In this document: positions 1 to 41,884 of the stretch, one piece after another
How the letters are laid out: each line of letters starts with the position of its first letter
Numbering within the stretch: position 1 is the stretch's first letter
IMG/VR virus record: IMGVR_UViG_2061766007_000262
DNA from: an uncultured virus (IMG/VR IMGVR_UViG_2061766007_000262)
Taxonomy: Duplodnaviria; Heunggongvirae; Uroviricota; Caudoviricetes
Direction: 5' to 3' (one strand)
DNA: 41,884 bases
Position numbers and translations under genes: made by a program
Notes under the pieces: generated by a model
Database searches by the model: none
What the model was told of the DNA's origin: nothing
The model's input: only the letters and a program-made list of their open reading frames with translations

Positions 1-125
1 TTAACAAAGCCGTCATCATCAGCAACCATACCTAATTCATAATAGAGTAGTCTTGCCCCAATACTCATTTCTTGGAAGGCGTCGCTACCTACTATTTGAA
101 TATTAAACATTCTTTTTTTAGCCAT
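1..125 (-). CDS. Phage replication initiator / replisome organizer-like protein, N-terminal part (runs off window)
   Basis: Hand translation MAKKRMFNIQIVGSDAFQEMSIGARLLYYELGMVADDDGFV matches the MAxRRMF...SDAFxxM...LYxxLGMxADDDGFV N-terminus of Bacillota phage replication proteins; start overlaps the MTase stop. Confidence 0.8.
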   Translation of the reverse strand, partial: MAKKRMFNIQIVGSDAFQEMSIGARLLYYELGMVADDDGFV

Positions 126-1035
126 TTTCACTCCCTTCTTCTTCAAACAGGTTTAATATCATCTGCCCATTTTCTATTATTTTTTTCTCAATTTGTGTTA
201 AACCATTAACCCTATCTATCGCAATTTGATAAAAATCTGGGTTTAATTCAAAACCTATATAATGTCTTTTCAACTCTTTAGCTGCTACCGCTGTAGTTCC
301 GCTACCGATAAAGCAATCTAAAACAATATCGCCTTCGTTGCTTGAATTTATAACCAAATTCTTTATTATATCTAGTGGCTTAATTGTTGGGTGATCAAAC
401 ATATCTTTATCTGACACATTGCAGGCTGATAGATACCATTTTTTCTTTGTTTCAGTGGATCCATATAATCTGACGCCACTTTCTCTTGCGAAAACGCAGT
501 ATTCGGTATCACTTAGATATGTGTTATTACAAGTTGGAATGGGATTTGTTTTATGCCAAGCGAGTAGATCAATATTGCAATCTAAATCGTCAAAGTAATC
601 TATTAGTTGCCTTAGTTGATTTTTGTTACACCATACATAGATGTTTATCTTTTTCATCACTCTAACTAATTCATCTAATATTTCATTGCTAAAGCCCTTT
701 GAAATAAAGCTTGTATTTTCTCTATTATCAACACCATTAGCAATTATTCTTAACCTTTCGCTTTCTTCATCTTTGCCATGCTCTCTAACATAATCTAAGT
801 ATTTTTGCCTTTGAACACTAACACCTGAATCCACTGCTTTCTTAGTAATTTCAGTGTCTAAAGAATAAATGTTTCCTTTTTGTTTATATTTCCTTTTAGC
901 AATTTCGCTATGACCGTTTCCGCCCATAACAAATTCGTATGGTGGATCTATGATTACCAAATCTATACTTTTATCTGGAATTCTTTTTATTCCTTCATAG
1001 CAATCTTCGTTGTAAATAACATCTATTTCCATCAT
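118..1035 (-). CDS. DNA N6-adenine/N4-cytosine methyltransferase, beta class
   Basis: DPPY before HPTIKP and DCFIGSGTT; long insertion after DPPY. Confidence 0.93.
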   Translation of the reverse strand: MMEIDVIYNEDCYEGIKRIPDKSIDLVIIDPPYEFVMGGNGHSEIAKRKYKQKGNIYSLDTEITKKAVDSGVSVQRQKYLDYVREHGKDEESERLRIIANGVDNRENTSFISKGFSNEILDELVRVMKKINIYVWCNKNQLRQLIDYFDDLDCNIDLLAWHKTNPIPTCNNTYLSDTEYCVFARESGVRLYGSTETKKKWYLSACNVSDKDMFDHPTIKPLDIIKNLVINSSNEGDIVLDCFIGSGTTAVAAKELKRHYIGFELNPDFYQIAIDRVNGLTQIEKKIIENGQMILNLFEEEGSENG

Positions 1036-1451
1036 TGCTTTTCCTCTAATTTCCTTTTCTTAGGAACAATAAATTCTTCTGGCGAATATGTTTTTACGAT
1101 ATTTTGCAACTCAACATCAGATAACCTTTGTTTTTTAGCTTTGCTTAATATATAAAAATTACTCATAACCAATCTTGATGATATTTTTTTATTGCTTGTG
1201 TATTTGCTCATATTTACCGATGTAACAAATTCACCACTCGCAAAAATAACATCGCCAACTCTGCATAAATTAGCAACCTTATCTGAAATAATAGGGCTTG
1301 CAATTAACGAAATAAGCATTCTTTTTTCTTTCCTGTATGGATGCTCAACAACTATTGTTATCTTTGTTGAAAATTCGTTTTTATCTATCAACATTTTTTG
1401 TGGGTTGTCGTAGATCCTGCCTATAAAAAACCAATTATTGCTTAATTTCAT
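1032..1451 (-). CDS. Single-stranded DNA-binding (SSB-like OB-fold) protein
   Basis: NxxxxIGRIxxNP...VANLCRVGDVIFASGEF follows the SSB pattern; lacks an acidic DDLPF tail. Confidence 0.6.
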   Translation of the reverse strand: MKLSNNWFFIGRIYDNPQKMLIDKNEFSTKITIVVEHPYRKEKRMLISLIASPIISDKVANLCRVGDVIFASGEFVTSVNMSKYTSNKKISSRLVMSNFYILSKAKKQRLSDVELQNIVKTYSPEEFIVPKKRKLEEKQ

Positions 1452-2112
1452 TTTTCATTGCTCTTATTTCTTTTATGTATAATTCCTTGCTTAGCATTAC
1501 TGGTGCATTGCCAGTCTTAAAGCATAACTCTCTATATATGTTTCTTAATTCGTCATAAGTCATATCTTCTAACTGAGTTTCAGCATAAGACTCTTTATAT
1601 GGCTTTGCTTTAGAACACCAAGTATATTCGCCTTCGTATTGAACTATAATTGTGTCTGCGTTTGAAAATAACTTTCCTTGACCGTTGTTATTTTCTAAAT
1701 CATCCAACGCTTCTAATTCCCAATTAAGCCTATAATATTTCGTTGTAAGAGTTTTTCTCTTTTCGGCTGCTTCTTCTTTTGTAGCAAGTTTGAATCTATT
1801 TGAATTCGTCAAAATAAATTTATCGTGTTGTCCTCTATATAATGTGTTGATCAAAAATACATCTTCATATAATTCTGGACAGTTTGAATAATTACCATCA
1901 GTAACGCTTTTCCTTTGGTAGTAAGGAACTTCATTACAGATTTCCTGGACTGTTGTTGTTAAACCATTTTCAGTTCTTTTCTCAATAAATCTATAAACGC
2001 TCCACATTTCAGTTGTCATTTTTTCTGGAATGTTTTGCCTAATTGTTGGAAAAGGAACTGACCAGTATTCATTACCAGTTTTTTTATCTACTTTTCTAAC
2101 TCTTTCTATCAT
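1435..2112 (-). CDS. Hypothetical early protein (possible winged-helix N-terminus)
   Basis: 225-aa ORF with RBS AGAAAGGG, coupled into the early operon. Confidence 0.7.
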   Translation of the reverse strand: MIERVRKVDKKTGNEYWSVPFPTIRQNIPEKMTTEMWSVYRFIEKRTENGLTTTVQEICNEVPYYQRKSVTDGNYSNCPELYEDVFLINTLYRGQHDKFILTNSNRFKLATKEEAAEKRKTLTTKYYRLNWELEALDDLENNNGQGKLFSNADTIIVQYEGEYTWCSKAKPYKESYAETQLEDMTYDELRNIYRELCFKTGNAPVMLSKELYIKEIRAMKNEIKQ

Positions 2113-2135
2113 GTTGATCCCTTTCTAATATTTAT

Positions 2136-2984
2136 TTATTTAATAAAAATATCTTCAAAACCTATTTGTTCTTCGGTAGCGTCTTTTGTGTCATCAACTT
2201 CTTTAATAGAATTGCGAACATTTGTTTTTGCTGTGGTTTTTTCGTTATCTATGTATTCATAAGTTCCATCTTCATTTACTACTGCTTGGTCAGCTTTAAT
2301 TGCTGTTTGCATTTCAACTGATAATGGTGCGTATCTATTAAGCAATAACTTTAATACTGTCTTTTGAGCCATAGTATCAAACTCAGTGTTCCATAGAGTT
2401 GATTTGTCTTTGTCATACTTGTATGATGAACTATACTTGTAAGCGTGTTTTTCGCATTGTTCCTTAGTCATATACAAAGTTTTTGTAAAGCCATTTAATA
2501 ATTTGAAATATGCATAGTAGCCAACAACTTCTTCATTATCGTAGTCGTGCGAGAATACGAATAAGTCATCGCCAAATTCATCTTGCCCTTTATATTCGCC
2601 TTTATGAACTGCTCTTGAACCTAACCTTTCAAATGCACCACTTCTTTGAGATAGTTGAACTAAGCCTTTCCAACCAACTTGGAATTGGGCTTTTTTAACA
2701 CCACTTTTCTTATCATTGAATGGAACGATATATGCAAACCCAAGATTACCTGCGAGTGGTAGTTTTAGACTTGCTGCTACTAAGCCAGCTGCTACGACAG
2801 TTGCTGGTTCGCATTCTTTAAGTGTTGCGTTGTTGGCTACTACAGCACAAATATCAGCCACAAACTTTCTTGCTACAGCTGGATCACTTAATGTATTGTT
2901 AATCATTCTTTTATAGCCATCACTCGCAATAACTACGCTGAATGGGGCTTTCTTTTCTTTTTCTTCTATAATTTGATTTGCCAT
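2136..2984 (-). CDS. recT: RecT/Redbeta-family ssDNA annealing recombinase
   Basis: LGFAYIVPF...AQFQVGWKGLVQL...MAQKTVLKLLLNRYAPLSVEMQTA. Confidence 0.92.
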   Translation of the reverse strand: MANQIIEEKEKKAPFSVVIASDGYKRMINNTLSDPAVARKFVADICAVVANNATLKECEPATVVAAGLVAASLKLPLAGNLGFAYIVPFNDKKSGVKKAQFQVGWKGLVQLSQRSGAFERLGSRAVHKGEYKGQDEFGDDLFVFSHDYDNEEVVGYYAYFKLLNGFTKTLYMTKEQCEKHAYKYSSSYKYDKDKSTLWNTEFDTMAQKTVLKLLLNRYAPLSVEMQTAIKADQAVVNEDGTYEYIDNEKTTAKTNVRNSIKEVDDTKDATEEQIGFEDIFIK

Positions 2985-2992
2985 GTTTTTAC

Positions 2993-3433
2993 CTATTTAA
3001 CCTTTATGTTTAAATTATTTTTTACACAGTATTCTTGTAGTTTTTTAAATGCTTTCGCATCGCTTGTTGTAACTACAGCAACGTATTCTTCAGCAACATA
3101 TTTTTTGTCTTTATTAAAGTTGTTAATATTAGCAGAGAATTCCTTACTTCTTGTATCAATTAGTTCTTTTAATGTGTTACATTGCTCTTTGAAATCACGA
3201 GTGTAATCTTCAATAGTATCAATTCTTTTTCTATCAATTGCTTTTGTAATCTTGTTAAGAATTGCTCTTATTTGCTTTGCTCTTTGTAAATCATCTTCAT
3301 CAATAATTTCAAAAACTTGATATTGCTCAAGAATGTTATCAACTAATTCCTTAGTGTGTTCATAGTTGCTAACTTGTAATATGCCTTGTTTGGCATCAGA
3401 CAATGTGTCTAACTCAAAATAAATTTCTTCCAT
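2993..3433 (-). CDS. Coiled-coil protein of the recombination module (DUF1351-like)
   Basis: AKQIRAILNKITKAIDRKRI pattern; lies between exonuclease and RecT. Confidence 0.55.
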   Translation of the reverse strand: MEEIYFELDTLSDAKQGILQVSNYEHTKELVDNILEQYQVFEIIDEDDLQRAKQIRAILNKITKAIDRKRIDTIEDYTRDFKEQCNTLKELIDTRSKEFSANINNFNKDKKYVAEEYVAVVTTSDAKAFKKLQEYCVKNNLNIKVK

Positions 3434-4120
3434 TTAAAACTCCTTTTTAATTACTGTTTTTGGTCTGTGTTTTTTATTGATATTGTTTTCAATAAAATCA
3501 ATTTCTTTTCCTTCAAGGTATTTGATGTGGTCAATTATGTCTTCTCTATGGATCCAATAATTCTTATCAACAGCGTAATCAAATACCCATTTTTTGGTTG
3601 TTTCATCATAAGTAAAATACTTAAGATGTGCTGTCAAGCATACTCCCTTTAAGTCTTCAATAACAACCATATAATGTAAGACTTGATAATAATATTGATC
3701 TGGTAGAATGTTAGATTCCCACATTTGCTTTGTAACACTGTTAATTAGTTCTACGTCTTTAACTTCTAAACCGAATAAATCAGCTCCGATGTAAAATAAG
3801 CCATCTGGTGTGCAAGTAAGTAGTGGGTAGTCTTTTCTTCTAAAGATCCAAAAGTTTCTTTTTGGTGGTCTTATAGTCTTAAATGACGAATGGTCTAATG
3901 ACCACAATTCTCTAATATGTTCTTCAGCTTTAGCACCTTCTTTCATTCGTTCGTTTTCTTTTATTATTTTTTCTTTATCAAAGACTATACGATTATATAC
4001 ATCATTAGACGAGAGCCATTTAGACATATTGACTATTGCTGCTGCGTCGCTACCACCAATTCCACGAGCTTTAAGCCAATCGTTTTTTGTCTTATAAATC
4101 TCTTTTTTGTAATTCTTCAT
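3434..4120 (-). CDS. YqaJ/lambda-exonuclease family alkaline exonuclease
   Basis: WLKARGIGGSDAAAI, CTPDG, LEVK, YYYQVLHYM motifs. Confidence 0.92.
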   Translation of the reverse strand: MKNYKKEIYKTKNDWLKARGIGGSDAAAIVNMSKWLSSNDVYNRIVFDKEKIIKENERMKEGAKAEEHIRELWSLDHSSFKTIRPPKRNFWIFRRKDYPLLTCTPDGLFYIGADLFGLEVKDVELINSVTKQMWESNILPDQYYYQVLHYMVVIEDLKGVCLTAHLKYFTYDETTKKWVFDYAVDKNYWIHREDIIDHIKYLEGKEIDFIENNINKKHRPKTVIKKEF

Positions 4121-4370
4121 TATCTACCACCAATCTTATGTTTTTAAGTTCTGCTTCAGCGGTTGTTCCGAAACATTGCAACACAGCATCTCTTTTTATA
4201 TACTGTTTGCCTAACGTTGTTCTGCCATTGTATAAATCTCTAGCCATATTCTTGATACGATAAGCTGTAGGTTTAGACTTAATGTTTTGGTTGAAATAAA
4301 ACATAATGTCAGAAACAGTCCAGACTGGTTGCATTAGAAGATCATATTTCTTTCTAATGTTTTCTTCCAT
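4092..4370 (-). CDS. Small DNA-binding protein (Cro/excisionase-like), first gene of the early operon
   Basis: ATG at 4370 follows AAAGGAGG; WTVSDIMFYF...KPTAYRIK helix-turn-helix-like; divergent from the repressor. Confidence 0.6.
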   Translation of the reverse strand: MEENIRKKYDLLMQPVWTVSDIMFYFNQNIKSKPTAYRIKNMARDLYNGRTTLGKQYIKRDAVLQCFGTTAEAELKNIRLVVDNEELQKRDL

Positions 4371-4382
4371 TTTTCCTCCTTT

Positions 4383-4401
4383 TACTTCCATTTTGGAAGC
4401 A
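4383..4401. promoter_or_regulatory. Palindromic putative repressor operator TACTTCCA-TTT-TGGAAGCA
   Basis: Inverted repeat in the genetic switch; related sites at 4445-4463, 4528-4546 and 12376-12394. Confidence 0.65.
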
Positions 4402-4443
4402 TATTGTTGTAAAAATAAAAAATAATTTTACTTTCTTAATTCA

Positions 4444-4471
4444 ATTATACCATTTTGATAGTAAAAAGCAA
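4444..4471 (-). promoter_or_regulatory. Leftward early (lytic) promoter
   Basis: TTGCTT-N16-TATAAT with extended -10 TG. Confidence 0.65.
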
Positions 4472-4529
4472 CATAATTTTTATATTTTTTTACAAATTTG
4501 ATAATTTTATTAAAAAATGGATTTGTTTA

Positions 4530-4558
4530 TTGACAAATTGGAAGCAATGATTTATTAT
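4530..4558 (+). promoter_or_regulatory. Repressor promoter
   Basis: TTGACA-N17-TATTAT, followed by RBS AAGGAG and ATG at 4585. Confidence 0.75.
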
Positions 4559-4584
4559 GTAAATAAAAAAGGAGATAGTGTATT

Positions 4585-5100
4585 ATGCCAAGAAATAATT
4601 TAAAAAAATTAAGAACTGATACCAGAATTTCTTTAAACAAATTAGAACAATATGTTAATATTTCTAATTCAAATTTGTCTTTAATTGAAAATGATAGAAG
4701 ACCACTACGATTAAAACACATTATTGAGTTATCTGCGTTTTTCAATGTTACTGCTGATTATTTATTAGGAAAGAGTGATACTGGAATTATTGTCTATAAC
4801 GAAGCTGGCGATGAGTTTGTTTTAAATGAAAATGAATATCACGATTTGATTGGCAAAATCAAAACAACTATTGTAGATTTAAAGGTTACAACCGATAGGA
4901 TTATTCTAGATAAGGATCAGGATTCTTATGTAGCAAAAACACAGTTTAGGGTTTATAGAGAGTTTTCTGAAAGGTTAAATGAGTTTGATTTAACACCAAT
5001 TCTTACTAATAAATTAAATAATCTAATCAAAAGAATGACATCTAAAGAGTTAGAAAAAACAATTAAGTTTGTTGAAGAATATATGCTGGATAGAAATTAA
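4585..5100 (+). CDS. XRE-family phage repressor
   Basis: N-terminal HTH LKKLR...ISNSNLSLIEND...FFNVTADYLLG; position between the switch and integrase. Confidence 0.88.
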   Translation: MPRNNLKKLRTDTRISLNKLEQYVNISNSNLSLIENDRRPLRLKHIIELSAFFNVTADYLLGKSDTGIIVYNEAGDEFVLNENEYHDLIGKIKTTIVDLKVTTDRIILDKDQDSYVAKTQFRVYREFSERLNEFDLTPILTNKLNNLIKRMTSKELEKTIKFVEEYMLDRN

Positions 5101-5128
5101 AAAAAGAGCAGTGCTACCAACACTGCTC
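5099..5128 (-). terminator. Rho-independent terminator oriented for a leftward transcript
   Basis: Stem GAGCAGTG/CACTGCTC with an A-tract on its left (U-tract on the minus strand). Confidence 0.65.
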
Positions 5129-5192
5129 AAGCATATAATTGAATTTACGTTAGAAAGGGATCAATCATAAGCTAAAGAGAAAATACTCTTTA
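5099..5192 (-). ncRNA. Candidate ~90-nt antisense sRNA
   Basis: Minus-strand promoter TTGTAA-N17-TATAAT (5198-5226), 5' hairpin GCTAAAGAG/CTCTTTAGC, terminator, and 15 nt complementary to the RBS of the 1435..2112 gene. Confidence 0.55.
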
Positions 5193-5225
5193 GCCATATT
5201 ATACAAAAAATATGGAGGAATTACA

Positions 5226-6368
5226 ATGCCAAAAAATACAAGCGGTAAGTTTCACAAAGAAGATAACGGAACTTGGACTATAGATACTAAGATAAAAGTC
5301 AACGATAGATGGGTTCATTTAAAAAAGAGAGGTTTTGCCACTTTGGGTGATGCTAAAGCAAAATATCACGAAATAGAGCAAGAGCACTACAATAAACAGA
5401 TAATTAAAGATAAAAACTATTCTATTGAAAAAATATATAACGAATATATCAAAAACAGATCCTACCAAATAAACTTTACTTCTCTTGAAAAAGATATATC
5501 ACTAATTAAATGTCATATTTTGCCTTATTACAGTAAAATTGCACCAGAAGAAATATTTACTCAAGAACAAACAGAAAAATGGTATCATTTTGTATTAGAT
5601 TCAACTTTATCAAGCACAAGAAAACAACAAATTGTTGCTAAAATGAAAGATATGTTAAAGTTTGCTTATACTCACAAATATATCAATGCCGAAATGTATC
5701 AAGATTGTGATGTAATACTTTTACCAGTATCTAGCAAAAAAGAAAGTAAAGTTGAAAGAGTAATATGGACTGCCGACGAAGAAAAGCAATTTCTAGCAGC
5801 AGTTAAAGATAAAGGCAATGATAAAGATTACTTATATTTTAAAATAATACTTAATACTGGTTTAAGAATGGGCGAATATTTAGGTCTTCAAGGGAAGTGT
5901 TTTGATCACGATAAACGAATACTTAAGATAGAACAACAAGTAGTCAATAAAGATGGTGATGGTTGGATCCTGACGACAAAGTTAAAAACAAGTGAAAGCT
6001 ACAGGAATGTCGTTTTGCCTGCTGATTTATGTGAAGAAATTGAAAGCTTTATTAAAGATTTCAATATAGGTAATGACGATTTTATTATATTTTCAACTAA
6101 CAAGAAAAAACCATTAAGCAGAACCGAATTCAGAAGAAGGTTAGAAAAGTATTGTGAACTAGCTAAAGTAAGAAAATTAAATCCGCATGCGTTAAGGCAT
6201 AATCAAGCAGTTAAACTCAGCAAAGTTTGTGTAACGATGGATGATATTGAAAACGCAGCTAAAAGATTAGGACACTCACCAAGTATGTTTGCTGATACTT
6301 ATGCTAAACATCAAAACGAGGTTAAACAGAACGAATTATTAGAAAGAATGTATAGGAACAATTGTTAA
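5226..6368 (+). CDS. int: Tyrosine integrase
   Basis: N-terminal arm-binding KRGFAT motif; TGLRMGE, LKT, HALRH, LGHS, DTYAK catalytic residues. Confidence 0.95.
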   Translation: MPKNTSGKFHKEDNGTWTIDTKIKVNDRWVHLKKRGFATLGDAKAKYHEIEQEHYNKQIIKDKNYSIEKIYNEYIKNRSYQINFTSLEKDISLIKCHILPYYSKIAPEEIFTQEQTEKWYHFVLDSTLSSTRKQQIVAKMKDMLKFAYTHKYINAEMYQDCDVILLPVSSKKESKVERVIWTADEEKQFLAAVKDKGNDKDYLYFKIILNTGLRMGEYLGLQGKCFDHDKRILKIEQQVVNKDGDGWILTTKLKTSESYRNVVLPADLCEEIESFIKDFNIGNDDFIIFSTNKKKPLSRTEFRRRLEKYCELAKVRKLNPHALRHNQAVKLSKVCVTMDDIENAAKRLGHSPSMFADTYAKHQNEVKQNELLERMYRNNC

Positions 6369-6675
6369 AGTTGTTCCTTTCTTTTTTAGCCAATTTTACC
6401 CCATTTTTTACCCCAGAGCATATAAAAAGGGCTATTTCTAGCCCTATTATTTGTAGTGGTCGGAAAAACAGGAAAAATGTTTATTTTATAATGATAGTAA
6501 TTATAGTTTAATTTGATAATAAAATTGACCATTTGTTTCAAACATTTTTTCAAAATGTAAATAATTTTATTACAAACTATAATCTTTATTTTTCTGGTTT
6601 TCCCCCAAAAACATTTTAGTAGCATTTCAACTACTTATAATATAGTAATATATTTTACTAAAATATGCAAATACA
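6369..6675. other. Putative attP region
   Basis: AT-rich non-coding gap after int with direct repeats TTTTACCCCA (6394-6403, 6406-6415) and TTTTCCCCCA (6598-6607) resembling arm-type sites. Confidence 0.6.
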
Positions 6676-9600
6676 TTAACTTAAAAAGTTATTGACTTTT
6701 TTGCTGCTTAGACCAAGACTTCTTAAATACCTTGATAGTTTCTCGTTATTGTCTTTGCTTCTATAACCAGCGAGATATAGTAATAGTAGTTTATCATTTC
6801 TGCTTAAACCAAGCCTATTAACATACGCAATTACAAGTTCTTTTCTTGTCTTGTTTTTGCTTTCAGTTATGCCACCAATCTTATCTAGATAATTAACAAA
6901 CCTTGAAATATTGATCCTACCATTTGAATAATAGAGCAAAGTTGATAGTTTGCTATCTGCCTTATCTAATTTGAGAACCTTTGCCTTAGCATAACTATAA
7001 TATGTATCATAGATTTTCTTGATCAATTTTGCTTTTTCTTCGCTTGTCTTATTTCTATAGTCAGTTAGTTGCATTAACTTTTCAACTTGTGCGTTAGCCT
7101 TATTATATTCGGTTTTAAACGCATTTATTTGCTCTTTAGTTAATTCTACTACATCGCCATTATCATTTGTGTAAGAAGTCATATATGCTTTTGGTAAAGC
7201 GTTATAACCGTCTTTCGTTAAGCTCAATAATTCATCTCTTACACTTTCACTGCTTTCAACTCTTGAAGCCATCACAAGTTCTAAATAACCTTTAGCTTTT
7301 CTTGTAAAGTTAGTTTGAGCAGCATCTTTATATTCTTTTAAAAGATAATTAGGACTGTAGCCTTTTATAAGTGCGTCAACTTTATAACCGTTAGGGCTAA
7401 AGTTTTTATAAGCACCAACCATATACTTATATAAATTATTAAATGGAATACCAGTTAAGTTAGCAATGATTAAAGCACCATCTCTGACAGCTTTAAGCCA
7501 ATCGCCATCATTTTCAATCGCATTCACAATATCTCTTAACACAACTACAAACTGGTTAATTACCGTTGTATCCATACCATTGATTTCTTGGTTGTAATCT
7601 ACAGCACTAATTATTGTAGAAACGTATGGCAAGTTATCAATTGTTGATTCCAACATAAGCGTTTTAATGAAGTCTTTAGCATCTTCTTCACCCCAGCTCC
7701 AGTCTTTCTTACCAAGCAATCTCTTTATTAACTCGTCAATTCCAGCGATAATCATACCACTTAGAAGAAGCGAAAGCATAAACTTTGTTGCTCTAGGTGC
7801 AATGCTTGTGTTAATTATTGTTTCTTTATCACTCTTAATGCTCTCAAGTTCTACCAACTTTTCTTTCTTATTATTAAGTTCTTCTAAAGTTTCGTCGTTT
7901 GGATCGCTTTGATATTTTCTTTCTAATTCAGCAATATCTGCTTTAGTCGTTTCTATCATCTTATTAACAGTAGGTAAAGTTGCTCTTGCAATTCTCTTTT
8001 CGTTTAATAAATTGTTGAGAATAGAAATCTTGTTTTGTAAATCAGATGAGAAGTAAGAAAGCACTTTTCTAATATAACCACCAGCACCTGAACGTGCCAT
8101 AGACTGTTTAACATCAATAGCATTTGATTGTGTGTTTGCAACTATTCTTTCAAGTATTCTAATTGGATCTTCGCCAGTTATTTTGCTTTCTTCAATTGCG
8201 GCACCATAAGCAAATGTAATAATAACAGCTTCATCCATTTTTTCCATTGGCACACCAAATATCTTTGAGAATTTATTAAGATATTCAGTTAATGCTGCTG
8301 CTTTTATTATGTCGTGATTAGACCATCTATCAGCTAACAAGCCACTTTTGCTCATTAAGTCTTGTTTGATCTTGTTATAATTTAAAACGTTGTGTGGTAT
8401 TTTAAAGAACGCCTTTAAGAATGATGCAAAATGAACTTCGTTTAATACAGTAGGCAGTGAAGCTGTTTGTTTTAAAACAACTGAAGCATTGCCATATAAA
8501 GTTGCTTGAACTAAGTTAGAAATACCTTTGCCGCTTAAAATATAATCATTTTTGCCGCCAATTCTTTCTATTAAGTAATTTATTATTGTGTAAAGTTCAT
8601 TAGATGTATTTTTAATTAAACTCTTTCTTGTTTCTGCCTTATTGTCTGAGTTCTTAGACCAACCATTGATAAACGATTCAAATCTTCTTACGCTGTCGCT
8701 CATTTCACCATATTTGGTTAGTGCGTTAACGTATGCGGCATTTCTATCAGTAAAGTTCATTCCTAATAAAGCCATGTGATAAGTCTTTTTTCTTTCTTTA
8801 TTGATAGCAGTGTTTTCAATATTGATTGTGCCATAATTTTGGCTTTCAATTGTTATATTTTTAGTATCGCTTTTATTAGACGGATAGTAATTATCATTAT
8901 AAAGTAATATTTCATAACCCTTAATATCAGCATCTTTCTTAGCTTTATAATCTCTATATTCGCCGTTATATAAGTTATCTAAAATATCTTCAGCAAAATC
9001 AGTGTATGTTTTGCCTAGTTTATTCTTAATTGTTTCAATATCGCTTTCGTTCAAAATGATATTGAACTTAGTTTTGCCATCATTATATCTATAGCCACCA
9101 TTGATTATAGTCCTATATGTTGCTTCAGTTAAAGTCATTGTATAAATATCAAGTAAAGTATCTATTGTTAATTTTAGATTTTTACCGCCAAGAGTAATTT
9201 CTACCTTTTTAGATAAATCTTTATCTTTAATATTATACTTTTCTTGTATCTCTTTGAAATCGTTGATAAACTCATATTGTTTTAATAAGTGTGCATTTCT
9301 AGAAGCGAATATATCCTCAAATAGAACTTTATTTACAGCACTATTGGATCCAAAGAAATTCTTGATTACAATATCTGGTGCTGATGTTCTATTTAATTCT
9401 CTTTGTAAGATATTTTCGTTTAAGAACACTCTTTCTTTGCTGCCATAGGTGTAATTCAATGCCCTAAGCTCTAAGTCAGCCTTATAGTTAGCTTTTTTGA
9501 CTGTTGTTTTTTCGCTATCAATCAAAACACCAAGTTCTTTATTAAGACTGCCAAGTAGTTTATAAACTGCTTCCATTGCTTGATAACTTAATGAACTACC

Positions 9601-12600
9601 TGTATTGTTTCTAGAACCTGCAACTAACTCGTTACCGACAATTAGGCTTCTGCTTGAACTACTGCTTCTATCATTAAGTAATAAACCTAATTCGTCCCTA
9701 TATCTTTCTATTAAAGATTCGCCTGTTGTTTCATCTCTTAGTGCTTGGAACCAAGAATATTTTTGCTCTAATTGATCCGCACTATAGTTAGATAAATCAT
9801 CATAAAGTGCAGTAGCAAAATCTCTTGAAATGCCAAGTTTTGATCTCGTAACAACATTTTTCCTGAATGAATTATTTATTAAATTCTTGTAGAATTGAAG
9901 TTGTGGAACGCCATCTAATTTTCTTGTTGTTCCGCTTGTCGTTTGTTTATCAAACTTATCTTTAATTTTGAAAATGTTTTGCTGTGCTTTAACTGTTGCG
10001 TAAGTAATAGCTTTTCTATTTCTAATTTCAAGTAAAGCGTCAGCCAATCTTGCTTTAAAATCATTGACAATGCTTTGAACTCTAGATGTTTTACTATTTG
10101 AAAGTAAACTTTCTGCCATTCGTTCAGCAAAATCATTGACAATATTTTCGCTATAAGTATTATTAGAGTTATAGTTTTTGAAATTGGCTGTGTCTAGCAA
10201 ATAATTACCATTCATTGCGTCAATAATTTCGCCTAATGTTTTGCCGCTTTCTTTATAGACACCATTTTCTTCAACTAATAGTTTAGCGTCAAACAATGAT
10301 TTAGCTAATTCCCTGAAATTAGTTCTAAGTTTGTCTATATCTTTTCTATTGTATTGAGTATTAAAATCTATTGTTAATTTTTCAGCAAGTTTGTTTACGT
10401 TTGTATGAACGAGCTTATAACCACTTTGTTGTGCAAAACCATCAAAGAAGTTTTGAAAATCAATTAAGAAGTCTTTAGATGTTTTATAACTTAAAACGTT
10501 TGTAGAATAAGCATTAGCATAATACTGAGATTCTCTAATTGATTTTGCCTTGTTATTTGAACTGGTTAGACTGAAATTAACTTTGTTATTATCTAGTTCG
10601 TTCCTAGATAGAACATCACTGCCCCTACTGTTAGATTCTCTGCTTTCAGAAGGTATATCATATCCTCTCTGTCTGCTTCCAGGACTTCCTGTCGTTTCTC
10701 TATTCCTAATTCTTTCATTTTCTTGTTGAAGGCTTCTTTCAACTCCTTCGTAGTCATCAATTCTATATTCTTTTCCATTGTATTCTACAACTCCTCCGTT
10801 GTTCAATATCTCTTTAACAGTGTTATCAATTAAATTTTTAAGCTTTAAACTATCGTTATCGTTGTGTATGTAATCAAGTGATACATATCGTCCTTTTTGT
10901 AAATATCTTACAAATGAACTACTTAATGATAATTCTTCGGATCCGCTTACATGTCGCCATACAACTTTATAGCCATTTTCTTTTGCCATTGAAACCCATT
11001 TAGCAATTGAAGATGCTTTTTTACCTACGAGAGGTATTGCGACGTTGTATCTATTCTTGAATAATCTATTAGACACATAGTCTTGTGCTTTTCCAACTAT
11101 TCCTTGAACAACACCAGCACCAGCACCATTGTTATAATATTTTTTAAGAGAATCAATGGTTTTAAAAATATCGTTATCGTTTTCAACAAAACCATCAACC
11201 TTAATCTTTTTATCAACACCTGTGCTTGACTTGCCAACACCTGGTAAACCAGTAACCATAAATAATTCAGGTTGATTTTCGGTAGAAACAGTTTTTTTAT
11301 TATCAATTATCTTATTAAAGGATTCATTAACAACTTTATTAAATAGAGTTTCAGACCATTGTGCCAAATCTTCTTTGTGATCCACAAGGTATTTTTCAGC
11401 GTCTTTATATGCTTGTAATTGGCTAATTCTTTCGTAATTAGGATATTCGCCAATTCCATCATTTCTAGCTTTCATATAGTCGTATATGAATTCTATTGTT
11501 GGGTTATCAAGCATATCAGCTTTGACCCAAGTTGATACGCCTTTTAAGTATGGGTTTTTGTTAATTTCAATAAGTTTCTTTTGGTTTTCTTCGGTCAATC
11601 TTGATGCTATATTTCTTAAATCACTGTTGTTGCCAATCTCTGGAATAATACTAAATTTTACAAATGAATGTTGATAATCAACTGCTTCATCATATTGATC
11701 CTTATTAAAGTGTTTAGTTTCAATGTTTTCGCCAGTATTAACCATAAAAGCAACTTGTGGCATATTGTGGTTTTCAGCAATATCATCGTGATCATATTCC
11801 ATATTGTAATCCATGATGGAAGCCGTTTTAAAACCAAAGATATTTGAATACATAGTATTTAAAGGTTGCTTAACTGACGCATAACAATCAAGTGTTTTTG
11901 CGTTATTTTTTACTATGTTTGAAATAGCTCTTAGCCAACCACTTTTACCGCTTACATTAAATACACTTATTAAATCGCCATCTTGTGTAATTGCAAAACC
12001 GCTCAGACCATCAATGCTTAAATAGTTGTTTGTATTTTCATAGTCTTCAACGCTATGTAAGTCAACTAATTCGCCATTCTTAAGATAAATTTTTGAAATT
12101 TCAAATATATCATGGAAGGTTTGTGCATCTACATCTTGATAGATACTATAATCATCGTTAAGCTTTAATAGCCCATAACCATAGCTAGAGATGCTGCTTT
12201 TGGATCTGAGAAAGTCTTTAAAAGTTGTGGAAAGTCTTTTTCGTAAAGTTTCATCAATCTCTTTGCTTCCTTGATGGAACAATTGTTGTTCTTGATTAGT
12301 GATTCTTCTACTTTCTTCTTGAATTCTTCTAAACTCATTTTCTACCTCTCTTATATCAATTTCATTATAATTTGGTGCTTCCAATTTGTCAATATTTTTA
12401 TTATTTTTTTCATATTTGATAATATTTTGACTATTTTTATTATTTTTTGAATCCAAACTCATTTTAATACTTGGATTACTTGTAGGTTTCTTATTATCAA
12501 TAGATTTAATTTGGTTAGACTCAAAAGCAATGTAAACTTTACCATAATTGTTCGTGTCTAATTCTGCACCATCATAACCTGTTATTTTGGTTATTGCTTC

Positions 12601-15237
12601 ATTAAACAAACTAACATCGTTAGCAGTTGATTGCAAATATTCAATTACTTCATAGTCAGTCTTACATTCTTGTTTAATTGCTTTGACAGCATTGTCTAAA
12701 TCAATTTTTTGTAATTTTTCTATTGAACTAACTAATTGCTTTATTTGGCTATCACTTATTGTTAATTTCTCTGTGTTAATAGGTTTAGTGATGTTAGCAT
12801 ACCCCCTTATGATGTTATCTCCACTTTGATAAGCCATATCATAAGATGTTGCTAAATATATACCCTTTATTTTAGCCTGAGTATTTTCGCCAATTTTCTT
12901 CTTATCAAATGTTGTAAACTTTGCATTACTGCCATGATACACAACTAATAAGTTTCCGTTTTCATCACGAACTTTACTATCTTTAAAATATTCTTGTTGT
13001 TCTTTTGATAGTTTGTTACCATCGGAATCAGTCATTGATAAAGAAAAACTAGCAGAATAATTTGGCGACCCAGTATTTTTTTTGTTATAATTATCAACTT
13101 CATTAGCTTGTGCTTTAATATTATCAAGAGCTAAATCAGCTAATTGCGTTTCTACAAGGTTTGTTAATGCTTTGATATAAGTTTTTTCAGATTTAACAAT
13201 GTCACCACGACCATTTTGAATTCTTTTAAATACAGATTCAAGATAGTGTTTTAGCTTAAATAAAGTAGGTCTATATGCTATGTCTTTTATAAGCTTTTTT
13301 GCGTCTGTAAAATTCTCCAACGTAAAAGCAAGAGTTTCGCTTTCTAGCAGTTCAGGGCTTATGGTTTTATTTCCTGAACCATTATCTGTGCCATATAATT
13401 CCCTTATATAATTTTCAGTGTTTTCCCATTGTGTTGGGTTTGCTTTTTTGATAACATCCGAAACCGCTTTTCTTAACTCAGGGTTTTGGTCAAAGAAACC
13501 ATGACTTAAATTTTCATGAACATATTTATTGAATAACTTATCAGAAAACTCTGAGCTTATAAAAGTTCTATTTCCAACAGTAAAAGCAGCGACACTAAAG
13601 TCGTTATTTTTAAATTTTTGTTTTTCTTCTTCTGTTAATTTTAGATTGTATTGTTTTTCAAATTCATCAACATTTTTTATTTCATTTTCAGTAATGATAT
13701 GTGTATTAAATTCTAAGCCAGTTGTTTTTCTAATTCCAGCATCAAACTCGCTTGCTAGGTTTTGTAAATTTGAATTTTGAATAGTTGTTTTTATGTGATT
13801 AAAAGTATTTTCGCCTTGTTCAGATTTCCAATAATCAACAGCAGTTTTGCCTTTAAAAAGCATGTTCATAAGGTTGTTGAAATGAACTGGATCATCTTCT
13901 CTGAACTTATCAAGATTTTCACAAAGCTCTTGCATTTCTTGTGCGTTTTTTTCGCCCAATTTTTGTAATCGCTTGTTTCTTGTTTCTTCGCTGATGTTCT
14001 TATTAAGCATTAGTTTATTGTATGCTTCTTGATTTTGGTAAATTTCGCCTATATTACCAAAGAATTGGTAACCTTCTGCACCAAGTTTATTATAAACTAT
14101 TGCGGTTTCGCCACCAGACATAATGCCGCCTGAAACAGCACCACCTGCGAAAGATAAGCCGACTTGTTTCCAATACGCAGGATCGGTGTAAATAAATCTA
14201 CCATTTTCACCTTTTAGAGCGTCTTCGCCTTCAACAATTGTGCTTGCCCAAGGTGCTAAGATCTCACTAAATACTTCTTCTGCACCTTCTTCAAACATTG
14301 ATTTAAGTATTTCTTTGCCTATACCCTTTTTAGTCGCACTTGCAAATGCTTTAGAACCATATTTAAGACCATTTACATTAGGTGTAAATTCGCCAATTAC
14401 TTTATTTAAGCCAGTAGCTTTGGAAATACCATTAAGTATTTTACCTGTTACAAGTTCTGAAGCAACTTCTATAGCAGCATTAGCAGTTCCGTAAGCAGCA
14501 GATTTGCCTACATCATCAGTTTTCTTATATGTTTCATTATAACCAGTTGCAAAAGATCCAGTTCCCATTACGCCTAAAGATACTGCTTGTGCAGCAGTGC
14601 TTGAACCACCAGTTAAAACACCAGCTATAATTGATGGAAGCATAAAACCAATGCTTTCTTCTACGCCAGTCATAAAGTTATTTACGCCTTGTGCTTCACT
14701 TAACCAGTTTGATTCATTAACAATTTTGTCTAAATATTCTTTTGATTCTTCAATACTATTGAATGATTGAACCCAATTTTCAAAATCAAGAGTTGGTATT
14801 GTTCCTAGAACATTTATTGCATTTGTTCCATAAGTAACCCAGTCATAATCTCTTGCTTCTCTTGCCCATTCTGCATCATGACCGCTGCTAGCGTCCACAA
14901 TATTAAAAAAGAGATCGCCAAGCGAATCAAAGAAATTTAATAAACCCCTTGTTACATTTATGCCAGCTGCTGCTATAGTATCAGAAGTTCTTTTCCAGTA
15001 GTCCATAACACCTTGTGGTGTATTATCTTTTTCTTCAGTAGGATCCGCTGTGTTTCTTGTTTCTAAATCAGTCTTAATCTTAGCTAGGCTGGTTAAATCA
15101 TAAGCGTTTATGTAATCGCTATAATCGTTTGTGTAATCAATATCATTAGGATTAACGAAAGAGTCATAACTAGATGACTCTCTTTTTCTCTGTAACATAT
15201 CTCTTAGGTATTTAAGTTGTTCTTGTGAATTAGCCAT
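6676..15237 (-). CDS. Giant polyvalent virion/ejection-type protein with metallopeptidase-like, ART-like, GNAT-like and zeta-like P-loop kinase modules
   Basis: 2853 aa; Gly/Ala-rich hydrophobic N-terminal helices; HENLSH (13501-13518); VYHGS..GIYLA..GYDG..AFESNQIKS; GFAITQDGDLISVF..TLDCY..FGFK; GLPGVGKS (11227-11250). Confidence 0.8.
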   Translation of the reverse strand: MANSQEQLKYLRDMLQRKRESSSYDSFVNPNDIDYTNDYSDYINAYDLTSLAKIKTDLETRNTADPTEEKDNTPQGVMDYWKRTSDTIAAAGINVTRGLLNFFDSLGDLFFNIVDASSGHDAEWAREARDYDWVTYGTNAINVLGTIPTLDFENWVQSFNSIEESKEYLDKIVNESNWLSEAQGVNNFMTGVEESIGFMLPSIIAGVLTGGSSTAAQAVSLGVMGTGSFATGYNETYKKTDDVGKSAAYGTANAAIEVASELVTGKILNGISKATGLNKVIGEFTPNVNGLKYGSKAFASATKKGIGKEILKSMFEEGAEEVFSEILAPWASTIVEGEDALKGENGRFIYTDPAYWKQVGLSFAGGAVSGGIMSGGETAIVYNKLGAEGYQFFGNIGEIYQNQEAYNKLMLNKNISEETRNKRLQKLGEKNAQEMQELCENLDKFREDDPVHFNNLMNMLFKGKTAVDYWKSEQGENTFNHIKTTIQNSNLQNLASEFDAGIRKTTGLEFNTHIITENEIKNVDEFEKQYNLKLTEEEKQKFKNNDFSVAAFTVGNRTFISSEFSDKLFNKYVHENLSHGFFDQNPELRKAVSDVIKKANPTQWENTENYIRELYGTDNGSGNKTISPELLESETLAFTLENFTDAKKLIKDIAYRPTLFKLKHYLESVFKRIQNGRGDIVKSEKTYIKALTNLVETQLADLALDNIKAQANEVDNYNKKNTGSPNYSASFSLSMTDSDGNKLSKEQQEYFKDSKVRDENGNLLVVYHGSNAKFTTFDKKKIGENTQAKIKGIYLATSYDMAYQSGDNIIRGYANITKPINTEKLTISDSQIKQLVSSIEKLQKIDLDNAVKAIKQECKTDYEVIEYLQSTANDVSLFNEAITKITGYDGAELDTNNYGKVYIAFESNQIKSIDNKKPTSNPSIKMSLDSKNNKNSQNIIKYEKNNKNIDKLEAPNYNEIDIREVENEFRRIQEESRRITNQEQQLFHQGSKEIDETLRKRLSTTFKDFLRSKSSISSYGYGLLKLNDDYSIYQDVDAQTFHDIFEISKIYLKNGELVDLHSVEDYENTNNYLSIDGLSGFAITQDGDLISVFNVSGKSGWLRAISNIVKNNAKTLDCYASVKQPLNTMYSNIFGFKTASIMDYNMEYDHDDIAENHNMPQVAFMVNTGENIETKHFNKDQYDEAVDYQHSFVKFSIIPEIGNNSDLRNIASRLTEENQKKLIEINKNPYLKGVSTWVKADMLDNPTIEFIYDYMKARNDGIGEYPNYERISQLQAYKDAEKYLVDHKEDLAQWSETLFNKVVNESFNKIIDNKKTVSTENQPELFMVTGLPGVGKSSTGVDKKIKVDGFVENDNDIFKTIDSLKKYYNNGAGAGVVQGIVGKAQDYVSNRLFKNRYNVAIPLVGKKASSIAKWVSMAKENGYKVVWRHVSGSEELSLSSSFVRYLQKGRYVSLDYIHNDNDSLKLKNLIDNTVKEILNNGGVVEYNGKEYRIDDYEGVERSLQQENERIRNRETTGSPGSRQRGYDIPSESRESNSRGSDVLSRNELDNNKVNFSLTSSNNKAKSIRESQYYANAYSTNVLSYKTSKDFLIDFQNFFDGFAQQSGYKLVHTNVNKLAEKLTIDFNTQYNRKDIDKLRTNFRELAKSLFDAKLLVEENGVYKESGKTLGEIIDAMNGNYLLDTANFKNYNSNNTYSENIVNDFAERMAESLLSNSKTSRVQSIVNDFKARLADALLEIRNRKAITYATVKAQQNIFKIKDKFDKQTTSGTTRKLDGVPQLQFYKNLINNSFRKNVVTRSKLGISRDFATALYDDLSNYSADQLEQKYSWFQALRDETTGESLIERYRDELGLLLNDRSSSSSRSLIVGNELVAGSRNNTGSSLSYQAMEAVYKLLGSLNKELGVLIDSEKTTVKKANYKADLELRALNYTYGSKERVFLNENILQRELNRTSAPDIVIKNFFGSNSAVNKVLFEDIFASRNAHLLKQYEFINDFKEIQEKYNIKDKDLSKKVEITLGGKNLKLTIDTLLDIYTMTLTEATYRTIINGGYRYNDGKTKFNIILNESDIETIKNKLGKTYTDFAEDILDNLYNGEYRDYKAKKDADIKGYEILLYNDNYYPSNKSDTKNITIESQNYGTINIENTAINKERKKTYHMALLGMNFTDRNAAYVNALTKYGEMSDSVRRFESFINGWSKNSDNKAETRKSLIKNTSNELYTIINYLIERIGGKNDYILSGKGISNLVQATLYGNASVVLKQTASLPTVLNEVHFASFLKAFFKIPHNVLNYNKIKQDLMSKSGLLADRWSNHDIIKAAALTEYLNKFSKIFGVPMEKMDEAVIITFAYGAAIEESKITGEDPIRILERIVANTQSNAIDVKQSMARSGAGGYIRKVLSYFSSDLQNKISILNNLLNEKRIARATLPTVNKMIETTKADIAELERKYQSDPNDETLEELNNKKEKLVELESIKSDKETIINTSIAPRATKFMLSLLLSGMIIAGIDELIKRLLGKKDWSWGEEDAKDFIKTLMLESTIDNLPYVSTIISAVDYNQEINGMDTTVINQFVVVLRDIVNAIENDGDWLKAVRDGALIIANLTGIPFNNLYKYMVGAYKNFSPNGYKVDALIKGYSPNYLLKEYKDAAQTNFTRKAKGYLELVMASRVESSESVRDELLSLTKDGYNALPKAYMTSYTNDNGDVVELTKEQINAFKTEYNKANAQVEKLMQLTDYRNKTSEEKAKLIKKIYDTYYSYAKAKVLKLDKADSKLSTLLYYSNGRINISRFVNYLDKIGGITESKNKTRKELVIAYVNRLGLSRNDKLLLLYLAGYRSKDNNEKLSRYLRSLGLSSKKVNNFLS
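10593..10778 (-). CDS. Nested +1-frame small helical ORF after the zeta-like domain (candidate antitoxin)
   Basis: 61 aa (54 from ATG 10757); GGAGGAG at 10791-10797; host frame becomes R/S/G/E-rich over this interval. Confidence 0.55.
   Translation of the reverse strand: MEKNIELMTTKELKEAFNKKMKELGIEKRQEVLEADREDMIYLLKAENLTVGAVMFYLGTN
12165..12338 (-). CDS. Nested +1-frame 57-aa ORF before the GNAT-like domain (candidate antitoxin/immunity)
   Basis: MSLEEFKKKVEESLIKNNNCSIKEAKRLMKLYEKDFPQLLKTFSDPKAASLAMVMGY; RBS GAGAGGT 5 nt before ATG; consensus promoter directly upstream. Confidence 0.75.
   Translation of the reverse strand: MSLEEFKKKVEESLIKNNNCSIKEAKRLMKLYEKDFPQLLKTFSDPKAASLAMVMGY
12364..12394 (-). 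promoter_or_regulatory. Internal consensus sigma70 promoter with operator-like site inside the giant ORF
   Basis: TTGACA (12392-12387) N17 TATAAT (12369-12364) with an A-rich UP-like tract; 19 bp identical to 4528-4546. Confidence 0.8.
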
Positions 15238-15250
15238 ATAATACCTCTAA

Positions 15251-16366
15251 TTATTTTACTTTTTTAAGTGTCGCTCCACCTGCCGCAGTGCTATCTATCG
15301 TATATTTGTTACCATTTTTATCATATACATAAGTTCTACTTTCGTAGTCTGTGTATGGAACAGTTCTTGTTTGTTGTTCACCGTTTTCATCTGTGTAAGT
15401 TTCTGTTCTTGTTTTTTGAACAGCTTCAGTATGTGTTTCCTTGTGCAAGCCTAAATCAGAATATCTATTGAATAGGTTAAGAATTGCGTCATCATCCTTC
15501 TTAGTTTTTACAGACCCTTCCACCATTCTAACCTTATCTTTTTGGTCTTTAATTACGAGAGATAAATAGTCGTTGTTAGCACTTAACCAAATATCACCTT
15601 TCTTATGTTGTTGTGCTTCCATATCAATTTGTTGCTGGTTGATTTTGTTAGGATATAGAGTGTATTTAGCACCCATTTCCCATTCAGTTGTTTTGCCAGA
15701 CTCGTCTTTAACATTAAAATTGAAATTTATACCGCTACCATTTTTAAATTGAACAACATCTGTCCCATTTTGGAATACTTTTTCATTGTCAATTTCAATG
15801 CCATATTTTTCAATTTCTTCTTGTTTTTTAGCTTCAATTTCTTGTTGTTCTGCAAGAAAATTTTTATATGCCTCAGTTGTATTCATATAATGGGTTTGAA
15901 GATCTAATCTATCTTGCTCATTAAATTTTGAGTTGCTAAAGTCTGCTTCATCGCCATTAAAAGTTACGCCATAGTTGCTTAATACTCGCTTATAAGCATC
16001 TTTGTCCCAAGATTTTATTTTTCCGTTTTCATCATACGAATATGTCCCTTCTAAATAGCCAAGTGCGTTATTACCATTTCCAGATATACTGTCTTGATAG
16101 TCAGCATATTCATCTCTGTCATATTGGTTCATTCTTTGTAAATGTGCGTTATTAGCATCTGCTAAAGCATTTCTATAACTGTTTTCAATACCTAAAGCAG
16201 TTGATTGAGCCACGCCTTGATTAGCATAACCAGTTTGATTTAACTGATTTTGCGTGTATTTCATAGCGTTTTGCTTTGCTACACTTGCTTGTATTTCAGA
16301 GTTTAGTAAAGTTCTATAACTATCTTGTCGCATATTTTCATATAATTTTTCACTGTCTTGAGCCAT
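15251..16366 (-). CDS. Putative DNA pilot/ejection (internal virion) protein
   Basis: Q/N/A-rich helical N-terminus (QLNQTGYANQGVAQST); immediately precedes the giant protein. Confidence 0.45.
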   Translation of the reverse strand: MAQDSEKLYENMRQDSYRTLLNSEIQASVAKQNAMKYTQNQLNQTGYANQGVAQSTALGIENSYRNALADANNAHLQRMNQYDRDEYADYQDSISGNGNNALGYLEGTYSYDENGKIKSWDKDAYKRVLSNYGVTFNGDEADFSNSKFNEQDRLDLQTHYMNTTEAYKNFLAEQQEIEAKKQEEIEKYGIEIDNEKVFQNGTDVVQFKNGSGINFNFNVKDESGKTTEWEMGAKYTLYPNKINQQQIDMEAQQHKKGDIWLSANNDYLSLVIKDQKDKVRMVEGSVKTKKDDDAILNLFNRYSDLGLHKETHTEAVQKTRTETYTDENGEQQTRTVPYTDYESRTYVYDKNGNKYTIDSTAAGGATLKKVK

Positions 16367-17243
16367 TTTCTTCGCCCTCCATTTTTATTTCTTTTTTATT
16401 GTCTAGATAACCATTTATTATTAAAGTTTTGGACTCTAATTGTGGTAAAGTAGTTTCAAGAACAAATCTATAGTTAGATTGTCTTTGAGATACACCACTT
16501 GCTGTCCAAAGAACTATTTGGAAGAAAGCGTATAGAATACCACTCACATTAAAACCTGTGAACCTAAATATCAAACCAAGAGATACAAATGATAATACAG
16601 TTCTTGTGATTACCTTTGTGATTTGTTGCCCTGTTAGATATTCCTTCTTTGATTTTTCACGCTTTAAACCAAAATAACCTTCGCCATTAAACTCAAATAT
16701 ATTTGGTAATACTATATGTGCTTTTGCACATCTTTTTATTATCTTTTTTTGGTGTCTTGTTAAGTCTTTTCTTGCTCTAAAGTCTATTACTTTTGGTTTA
16801 TCATTTTCATCATAATAGTCTTCATACTTTAGAAAGTTAGACTCAAGATTTCTTATTCTTAATTGCTTGAGATTTTTGAATGCAATTTGCATAGCATAAT
16901 CAGTTATTTCATCTTTGTATCTAAAACCTTTTTTAACTGCATTATTGTAGTTAAGTAAACTTGTTTTATACAAATCAGTATCTTCGGCTATTCTAAAACC
17001 ACCTTCTGCAATTAAATTACAATATGTAATTGCAAATACTATTGTTGCGATAGTAAGAATTACATCTTTAAATATTGTATTTACCGACCACTCAATATCA
17101 AGAGTTCCATAAAATACCCACCATAAAGCGATTAGTATTCCTGTAAATAGAGGAACTCTTGCAAGGAGACCGCCCATAATCCTCTTAATTTTTTCTTGAT
17201 TACGCTTCTCAAGTTCTCTTAATTCATCATCAAAATTACTCAT
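16350..17243 (-). CDS. Polytopic membrane protein (about 4 TM)
   Basis: Two N-terminal and two C-terminal hydrophobic helices flanking a basic soluble loop. Confidence 0.75.
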   Translation of the reverse strand: MSNFDDELRELEKRNQEKIKRIMGGLLARVPLFTGILIALWWVFYGTLDIEWSVNTIFKDVILTIATIVFAITYCNLIAEGGFRIAEDTDLYKTSLLNYNNAVKKGFRYKDEITDYAMQIAFKNLKQLRIRNLESNFLKYEDYYDENDKPKVIDFRARKDLTRHQKKIIKRCAKAHIVLPNIFEFNGEGYFGLKREKSKKEYLTGQQITKVITRTVLSFVSLGLIFRFTGFNVSGILYAFFQIVLWTASGVSQRQSNYRFVLETTLPQLESKTLIINGYLDNKKEIKMEGEENGSRQ

Positions 17244-17721
17244 TATTTACCGTTTCTTCCCTTTTTTCAGTTAGTGGTTCGGCTCTAATTAGTGCTTCTT
17301 TATATAGGTTTGCCTTTTCAAGTTCCTTTTGGCTACCTATTTCAAAACCTGCACCTACAAGTTGTCCTAATAGACCACAACCAATGATTAAGAGTAAATC
17401 ATTTAAGATTGATTGTAGTAAGAAACAAAGAGCAAATGCGATTGCCCAACCCACTATTCCGTTTATTTTCTTATTTTCTTTGGTTTCATTTGCAATAGCA
17501 ATTCCAGCTACTATAGCTGCAAGTGTGCAACCAAGTGACATTTTTACACCATTATATTCAGTAAAGTATTCATCAAAGTTTGCAATACCGATTACAATGT
17601 ATGGTGTTAAAATAGAAACCCATTTAGCAGCAAGAAAAGCGAAACCATTGTTTCTTAATCTCTTATATTTTTCTACTGATGTAAGCTCATTAAACTTTTT
17701 TCTTGCCATAATGAACACCAC
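17236..17721 (-). CDS. Small membrane protein (about 4 TM, possibly holin-like)
   Basis: Hydrophobic helices with a basic N-terminus and charged C-terminus; start may be 17709. Confidence 0.7.
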   Translation of the reverse strand: MVFIMARKKFNELTSVEKYKRLRNNGFAFLAAKWVSILTPYIVIGIANFDEYFTEYNGVKMSLGCTLAAIVAGIAIANETKENKKINGIVGWAIAFALCFLLQSILNDLLLIIGCGLLGQLVGAGFEIGSQKELEKANLYKEALIRAEPLTEKREETVNNE

Positions 17722-17722
17722 C

Positions 17723-18394
17723 TTATTCGCCCTTTACAAGTTTTACAATTTCTTCAGCAGTTGAATTAGCCACTAATTCTTTTGTATGTGTAGCGATTAG
17801 TAAATGTGCTTTTTGTAATTTTTCAATCTCAATTTTATTGGCTTCAATAATACCATTTAAGTTTTCAAATGTATTTTTGGTTTCAATTACTAAAGCATCA
17901 GTATTATCAAGTCTTCTTGCTATATCATCTACTTTTGCAGTTAAAACACCATTCAGTTCAGTAACATTTGCTTCAAGAACATTGATGGTTTCTTGACAAG
18001 CACCAATCAACTGAACACCCTTTTCATACATTTCTTTTCCGAGTTCAAGTTGTTCTTTAGCAAAGGTATTAAAATCTTTAGTTTGCTTAAGTTCTGCAAT
18101 TTTTTCTTTGCTCTTTTTAGCAAGATATAATAATTCAATTAAAGCAGTGATTAGTGTTCCAATAGGGATACCAACAACCCAACCTAAATTCTTTTCAAAC
18201 CATAATTCTATGTTAGATTTAGGGTTAATTTTAGGTTGTTCTTCTTCAGTTGTTTCTTCAGTATTTTCTTCAAATACTTCTTGAGTTTCAGGATCCGCAA
18301 TTTCATCACCTTCAGCTTTAACCTTTGGCATAACTTGAAACATTAGAATATTTATTGATAATAGTGCTATAAATACAGTTATAATTTTTTTCAT
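17723..18394 (-). CDS. Signal-peptide-bearing single-pass membrane protein with coiled-coil tail
   Basis: MKK-hydrophobic-VKA|EG, acidic spacer, TM LGWVVGIPIGTLITALIELLYL, heptad-rich C-terminus; RBS GAGG. Confidence 0.75.
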   Translation of the reverse strand: MKKIITVFIALLSINILMFQVMPKVKAEGDEIADPETQEVFEENTEETTEEEQPKINPKSNIELWFEKNLGWVVGIPIGTLITALIELLYLAKKSKEKIAELKQTKDFNTFAKEQLELGKEMYEKGVQLIGACQETINVLEANVTELNGVLTAKVDDIARRLDNTDALVIETKNTFENLNGIIEANKIEIEKLQKAHLLIATHTKELVANSTAEEIVKLVKGE

Positions 18395-18425
18395 TTTCTA
18401 CCTCACAAGGACATGTTTCTAATTA

Positions 18426-18454
18426 TAATATACCACATCTCTTTTATTATATAA
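18426..18454 (-). promoter_or_regulatory. Putative promoter for the membrane/ejection gene block
   Basis: TTTATA-N17-TATATT with extended -10 TG and overlapping TATAAT, just after a terminator. Confidence 0.5.
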
Positions 18455-18466
18455 ATAAATTTATAT

Positions 18467-18497
18467 AAAAAAGAGGATTTTTTTGAAAAATCCTCTT
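18467..18497 (-). terminator. Rho-independent terminator ending the tail-fibre operon
   Basis: 12-bp stem AAGAGGATTTTT/AAAAATCCTCTT followed by a U-run. Confidence 0.7.
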
Positions 18498-18507
18498 GAC
18501 TTTTTTC

Positions 18508-18624
18508 CTATTTCTTCATTGCAAGGTAGTATTTTAATGCTTTACCTTCTGGTGCATCTTTATCTTCTAAGAATTTTTTAGCCATTTTAGCATACATAGA
18601 TACATCATTAGGAACTGTATTCAC
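18508..18624 (-). CDS. 38-aa small ORF or gene remnant
   Basis: GTG start after GAAAGGTGGTGA; MNTVPNDVSMYAKMAKKFLEDKDAPEGKALKYYLAMKK. Confidence 0.5.
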   Translation of the reverse strand: MNTVPNDVSMYAKMAKKFLEDKDAPEGKALKYYLAMKK

Positions 18625-18763
18625 TTTTCTCACCACCTTTCTTTCATAAAATTATCAAGGTAGGTTTGTTAAGAGTTGAAACGGAAAAATAACTCACCTA
18701 CCTTGACTTGCTTTGACATAACATAGATTAAAACATCAATTGAGGCTTGAAGGAATATTCTAT

Positions 18764-18854
18764 GTTAATGTTTGTTCTAATTGATTTATTTCATCTCGCC
18801 ACGCTTGTCTTTGTGCTTTCATAGAAGCATATTCTTGTTCAGTTAACTGACCTT
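18764..18854 (-). repeat. Variant copy of the 3' end of the 18921..19217 gene (alternative haplotype)
   Basis: Near-identical to about 18925-19014 and bounded by the N-gap 18855-18864. Confidence 0.8.
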
Positions 18855-18920
18855 NNNNNNNNNNGCCTACCTTGACTTCGCTTTTGACATTAACTTGATT
18901 GAATAGATTGAGAGCTACAT

Positions 18921-19217
18921 TCAAGTTAATGATTGTTCTAATTGATTGATTTCATTTCGCCAAGATTGTCTTTGTGCTTTCATAGAAGCATATTCTTGTT
19001 CAGTTAACTGACCTTCTGCATACTTAATTGCTTGATAATCAGTATTAGCGAGATTTCTTTTAAGTTCAGCAATTTGAGATTTAATTTGTAACTTTTGTTT
19101 ATTAACATTTCTTATTTGATTATATTCGTTTTCGGTAATAACAACCATACCTTCTATTTCGGTTTTATCTTCACTTTTGTAAACATAATCATTGTTTATA
19201 GACTTAAAGTAATTCAT
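18921..19217 (-). CDS. Tail fibre assembly chaperone-like protein
   Basis: LANTDYQAIKYAEG...RQSWRNEINQLE motif; last gene of the fibre cluster. Confidence 0.6.
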   Translation of the reverse strand: MNYFKSINNDYVYKSEDKTEIEGMVVITENEYNQIRNVNKQKLQIKSQIAELKRNLANTDYQAIKYAEGQLTEQEYASMKAQRQSWRNEINQLEQSLT

Positions 19218-19708
19218 TATGAAAAATCTCCTATATAATCAACACTAATATCACCATAGCCAACAGATGTTCCTACTCTCCAAGTATCAATTGTATCGTA
19301 ACTACCAGTTGATGCAAGTGAATTCCAATTCCCAGATGTATCTACATAATTACAACACACAATTTCTTCACGATTAACTATTATTTCTGCATATACAATA
19401 TTTGAAACAACAGTATCACCGTTACACTCTAAATTAAAGTTCCAAGAAGAATAAGGATCTTGCATACTTGTAATAATTATTTTTCCAGAGCCATATAATG
19501 TATGACTAAAATAATGATAATCTTCTAATGATGCATCGCCAGTTTCATGTATTCCTCCAGATAAAAGTTGCGTCATCGTTTTTGTTTTTGTTCCATCAGA
19601 AACATTACCACTTACAGTAAGACCTGATATAGACGGCGTTGCGTCTGGTGGTAGGTCAATATCATAAGATGTAGAACCTATTGTTAATCTATCAATTTTA
19701 TCTGCCAT
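19217..19708 (-). CDS. Hypothetical tail-associated protein
   Basis: 163-aa beta-rich ORF, translationally coupled. Confidence 0.6.
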   Translation of the reverse strand: MADKIDRLTIGSTSYDIDLPPDATPSISGLTVSGNVSDGTKTKTMTQLLSGGIHETGDASLEDYHYFSHTLYGSGKIIITSMQDPYSSWNFNLECNGDTVVSNIVYAEIIVNREEIVCCNYVDTSGNWNSLASTGSYDTIDTWRVGTSVGYGDISVDYIGDFS

Positions 19709-19710
19709 AC

Positions 19711-20289
19711 CTATTCTCCTTTAATTTGATTATCATCTAACCAATTATAAATAAATGTTAAAATTTCATTAGTTGTAATTCCAAAATCACTTAAACCTTT
19801 TGGAACTTTAGTCATTTGTTTTTTACATATATTATTTATTAAGTTTATATCGCAATTCATACTAACTTGTATTGCTTCGTAAGACCATTTAAAATCTGGC
19901 GATAAATTATAACTATGACCACTGCATACTTTATAACCATCAATTAAAATATCATTATGATTTAATTCAACGTTTAAACCTTTTTCTTTTAAGAAATTAG
20001 CTATATCTTGAAGCATAGTAGATAGCATAAATTTATGATATTTTTGATTATTATAAATCCACACTAATGCTATATTGCCTTCAAAATGAACGATAGTCCC
20101 ACCATCTCTATTCATATTATAATATGGTATATTATGCTGATCACAGTATTCTGTATTAACATCATTTTCCCAACCAAATGAAACTTCGGTTTGTTGTGAG
20201 ATACCTATTTCAAAATGTTCTATTCTATTTTGAATATAATATGATTGTTTGTCATACCAACTTTTTATTGTAGTTTTTAATTCTTCCAT
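19711..20289 (-). CDS. Lipoate-protein ligase (BPL/LplA/LipB family)-like catalytic core
   Basis: SFG...VNTEYC..HNIP...RDGGTIVHFEGNI and NDILIDGYKVCSG resemble LplA RRxSGGGxVxHDxGN and NDIxxxGxKxxG motifs. Confidence 0.7.
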   Translation of the reverse strand: MEELKTTIKSWYDKQSYYIQNRIEHFEIGISQQTEVSFGWENDVNTEYCDQHNIPYYNMNRDGGTIVHFEGNIALVWIYNNQKYHKFMLSTMLQDIANFLKEKGLNVELNHNDILIDGYKVCSGHSYNLSPDFKWSYEAIQVSMNCDINLINNICKKQMTKVPKGLSDFGITTNEILTFIYNWLDDNQIKGE

Positions 20290-20292
20290 ATT

Positions 20293-21594
20293 CTACCAAG
20301 CACTCCCATCTAAATGATATACATTTACAGTTACATATTGTGCACCATTATTTAATGCACTATTCTTTATAGTTGTATTATCTGTATAAACATTATAAGT
20401 CTTTGTATTTTTTGAAGTTCCTTCTGCAAACTTACCAGTTAAGTTAAATGATACTGTATCATTATTTGTGAAATGAAAATATAGTGATGGAGTTGATATA
20501 CTTAATATTTGACCTTCAATATTTACAAGAGCAGTTCCAAAATGAACATTTTTTGACATTGCATCTAATTTAGGTGTAGTTGTTCCATTTAACTTTAATT
20601 CTTTCATACTATATAAATAAATATCATTTGCATATGTAGTTGTTGTTCCTAAAACATCTTCGCCAAACATACCAGTGATAGCATTTCCATATAAAGTTTC
20701 TGCCAATATAGTTGGGGTAGCGTGTAAATTAGTGCAAAGACCAAACATATAGGCATAACACGAATCAGGTAAAGTTTTAGCAGATAATGTAGCAGAAAAA
20801 GTAATTAAAGCAGAACATTCTGCAAACATACCATAATAACAATAAGTTGCTAATGTAGTTGCTGGTAATTGAGGTGCATTTACTAGACTTGAGCATTTTT
20901 GAAACATTTGATAATAGCAATAATCTGCTAATATTAGTGCTGGTAATTGAGGTGGATTTGTTAAACGATAGCAATTTCTAAACATTTGATAATAGCAATA
21001 ATCTGCTAAAGTAGTAGATGGAAGTTGTGCAGCCCACACTAATGCTTCACAACCATAAAACATATTATAACAACTATGACTACTGACATTAGGTATGATT
21101 AAATTACTTAAATCTGTCAATGTATGTGAGCCATTAAACAAATTATAAAAACAATAGCTAGCCATAGTAGGATGGCTTCCTAATGCTACAGTTTGATAAT
21201 CTAATAAATTTTCTATATCTCCATCTATAGATGCAAATTCGCCGCTCCAACTACTGCCATTTTGCCCAGTTATATATGTATTTCCAGTCCCTCTCATATA
21301 TAAATTATATGCAGTTCCATCATTGGCTCCATTTAAAGTAGTAGTTCCATCCCAAACTGACCAAGTTGTAGTGTCTGTAGAATATTCAATAATTCCATCC
21401 CAACTTTTAGTATTATTAGATACAGAAAGAGTAAATGAATTAGAACTACTAAAAGTTAAATAACCACCTTCTATAGGTTGAGGTGCAGGTGGGATCCCGC
21501 AACTAACACTAACGTTATTAAATAAATTAACTGTTGAGTTGTTTATTTTTGTTACTACTTTTGAATTAAACTTCAATAGTTTTTTATTACTCAT
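20293..21594 (-). CDS. Cys-containing leucine-rich-repeat (BspA-like) putative adhesin/receptor-binding protein
   Basis: About six 26-aa repeats LPxTTLAxYCYYxMFxxCxxL. Confidence 0.75.
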   Translation of the reverse strand: MSNKKLLKFNSKVVTKINNSTVNLFNNVSVSCGIPPAPQPIEGGYLTFSSSNSFTLSVSNNTKSWDGIIEYSTDTTTWSVWDGTTTLNGANDGTAYNLYMRGTGNTYITGQNGSSWSGEFASIDGDIENLLDYQTVALGSHPTMASYCFYNLFNGSHTLTDLSNLIIPNVSSHSCYNMFYGCEALVWAAQLPSTTLADYCYYQMFRNCYRLTNPPQLPALILADYCYYQMFQKCSSLVNAPQLPATTLATYCYYGMFAECSALITFSATLSAKTLPDSCYAYMFGLCTNLHATPTILAETLYGNAITGMFGEDVLGTTTTYANDIYLYSMKELKLNGTTTPKLDAMSKNVHFGTALVNIEGQILSISTPSLYFHFTNNDTVSFNLTGKFAEGTSKNTKTYNVYTDNTTIKNSALNNGAQYVTVNVYHLDGSAW

Positions 21595-21602
21595 AAAATC
21601 AC

Positions 21603-22721
21603 CTAAGATACACTAATAGTTAATGTTCTTCTTGCACTTGTTCCGCTACCGCTTGTAGTTCTTGAACCACTTAAAGAATATGTCGGTTTAGTATATGTCT
21701 TTGTTCCTACTATAATATTCACTAATGCTTCCGTTGTTTGAGTAGCAGTTCCATTTATAGTTACATCTACCTCACCGCTTGGTAAATCATTAGTTGTAGC
21801 AAGAGTGCCTGAAGAAGAAGGCAAAGTATATTCTTTTTGATTTGTTCCATCAGTTCCATAAGCAGTATAAATTTTTCCTTTCAAATACAAGTCTTTAAAT
21901 TCAAAAGTATTAGCACCCAAATTGACACTGCTACCATCTGCATTTATTGTTGAAGTAAATGTTTTTGCACCACTAATTGTTTGTGCTGTATTTGTAGTAA
22001 CATAACTTGATAATGCACTACTTGTTATATAACCTAAACCAGTTACATAATTCTTTATTGATTTCATAGTAGGTAGATAAACATCACTTGTTGAGTCCCA
22101 AGTTGTAGATGAACTTGATGGCTTATAAGATGAAATCTTGATATTTACACCACTATTGCCTAAAACAATTTGGTCTGAAGTTAAACTGCTACCAATTACA
22201 GTTCCAGTATTAGTAGTCCAACCAGCATTATTAGTAATATATGCCGAGTCAAGTTTATTGCTTGAAGTGTAACCAGTAAAGTTAGATGTTCCAGCACCTA
22301 TATTAGTTCTTGCTTGGCTCTTTTGTGCATCTGTTAGACTTTGTGAAGCACTATATTTAACATAAGTATCATCATAATTCCAAGATGATTTTGTAGGTAT
22401 AGTAATTGATACATTACCATTTGAGTCTGGGCTTGTGTTATTAACTTTTGTGACTGTTCCTGCATTAGAAGTATAACTTGGTGCAGCCCAAGTGCCGTCT
22501 TCACGTAAGAATTTTGTTGTTTGTGATTGGGTTGCTACACTTGAACTGTTTAGAGCTGGCATCAAACCAGCTGAACTAGTCGTAGCTATTTCGTCTGGAG
22601 TTATATAAACATTATTAGCATCGTATGTTAAAGTTGTTCCGTTAATAACAACTGAACCATTCGCAATTAGTGTTTGATAATCTATATTAGATAAATAAAT
22701 TACATCTTTTAAAGCAGACAT
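21603..22721 (-). CDS. Tail fibre-like protein
   Basis: S/T-rich; KFLREDGTWA, QSLTDAQKSQARTNIGA and QTISGAKTF fibre motifs. Confidence 0.8.
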   Translation of the reverse strand: MSALKDVIYLSNIDYQTLIANGSVVINGTTLTYDANNVYITPDEIATTSSAGLMPALNSSSVATQSQTTKFLREDGTWAAPSYTSNAGTVTKVNNTSPDSNGNVSITIPTKSSWNYDDTYVKYSASQSLTDAQKSQARTNIGAGTSNFTGYTSSNKLDSAYITNNAGWTTNTGTVIGSSLTSDQIVLGNSGVNIKISSYKPSSSSTTWDSTSDVYLPTMKSIKNYVTGLGYITSSALSSYVTTNTAQTISGAKTFTSTINADGSSVNLGANTFEFKDLYLKGKIYTAYGTDGTNQKEYTLPSSSGTLATTNDLPSGEVDVTINGTATQTTEALVNIIVGTKTYTKPTYSLSGSRTTSGSGTSARRTLTISVS

Positions 22722-22730
22722 AAATACCTC

Positions 22731-24227
22731 CTAAATAATCGTATTATTCGCTCTTGCCGATGGCGTATAATAAGTAGCGTGGTCTTTTAATTCAAGTTGA
22801 ATACATTTGCATTCTATATTTCTTCCAGAACCAGCACTTGAATAATCAAAGATCCAACCACTTAAATTAGTTAAAGTTTTACTTGTATTAGTAGTTCCTG
22901 TAATAGCAAAATAATGCCATTTATCATCTTTTTCTTGAGAACCAACTGTTCTAACTAACTGAGTTGCGTTTGTATCACCGCTATATTTTGCACACAATGT
23001 AACTCTTGGATTTGTAGCTGTATCGGTTGATGCAAGTTTATAATAACCGCTTAATGTATATGTTCCGTGAGTTGAACAACTTATATTAAACGAACCAGCA
23101 GCGTTTGCTAATGTATTGCCGCTAGCACCACTTATGAACTTTGCGTTTTGATATTGTGAAGGAAATAAATTAGTTGTCCCTTCCAATACTATTTTTGGTT
23201 TTGCCGATACAATGGTATTATTAGCTCTTGATCCGTTTACATAAAGCGTTGCGTGGTCTTTTGCTTCAAGCTGAAAATCATACATATAATATGAAACACC
23301 TGTTTTATTAGCTTTATCATCAAAAAAACATCTTGTTTCAGTCCCATCTAATGTAAATGCAATAGCATTCAACCCATCTTTGATTTCAACTTTATATTGA
23401 TTACCATTTAAGTTAGACCAAGACCACACAATTCCAGTTTCGCCATTTAAACCACTAACTTTAAAAGACAATGTATAAGTAGTATTGGTTGCTGGTTGAC
23501 TTCTCATAGAGAAAAAGAAGTATGTATCACCTGTGCTTGACGACCAATCTACAAAAACACCGTTCCCACTTTTAGAACATCTGGAATTAACTGAAGCAAT
23601 ACCACTAATTAAGTTAGTTGTTCCTTCTAAAGCAACTGGTGTTTTGTATGAAATAGATATATCGTTTCCTTTTATGAATGTTCCAGAACCAGCATTAGTA
23701 TAGAAAGTTTTATTTGCTAAATCATATAAACCTATTACGTTATCTGATTTTCTATAACAAGGTATATAATTTCTGATCAAAACATTGTTATCATATATTT
23801 TGCAACTATATAGTTTACAAGAGCCGTATCCATATGGAACATTCGGATTTGTTTGATAAGTTGCCGCAAATATTACTAATTTTTGATTATTTGTTCCAAG
23901 AGAAACCGTTTTTGTAACGTCATTAAAAGTCCACTGGTTACCATTAAAAACAGTTATTCTTGTAGGATTATCATAATCAATAGCAACATCATTGTAAGTG
24001 CAAGAATTTCCGTATCTCCATTTTGAACTTAATTGTCCAATATAAATACCACTTCCATACGCACCTAAAAATCTTTCATCGGTTCCTCTATTAGTTGGCA
24101 AAATCGTTAAGTCGAAACTCAACGATGCTTTCATGCCTAAACCAGTATCAATATATTGCGTTCCAGAACTTTCTATGTATTCTACTTGTTGATATTCTCT
24201 TGGTAACAATAAGCTTCTAACTTTCAT
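22731..24227 (-). CDS. Tail-associated lectin/carbohydrate-binding-like protein
   Basis: YIESSGTQYIDTG...GLYDL..FYTNAGSG domain plus two tandem LEGTTNL...QLExKDHATxY...RANNTI domains. Confidence 0.65.
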   Translation of the reverse strand: MKVRSLLLPREYQQVEYIESSGTQYIDTGLGMKASLSFDLTILPTNRGTDERFLGAYGSGIYIGQLSSKWRYGNSCTYNDVAIDYDNPTRITVFNGNQWTFNDVTKTVSLGTNNQKLVIFAATYQTNPNVPYGYGSCKLYSCKIYDNNVLIRNYIPCYRKSDNVIGLYDLANKTFYTNAGSGTFIKGNDISISYKTPVALEGTTNLISGIASVNSRCSKSGNGVFVDWSSSTGDTYFFFSMRSQPATNTTYTLSFKVSGLNGETGIVWSWSNLNGNQYKVEIKDGLNAIAFTLDGTETRCFFDDKANKTGVSYYMYDFQLEAKDHATLYVNGSRANNTIVSAKPKIVLEGTTNLFPSQYQNAKFISGASGNTLANAAGSFNISCSTHGTYTLSGYYKLASTDTATNPRVTLCAKYSGDTNATQLVRTVGSQEKDDKWHYFAITGTTNTSKTLTNLSGWIFDYSSAGSGRNIECKCIQLELKDHATYYTPSARANNTII

Positions 24228-24748
24228 TAAATGAACCTCTTAACTTGTGGTAAATCAGTTGTATTTGCTTTAGTTTGGAATGTATCATAAACTACTTTTG
24301 CGTTTGGGTATTGTGTTATTGTTGAAGAAGAAGTAAGAGCATTTGTTTTATTAGTGCTATTTTCAACTTCCATATAGCCAGTTCCCCAAGTGCTATTTTG
24401 TTTACAATAAATCCACCTATCAAAATTAGCATCCATTGTGCCAAAAACATGCCCTAATGAACTACCCCAATCTTTGCTATATGTATATGTAATTCCATTA
24501 TATTTAATTGCAGGTAGTTTACCAGCAGTTACAGCATCAGTAATTTGAGCATAAGTTGTAGTGCCGTATGTAGCCCAGAATAATTCTGTAGGAACATTAC
24601 CCAAAAACGCACTATCTATATTGTTGTTGCTGTCAAGCAAAGGAGTAGTGGCTTGTGTGCCACTACCATATACATTTTGCCCTGTTGTTATTGGCTCTAA
24701 AGTTTCCCAAGAAGAGCCATTATATCTTTTAATTGTTGAGTTTGACAT
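24227..24748 (-). CDS. Tail fibre-associated protein D (haplotype 2)
   Basis: KRYNGSSWETLEPIT N-terminal motif shared with neighbouring genes. Confidence 0.7.
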   Translation of the reverse strand: MSNSTIKRYNGSSWETLEPITTGQNVYGSGTQATTPLLDSNNNIDSAFLGNVPTELFWATYGTTTYAQITDAVTAGKLPAIKYNGITYTYSKDWGSSLGHVFGTMDANFDRWIYCKQNSTWGTGYMEVENSTNKTNALTSSSTITQYPNAKVVYDTFQTKANTTDLPQVKRFI

Positions 24749-24760
24749 ACAAACCCCCTT

Positions 24761-25892
24761 TTAAGCTGTTACAAACCAAATGTCCCCACTATGAGCGTTA
24801 GATGGTGTGCTTGAGCCAATGTATGTTGTTGTATTAGTTAATGATGTTGTCCCATCGCTTTGGTTAGTTAATGTTAAAACATTATTAGAAACACTTGCAG
24901 ATTTTATATAGTTCCCAACTGCAACCTTGCTTGTTTTCCAATATAAGTCGCCATTAACATTACTTATTCCTGTTGTATATGGTGATTGGCCAGAGCTTAT
25001 ATCAATACCATTTGAAGCACTAAAGTTAGTTGCATATAAGGTATTGCCCTTGAAATAAACTTTTGAGTTATAGTAGTTTGTTCCTGTTGCACTTGTTGAG
25101 CCTTTACCAATTACATAAGTGGTATTTGTATCACTATCAGTTCTTTCACTTGGAGTATCGCTTAAATAATTAGTTGGAATTGTTGGTGTATATGTTACAG
25201 TTGTATTATCTTGTTTAGTAAGAGTCAATGTATTGCCACTTGTGCTTGCAGATTTTAAATAAGTTGTGCTACTTGGCAATGCACTTACATCACTTGCAGA
25301 TAGTGTAATATCGCTACTTAACTCTTTACCATTAACTGTTCTTGAAGTTGGAACATAACCACTTAAATCTACTTTTGTGGTTTCAAGTATTTCTAATTTC
25401 CAACTGTCGCCATCGGTATTTACCCAAAAGTCTGGTAATTCAGTTTGGACAAGCAAGAATACATCACCATTTTTAGTGTCTGAAATCTTGATATTACCAA
25501 TGATTGTATCAGTGCCACTAATTTTATATAAATACTGATATGAAGTTAAATTGATTGTTGAACCAGTAATTTCAAGTGTTGTAATTCCACTTGCTGTAGG
25601 TGCAGTTCCACTTGCTTGTTGTGCATTACCTACTGCAATATAATATTTATTGCCACTTTTATAAGCATAAGATGAATAACTCGCTGTTTTACCTTCTGCT
25701 ACTTCTCTGACATTTTGAATAGATGTATATACACCACCACTTGTAACAGGATTAGATGAACTTTCTGTTGGTGTAGAGTCAAATGTTAATGTTGCTTGTT
25801 TACCATTTAACGCAGTTTGTAAACCGCTTACTTGTCNNNNNNNNNNCCCAAGAAGAACCATTGTATCTTTTAATTGTCATATTAGTTGCCAT
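24761..25892 (-). CDS. Tail fibre protein C (haplotype 2; spans an N-gap)
   Basis: True start MATNMTIKRYNGSSW at 25892; TFDSTPT..SSNPVTSGG and VPTSRTVNGK.L..DITL..DV.A fibre motifs. Confidence 0.8.
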
Positions 25893-26304
25893 TTTCTATT
25901 TCCTCCTCTTTTGGAATTAAATTATTTAAGTTGTTTTGAATTGTGCTAAAGTTATTATCATAATTCACTTTAGCAAGACATAATACATAGTTAACATTTT
26001 CAAATAGTTTGTTAACATCAGTATTGAGTGTGTTTAAGCCATTGATTAGTATTTCAATTTGCTTATCTTGAATAGCAAGTTGTTTATTAGCACTTGCTAA
26101 ACTTAATTCAATGTTTCTTTTTTCTTCTTCAAGTTTATCATAAGCATCTATTTTAAAAGAATTGGCTTCTACTTTTGAAAAACTTGATTTTGCAATTCTT
26201 ATTTCATCAACAAGTTTTGCGTTTTCTTCTTTAAGCAACTTGATTTTATTTTCAAGTTCCTCATTTAGTTCAGTAAGTAATTCTGCTTTAGTTTTTTCTT
26301 TCAT
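25882..26304 (-). CDS. Coiled-coil protein B (haplotype 2)
   Basis: 140 aa with RBS AAGGAG. Confidence 0.75.
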   Translation of the reverse strand: MKEKTKAELLTELNEELENKIKLLKEENAKLVDEIRIAKSSFSKVEANSFKIDAYDKLEEEKRNIELSLASANKQLAIQDKQIEILINGLNTLNTDVNKLFENVNYVLCLAKVNYDNNFSTIQNNLNNLIPKEEEIENGN

Positions 26305-26315
26305 ATATTCTCCTT

Positions 26316-26359
26316 TTAATTATTTTCATCAAACCAAATATCGCCATCTTTTAGTTTGG
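26316..26359 (-). CDS. Displaced 3' end of protein A (continues 28216..28516)
   Basis: Joining base 28216 to base 26359 gives in-frame ...PEDT-T-KLKDGDIWFDENN*. Confidence 0.75.
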
Positions 26360-26369
26360 NNNNNNNNNN

Positions 26370-26546
26370 AAATATTTCTGTAGGAACATTACCCAAAAAC
26401 GCACTATTTATCTTGTTGCTACTATCAAGCAAAGGAGTAGTTGCTTCTGTGCCACTACCATATACATTTTGACCGAGAGTGATAGGGTATATTGTGTCCC
26501 AATCACTCCCATTTTTTCTTTTTAGTGTAGGATTTTTAGTTGCCAT
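26370..26546 (-). CDS. Protein D N-terminus (haplotype 1, partial)
   Basis: Allelic to 24227..24748 (TGQNVYGSGT.ATTPLLDS...NVPTE). Confidence 0.7.
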
Positions 26547-26564
26547 AGGCTAACCCCCCCTATA

Positions 26565-27833
26565 TTATGATGTTACAAACCAAAGATCTCCATCGTGAGC
26601 GTTAGATGGTGTTGATGAACCGACATAAGTTGTTGTATTTGTAAGTGTTGTTGTTCCATCGCTTTGATTGGTTAATGTTAAAACATTATTAGATACACTT
26701 GCAGATTTTATATAGTTTCCAACTGCAACCTTACTTGTTTTCCAATATAAATCGCCATTAACATTACTGATTCCTGTTGTATATGGCGATTGACCAGAGC
26801 TTATATCAATACCATTTGAAGCGCTTAAGTTAGTTGCATGTAAGGTATTGCCCTTGAAATAAACATTTGAATTATAATAGTTTGTTCCTGTCGCACCTGT
26901 TGTGCCTTTACCAACTAAATAGTTAGTGTTTGTATCACTATCACCTCTTGAAGTCGGTGTATCGCTTAAATAATTAGTTGGAATTGTTGGTGTATATGTT
27001 ATTGCAGGTCCACTTGATGGCGTAATAGTAAGCGTATTATTATTTACTTCTGCACTTGCTAAATATGATGTGTCAGATGGTAATGCACCTACATCACTTG
27101 CACTTAAAGTAATGTCAGTTGTTAATTCTTTACCATTTATAGTTCTTGAAGTTGGAACATAATTTTCTAGCGGAACTTTTGATGTTTCCATCTTGCTTAA
27201 CTCAATGGCTGAACCAGAACCATTAGCAAACCAAAAGTCAGGATAATCTACATCTGTAATTAGCAAGATGTCACCTACACTTTGACCATAAATAATAGGT
27301 TCATTTCTTAAATCACCTTCATCACCGACTTCTATGTTTTTAGATACTTTATAATCGTTACCATCTTTATAAATCGCATAAAGATAATTAGCCTGTCCAG
27401 AACTACCACCAACCACATTAAACTCGGTAATACTTGTTTCACCGTGAGATACAGAAGCAAAACAAGGTGTAACATTTCCTGCCGATGTTGAAATGCTTGA
27501 AGACCAAGTAATTGTAGTTCCTTCTGGTATCGCAATATCACCTGCTACTAAATAATAAGTGGTTTCACTATTTTCGGTATGTGGGAATAAAGTTGTTACA
27601 AATGTTTTTGTCTTGCCTTCTGCTACTTCCATTACATTTGATATTGCTGTATAAACACCACCACTTTTAACAGGATTGTTTGAATTTTCGGTTGGTGCAG
27701 AGTCAAATGTTAATGTTGCTTGTTTACCATTTAACGCAGTTTGTAAGCCGCTTACTTGTGCTATGGTTGTAGATGGATTATAATCAACCCAAGTTGAGCC
27801 ATTGTATCTTTTGATTGTCATATTTGTTGCCAT
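26565..27833 (-). CDS. Tail fibre protein C (haplotype 1)
   Basis: N- and C-terminal regions near-identical to 24761..25892, central domain strongly divergent. Confidence 0.82.
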   Translation of the reverse strand: MATNMTIKRYNGSTWVDYNPSTTIAQVSGLQTALNGKQATLTFDSAPTENSNNPVKSGGVYTAISNVMEVAEGKTKTFVTTLFPHTENSETTYYLVAGDIAIPEGTTITWSSSISTSAGNVTPCFASVSHGETSITEFNVVGGSSGQANYLYAIYKDGNDYKVSKNIEVGDEGDLRNEPIIYGQSVGDILLITDVDYPDFWFANGSGSAIELSKMETSKVPLENYVPTSRTINGKELTTDITLSASDVGALPSDTSYLASAEVNNNTLTITPSSGPAITYTPTIPTNYLSDTPTSRGDSDTNTNYLVGKGTTGATGTNYYNSNVYFKGNTLHATNLSASNGIDISSGQSPYTTGISNVNGDLYWKTSKVAVGNYIKSASVSNNVLTLTNQSDGTTTLTNTTTYVGSSTPSNAHDGDLWFVTS

Positions 27834-28205
27834 TATTCATTTCCTCCTTCTTCTTCTTTAGGAATTAAATTGTTTAATTGGTTTTGAATTGTGCCAAAGT
27901 TATTAACATAATTTACTTTAGCAAGACCTAATACATAGTTAAAATTATCAAATAATTTATTAACATCAGTATTAAGTGTGTTTAAGCCATTGATTAGTAT
28001 TTCAATTTGCTTATCTTGAATGAAAAGTTGTTTTTTAGCATTTGCTAAATCTAATTCAAGTTTTGTTTTTTCAGTTTCAAGTTTATCGTAGGCATCTATT
28101 TTAAAAGAATTAGCTTCTACTTTTGAAAAACTTGATTTTGCAATTCTTATTTCACCAACAAGTTTTGCGTTTTCTTCTTTAAGCAACTTGATTTTATTTT
28201 CAAGT
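27833..28205 (-). CDS. Coiled-coil protein B (haplotype 1, partial)
   Basis: Allelic to 25882..26304 from LENKIKLL onward. Confidence 0.7.
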
Positions 28206-28215
28206 NNNNNNNNNN

Positions 28216-28516
28216 TAGTATCTTCTGGCAATGTATCATCGTAATAAATATTTGCATTACCACTACCAATTTCAAATGCTTCAGTTTCCCCACTTGCTTT
28301 AGTAAATGTAATAATGTTTTCTTCTACCATTACGCCAATAATTGACTCCTCTGCGTTTTCTCTATATCCTGCAAACAATTCATATAGATAAAACAAACCT
28401 TGATAGAACTTACTTTTTACTTGTTTAGTTGTCCATCCACTTTGAGATGGATTATCTGGAAGTGAGTAAGGTGAGAGCTTTTTTAATTGTTCTAATTCTT
28501 CGTTTCTATTAGCCAT
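28216..28516 (-). CDS. Tail protein A, 5' part
   Basis: SLPDNPS..GWTTKQVKSKF motif, typical of the gene after the nozzle in such phages; interrupted by an N-gap. Confidence 0.65.
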
Positions 28517-31482
28517 TATTTACTCCCCCTTACTTGTCCACTTACTGAATATACAAATGATAACTGGCTTAATGCCATATTTGTTTCTTCAAGATTTCTA
28601 AATGTAAACCTAATAAAGTTTACACTTGGTATTACCCTATACTTTGTGTATATATGTGGTAATCCATCATTTAAAAATGATATTGTTCCAAAGTTATATT
28701 CATCAAACCTTAAACCTTTGTTGCCTTTTGCAAACGCAGCTATTCCTTGCTTTCTATTCGCAAGATAACCCAAATCAGTTACGCTTTCTAAATTAGTATC
28801 GTTTGCAATTGTATATTGCCATATTGTTTTATCATAACCGATAGAACCCATATCATAAGGTCTTGTGATGTAGTATGCTTCTACATTTCTTTCTTGTGTA
28901 ATAATACATGAATATGATTCAGCGTAAGTTCGTTGTAAAAAGATTACATTTTCATCTAGCTCATTTTTTAAAACAAATGTGTTTGTTGTTGGATCGTAAT
29001 CTGCCACCTTTAATTCTTTATCTTTTGAGGATACCCACACATTAGATGTAATTGTTGTTTCATCATCAATAAAATCTGAAAAATCTGCATAGCTATCATC
29101 TTGTTTTAAGTAGTATGAAGTTGGATAAACATCACTTATTTTTTCAAGCGTATAGACATTTGCAATATCTTCGCCATCCAAATATACTTCAAGATTGTTC
29201 TCAAGTGCCACGCTTTCATCTATAGTTATAAGTTTTGTTTTACCGTCTTCACCGATTTCAATATAACCTATATTGTCAACATCATATTCGCTTGATATAG
29301 CCCCAAGGCAATAATACATTGGTCTATATGTAGTAAACGTTGATAAATCTCTCGGATCTTCTACGCTTGTGTCCCAATATTCAATGACAGTTACTTTATC
29401 GCCATTTTTGATCTTATCACCATAAGTGGCACTTAATGTTATTTCACCATTATATAAATCTTGAGTTACAGCACCCTTATTTGTATAAACTCTATCTCTA
29501 TCTTTAAAGTAATATTCGCCTTCATTAAATTTACAAATATTACCATCAATATCAGCGAAGTATAATTCATCACCTATCTCAAAGAATATATCGGCTTTAA
29601 TACCTTCCAACTTATACCACTCATACTCATTGTTTTCTTTGAGTGAGTCATAAGCTAAATATACATAATCGCCTACTTTCATAATTAGTCTATCTTTAAA
29701 TGTGAATATGAACGCATTATTAAGATTTTCTTCTAATATTGCTAAATTGATATTGCTTGAAACATCAACAAATATTCTTTCAGCATTGTATGTATTTTGC
29801 CTTGTATAGAGCTTTTTAAGACCGTTTTTAGTTAATACTAATGTATCTCCTAAAAAGTTCGCTATAGACCTATTACTGATCGCTCCTTCGCCACCCATTG
29901 TGTTGATAGGGAAACAAGGATAACCTTCTTCATAGTATGTTTCGTTTTCTTTTTGTGTAGAAACTTGCTGACCTGTATATGATGTCGCTACTTTCAATTC
30001 TTTATATCTTCTATATAATGTTGGCTCAAACTTTGATGGTTCTTTAAACACAATTAAGTTGCCATCACTAAATATGTCATAACCAACTACAGCTGTATTG
30101 TCACTGCCATAGTTGCAATAGTCTAAATCACTAAAGTATGTAAACTCGCCATAGGTATTACTATCGCCATAATTTGTTATAGGTTGTGTGTGCCAATCAG
30201 TATTTTTATAACTTGAGTTGCCACTAATGAATAATCTATCGCTATAGACTATACCGAATGTGCAATTGTCAATAGAACTTGTGTCTAGTTCTTTTTCGCT
30301 TGGGAATACTATATAAATAGTATTTTCATTTTCGTTTTCTTTTAATATGTTTGTGTTATATATATGTAAAATTGCTTGTGTTCTTGTTAGGCTTAAATCG
30401 GCAACAACTGTAGATGTGTCATTTGATGGAGAAAAGTTGAATGCGTTAGCAATAAAACGTGTTTCGTCTGGTTGAATGAAATACCAAGGTGTGTAAGTAA
30501 CACCATTTATTACTAAATAAGCGTGGTTTTTGAAATATAGGGCATCTGTATATGTTTCAATCCAAGTTAACCCAGCATCTAAGATCCACTCATCTCTCTC
30601 GCCACTACTTATATTTTCTTCAATTATTTGTGTTGCTTCTGAATAACTACTATCATGTTTAAACCATAAATAGTAATTCGTTTGAACAGAACAACCATTA
30701 TAACCAAAACCGCTAATTGAAATATTTTCGTTATCTTCTACTACTCTAACCTTTGTTCCGTTTAAATCTGTTGAGTAATATAAATCAACACTATATGAGT
30801 TATTGTTTTTTACAAAAACTGTTCCGTTGTCTATTTCGGTTATTATCGGAGCAATAAACTTGTTTTTAGCACCTTCAATTGTGTTTTTTCTTAAGTTAGT
30901 TAGTATGTTTACATCTTCAAATGCACTAACTGAGCCGTCTGGTGAAAGATTTGATGTTGTAGGGATATAAACTAGATTACTACCTACTACATTCGCAAGT
31001 GTTATTGCTGAAACTGTGTTACCGCTGTATGTATATCTAAGATATTTGTAGCTTAATCCATCAAGAATATAGAGTATTCCTTTTGATGCAAAAGCCATTG
31101 ATTTATGGTCTGCAATAGTTCCAGTTATTTGTGTTAGTTCAGTATTCCAAAAATAAGAGTCTTTGCCCAAATTACTAACTTCATATAAAGCGTTTTTAAT
31201 GTGCATTATTTTATGAAAATAGCCCCTCTCATCATAGAACTCATAATAACCATTTACATTGTAAGGTGCTTTAGCAACTTGTTCATAGCCGCTACGCTTT
31301 TGATTAGTTTTGTCTTTATAAACAATGTTTTTAATATCAGTTGCGTGATGGTCTTGTGTTTCAAGTTGGCTTCTTCTATATTCAACACCATAAAACTTGG
31401 ACACATTAAATGTCTTTTTACTTGCATTATGTTTTGTTAAATTGTAGTGATTAAATGTTGATCTTGTTGGCATAGTAATCAC
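28516..31482 (-). CDS. Tail nozzle/DNA-stabilization protein (P22 gp10/T7 gp12-like position)
   Basis: 988-aa beta-rich protein, NQKRSGY N-terminal motif, DRLFISGN; synteny. Confidence 0.65.
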   Translation of the reverse strand: MITMPTRSTFNHYNLTKHNASKKTFNVSKFYGVEYRRSQLETQDHHATDIKNIVYKDKTNQKRSGYEQVAKAPYNVNGYYEFYDERGYFHKIMHIKNALYEVSNLGKDSYFWNTELTQITGTIADHKSMAFASKGILYILDGLSYKYLRYTYSGNTVSAITLANVVGSNLVYIPTTSNLSPDGSVSAFEDVNILTNLRKNTIEGAKNKFIAPIITEIDNGTVFVKNNNSYSVDLYYSTDLNGTKVRVVEDNENISISGFGYNGCSVQTNYYLWFKHDSSYSEATQIIEENISSGERDEWILDAGLTWIETYTDALYFKNHAYLVINGVTYTPWYFIQPDETRFIANAFNFSPSNDTSTVVADLSLTRTQAILHIYNTNILKENENENTIYIVFPSEKELDTSSIDNCTFGIVYSDRLFISGNSSYKNTDWHTQPITNYGDSNTYGEFTYFSDLDYCNYGSDNTAVVGYDIFSDGNLIVFKEPSKFEPTLYRRYKELKVATSYTGQQVSTQKENETYYEEGYPCFPINTMGGEGAISNRSIANFLGDTLVLTKNGLKKLYTRQNTYNAERIFVDVSSNINLAILEENLNNAFIFTFKDRLIMKVGDYVYLAYDSLKENNEYEWYKLEGIKADIFFEIGDELYFADIDGNICKFNEGEYYFKDRDRVYTNKGAVTQDLYNGEITLSATYGDKIKNGDKVTVIEYWDTSVEDPRDLSTFTTYRPMYYCLGAISSEYDVDNIGYIEIGEDGKTKLITIDESVALENNLEVYLDGEDIANVYTLEKISDVYPTSYYLKQDDSYADFSDFIDDETTITSNVWVSSKDKELKVADYDPTTNTFVLKNELDENVIFLQRTYAESYSCIITQERNVEAYYITRPYDMGSIGYDKTIWQYTIANDTNLESVTDLGYLANRKQGIAAFAKGNKGLRFDEYNFGTISFLNDGLPHIYTKYRVIPSVNFIRFTFRNLEETNMALSQLSFVYSVSGQVRGSK

Positions 31483-32201
31483 CCAATGTTATATTTCTTT
31501 GTTGTATTAGTTTGATTAAAAGCAGAGCTTACAACTCTAATGTTGTTAAAATATTGCTCTGCTCTTGTAATGTGCATATTAGCAAGTTGTGCATCTATTT
31601 GTTCAAGTAATACACCCTTTGCGTATTCAATAATATAATTGCACATAGAGTCTGTAATACCATATTCTCTTAAATCAACATCTTTGTCGTTATCCCAAGA
31701 GATACTATCGTTTCCTAAATCAACAGACGCAGTTATATCATCTCTTGTAAAATATGGTATGTCTTCTTTATATTCAACATATAAAATGTTTGAATTATCA
31801 TTATCACCAAATATTGATTCTGCTCTTAATTTATTTGGTCTTGTTATTCTAATTTTGTTGATACCGAATGGTGTAAAAGGCAATCTTTTGTATTTACTAT
31901 TAGCAACATTTACTACTTCTTTGCAATTGCATAATAGATTAGCTAAATTAACTACACCATTTTCTTCGGCTATTTCTTCAACTCTATAAGGTATTCTATC
32001 TAAATCAGATAATCTTGATATTGCTTCGTTGATAGGAGCAAATACATTGCTAACAGCAACGCTATAATCAAAGTAATCACTTTCATTATCATCGTTTACT
32101 GCAGGGTCATTTATATATAAAAATTGCTCATAAGTAAAACCATCATCGTCATAATGGTTTACATTCTTAACACAATTGTATGCAAGTTCAGATAATTTCA
32201 T
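31479..32201 (-). CDS. Head-tail adaptor (P22 gp4/T7 gp11-like position)
   Basis: Helical ends (PINEAISRL; YIIEYAKGVL) and synteny between capsid and nozzle. Confidence 0.55.
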   Translation of the reverse strand: MKLSELAYNCVKNVNHYDDDGFTYEQFLYINDPAVNDDNESDYFDYSVAVSNVFAPINEAISRLSDLDRIPYRVEEIAEENGVVNLANLLCNCKEVVNVANSKYKRLPFTPFGINKIRITRPNKLRAESIFGDNDNSNILYVEYKEDIPYFTRDDITASVDLGNDSISWDNDKDVDLREYGITDSMCNYIIEYAKGVLLEQIDAQLANMHITRAEQYFNNIRVVSSAFNQTNTTKKYNIG

Positions 32202-32225
32202 TGTCGTTTGCTCCTTATAATATAT

Positions 32226-32299
32226 TGGTTGCGAGAGTAAGATTTGAACTTACACTTATACAGTATGGATCTATCGTGCTTCCATTACACCATCTCGCT
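32226..32299 (-). tRNA. tRNA with CAT anticodon (Met-like, atypical)
   Basis: Cloverleaf: acceptor AGCGAGA/TCTCGCA, D-arm GTGT/GCAC, T-arm GTAAG-TTCAAAT-CTTAC, encoded CCA. Confidence 0.8.
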
Positions 32300-32304
32300 A
32301 TGTT

Positions 32305-32462
32305 AGAGCATAAGTTTATATGGAAATTCGGAGGCTTATGCTCTTTTTGTTGTTGTAGGACTTTCACCTACTGTATAGGGCTGCGATACCTATACTTATG
32401 AATTTTCAAAAGGAGTCGTGCTATGCACAAAAATTTAACATAAGTAGTTTGAGGAATACTAC
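32305..32462 (-). ncRNA. Candidate structured RNA upstream of the tRNA
   Basis: Consecutive hairpins AGAGCATAAG/CTTATGCTCT, GTAGG/CCTAC, GTATAGG/CCTATAC, ACTTATG/CATAAGT. Confidence 0.45.
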
Positions 32463-32467
32463 AATGT

Positions 32468-32659
32468 CTATAAAATTTCTTCAATATCGCCTACTTCTTT
32501 AGCAAGCTTACCAACCCATTCAGGAACTTCTTGAATTTTACCAATAGCAACTGCTACAGTTACGCCATCTTTTTGATAATAGCGGAATTGTTCAACTTTA
32601 GCATTTTCAGGGTTGTTATCTTTAGCGATATAGACTTTTACCATTTTTTCTTTTTCCAT
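32468..32659 (-). CDS. Small head-associated hypothetical protein
   Basis: 63 aa, RBS AGGAG, GKIQEVPEWV motif, directly after the capsid gene. Confidence 0.7.
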   Translation of the reverse strand: MEKEKMVKVYIAKDNNPENAKVEQFRYYQKDGVTVAVAIGKIQEVPEWVGKLAKEVGDIEEIL

Positions 32660-32774
32660 ACTGTTCTCCTATAAATATTTTTTGAGTTTTTTGAGATTTG
32701 CACTCATATACGCTAACCGAAAACTCATATTAAGGGTAGTTTAAGTCCACCCTTAAGACTTTTATAAATGTAAA

Positions 32775-34145
32775 TTAAGCGTTTGCTGTTCCAGTTGCTG
32801 CACAAGCGATTGTTAAAGTCTTAGTAGTTACATCACCATTTGGAACTTCAACAACGATAGTCTTGTTGCCATCTAGGTAAGATAAAATCTTTGCTGCTTT
32901 TGTAGAGTCATAAGTTGCAGTCCAGTTTGCCTTAGTTGGAACATTATCTGCGAAATGATAACCATCAGCTGCTGCAACAGTTGCTACTACTACTGCACCA
33001 CTATATGCTTTGCTAGAAGCATCAACACCAGTTAATGTAATAGCAGTGTTGCTTCCAGCACTCTTTGAAATAGTCCATTGACCGTAGTCCATACCTCTAC
33101 CACTCTTAGAAACTGTCATATCTTTATTGCCAGTTAAATCAAATGATGGATGGTCGTTATTTTCATATACATAGTCATTGATTGCATCAAGTGTGAATTC
33201 ACAGTCTAAAATGCAAAGGTCGTCAGAGATACAAGCACCAAGTCCATCCATATTGATTGCGATTGAACCTTGTTGTTTGTTGTCGTCTGCAGTGTAGTTT
33301 CCATCTACATCTACTAATACACCAGAACCTAGTGGGTTGTTGATTACTTCAATGTTGCTTTCGCCTTGTAATTTAGCTACATCAACTGGGCTTTCGCCAT
33401 CAACATTTCTCTTACCCATAAATACGATGTATTGAACGGTAGCACTCTTATACATTAAATCTTGAGAAGTGATTGAATAATAGAAATCGCCGTAACGGAA
33501 GTATTCATAAGTTCTGCCGTCTAATTCTTTCTTAACTGGTTCACTTAATGAACTACCTTTTGCTTCAATTTCGCCTCTTAATGTGCTTAATAATTCAGGA
33601 GTAATGTGTGCTAAATATAAGCCATCTTCCCATCTCTTAACTTTGTTCTTTCTAAAGATGATCGCTGCTTTTTCAGCAGTTTTTAGGATGCTTGCATTTC
33701 CACTTACTACTACTGGAGTAACAATTGCTCTTGATGAAACAAATGGTTTACCTTTAATGAAGTCTAATTTTTGAACTGCGATTTCTTTTAATGTTGCAGT
33801 TGCTGATTTTACTGTGTCATCAAAGTGGAATTGTAAATCTTCTCTTGAATAGATTGCTTTGTCGCCATAGCTTTGAACAGTTCTTTCAACTGTCTTTACA
33901 GCGATTTTAGAAGGTCTTGGTGCTACAAATTCTGCTCTTGCAGAAATGTCGCTTTCTTTTACCTTTGGTGCGATTAAAATTCTTGATTGATAAGTCTTGT
34001 GTCCTCTAGGAACTGTTGAGTGATGAACGAATTTGTCCCAATATTCTTCAGAAGGAACGAACATTTCTAGGTTCTTCTTAATGTCAACAATATGTTCATC
34101 TGTTAATTCTGCGTAAGTAATTGCGTTAGTATTTGATACTGCCAT
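32775..34145 (-). CDS. Major capsid protein with C-terminal extension
   Basis: Follows the scaffold gene; RBS GAGGTG before ATG 34145; N4-gp56-like features (QSYGD, YLAHITP, NPLGSG...DDNKQQGSI). Confidence 0.75.
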   Translation of the reverse strand: MAVSNTNAITYAELTDEHIVDIKKNLEMFVPSEEYWDKFVHHSTVPRGHKTYQSRILIAPKVKESDISARAEFVAPRPSKIAVKTVERTVQSYGDKAIYSREDLQFHFDDTVKSATATLKEIAVQKLDFIKGKPFVSSRAIVTPVVVSGNASILKTAEKAAIIFRKNKVKRWEDGLYLAHITPELLSTLRGEIEAKGSSLSEPVKKELDGRTYEYFRYGDFYYSITSQDLMYKSATVQYIVFMGKRNVDGESPVDVAKLQGESNIEVINNPLGSGVLVDVDGNYTADDNKQQGSIAINMDGLGACISDDLCILDCEFTLDAINDYVYENNDHPSFDLTGNKDMTVSKSGRGMDYGQWTISKSAGSNTAITLTGVDASSKAYSGAVVVATVAAADGYHFADNVPTKANWTATYDSTKAAKILSYLDGNKTIVVEVPNGDVTTKTLTIACAATGTANA

Positions 34146-34174
34146 AATATTCACCTCATAAAATTATAATTATT

Positions 34175-34996
34175 TTATTCGCCGTATTTTTCTTTCCAAT
34201 AAGTTTTGAATTCTTCTTTGGTCATATTTTCTACGGTCTTTGGTGGAAGTGTGCCGCTTGGGGTAGAACTTGGGTTTTTAGTAATCTTTTTTGAAACATC
34301 ATCAGCTTCTTTTTCTACCATCGCTTTCTTCTCTTTAGCGGAACTCTTTTCTTTTTTAGCTTGATATGCTTCATAGATTTCTTGAGTAGTCCATCTACCA
34401 ATTTTACCTTTCGCAAACTCTAAATATTCATTGTCGCTTGCGAGTTTCTTGGTATCAACATCAGGGTAAGCCTTTTTGAAATTTTCAATATCTTTTTTTA
34501 ATGAAACATTGATTTTCTCTTGTTCTTCAGCTTGTGCCTTTTCTGCCTTTTTCTTGTTTCTTTCAAGTTCGGCTAACCTTTTTGGAAGGTCTGAAATAGG
34601 ATCCAAGCCCTCATCGTCAAGAGTTTTTTGAATTTCATAGATTTTAAGGTCTTCGTCATCTTCAATTTTTTCATTGGTATAAGGATTTGTCTTTAAAACC
34701 GAAAGTTTGCCTTCAATTTTGGCTTCTTCCTTAATTTTTGCTTCTCTTTGTTCCCTTTCTAAACGTTCTTTTTCACGTCTTTTTTCAGCAAAAGAAGCAT
34801 CTTTCTTTAAATCTCTCTTTTGAGATTTTTCATCATCTTCAGTTTCTTCTTCTTGAGTTTTGGCATTCTCATCAGTTTCTTCTGAAGCCGACTCTAATTC
34901 ATCAGTTTCTGCTTCTGCTTCAGTGCCACCTAAAGTTTCAGCATATTCATCTTCACTAAAGTCTTCTGCACTTAATAAAGTGTCTTCATCTTCCAT
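34175..34996 (-). CDS. Capsid scaffolding protein
   Basis: Acidic N-terminus, FAEKRR, NPYT, FKKAYPDVD, C-terminal ENMTKEEF. Confidence 0.85.
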   Translation of the reverse strand: MEDEDTLLSAEDFSEDEYAETLGGTEAEAETDELESASEETDENAKTQEEETEDDEKSQKRDLKKDASFAEKRREKERLEREQREAKIKEEAKIEGKLSVLKTNPYTNEKIEDDEDLKIYEIQKTLDDEGLDPISDLPKRLAELERNKKKAEKAQAEEQEKINVSLKKDIENFKKAYPDVDTKKLASDNEYLEFAKGKIGRWTTQEIYEAYQAKKEKSSAKEKKAMVEKEADDVSKKITKNPSSTPSGTLPPKTVENMTKEEFKTYWKEKYGE

Positions 34997-35020
34997 AAAA
35001 TTAACCTCATTATGTTTGGT

Positions 35021-35101
35021 GATTTTTACGCTATTTCAAGCGAATAGATTTTTGCCCTGTTCACTGGGAATTAGAGATTTTTACGCTATTCTCTTGCGAA
35101 T
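35021..35101 (-). repeat. Three tandem 25-26-nt hairpin repeats in the scaffold gene leader
   Basis: ATTCGC..GCGTAAAAATC, ATTCCC..GGGCAAAAATC, ATTCGC..GCGTAAAAATC. Confidence 0.8.
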
Positions 35102-35110
35102 ATTTAATGG

Positions 35111-37225
35111 CTAAGTAATATCTCCACCTTCAATGCCTCTAGCATTATCGGATTTTACTTCGCCTTCTGTTTTTTGTTGATTATTTAAGTCAGTCATTAA
35201 AGAGTTAATAATCTTGTTTTGACTGTTAATCTTGTTAGAGAACTCACTTTGTAAGTTCTTTAAGTATTGTTCTTGGTATTTATTCTTACCATCTAATTGT
35301 TTGAGTAGTTCAGCTGATTCTTGGAGCTTAGCTGTAAGCTCTTGAATAACTTGTTGCTGCTTTTGAATAGTTGATTGTTTTTGCCTTTCAATATATTTTT
35401 TATATGCGGCTCTTTGCCTTGGTGTGATGTTTGGACTAATAATGAGATAAAACTCTAATTGATCTGGTGTCATGTTTGAGAACGAACCGTTCATCATCAT
35501 ATTATCAACATTTTGCTGTTCAACTAATTTACTATCAGACAAACCTTGCATTGCGTCTATTGCTATATCAAATCTAACACCATATAGGTCGTCGCCTTTA
35601 ATAACTTTTCTTTGAACTTTAGATGTTTCTTCAGCAAAATCTTCTGGTTTTGCGTTAGGCAAAGTTTCTAGTTTCTTTCCGCTAGCCAACATAGCATATA
35701 TTTGCTTTCTAGCGTCTTCTTCATCTTCATATTCAAAGTCATCATACTCAAATGTGTATTCTGCTTTGTCAACATAATGTTTATAAAACATTAGTCTTAT
35801 TTCTGCCATTCTAACATTGTAGCCCCAGAACAATTTTTGTTGCTGCTCTATAGCTGTGTTAGATTGCTTAATCATTTGTTGTAGCATATAACCAGACATA
35901 TCTTGATTTGTAATTGATCCGTCCATTACATCGCTAAAACCATATACAGTTCTTGTCATTGCAAACAGACTATCAATAAAACCAGATAAACCATTAGGCA
36001 TTGGTTGTGATTCAGCCATCTTAATACCCCAACCATTTGTAAATTGGCTATAGTCAAAAATTACTTGTGAAGGCTCGTTTGTTATCTCTTGCCCTTGTAA
36101 TGCTTCAGGCTTTGCGAAAATCTTGTTATAGGCGTTATTTTCGGCACATTTTAAGAGCATACTAAGCATAAAGTTAATACCTTTTTGTATAGGAATAAGG
36201 TTTTTAACGTCACTTCTACCATAGAACGATCTATTTTCTTTAATAGGTTCAAAGATAGCGAATGGATATAAACTAAACTTTTCTTTGATGTTTTTATATT
36301 CGCTGTCGTTTAAGACACTAGAATTAGTAGAATTTAATATTAAATCTTCATAATCTATATCAAAATCTCTAACTATATTGCCGTTTTCATCTCTAAAACT
36401 ATCTTCTTCTTCCTTTCTATCAAGATATTCTTCAACAAGTTTCTTTGCTATATCTTTACCAACTCTTCTTGATAATGGATGAGGGTATGCAAAGATTTCA
36501 ACTGTTTCAGTTTCAAGAGTAAAATATACTTCGCCATCAATTCTAAAATATCTTGTAAATACCCTAACTAAAGCGTGATTTATACCGTCTTTGTCAATAT
36601 AATCATCATCATATTTCATTCTTGCTTCTTTCTCTAATCTCGCAATCTTGTCTTCCTTGTTTTCGCCTTTTCTATATTCCATAATGCTCTTAAGCTCAGC
36701 AAGTGATACTTCGTTCCAGAACATTACCCATTCTTGATTTTGAACGTCTTGAATGTAAGGATTGGCTACTGCGAAATTTCTTGGGTCAATATGTTCTAAC
36801 TTAAGACCGCCCTTATAAATACCTTTATAAGTTGTGTCATCATCATCCCATCTTAAGAAAGTAATTTCAGTTCCGTTTGTATATGCGTTAATCGCACTTT
36901 GCTTGTTTTCTTCATCAAGATCCAACTTTCTAACATTGTATTCATCAAATTGTCTTAATGCTGTGCAGTCAGTGTTCTCGTTATCGGCTGTAAATGTGAT
37001 ATAAACTGGCGTTCCTGTTAATTTACTAGCTTTAATTTGAACCATCTGGCTACAAATATTCATAGTAACTCTAATCATATACTTGTCGCTGTAAGGGTAT
37101 TGCTTGCCATTGTAGAAGTTTTGTGCTTCATCAATGTAATTCAATAGATTAGAGTTATTTTTGTATTGTTTATCTAATTCGTAGAGTTGCCTACTTATTG
37201 TTTGTCTGATTTCTTGGTTTTCCAT
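35111..37225 (-). CDS. Portal protein (P22-like)
   Basis: 704 aa; FYNGKQY, IDPRNF, FYGRSDVKNLIPIQKGIN, C-terminal Q-rich coiled coil. Confidence 0.88.
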   Translation of the reverse strand: MENQEIRQTISRQLYELDKQYKNNSNLLNYIDEAQNFYNGKQYPYSDKYMIRVTMNICSQMVQIKASKLTGTPVYITFTADNENTDCTALRQFDEYNVRKLDLDEENKQSAINAYTNGTEITFLRWDDDDTTYKGIYKGGLKLEHIDPRNFAVANPYIQDVQNQEWVMFWNEVSLAELKSIMEYRKGENKEDKIARLEKEARMKYDDDYIDKDGINHALVRVFTRYFRIDGEVYFTLETETVEIFAYPHPLSRRVGKDIAKKLVEEYLDRKEEEDSFRDENGNIVRDFDIDYEDLILNSTNSSVLNDSEYKNIKEKFSLYPFAIFEPIKENRSFYGRSDVKNLIPIQKGINFMLSMLLKCAENNAYNKIFAKPEALQGQEITNEPSQVIFDYSQFTNGWGIKMAESQPMPNGLSGFIDSLFAMTRTVYGFSDVMDGSITNQDMSGYMLQQMIKQSNTAIEQQQKLFWGYNVRMAEIRLMFYKHYVDKAEYTFEYDDFEYEDEEDARKQIYAMLASGKKLETLPNAKPEDFAEETSKVQRKVIKGDDLYGVRFDIAIDAMQGLSDSKLVEQQNVDNMMMNGSFSNMTPDQLEFYLIISPNITPRQRAAYKKYIERQKQSTIQKQQQVIQELTAKLQESAELLKQLDGKNKYQEQYLKNLQSEFSNKINSQNKIINSLMTDLNNQQKTEGEVKSDNARGIEGGDIT

Positions 37226-37487
37226 TTGGGTAGAACTCCTCTACATCACCTTTGAACTGCGACATAAATTCTTCAGGTGTTATTGTCTTTTGCATTTTTT
37301 CTTCTAAATTTTTCTTGTCTTCTTTAGACATTTCTTTAGGTTTTTCTACTATGCCACCTTCTTTTACAATCTTCAAAGCTTGTGGTAAGTATCTTAGGTC
37401 TTCTTCAGATATGCCAAAAACTGAAAGAAGTTTAACTAATTCTTGTAGTTTCATAAATTCATCTGCGTTTAATTCAGTTAATCCCAT
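37191..37487 (-). CDS. Hypothetical protein between TerL and portal
   Basis: 98-aa ORF overlapping both neighbours. Confidence 0.6.
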   Translation of the reverse strand: MGLTELNADEFMKLQELVKLLSVFGISEEDLRYLPQALKIVKEGGIVEKPKEMSKEDKKNLEEKMQKTITPEEFMSQFKGDVEEFYPNGKPRNQTNNK

Positions 37488-39232
37488 ATTGAATATACCT
37501 TCCTTTTTTTAGAAAGATCTCTACGCCTTTCTTCAATTTTCTTTTCTATTTCATAGATGGTTTCTTCTCTTTTTACTGGGTTATTTAATGGTATAGCCCT
37601 TTGTTCGTTCCTACATAAGAAAAAACCCATTATTGATGTTACTAAGTCGTCATGGAAGCCACCAGTCGCCATTGCTTTTTCTACTGGTGCTCCATTCTTA
37701 GTCTTGCTCGCACTTTTAACATACTGGAAGTTTTCCATTTCACATATAGTTTCATAATCACGAATAATCTTAGGATCGTCCCTAAAAGCTTGAGCAAATA
37801 ATGTAATCATATATTGTCTGTTGTTCTGTTTGGTCTTGTAACCAAACTTATTTGCGTATCTTGTTCCTAAATCTTCTACATCTTGATCTTGATAAATAAA
37901 CCTGTGCCCACACTTGTAGCAGACTTGTAATAGATAACTTGTTGTATTTGTTTCACCAGTTATCATTGCATCGTTATAATATTTCGCAAGACAATACATT
38001 TGAAACGCACAATCATCAGCGTCACATCTATTTTTGTGATATACCGCTACTTGCTTACAACTGTAATTATCAAAGACCTGTGTAGAGAAATAGTCTTCGC
38101 CACCCATTGCTGGGTCGTTTGATACTACATAAGGGCGAGTAGGGTTAGGTTCTTCGTAAATTTTAATAGAGCCATTTCTACTCTCTAGCCACCTTATGTT
38201 TGATAATGTTATTTGACCGCCATCAAGAGATGTTTTTTTCTCATATACAAATTCGCCTCTTTTAAGCGGTTTTTCTTTCAAGATTTCTGCTTTCCTTTCT
38301 AACAGGAGTTCTACGTTAAATACGCTATTCCCAGTTGTTATAAAAGCTTCTACTGGGTTTGATGGATACTCTTGTCTTAGAAAGTCTAAATCTTGCTGTA
38401 GTTCTTGCCATTCGTCGTAGAACCACAAAGCTTGCTCTTCGTCAAGACTATATTTTTGTTGGTAGTCTAAGAGCCACGTTGGTTTGTCGTAATCTCTTAA
38501 ATATTTGTTTCTGTAGTCTTTTGTTGTAAACCACGCATAGAACTTTGCGATGTATCTTGTGTTACCAGTAACATCGTTGTCCCACCTAACCTTGTAATCA
38601 TTTACGCCATTCGCAGTTGTTTCAAGAAAGACCATAGAATTAACGTTAGTATTTGATACAGTTTGAAGTAGAGATGTTAAGGTTTTTTGTAGGTCGTCCC
38701 AGAAAGCACACTCAGATAAATGTAGATATTGATATGTGCTACCTCTACCAGACGCCTCACCTTGAACAAGCACCCTTATACTGGATCTACTACCGTTTTT
38801 GTGCCTAACAACTAATTCTCTTGCGTTGGACGCTATCTTATCTAGTTGCATTTCCTTAGGCAACTTATCAAAGAAAAACTGATACTTATGAAAAAGCTCT
38901 CTAGCATGGTCGCTGACGTCGGCTACGATTGCTGCCTTTTTACCAGGCTGAAATATAGTGCATACAAAGATAACACCAGCAATAAAAGTAGAGAAACCTT
39001 TTTGTCTTGCTTTTAGAATGTTGATTCTTATAGGTTCTTTTCTAAGTGCCTGTTCGCACATCGTTTTATACAGATCTACTTGATCGTCGTTTAAGATAAA
39101 TGGTATTTCATCACCGTTCTTGTCTTCTATCTTTAAAAACTTCTCTATTATCTTATAGACCGCAACATTACCTATAGATGTTCTAATGGTCAAGACGTTA
39201 TCATAAGGCTTTAGAATATCACTCGGTTTCAT
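37478..39232 (-). CDS. terL: Terminase large subunit
   Basis: LKARQKGFST Walker A, YLHLSECAFW Walker B, ETTANG, QEYP..AF, DPAMGGED, HDDLV; ATG 39232 overlaps the upstream stop. Confidence 0.95.
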   Translation of the reverse strand: MKPSDILKPYDNVLTIRTSIGNVAVYKIIEKFLKIEDKNGDEIPFILNDDQVDLYKTMCEQALRKEPIRINILKARQKGFSTFIAGVIFVCTIFQPGKKAAIVADVSDHARELFHKYQFFFDKLPKEMQLDKIASNARELVVRHKNGSRSSIRVLVQGEASGRGSTYQYLHLSECAFWDDLQKTLTSLLQTVSNTNVNSMVFLETTANGVNDYKVRWDNDVTGNTRYIAKFYAWFTTKDYRNKYLRDYDKPTWLLDYQQKYSLDEEQALWFYDEWQELQQDLDFLRQEYPSNPVEAFITTGNSVFNVELLLERKAEILKEKPLKRGEFVYEKKTSLDGGQITLSNIRWLESRNGSIKIYEEPNPTRPYVVSNDPAMGGEDYFSTQVFDNYSCKQVAVYHKNRCDADDCAFQMYCLAKYYNDAMITGETNTTSYLLQVCYKCGHRFIYQDQDVEDLGTRYANKFGYKTKQNNRQYMITLFAQAFRDDPKIIRDYETICEMENFQYVKSASKTKNGAPVEKAMATGGFHDDLVTSIMGFFLCRNEQRAIPLNNPVKREETIYEIEKKIEERRRDLSKKRKVYSIWD

Positions 39233-39296
39233 CTTCCTTGTTAACAATATCGCCAAATAGTTCTTGGGCACCTTTCACATTCAAGTTAGCCTCTAC
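39219..39296 (-). CDS. 3' end of the gene upstream of terL (possibly terminase small subunit)
   Basis: Open frame VEANLNVKGAQELFGDIVNKEDETE* from the gap, overlapping the terL start. Confidence 0.5.
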   Translation of the reverse strand, partial: VEANLNVKGAQELFGDIVNKEDETE

Positions 39297-39307
39297 NNNN
39301 NNNNNNA

Positions 39308-39472
39308 ATGAAGATACCAATTAAACAACAAATACTAAATGCTTATGATCGTGGCCTAGCCATAGACATTATAGCCGAATGCTCTGGCAAAACGATAGAA
39401 CAGATAAGGAGAATAATCCGTGATAGACATAAGACTATACAAAGAGAACAGGAATCTAAAAAAACGAATTGA
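39308..39472 (+). CDS. Small HTH-like protein
   Basis: MKIPIKQQILNAYDRGLAIDIIAECSGKTIEQIRRII... (54 aa, may extend into the gap). Confidence 0.55.
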   Translation: MKIPIKQQILNAYDRGLAIDIIAECSGKTIEQIRRIIRDRHKTIQREQESKKTN

Positions 39473-39656
39473 TGAATTAGAAAGCCGAGTAAGAGAACTA
39501 GAATCAAGTCCGCATGACTTATTGATACAAGCGATGAACTTATATCTCAAAGACAATAATGAGATGGATCAATTCTTCAAATTCATAAGAAACACTACAT
39601 ACGCAAGATGCGTAAACACCGAGAATGAACTACTAAAAAGATGGGAGAAAGAATGA
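39420..39656 (+). CDS. Hypothetical coiled-coil protein
   Basis: GTG start after AAGGAG. Confidence 0.65.
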   Translation: MIDIRLYKENRNLKKRIDELESRVRELESSPHDLLIQAMNLYLKDNNEMDQFFKFIRNTTYARCVNTENELLKRWEKE

Positions 39657-39973
39657 GCAACAAATTAACTGAAGAAAGCAAATTCAAGCTATTCTTAATT
39701 TACTGCTTTGAATATTATGAAGAAAGCAACGCTAAACTATTTAATGAAATAGCCGAAAAGAAACTAGAATATCCATATAAATTCCAAGATCATACAGAAG
39801 CGGAAAACGATGAATATCTACTCAAGTGGAAAAAAAGAAACGGAATCAGGGTGGGAGATTTTGAACTACCAAGAAAATACGAGATAGACAAATACGGAAC
39901 ACCAATATACATAAAAAGAGTAAGAGGATCATACCATAAATGCGACTTTGATAATACCGACTATGAAGCATAA
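39653..39973 (+). CDS. Hypothetical protein
   Basis: ATGA overlap with the previous stop; GGGAG upstream. Confidence 0.65.
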   Translation: MSNKLTEESKFKLFLIYCFEYYEESNAKLFNEIAEKKLEYPYKFQDHTEAENDEYLLKWKKRNGIRVGDFELPRKYEIDKYGTPIYIKRVRGSYHKCDFDNTDYEA

Positions 39974-39985
39974 AGAGAGAAAAAG

Positions 39986-40677
39986 ATGAGCAATATTAAA
40001 TTACTAAATGGCGATTGTTATGAACTTATAAAAACAATACCTGATAAAAGCGTTGATTTGGTTTATANNNNNNNNNNNNNNNNNNNNNNNNNNNNNNNNN
40101 NNNNNNNNNNNNNNNNNNNNNNNNNNNNNNNNNNNNNNNNNNNNNNNNNNNNNNNNNNNNNNNNNNNNNNNNNNNNNNNNNNNNNNNNNNNNNNNNNNNN
40201 NNNNNNNNNNNNNNTTTGTTTGTAAATAAATTAAATTGTGGATACACGATTTTAGGGTGGTGCAAAACTAATCCGCTACCAATGTATTCTTGTAGATATT
40301 TAAACGATGTTGAATATTGTCTTTTATTCAAAGATAAAAAAGCAAAGTTTAGTGGAAATGACACATACCTTAATAGTTTTCGCTTTTATCAAGAGCCAAT
40401 AAATATAACTGATAAAAATCTATATAGTCATCCTACGATTAAACCTTTACAATGTGTTATAAATCACATAGAAAAAAGCACTCAAAAAGGCGATGTAGTG
40501 TTAGATTGCTTTATGGGTAGCGGAACAACTGGTGTAGCGTGTAAAGAATTAAACCGCAACTTTATAGGTATAGAGATAAACGATACTTATTTCAAAATAG
40601 CGGAAGATAGGATCAACGGTATAACACAAAAAGAAAGAAAAAAGTTAGATGAGGGACAATTACAATTAGAATTATGA
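39986..40677 (+). CDS. Second beta-class DNA methyltransferase (spans N-gap 40068-40214)
   Basis: GDCYELIKTIPDKSVDLV before the gap; WCKTNP, HPTIKP, DCFMGSGTT after it. Confidence 0.88.
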
Positions 40678-40913
40678 AATGGAAATTAAACGATATGCAA
40701 AAAACAACAATTCTATTTTCTCTTGCAGACGCATTTTTATACGCTAAAAAGGAAATTGTAAGAGAGTTAGATAAAATTACGTTAGACAGCAAAAAAATGC
40801 CCTTAAATATCAAGATAGACGAGGACAAATTGTCAAAAGATATTTTAAGGGTGTGGAAAAGAGCTGTAAGAGAGGGGTTATATGGTAACCAAACGACCAA
40901 TATCAAGCAGTAA
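40674..40913 (+). CDS. Hypothetical protein
   Basis: 79 aa, ATGA-coupled. Confidence 0.6.
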   Translation: MKWKLNDMQKTTILFSLADAFLYAKKEIVRELDKITLDSKKMPLNIKIDEDKLSKDILRVWKRAVREGLYGNQTTNIKQ

Positions 40914-41433
40914 AGATTTTACCGCCTCTAATTATGAAAGCGGTATAAGAGATGTTTCAAATGGTAGTAATTACTATCTACAAAACGCACTTGACTTAAA
41001 CAATTTGCCAGTTGTTAATTTATTAAATCAAGAACAAGTTGAATCAAGAATTGATTTATATTTTGATAAATGCGTTAAGAACGACATTAAACCAACAATA
41101 CCCGGACTTGCTTTATCATTAGGCGTAAGCAAGAACGTAATTGAATCTATCATTGATGAAACAGAAACAGATAAAACATTATCATTGTATTTTGAGGGTA
41201 AATCTATACCTAACAGCATTAGACAAGTTATTATTAAAGCTAAAACTTTAATGAACGTTTTAATAGAGGACTATATGATAAACGGTAAGATAAACCCTGT
41301 TGCTGGAATCTTTTTGGCTAAAAATAATTTTGGTTATAAAGATACGCAAGAATTAGTAGTCGCACCACAAAGAGAGGAATCTATGAGTGATGATGAACTC
41401 ATAAACGAAGCTATGAATCTACCAAAGAAATAA
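40882..41433 (+). CDS. Terminase small subunit-like protein (P22 gp3 DNA-packaging family)
   Basis: IDLYF..C...PTIPGLALSLG...NPVAGIFLAKNNFGYKD. Confidence 0.75.
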   Translation: MVTKRPISSSKDFTASNYESGIRDVSNGSNYYLQNALDLNNLPVVNLLNQEQVESRIDLYFDKCVKNDIKPTIPGLALSLGVSKNVIESIIDETETDKTLSLYFEGKSIPNSIRQVIIKAKTLMNVLIEDYMINGKINPVAGIFLAKNNFGYKDTQELVVAPQREESMSDDELINEAMNLPKK

Positions 41434-41434
41434 T

Positions 41435-41649
41435 ATGACAGATAAAGAATTGTATAGAATAGTAGGAAAAGCATTAAATAACGAACAATTAGATAATGAA
41501 GAATTATTTAATCTTTGTTTCTACAAAGTAGAACAAAACGAAAAATATTATGATGTATTAGCTTGTGCTTTATATCAATTAGGGGCTTGGCGAGAGTGCT
41601 TTAATTGGAAAGATTATTTGACCTATTCTCATTTTGAATTGTTGGAAGA
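41435..41649 (+). CDS. Hypothetical protein, partial
   Basis: Open frame running into an N-gap. Confidence 0.55.
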
Positions 41650-41732
41650 NNNNNNNNNNNNNNNNNNNNNNNNNNNNNNNNNNNNNNNNNNNNNNNNNNN
41701 NNNNNNNNNNNNNNNNNNNNNNNNNNNNNNNN

Positions 41733-41884
41733 ATATGCAAATATCTCTACTGTTTCAGTTTCAAGAGTGAAATATACTTCACCATCAATTCTAAAATATC
41801 TTGTAAATACTCTAACTAATGCGTGATTTATATTGTCTTTGTCAATATAATCATCATCATATTTCATTCTTGCTTCTTTCTCTA
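41733..41884 (-). repeat. Variant copy of portal segment 36485-36636 (second haplotype)
   Basis: About ten substitutions, mostly synonymous; isolated by an N-gap. Confidence 0.85.

Follow-up and report, generated by a model that had tools for sequence, protein, structure and literature searches.

A probable overlapping gene in a phage polyvalent-protein gene, with its own promoter and a 19-mer in common with the repressor promoter

Comparison with relatives indicates that the short ORF in the +1 frame of a giant polyvalent-protein gene is a genuine overlapping gene, and the sigma-70-type promoter ahead of it is identical over 19 nt to part of the repressor-gene promoter of the same phage. The window, meaning the whole stretch of DNA analysed, comprises 41,884 nucleotides from an uncultured virus. 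In our full explanation, an overlapping gene with its own promoter carries a 19-mer bound by a phage regulator and encodes a small protein that is perhaps a partner of the adjacent GNAT domain; we hold this to be somewhat better than an even prospect. The features are collected in the table.

Table. Features of the switch region and of the polyvalent-protein gene
Feature	Position	Strand	Details
First gene of leftward early operon, 92 aa	4092..4370	-	ATG at 4370, AGGAGG site
Palindrome, putative full operator	4383..4401	.	Perfect arms CTTCCA-TTT-TGGAAG at 4385-4399; carries TTGGAAGCA
Leftward early promoter	4444..4471	-	TTGCTT, 16 nt, TGgTATAAT (extended -10); inferred by sequence reading
19-mer copy 1, putative operator	4528..4546	+	TTGACA at 4530-4535 plus first 11 nt of repressor-promoter spacer
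-10 hexamer TATTAT, repressor-gene promoter	4553..4558	+	11/12 consensus, 17-nt spacer
Repressor-like XRE/HTH_3 protein, 171 aa	4585..5100	+	HTH_3 E 2.7e-7; integrase next on same strand
Tyrosine integrase	5226..6368	+	Phage_integrase E 4.5e-20
Polyvalent protein gene, 2853 aa	6676..15237	-	Last large gene of leftward late operon
Zeta_toxin-like kinase domain	10861..11307	-	aa 1311-1459, E 1.6e-9
GNAT-fold acetyltransferase domain	11650..12174	-	aa 1022-1196; pLDDT 91.5; begins at nested-gene end
Nested gene, 57 aa + stop	12165..12338	-	+1 frame of giant ORF, giant codons 967-1024; four-helix protein
Ribosome-binding site GAGAGG	12345..12350	-	6 nt upstream of nested ATG; sequence reading
Internal sigma-70-type promoter TTGACA-17-TATAAT	12364..12392	-	12/12 consensus; within giant ORF coding sequence
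19-mer copy 2	12376..12394	-	-35 hexamer and first spacer part of internal promoter; giant frame reads I-D-K-L-E-A
ART-PolyVal ADP-ribosyltransferase domain	12481..12966	-	aa 758-919, E 5.8e-22

The window has the phage context of terminase, integrase, and RecT genes (Pfam). The ORF that hosts the nested gene had been described as late and structural. It does belong to the leftward late operon, but its product is a polyvalent effector and not simply a structural protein: ART-PolyVal and Zeta_toxin by Pfam and GNAT by fold occur on one phage polypeptide. For the GNAT-fold domain, the top Foldseek matches listed are N-acetyltransferases, mostly named as GNAT family (best E 9.6e-5). In the fold search the domain resembles RimL, RimJ, NAGS, and SpeG-type enzymes, with no specific likeness to the tRNA-acetylating toxins. 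Upstream of the overlap, the 22 relatives carry different domains (ART, UvrD-C, kinase, PBECR3, LPD3, or none found). Downstream, all aligned relatives have GNAT, and its genetic linkage to the nested gene is equally constant; this is the linkage looked for in toxin-immunity pairs, and it rests partly on the retrieval of the relatives with queries that included GNAT.

At the switch region, the 171-aa protein matches phrog_8 and phrog_3 (transcriptional regulator/repressor) as well as the ICEBs1 Xre-family regulator 7t8i (E 6e-5). Family searches with the 92-aa early protein found no family, and a Cro-like role for it is suggested by its position only. As the original prediction stated, the 19-mer TATTGACAAATTGGAAGCA is found identically at 4528-4546 (+) and 12394-12376 (-), the only matches in the window at up to 3 mismatches; two matches arose in 0 of 100 shuffles, for which the expectation was 0.07. 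Both copies contain a TTGACA -35 hexamer placed 17 nt upstream of the -10, and the two promoters have a common layout, in which the 19-mer is followed after 37-38 nt by an ATG preceded by a ribosome-binding site. When the internal promoter was aligned locally to the whole window, its best non-self match was the repressor promoter, with a score of 42 that 0 of 60 shuffles reached.

The 9-base core TTGGAAGCA has 3 copies in the window versus 0.43 expected, and none of 100 shuffles reached 3. All sit on promoter elements or in the early leader: two occupy the -35/spacer of the 19-mer promoters, with an identical offset relative to the -35 hexamer, and the third lies within the 15-bp perfect palindrome of the switch region, 130-145 bp away. 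CANNNTGGAAG occurs 6 times in the window versus 0.83 expected, with 4 of the 6 at the proposed sites. The predicted alignment of the 19-mer with this palindrome was borne out, its CTTCCA/TGGAAG arms being perfect and TTGGAAGCA common to both. The 19-mer copies differ from it by 3 mismatches each, all in the left arm (TTGACA versus CTTCCA, 3/6), and have one good half-site each, TGGAAG(CA) being perfect at 4528-4546. The looser site proposed over the early promoter (4463-4445, minus strand) is present and overlaps the spacer and -10 of that promoter, but it agrees with the palindrome at only ~11/19 positions and alone is not above chance. Judged by sequence, the element common to the internal promoter, the repressor promoter, and the switch palindrome is non-random and looks as an operator would; regulator binding to the 19-mer is a plausible, putative reading.

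The internal promoter is the top promoter match in 3500-16000. A promoter matching at least 10 of 12 positions was found upstream of the nested start in 13 of the 35 entries scored, 5 of them perfect, and about two thirds of the relatives have no recognisable promoter or Shine-Dalgarno sequence there. Perfect or near-perfect promoters lie in the same place and frame register in L001, L002, L004, L005, L006, L031, L032, L035, L037, and L042, including contigs with a GC content as high as 48-53%. G002 has its internal -35 hexamer inside a 21-bp palindrome (9/10 pairs). The internal promoter is ancestral in a subgroup of relatives, one of them a complete phage in which neither an integrase nor an HTH_3 gene was detected, and it therefore did not originate as part of the present lysogeny switch; only about 10 spacer bases are specific to the present phage. 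The proposed wiring of the gene into the switch is supported only in part.

The most serious alternative accepts the nested gene and its promoter as real and denies that the 19-mer is an operator. The -35 region would then be a favoured context (TATTGACAAA) to which no regulator binds, the other ~9 identical bases would have come from a short recombination or gene-conversion patch or from drift, and the palindrome would be an RNA hairpin. Several observations fit: TTGACAA(A/T) is an ancestral feature of the internal promoters in relatives, ATATTGACAAA is not confined to these sites in the window, and each 19-mer site has a single good half-site. On the + strand the palindrome was scored as a terminator-like site. 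It belongs to the 5' leader of the leftward early transcript, where 4 nt separate it from the AGGAGG ribosome-binding site downstream, and it could instead work as a hairpin there. Furthermore, the complete 45-kb relative G001 has the internal promoter and no second promoter copy genome-wide (best score 27). The excess of TTGGAAGCA and CANNNTGGAAG, with the former at one -35 offset in both promoters and its third copy in a perfect palindrome, argues against this alternative, as does an analogous link between the internal promoter and the switch in G006. We consider it possible but rather unlikely.

Co-variation of internal sites with the switch among relatives had been suggested as a check, and the outcome was mixed. 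For the complete temperate relative G006, a genome-wide comparison with its internal promoter gave the best match at the early cro-side promoter of its own switch (36/45 columns identical, score 39; 0 of 60 shuffles, shuffled maximum 37), part of this similarity being generic promoter consensus in A-rich DNA. Since the look-alike is an early lytic promoter and not the repressor promoter, the wiring differs between phages. G001 and the incomplete relatives, by contrast, yielded no second copy of the internal promoter. No integrase or HTH_3 gene was detected in G001, indicating that a lysogeny switch is not needed for the promoter. The same repressor was found at 0 loci in viral contigs and at one locus, with 27% identity, in metagenome contigs. 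As no relative in the collections searched has the same repressor, the operator reading is a plausible one only.

The nested gene with its own promoter, the remaining element of the original prediction, was upheld by the relatives. All 22 of the 22 IMG/VR relatives keep the +1 frame open between the same boundaries, and an ATG stands at the aligned start in all but L018, which has AGG there and an ATG 9 codons upstream. The ORF is also found in 18 of 19 MAG loci, the site being outside the locus coverage in L049. Codon-position entropy over the overlap (34 sequences) was 1.129/1.129/1.409 in the nested phase and 1.393/1.141/1.169 in the giant phase, and in no bootstrap resample did the third position of the giant frame exceed the first. 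The GNAT control region showed a normal pattern in the giant frame (0.778/0.631/1.315). Purifying selection over the overlap is thus seen in the nested frame, with no wobble signature of the giant frame there. After synonymous re-coding of the nested peptide, the giant frame stayed open in 0.2% of trials on average, and in the reverse test the nested frame did so in 8% on average; both frames are open in 26/26 real sequences. Over the overlap, the giant frame looks like a low-constraint linker that is kept open, with the constraint carried by the nested frame. Conserved boundaries, selection in the alternative frame, and the maintenance of both frames against chance stops are together what is expected of an overlapping gene.

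A profile built from 19 nested peptides retrieved 256 clusters from public protein sets at E<=1e-3, 74 of them at E<=1e-10. Family members are mostly 54-75 aa long and start at the domain or a few residues before it. AlphaFold2, given 130 family members, predicted four helices with pLDDT 97.4 and pTM 0.82. L037 carries a second, standalone copy of the nested gene with a promoter and a AAAGGAGGG ribosome-binding site, beside which the giant frame and GNAT are decayed. Searches with the nested protein found no family or fold match and no detectable DNA-binding fold, and no functional name was found among the family members looked up. The small domain also occurs at the C-terminus of other proteins, as in P0016 (466 aa; DarT at 243-409, small domain at 409-466). 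Such a position, in one case behind DarT, fits an adaptor as well as an inhibitor role.

The small domain might alternatively be the C-terminal end of a truncated polyvalent isoform, produced by +1 ribosomal frameshifting just before codon 967 and consisting of ART plus the small domain, with its end at 12165. This would suit a domain that almost always ends at the C-terminus in the profile search and that follows other domains in the same frame in a few proteins (P0016 with DarT; P0019, P0144, and P0111). However, in the window the nested frame is closed by stop codons that lie 2 and 5 codons ahead of the ATG, that ATG is kept in 21/22 viral relatives, and no conserved slippery sequence precedes it among the aligned relatives. 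A promoter and ribosome-binding site lie ahead of the nested start in many relatives, and the standalone L037 copy and the length and start points of the family likewise make frameshifting improbable. Still less credible is the view that the ORF is a non-functional by-product mirroring giant-frame constraint and its promoter a chance match in AT-rich DNA: although alternative-frame ORFs of 50-75 aa are common in the giant gene (6 on the same strand) and the promoter scan overall gave 64 sites versus 61 in shuffled sequence, it is already contradicted by the breadth of the family with its in-frame C-terminal and standalone forms, the fold prediction, the L037 copy, a codon-position signature that favours the nested and not the giant frame, and perfect 12/12 promoters recurring at the same position in contigs of 28-48% GC.

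Returning to the overlapping gene under putative regulator control, we propose the following picture. The linker that leads into the GNAT domain encodes, in its +1 frame, a compact four-helix protein of 57 aa, and the small gene has a consensus sigma-70 promoter and a ribosome-binding site of its own within the giant coding sequence. Having both, the nested protein can be made independently of, and before, the late-expressed effector, a possibility that the comparison of relatives supports. The 19 nt that the internal -35/spacer has in common with the repressor promoter include the half-site TGGAAGCA of the switch palindrome, and a phage regulator, most likely the 171-aa HTH repressor, may bind there. 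The regulation of the small gene would then match that of the repressor gene, with expression in the lysogen and the same autoregulation. Our leading guess, a speculative one, is a partnership between the small protein and the adjacent GNAT domain. Equally speculatively, the small protein may act as an inhibitor or 'immunity' factor that precedes production of the effector or is already there when a related one is injected.

A more specific version, in which the nested protein is the dedicated antidote of an injected GNAT effector and its promoter is tuned to the lysis-lysogeny regulators of each phage, is advanced as a tentative and unlikely proposal. If it were true, the toxin domain and its immunity protein would occupy two frames and be inseparable by recombination, the codons of the effector would themselves spell the promoter that drives the antidote, and a lysogen or early-infected cell would already be protected from its own effector and those of superinfecting kin. 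The small number of phage-specific changes in the promoter spacer, ~10 bases, suggests that effector-associated genes may be pluggable into a lysogeny switch.

Polyvalent proteins have been proposed as packaged, injected effectors, and a GNAT family described among them typically adjoins ART within one polypeptide (Iyer et al. 2017, PMC5512222). The present protein resembles those described there in being a giant multidomain protein with ART-PolyVal, GNAT, and Zeta-like kinase domains; the main text of that paper makes no mention of a second-frame gene that lies in the ART-GNAT linker and has a promoter of its own. The nested gene would give polyvalent effectors a new component bearing on their regulation and self-protection. 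To our knowledge, a gene embedded in a larger same-strand ORF goes unreported by gene callers, which makes the nested family invisible in ordinary phage annotation.

In GNAT toxin-antitoxin pairs such as TacAT and AtaRT, the antitoxins are DNA-binding proteins encoded by separate, non-overprinted genes. As in those pairs, the small ORF here directly precedes a GNAT domain of a conflict system and is linked to it in translation; unlike those antitoxin genes, it is overprinted, and its protein has no detectable DNA-binding fold. Prophage morons are genes with their own promoters within or beside the late region that are potentially expressed from the prophage. The nested gene resembles these in having its own promoter near the attachment-site end of the prophage and in its potential prophage expression, but it is overprinted on a resident gene and not inserted, and it is conserved with the GNAT module instead of sporadic. 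A moron identity was rejected, as no terminator-like site was found on the minus strand between 12165 and 6445 to accompany the promoter.

Some systems of the CI/Cro type have an additional operator beyond the intergenic region, as in lactococcal phage TP901-1. Here too, a motif, fully dyad-symmetric in one copy, is repeated in a divergent-promoter region where it overlaps promoter elements, with a further copy at a distance. The present case differs in that a late gene contains the distant copy, at a remove of 7.8 kb and on the -35 of the promoter of an unrelated small gene, and in that 2 of the 3 putative copies are half-palindromic. Lambda Rz1, a small gene that brings its own start and ribosome-binding site, is wholly embedded in the +1 frame of Rz. 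The nested gene likewise fits completely into a larger gene in that frame, has a start and ribosome-binding site of its own, and shows conservation across diverse phages. It differs in that its product is a predicted soluble four-helix domain that is standalone or fused elsewhere, that the host gene encodes an effector and spans 8.6 kb, and that the overlap falls in an interdomain linker, with a full sigma-70 promoter encoded as host amino acids (I/V-D-K ... Y-N). It would thus represent clean, widely conserved dual coding in DNA phages, in which the overprinted frame is constrained and the host frame is a linker.

The window, from a bovine gut metagenome, appears to be a temperate phage or prophage. 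Its 2853-aa giant ORF lies at the end of the late operon, as the original prediction of a late structural ORF implied, but it is not simply structural, since it carries ART-PolyVal, GNAT and Zeta_toxin-like domains. Between the first and the last of these, residues 1022-1196 gave a predicted fold with a pLDDT of 91.5, and the top matches listed in a fold search were N-acetyltransferases, most of them named GNAT family. This combination of domains makes the giant ORF a polyvalent protein as Iyer et al. 2017 (PMC5512222) use the term. Two further regions drew attention. A 192-aa protein among the late and structural genes matched LplA-B_cat (lipoyl ligase A/B catalytic domain, E 2.3e-13), which is unusual at such a position. 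Two ORFs matched N6_N4 DNA methylase; the 153-aa ORF on the plus strand covers only profile positions 79-220, the C-terminal part, and may be split or truncated.

Features of the window discussed in the text
Feature	Position	Strand	Content
Leftward early operon		-	YqaJ, DUF1351, RecT, methylase
Switch region	about 4370-4585		
Rightward genes		+	171-aa HTH_3 repressor-like gene, integrase
Leftward late operon	terminase at 39271 down to 2853-aa ORF 6676-15237	-	
ART-PolyVal domain of giant ORF	aa 758-919		
Zeta_toxin-like domain of giant ORF	aa 1311-1459		
Nested ORF	12165-12338	-	57 aa
Repressor-gene promoter		+	TTGACA, 17 bases, TATTAT; 11/12 consensus
Internal promoter	12364-12392	-	TTGACA, 17 bases, TATAAT; 12/12 consensus
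Leftward early promoter		-	TTGCTT, 16 nt, TGgTATAAT; read from sequence
19-mer, first copy	4528-4546	+	TATTGACAAATTGGAAGCA
19-mer, second copy	12376-12394	-	TATTGACAAATTGGAAGCA
Palindrome	4383-4401		arms CTTCCA-TTT-TGGAAG
Looser site	4463-4445		
LplA-B_cat match	19711-20289	-	192 aa
N6_N4 DNA methylase match	118-1035	-	
N6_N4 DNA methylase match	40216-40677	+	153 aa

The nested ORF occupies the +1 frame of giant codons 967-1024, within a linker rich in N and K that follows the ART domain, and its end coincides exactly with the beginning of the GNAT domain. Related loci were collected from viral contigs (22 loci) and from MAGs of gut Firmicutes (19 loci). The +1 frame is open, with start and stop positions unchanged, in all 22 viral loci, and 21 of them have ATG at the aligned start; the exception, L018, has AGG there and an ATG nine codons upstream. 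Eighteen of the 19 MAG loci also have an open frame, the remaining one (L049) stopping short of the site. The open frame persists down to about 25-30% peptide identity, and the codon alignment displays synonymous variation in the nested frame, such as CCA/CCG/CCC and GGA/GGT/GGG.

Codon-position entropy was calculated over the overlap for 34 sequences, after removal of exact or near duplicates (L003, L007, L010, L039, L047, L048) and of L018, L049 and the second copy in L037. The values were 1.129/1.129/1.409 in the nested phase and 1.393/1.141/1.169 in the giant phase, so that the highest variability in the giant frame does not fall on the wobble position (bootstrap P = 0). As a control in the giant frame, the GNAT region next to the overlap gave the normal pattern (0.778/0.631/1.315). 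When the nested peptides were re-coded with local codon usage, on average 0.2% of trials (0-2.9%) kept the giant frame open, against 26/26 real sequences. In the reverse test, which re-coded the giant-frame peptide, an average of 8% (0.4-29%) kept the nested frame open, and here too all 26 real sequences have it open. Both frames are maintained. The entropy and re-coding results therefore indicate that the constrained product is the small protein and that this stretch of the giant protein serves as a read-through linker.

Searching 1.84 billion representative proteins with a profile built from 19 nested peptides recovered 256 clusters at E<=1e-3, 74 of them at E<=1e-10. Most members are 54-75 aa long, and the domain end coincides with the C-terminus in nearly all. 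AlphaFold2, supplied with a 130-member family alignment, predicted four helices (pLDDT 97.4, pTM 0.82). The conserved open frame, the nested-phase entropy pattern and the 256-cluster family bear out the proposal of a gene within the larger ORF, and this comparative evidence indicates that the nested ORF is a real gene. A few database proteins carry the small domain in frame behind other domains. Among the proteins retrieved, the 466-aa P0016 has a DarT ADP-ribosyltransferase domain followed by the small domain, and a search for its locus gave none; the 120-aa P0002 contains two tandem copies.

The MAG locus L037 is a natural experiment on the small gene outside an intact giant frame. It has a second, standalone copy (L037:15122-15340) downstream of the giant ORF, which has a promoter-like site of its own as well as a strong ribosome-binding site, AAAGGAGGG; beside this copy the giant frame contains stops and the GNAT domain is truncated. 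This second copy looks like an orphan cassette. Two other loci depart from the usual arrangement. At L032:5491-6504 a separate ORF of 337 codons makes up the GNAT module; it contains the nested gene and has a glycine-rich motif, GSGNWGHKGRPGKVGGS, at its N-terminus. In the MAG locus L041 (8100-8200) the upstream polyvalent part and the GNAT part lie in different frames, and the change of frame adjoins an A-run just before the nested gene, the cause being a frameshift or else an assembly error. A shift of -1 leading out of the nested frame to GNAT was considered and dropped, as no conserved slippery site was found at the nested stop.

We surveyed domains in the 450 aa upstream of the overlap in 22 relatives. 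UvrD_C_2 was found in six, PBECR3 in two, and ART-PolyVal with LPD3, Kinase-PolyVal with SprT, and LPD3 alone in one each; no domain was found in the other 11. The downstream GNAT domain was always present and highly conserved (55% mean column identity over 30 sequences), the relatives having been found with GNAT-containing queries. The upstream domain thus varies while the GNAT domain is constant, which defines the unit as overlap plus GNAT, with the qualification that GNAT was among the retrieval queries.

A promoter matching at least 10 of 12 consensus positions precedes the nested start in 13 of the 35 entries scored, and in five it is perfect, even in contigs of 48% GC (L002, L005). In 11 of the 13 the -10 hexamer ends 25-50 nt before the nested start, and in most of those 11 the hexamers lie in one giant-frame register, xTT-GAC-Axx and TAT-AAT, reading I/V-D/A/E-K/N ... 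Y-N in the giant protein; the promoters of L006 and L042 are offset from it by one base. The spacers vary from phage to phage. About two thirds of the relatives, mostly larger contigs, have no recognisable promoter or Shine-Dalgarno site upstream. G001, a complete 45-kb relative with terminal repeats, has the internal promoter, and in it no integrase and no HTH_3 gene were detected. The internal promoter predates the switch of the window phage.

In the window, the internal promoter is the top consensus match of a promoter scan over 3500-16000. The expected identity between the repressor-gene and nested-gene promoters was confirmed: the 19-mer occurs twice, with no further copy at up to 3 mismatches, against 0.07 matches expected from shuffles, and none of 100 shuffles gave two. 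Both copies contain the TTGACA hexamer, and both promoters share a layout in which the 19-mer lies 37-38 nt from the ATG and a ribosome-binding site precedes the ATG. The predicted palindrome is likewise real, with perfect arms and a half-site in common with the 19-mers. The looser site proposed over the early promoter does overlap that promoter's spacer and -10, but it is not significant taken alone. The 9-mer TTGGAAGCA has exactly three copies in the window, in the palindrome and the two 19-mers (0.43 expected; 0/100 shuffles reach three), and CANNNTGGAAG has six against 0.83 expected, four of them at the palindrome, 19-mer or proposed sites. Two near-palindromes resembling the switch palindrome with 2 mismatches each (12266-12280 and 11808-11822), one of them within the nested ORF and 112 bp from the internal promoter site, were set aside as not significant (3 matches against 1.05 expected; 8/100 shuffles reach 3).

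The balance tips slightly towards reading the 19-mer as a putative operator. This reading is favoured because the 19-mer and TTGGAAGCA statistics beat shuffles, because in each of two promoters the 19-mer falls on the -35 hexamer and the spacer, and because the perfect palindrome of the early leader has the same half-site. It is weakened because the 19-mer has one good half-site only. That the 171-aa protein is the binder is a tentative assignment, to which we give somewhat less than an even chance. The operator reading gains further from gapped alignment across the whole window, which places the internal promoter's best non-self match at the repressor promoter with a score of 42 (38 was the highest among shuffles, 0/60 reaching 42).

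Relatives bear on the operator reading in both directions. One complete temperate relative, G006, carries an integrase and an HTH_3 repressor together with a divergent DUF739 cro-like gene; across its entire 55.7 kb, its internal promoter is matched best by the early promoter of that phage's switch region (36/45 columns identical, score 39; shuffled maximum 37, 0/60 shuffles reaching 39). This case also counts against the reading, because the partner is the lytic-side and not the repressor promoter and the similarity is partly generic promoter consensus. In G002 the internal -35 hexamer falls within a 21-bp palindrome with 9/10 pairs (L002:9935-9955), which appears operator-like. Against the reading, genome-wide gapped alignment of G001 found no second copy of the internal promoter (best score 27), and the incomplete relatives have none either; the own switch region is thus the best match in one of the two complete relatives. 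An ungapped search of the relatives for second copies found none (best 17/21) and had overlooked the G006 match later found by gapped alignment. BLAST of the L035 promoter across the MAGs yielded nothing beyond a 20-nt match within coding sequence. The switch of G006 also contains a perfect 11-nt inverted repeat, CAAACATTTTT / AAAAATGTTTG (L068:6352-6362 and 6509-6519), overlapping the repressor-promoter spacer and the cro-like start codon, which is a candidate operator pair of that phage.

Viral contigs gave no locus for the repressor protein, and metagenome contigs gave a single one, at 27% identity; no relative with the window's repressor was found in these collections. At the DNA level, neither region had a match among 50,697 phage records. 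In viral contigs, an exact 17-mer scan returned 16 stretches, which we take as chance because every one is in unrelated sequence and has no resemblance to the promoters of the window. A variant of the window phage at about 99%, from contigs of another study (four runs compared), spans both 19-mer sites and is uninformative on co-variation because it is too close. The differences listed for this variant include a cluster of small insertions at 12015-12055, a GNAT-domain loop region that is length-variable among relatives as well.

Taken together, the alignments and the structure prediction show a small protein, predicted to be folded, encoded in the +1 frame of the pre-GNAT linker, and in a subgroup of relatives a nested gene with its own predicted sigma-70 promoter. 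No fold or family match in Pfam, PHROGs, PDB, BFVD or ESM Atlas assigned a function to the protein. Pfam and PHROGs gave nothing above noise, Foldseek against the PDB a best E of 4.8, VIA-align wide a best Z of 5.6 to RuvA domain III, in the generic small-helical range, BFVD a best E of 0.24 to an uncharacterised protein, and ESM Atlas no usable match; a look-up of the family clusters yielded "hypothetical protein" as the only name. The internal promoter of the window carries the -35 and spacer element of the repressor promoter, so that the nested gene would be active in the lysogen and come under the regulation that governs the repressor gene. Speculatively, the small protein might act as a partner of the GNAT domain. 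One such role would be inhibition, with the small protein already there ahead of synthesis of the late effector, or when a related effector is injected. The orphan copy beside a decayed GNAT in L037 resembles an orphan immunity gene, and the C-terminal fusions to other domains agree just as well with a role in docking or as an adaptor.

Precedents exist for each single element: overprinted phage genes, promoters located in coding sequence, remote operators and polyvalent proteins. A conserved overprinted family tied to a polyvalent GNAT module, with a promoter spelled in the codons of the host protein, turned up neither in full-text literature searches nor in the main text of PMC5512222, and these sources gave no account of any gene nested within polyvalent proteins. 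The window differs from the polyvalent proteins of that main text in the gene nested in its giant ORF, and it resembles them in domain content: Iyer et al. 2017 describe a GNAT family as typically neighbouring an ART domain (PMC5512222), and GNAT lies near ART in the giant ORF of the window too.

Follow-up and report, generated by a model that had tools for sequence, protein, structure and literature searches.

A small gene read out of frame behind the zeta-like kinase domain of a phage polyvalent protein: a putative kinase inhibitor with orphan copies in bacterial chromosomes

Directly behind a zeta-like kinase domain in a giant phage gene, a second and much shorter gene is very probably encoded in another reading frame of the same DNA. 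This nested gene, ORF2 (10593..10778, minus strand; 61 aa, in +1 relative to the host gene), specifies a small, all-helical protein, a putative kinase inhibitor, that is separately started, selected and foldable, accompanies its kinase clade and is retained by bacteria on its own. We consider the arrangement to be a new variant of toxin–immunity organisation, with ORF2 probably acting as the putative antidote of the adjacent kinase. The orphan copies of the ORF2 family among bacterial housekeeping genes are a new observation, and no other part of the finding is as surprising or as open to testing.

THE WINDOW AND ITS POLYVALENT GENE

The stretch of DNA analysed (the window; 41,884 nucleotides of an uncultured virus, IMGVR_UViG_2061766007_000262) is a temperate phage or prophage, and its phage hallmark genes include terminase, portal, major head protein, integrase, an HTH protein, RecT and YqaJ. 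A Lipoyl protein ligase A/B catalytic domain is also encoded in the late region (19711-20289). The host gene of ORF2 is the last large one in the virion gene block, ahead of the integrase, and encodes a polyvalent protein of 2853 aa (6676..15237, minus strand; ORF 15237-6676, 2853 codons). Its domains are ART-PolyVal (residues 758-919), an unnamed domain (~1030-1200) and a P-loop kinase module of the Zeta/PezT fold (~residues 1200-1498; 10744..11640, minus strand), in which Pfam Zeta_toxin is found at 1311-1459. Polyvalent proteins have been described as multi-domain phage cargo, with a zeta-like kinase named as a component (PMC5512222). The host gene shares with them the multi-domain cargo protein, ART-PolyVal and the zeta-like kinase; it differs in its nested gene, as neither nested genes nor domain-specific antidotes are mentioned in parts of PMC5512222 that touch on nesting, antitoxin or immunity. 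The unnamed domain (window ~11640-12150), which lies between a further nested frame, ORF1, and the kinase, is common to two other loci (L030, L032) and, weakly, to P0006; its only match is a weak one among PHROG families (phrog_2563), and it is a candidate second toxin domain.

POSITION AND SIGNALS OF ORF2

ORF2 runs on the minus strand from ATG 10778 to TAG 10593. As originally predicted, its frame is +1, here relative to the ORF 15237-6676 (2853 codons) and shared with ORF1 (12338-12165), and a Shine–Dalgarno-like GGAGGAG (10791..10797, minus strand) stands 12 nt upstream of ATG 10778. Two further proposals fared less well: the start that is conserved is ATG 10778 rather than the second ATG at 10757, and the promoter-like TTGAAC-18-TACAAT (10777..10806, minus strand) is present but no more frequent than chance would give (3 sites, with 3.5 expected). 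The R/S/G/E-rich character of the host frame over ORF2 was confirmed. AlphaFold2 predicts the kinase fold up to ~residue 1498 and then pLDDT <50 for residues 1499-1574, a predicted disordered linker (10516..10743, minus strand) that is mostly a by-product reading of ORF2. Only the first ~12 codons of ORF2 overlap the last strands of the kinase, so this stretch is conserved in both frames.

An open +1 frame is in itself weak evidence, since a +1 stop can arise only where the host frame has a Leu, Ile, Val or Met codon, and the ORF2 frame stays open in 22% of 20,000 synonymous recodings of the host residues. Along the whole host gene, five +1 stretches of at least 55 codons are open, against a null mean of 2.3. 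The case for ORF2 as a gene rests on its homologues.

CONSERVATION, SELECTION AND FOLD

Conservation of the frame in homologous modules, one of the checks attached to the original prediction, was found throughout the close relatives. Six distinct embedded kinases of the clade are available with DNA (the window, L001, L030, L031, L032 and L036; L002, L003, L027 and L028 are duplicates of L001 and were left out of the count), and all six carry an ATG-started +1 ORF. These ORFs are 61-76 aa long and start 152-157 codons past Walker A, with an SD-like purine tract upstream in every case. When zeta-like modules are taken more broadly, a +1 ORF of at least 45 aa with SD and ATG starts 140-185 codons past Walker A, an interval chosen after a first look at the data, in 15 of 16 embedded loci (12 of 13 without near-duplicates); L011 is the sole miss. 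The background of such ORFs is 0.022 per interval, and there are none in +2. The survey, confined to zeta-like kinase modules, comprised 32 loci (16 embedded, 10 free-standing and 6 unscored, in which the motif is absent).

Selection acts on the nested frame. For three pairs compared, the nested frame has pN/pS of 0.56, 0.34 and 0.39, against 0.68, 0.71 and 1.79 for the host frame; the pooled values are 0.42 and 0.98, with two of the three pairs including an orphan, in which a neutral host frame is to be expected. Between two embedded copies (L001 and L032), the nested proteins share 39% identity (E 1e-9), whereas the host frame gives E 0.13. Between the window and L030, 12 of 29 changes in the nested frame, 3 of 26 in the host frame and 31 of 74 in the kinase control are conservative; under a permutation null both frames of this pair are constrained (P 0.010 and 0.011), and the difference between them has P 0.52. 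The same null favours the nested frame in the pair L031/L040 (0/1000, against P 0.29 for the host frame).

AlphaFold2 models ORF2, from six sequences, as five short helices with pLDDT 89.5 and pTM 0.76. Homologues on other contigs (P0159-P0165) have been called as genes by gene callers; the Atlas matches of P0163 at 0.75-0.76 were left out of the evidence. In P0020, of which there is the protein sequence only, the linker is retained behind an unrelated N-terminus. Searches with the single ORF2 sequence gave no matches, nor did viral scans with two other members of the family. P0161, P0162 and L030:4554-4739 have near-identical N-terminal halves and different C-terminal helices, a pattern that, judged by sequence, is as expected for a diversifying specificity segment.

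THE KINASE DOMAIN AND ITS PAIRING WITH ORF2

The best fold matches of the kinase domain are PezT and zeta (E 6e-9 and 7e-9), and Pnkp1 is its second sequence match. The domain keeps the Walker A Lys1336 and Asp1356, the equivalent of the zeta catalytic Asp67. The UNAG-binding residues Thr118 and Arg120 of zeta align to Val (Val1404) and Lys, respectively, and a Thr-to-Val change abolishes the toxicity of PezT, as reported in PMC3062530. Given the Val at zeta Thr118, the substrate of this kinase may be other than UNAG, and we infer its toxicity. A tblastn search with the kinase against 50,697 phage records gave no match.

The embedded ORF2 family lies directly behind this kinase clade in all six loci, and the nested ORFs at the same offset behind distant kinases look different. 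When linkers were scored with the ORF2 profile, those of five distant kinases gave lower values (z from -0.2 to 2.3) than four close linkers with no near relative in the profile, which gave 1.8, 2.2, 3.5 and 5.3 (P0001, in which the motif was missed, was left out). ORF2 is a small gene immediately downstream of a toxin-like domain, and the two are inherited together in all 6 close loci and in 15 of 16 embedded ones, as in toxin–immunity pairs.

Free-standing kinases of the clade end approximately where ORF2 begins. Past the stop, an SD-led gene of 61-74 aa is present in five of the ten scored loci. The small gene behind the free-standing kinase of L029 has only a faint likeness to ORF2 (E 0.0025-0.0028, probability 11-12%). 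At L029, in a phage head region, the kinase and small gene are followed by a small HD-type hydrolase with a weak RelA/SpoT match (4992-5423). In L005, L010 and L015, the long gene that follows a free-standing zeta-like kinase begins in +1 over the end of the kinase, and in L007 it begins in frame past the kinase stop; an acidic segment at the N-terminus is common to these four long genes and may be an immunity domain that has become fused to the protein that follows. A polyvalent piece of 670 codons, comprising ORF1, the unnamed domain, the kinase and ORF2, lies among non-phage genes in G001 (L030 / L049) and is either a cargo-gene relic or an islet.

ORPHAN COPIES IN BACTERIAL CHROMOSOMES

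Matches to the ORF2 profile, four embedded copies included, were found in 5 of 401 genomes in the sample of one order and in 2 of 158 and 3 of 106 in two others. Copies without an upstream kinase, and thus without the toxin, amount to five intact loci (L040, L042, L043, L044 and L055) and two frameshifted ones (L052, which belongs to the window's own ORF2 subfamily, and L056) in genomes that may be incomplete. Housekeeping neighbours were confirmed for L040, L042, L043, L055 and L052; the neighbours of the orphans include glycerate kinase, aldolase, oligoendopeptidase, DegV and HypB. In six of the seven orphan genomes there is no kinase match at E 1e-12, the assemblies being small and probably incomplete, and the seventh, G002, also carries the embedded copy L031. 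Scanning upstream of six orphan loci revealed no promoter-like site scoring 10/12 or better. Three further profile searches yielded only L060 and L061, which are false matches inside unrelated ORFs of 431 and 685 codons.

The host frame is stopped inside the ORF2 gene in L042 and L043, and just upstream of it in L040 and L044. DNA homology between the embedded L031 and the orphan L040 is limited to the segment from ~35 nt before the ATG through a few nt beyond the stop. In L042 and L044, what is left of the host frame matches the linkers that follow the P0013 and P0016 kinases at 59-60%, which traces both orphans to nested genes linked to a kinase. A short kinase tail remains in L056, and long open host-frame relics remain in L042 and L055. 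An ORF1 homologue (probability 95%) comes directly after L042; L055 is followed by a gene homologous to a different nested gene of L032 (52% identity).

By analogy, this is the pattern of orphan immunity genes. The orphan copies suggest that ORF2 is an antidote of the kinase, and hosts may be borrowing the gene for protection. Our literature search, which covered few subscription journals and no supplements, found no report of out-of-frame antidote genes in polyvalent proteins or of their orphans. A possible anti-phage defence is suggested by the orphans, one that would escape gene callers and defence-system finders; such copies also open a general route to the functions of genes nested in giant phage genes. 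In G002, 4 kb from L040, a second, split zeta-like gene is followed by an unrelated acidic gene of 106 aa (L039 / L046:9756-11087).

ORF2 AS A PROPOSED NESTED KINASE INHIBITOR

On balance, we favour the reading that ORF2 is a putative kinase inhibitor kept with its domain by read-through; position, clade-specific pairing and the orphan copies lend the antidote role indirect support. ORF2 would be translated on its own into a small helical protein, an inhibitor of the zeta-like kinase domain encoded just upstream, and the two would form a toxin–immunity pair inside one giant virion-cargo gene. The present layout would have resulted from the entry of a 'kinase, then small gene' cassette into a polyvalent gene with loss of the kinase stop; by sequence comparison, direct homology to a free small gene (L029) is only faint. 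By read-through, the host frame would cross the small gene as a floppy linker, and both would move together in domain shuffling. During late expression, ORF2 would be made from the same mRNA and silence the kinase in the producing cell, the packaged protein would reach the next cell without ORF2, and bacteria holding ORF2 alone would be protected from the incoming kinase.

It is very improbable that ORF2 is not a gene at all, a shadow frame left open by chance over a hydrophilic linker short of Leu, Ile, Val and Met codons. The probability of an open frame given the host residues (0.22), the long SD spacing and the chance-level promoter fit such a shadow, but this explanation is largely refuted by the selection on the nested frame, the conserved SD, start and length, the confident fold, the gene-called homologues P0159-P0165 and the intact copies in which the host frame is stopped. 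It is also unlikely, though by a far smaller measure, that ORF2, though a real gene, does something else (as a factor in superinfection exclusion or DNA entry, a cargo chaperone or packaging adaptor, or a regulator), its link to the kinase being shared history and hosts keeping it for that other benefit. Orphan retention would fit any phage-blocking protein, the kinase may be non-toxic given its Val at zeta Thr118, and the best fold matches of ORF2 are non-significant helical bundles, T4 Spackle among them (Z 4.3, rmsd 2.7, 58 aligned). A Z of 4.3 is, however, the background level for helical models, and the Spackle and Rho N-terminal matches were rejected as such; the constant place of the family behind one kinase clade, with other nested ORFs behind distant kinases, also speaks against a merely historical link.

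Somewhat more credible, yet still short of an even chance, is the possibility that ORF2 is an antidote in the phage gene and that its chromosomal copies are neutral leftovers of decayed prophages from which the toxic part was deleted, an explanation that overlaps the favoured one. Frameshifts in two of the seven orphans are what neutral relics would show; the kinase tail of L056, the long relics of L042 and L055 and the existence of kinase-bearing relics without phage neighbours (L030) point the same way. Against neutrality stand the homology boundaries of L040, which run from SD to stop, the occurrence in tandem of unlike nested genes that lack the domains they belong with, and the pN/pS of 0.34 and 0.39 in embedded–orphan pairs, some of whose divergence may predate capture.

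If ORF2 is indeed a nested kinase inhibitor, an out-of-frame antidote would explain how the producing cell survives the toxin-like enzymes of polyvalent virion proteins, and the R/S/G/E-rich linkers of these proteins would be shadows of unannotated genes. More tentatively, the +1-frame linkers of polyvalent cargo genes could hide domain-specific antidotes in general, which bacteria would collect singly or in tandem as an acquired defence against injected cargo.

COMPARISON WITH KNOWN SYSTEMS

In epsilon/zeta systems, the epsilon gene precedes zeta and is a separate gene in a bicistronic operon. ORF2, which had been proposed to be epsilon-like, comes after its kinase and is nested in +1. No epsilon or PezA chain was found among PDB sequence matches to E 10 (profiles A6 and A11), and no Pfam family scored above cut-off for 12 members of the ORF2 family. 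Fold searches with ORF2 gave no significant match (best Z 5.0), and epsilon was not among the matches listed, which do not exhaust the families. With epsilon/zeta and PezAT (PMC3062530; 1GVN, 2P5T), the system described here shares the kinase fold, the P-loop Lys, the catalytic Asp and an adjoining gene for a small helical protein; it differs in that the kinase forms part of a phage protein of 2853 aa and the partner is nested out of frame after the kinase, in the lack of an epsilon sequence match or of epsilon among the fold matches listed, and in the Val at Thr118, which suggests another substrate. Membership of ORF2 in the epsilon family is not supported, given the lack of a sequence match, the different gene order and the absence of epsilon from the listed fold matches.

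Orphan immunity genes and acquired interbacterial defence arrays consist of immunity genes retained without their toxin, sometimes in tandem, and the known cases guard against toxins of other bacteria. The source of the ORF2 orphans, in contrast, is a phage cargo gene, from whose overlapping frame they were cut. In organisation, the ORF2 arrangement putatively works like a toxin–immunity pair. For MuF polymorphic toxins, a small ORF follows 89.4% of 191 toxin genes (PMC5576092); as described there, a virion-associated toxin domain of temperate phages is likewise followed by a small ORF read as immunity, but the toxin is C-terminal and the small ORF separate, whereas here the toxin-like domain is internal and the host gene runs on through the small one in a different frame. 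Among systems that place an antitoxin within a toxin gene, Rpn comes closest: its antitoxin is made from an internal start inside the toxin's own gene (bioRxiv 10.1101/2023.05.02.539157). According to the same preprint, RpnS is the same-frame C-terminal part of the long protein and serves host defence; ORF2 is out of frame, an unrelated protein and on the phage side.

ORF1 AND OTHER NESTED READING FRAMES

The first nested frame of the window, ORF1 (12165..12338, minus strand; 57 aa, +1 frame), represents a separate family. A resemblance between ORF1 and ORF2, noted by eye in the original prediction, did not hold up: BLASTP gave no alignment, and profile–profile comparison gave a probability of 0.5% (E 0.13). 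The suggestion that nested genes are a recurring design was borne out by ORF1 homologues in L030 and L032 and by further SD-led +1 ORFs in L032, L036 and L004. The homologues of ORF1 (L030:3015-3197, L032:1731-1931 and L042:1192-1371 on the minus strand) share 52-56% identity, and ORF1 precedes the unnamed domain in all three embedded cases despite differing upstream neighbours. Because ORF1 precedes rather than follows its linked domain, it is no general rule that a nested gene is the antidote of the upstream domain. Other SD-led or small +1 ORFs, which belong to other families, sit inside or beside polyvalent genes and orphan loci (L032:1512-1685, L036:1022-1180, L004, L043:1581-1739 on the minus strand and L030:4909-5109); L032 holds three nested ORFs within 1252 codons.
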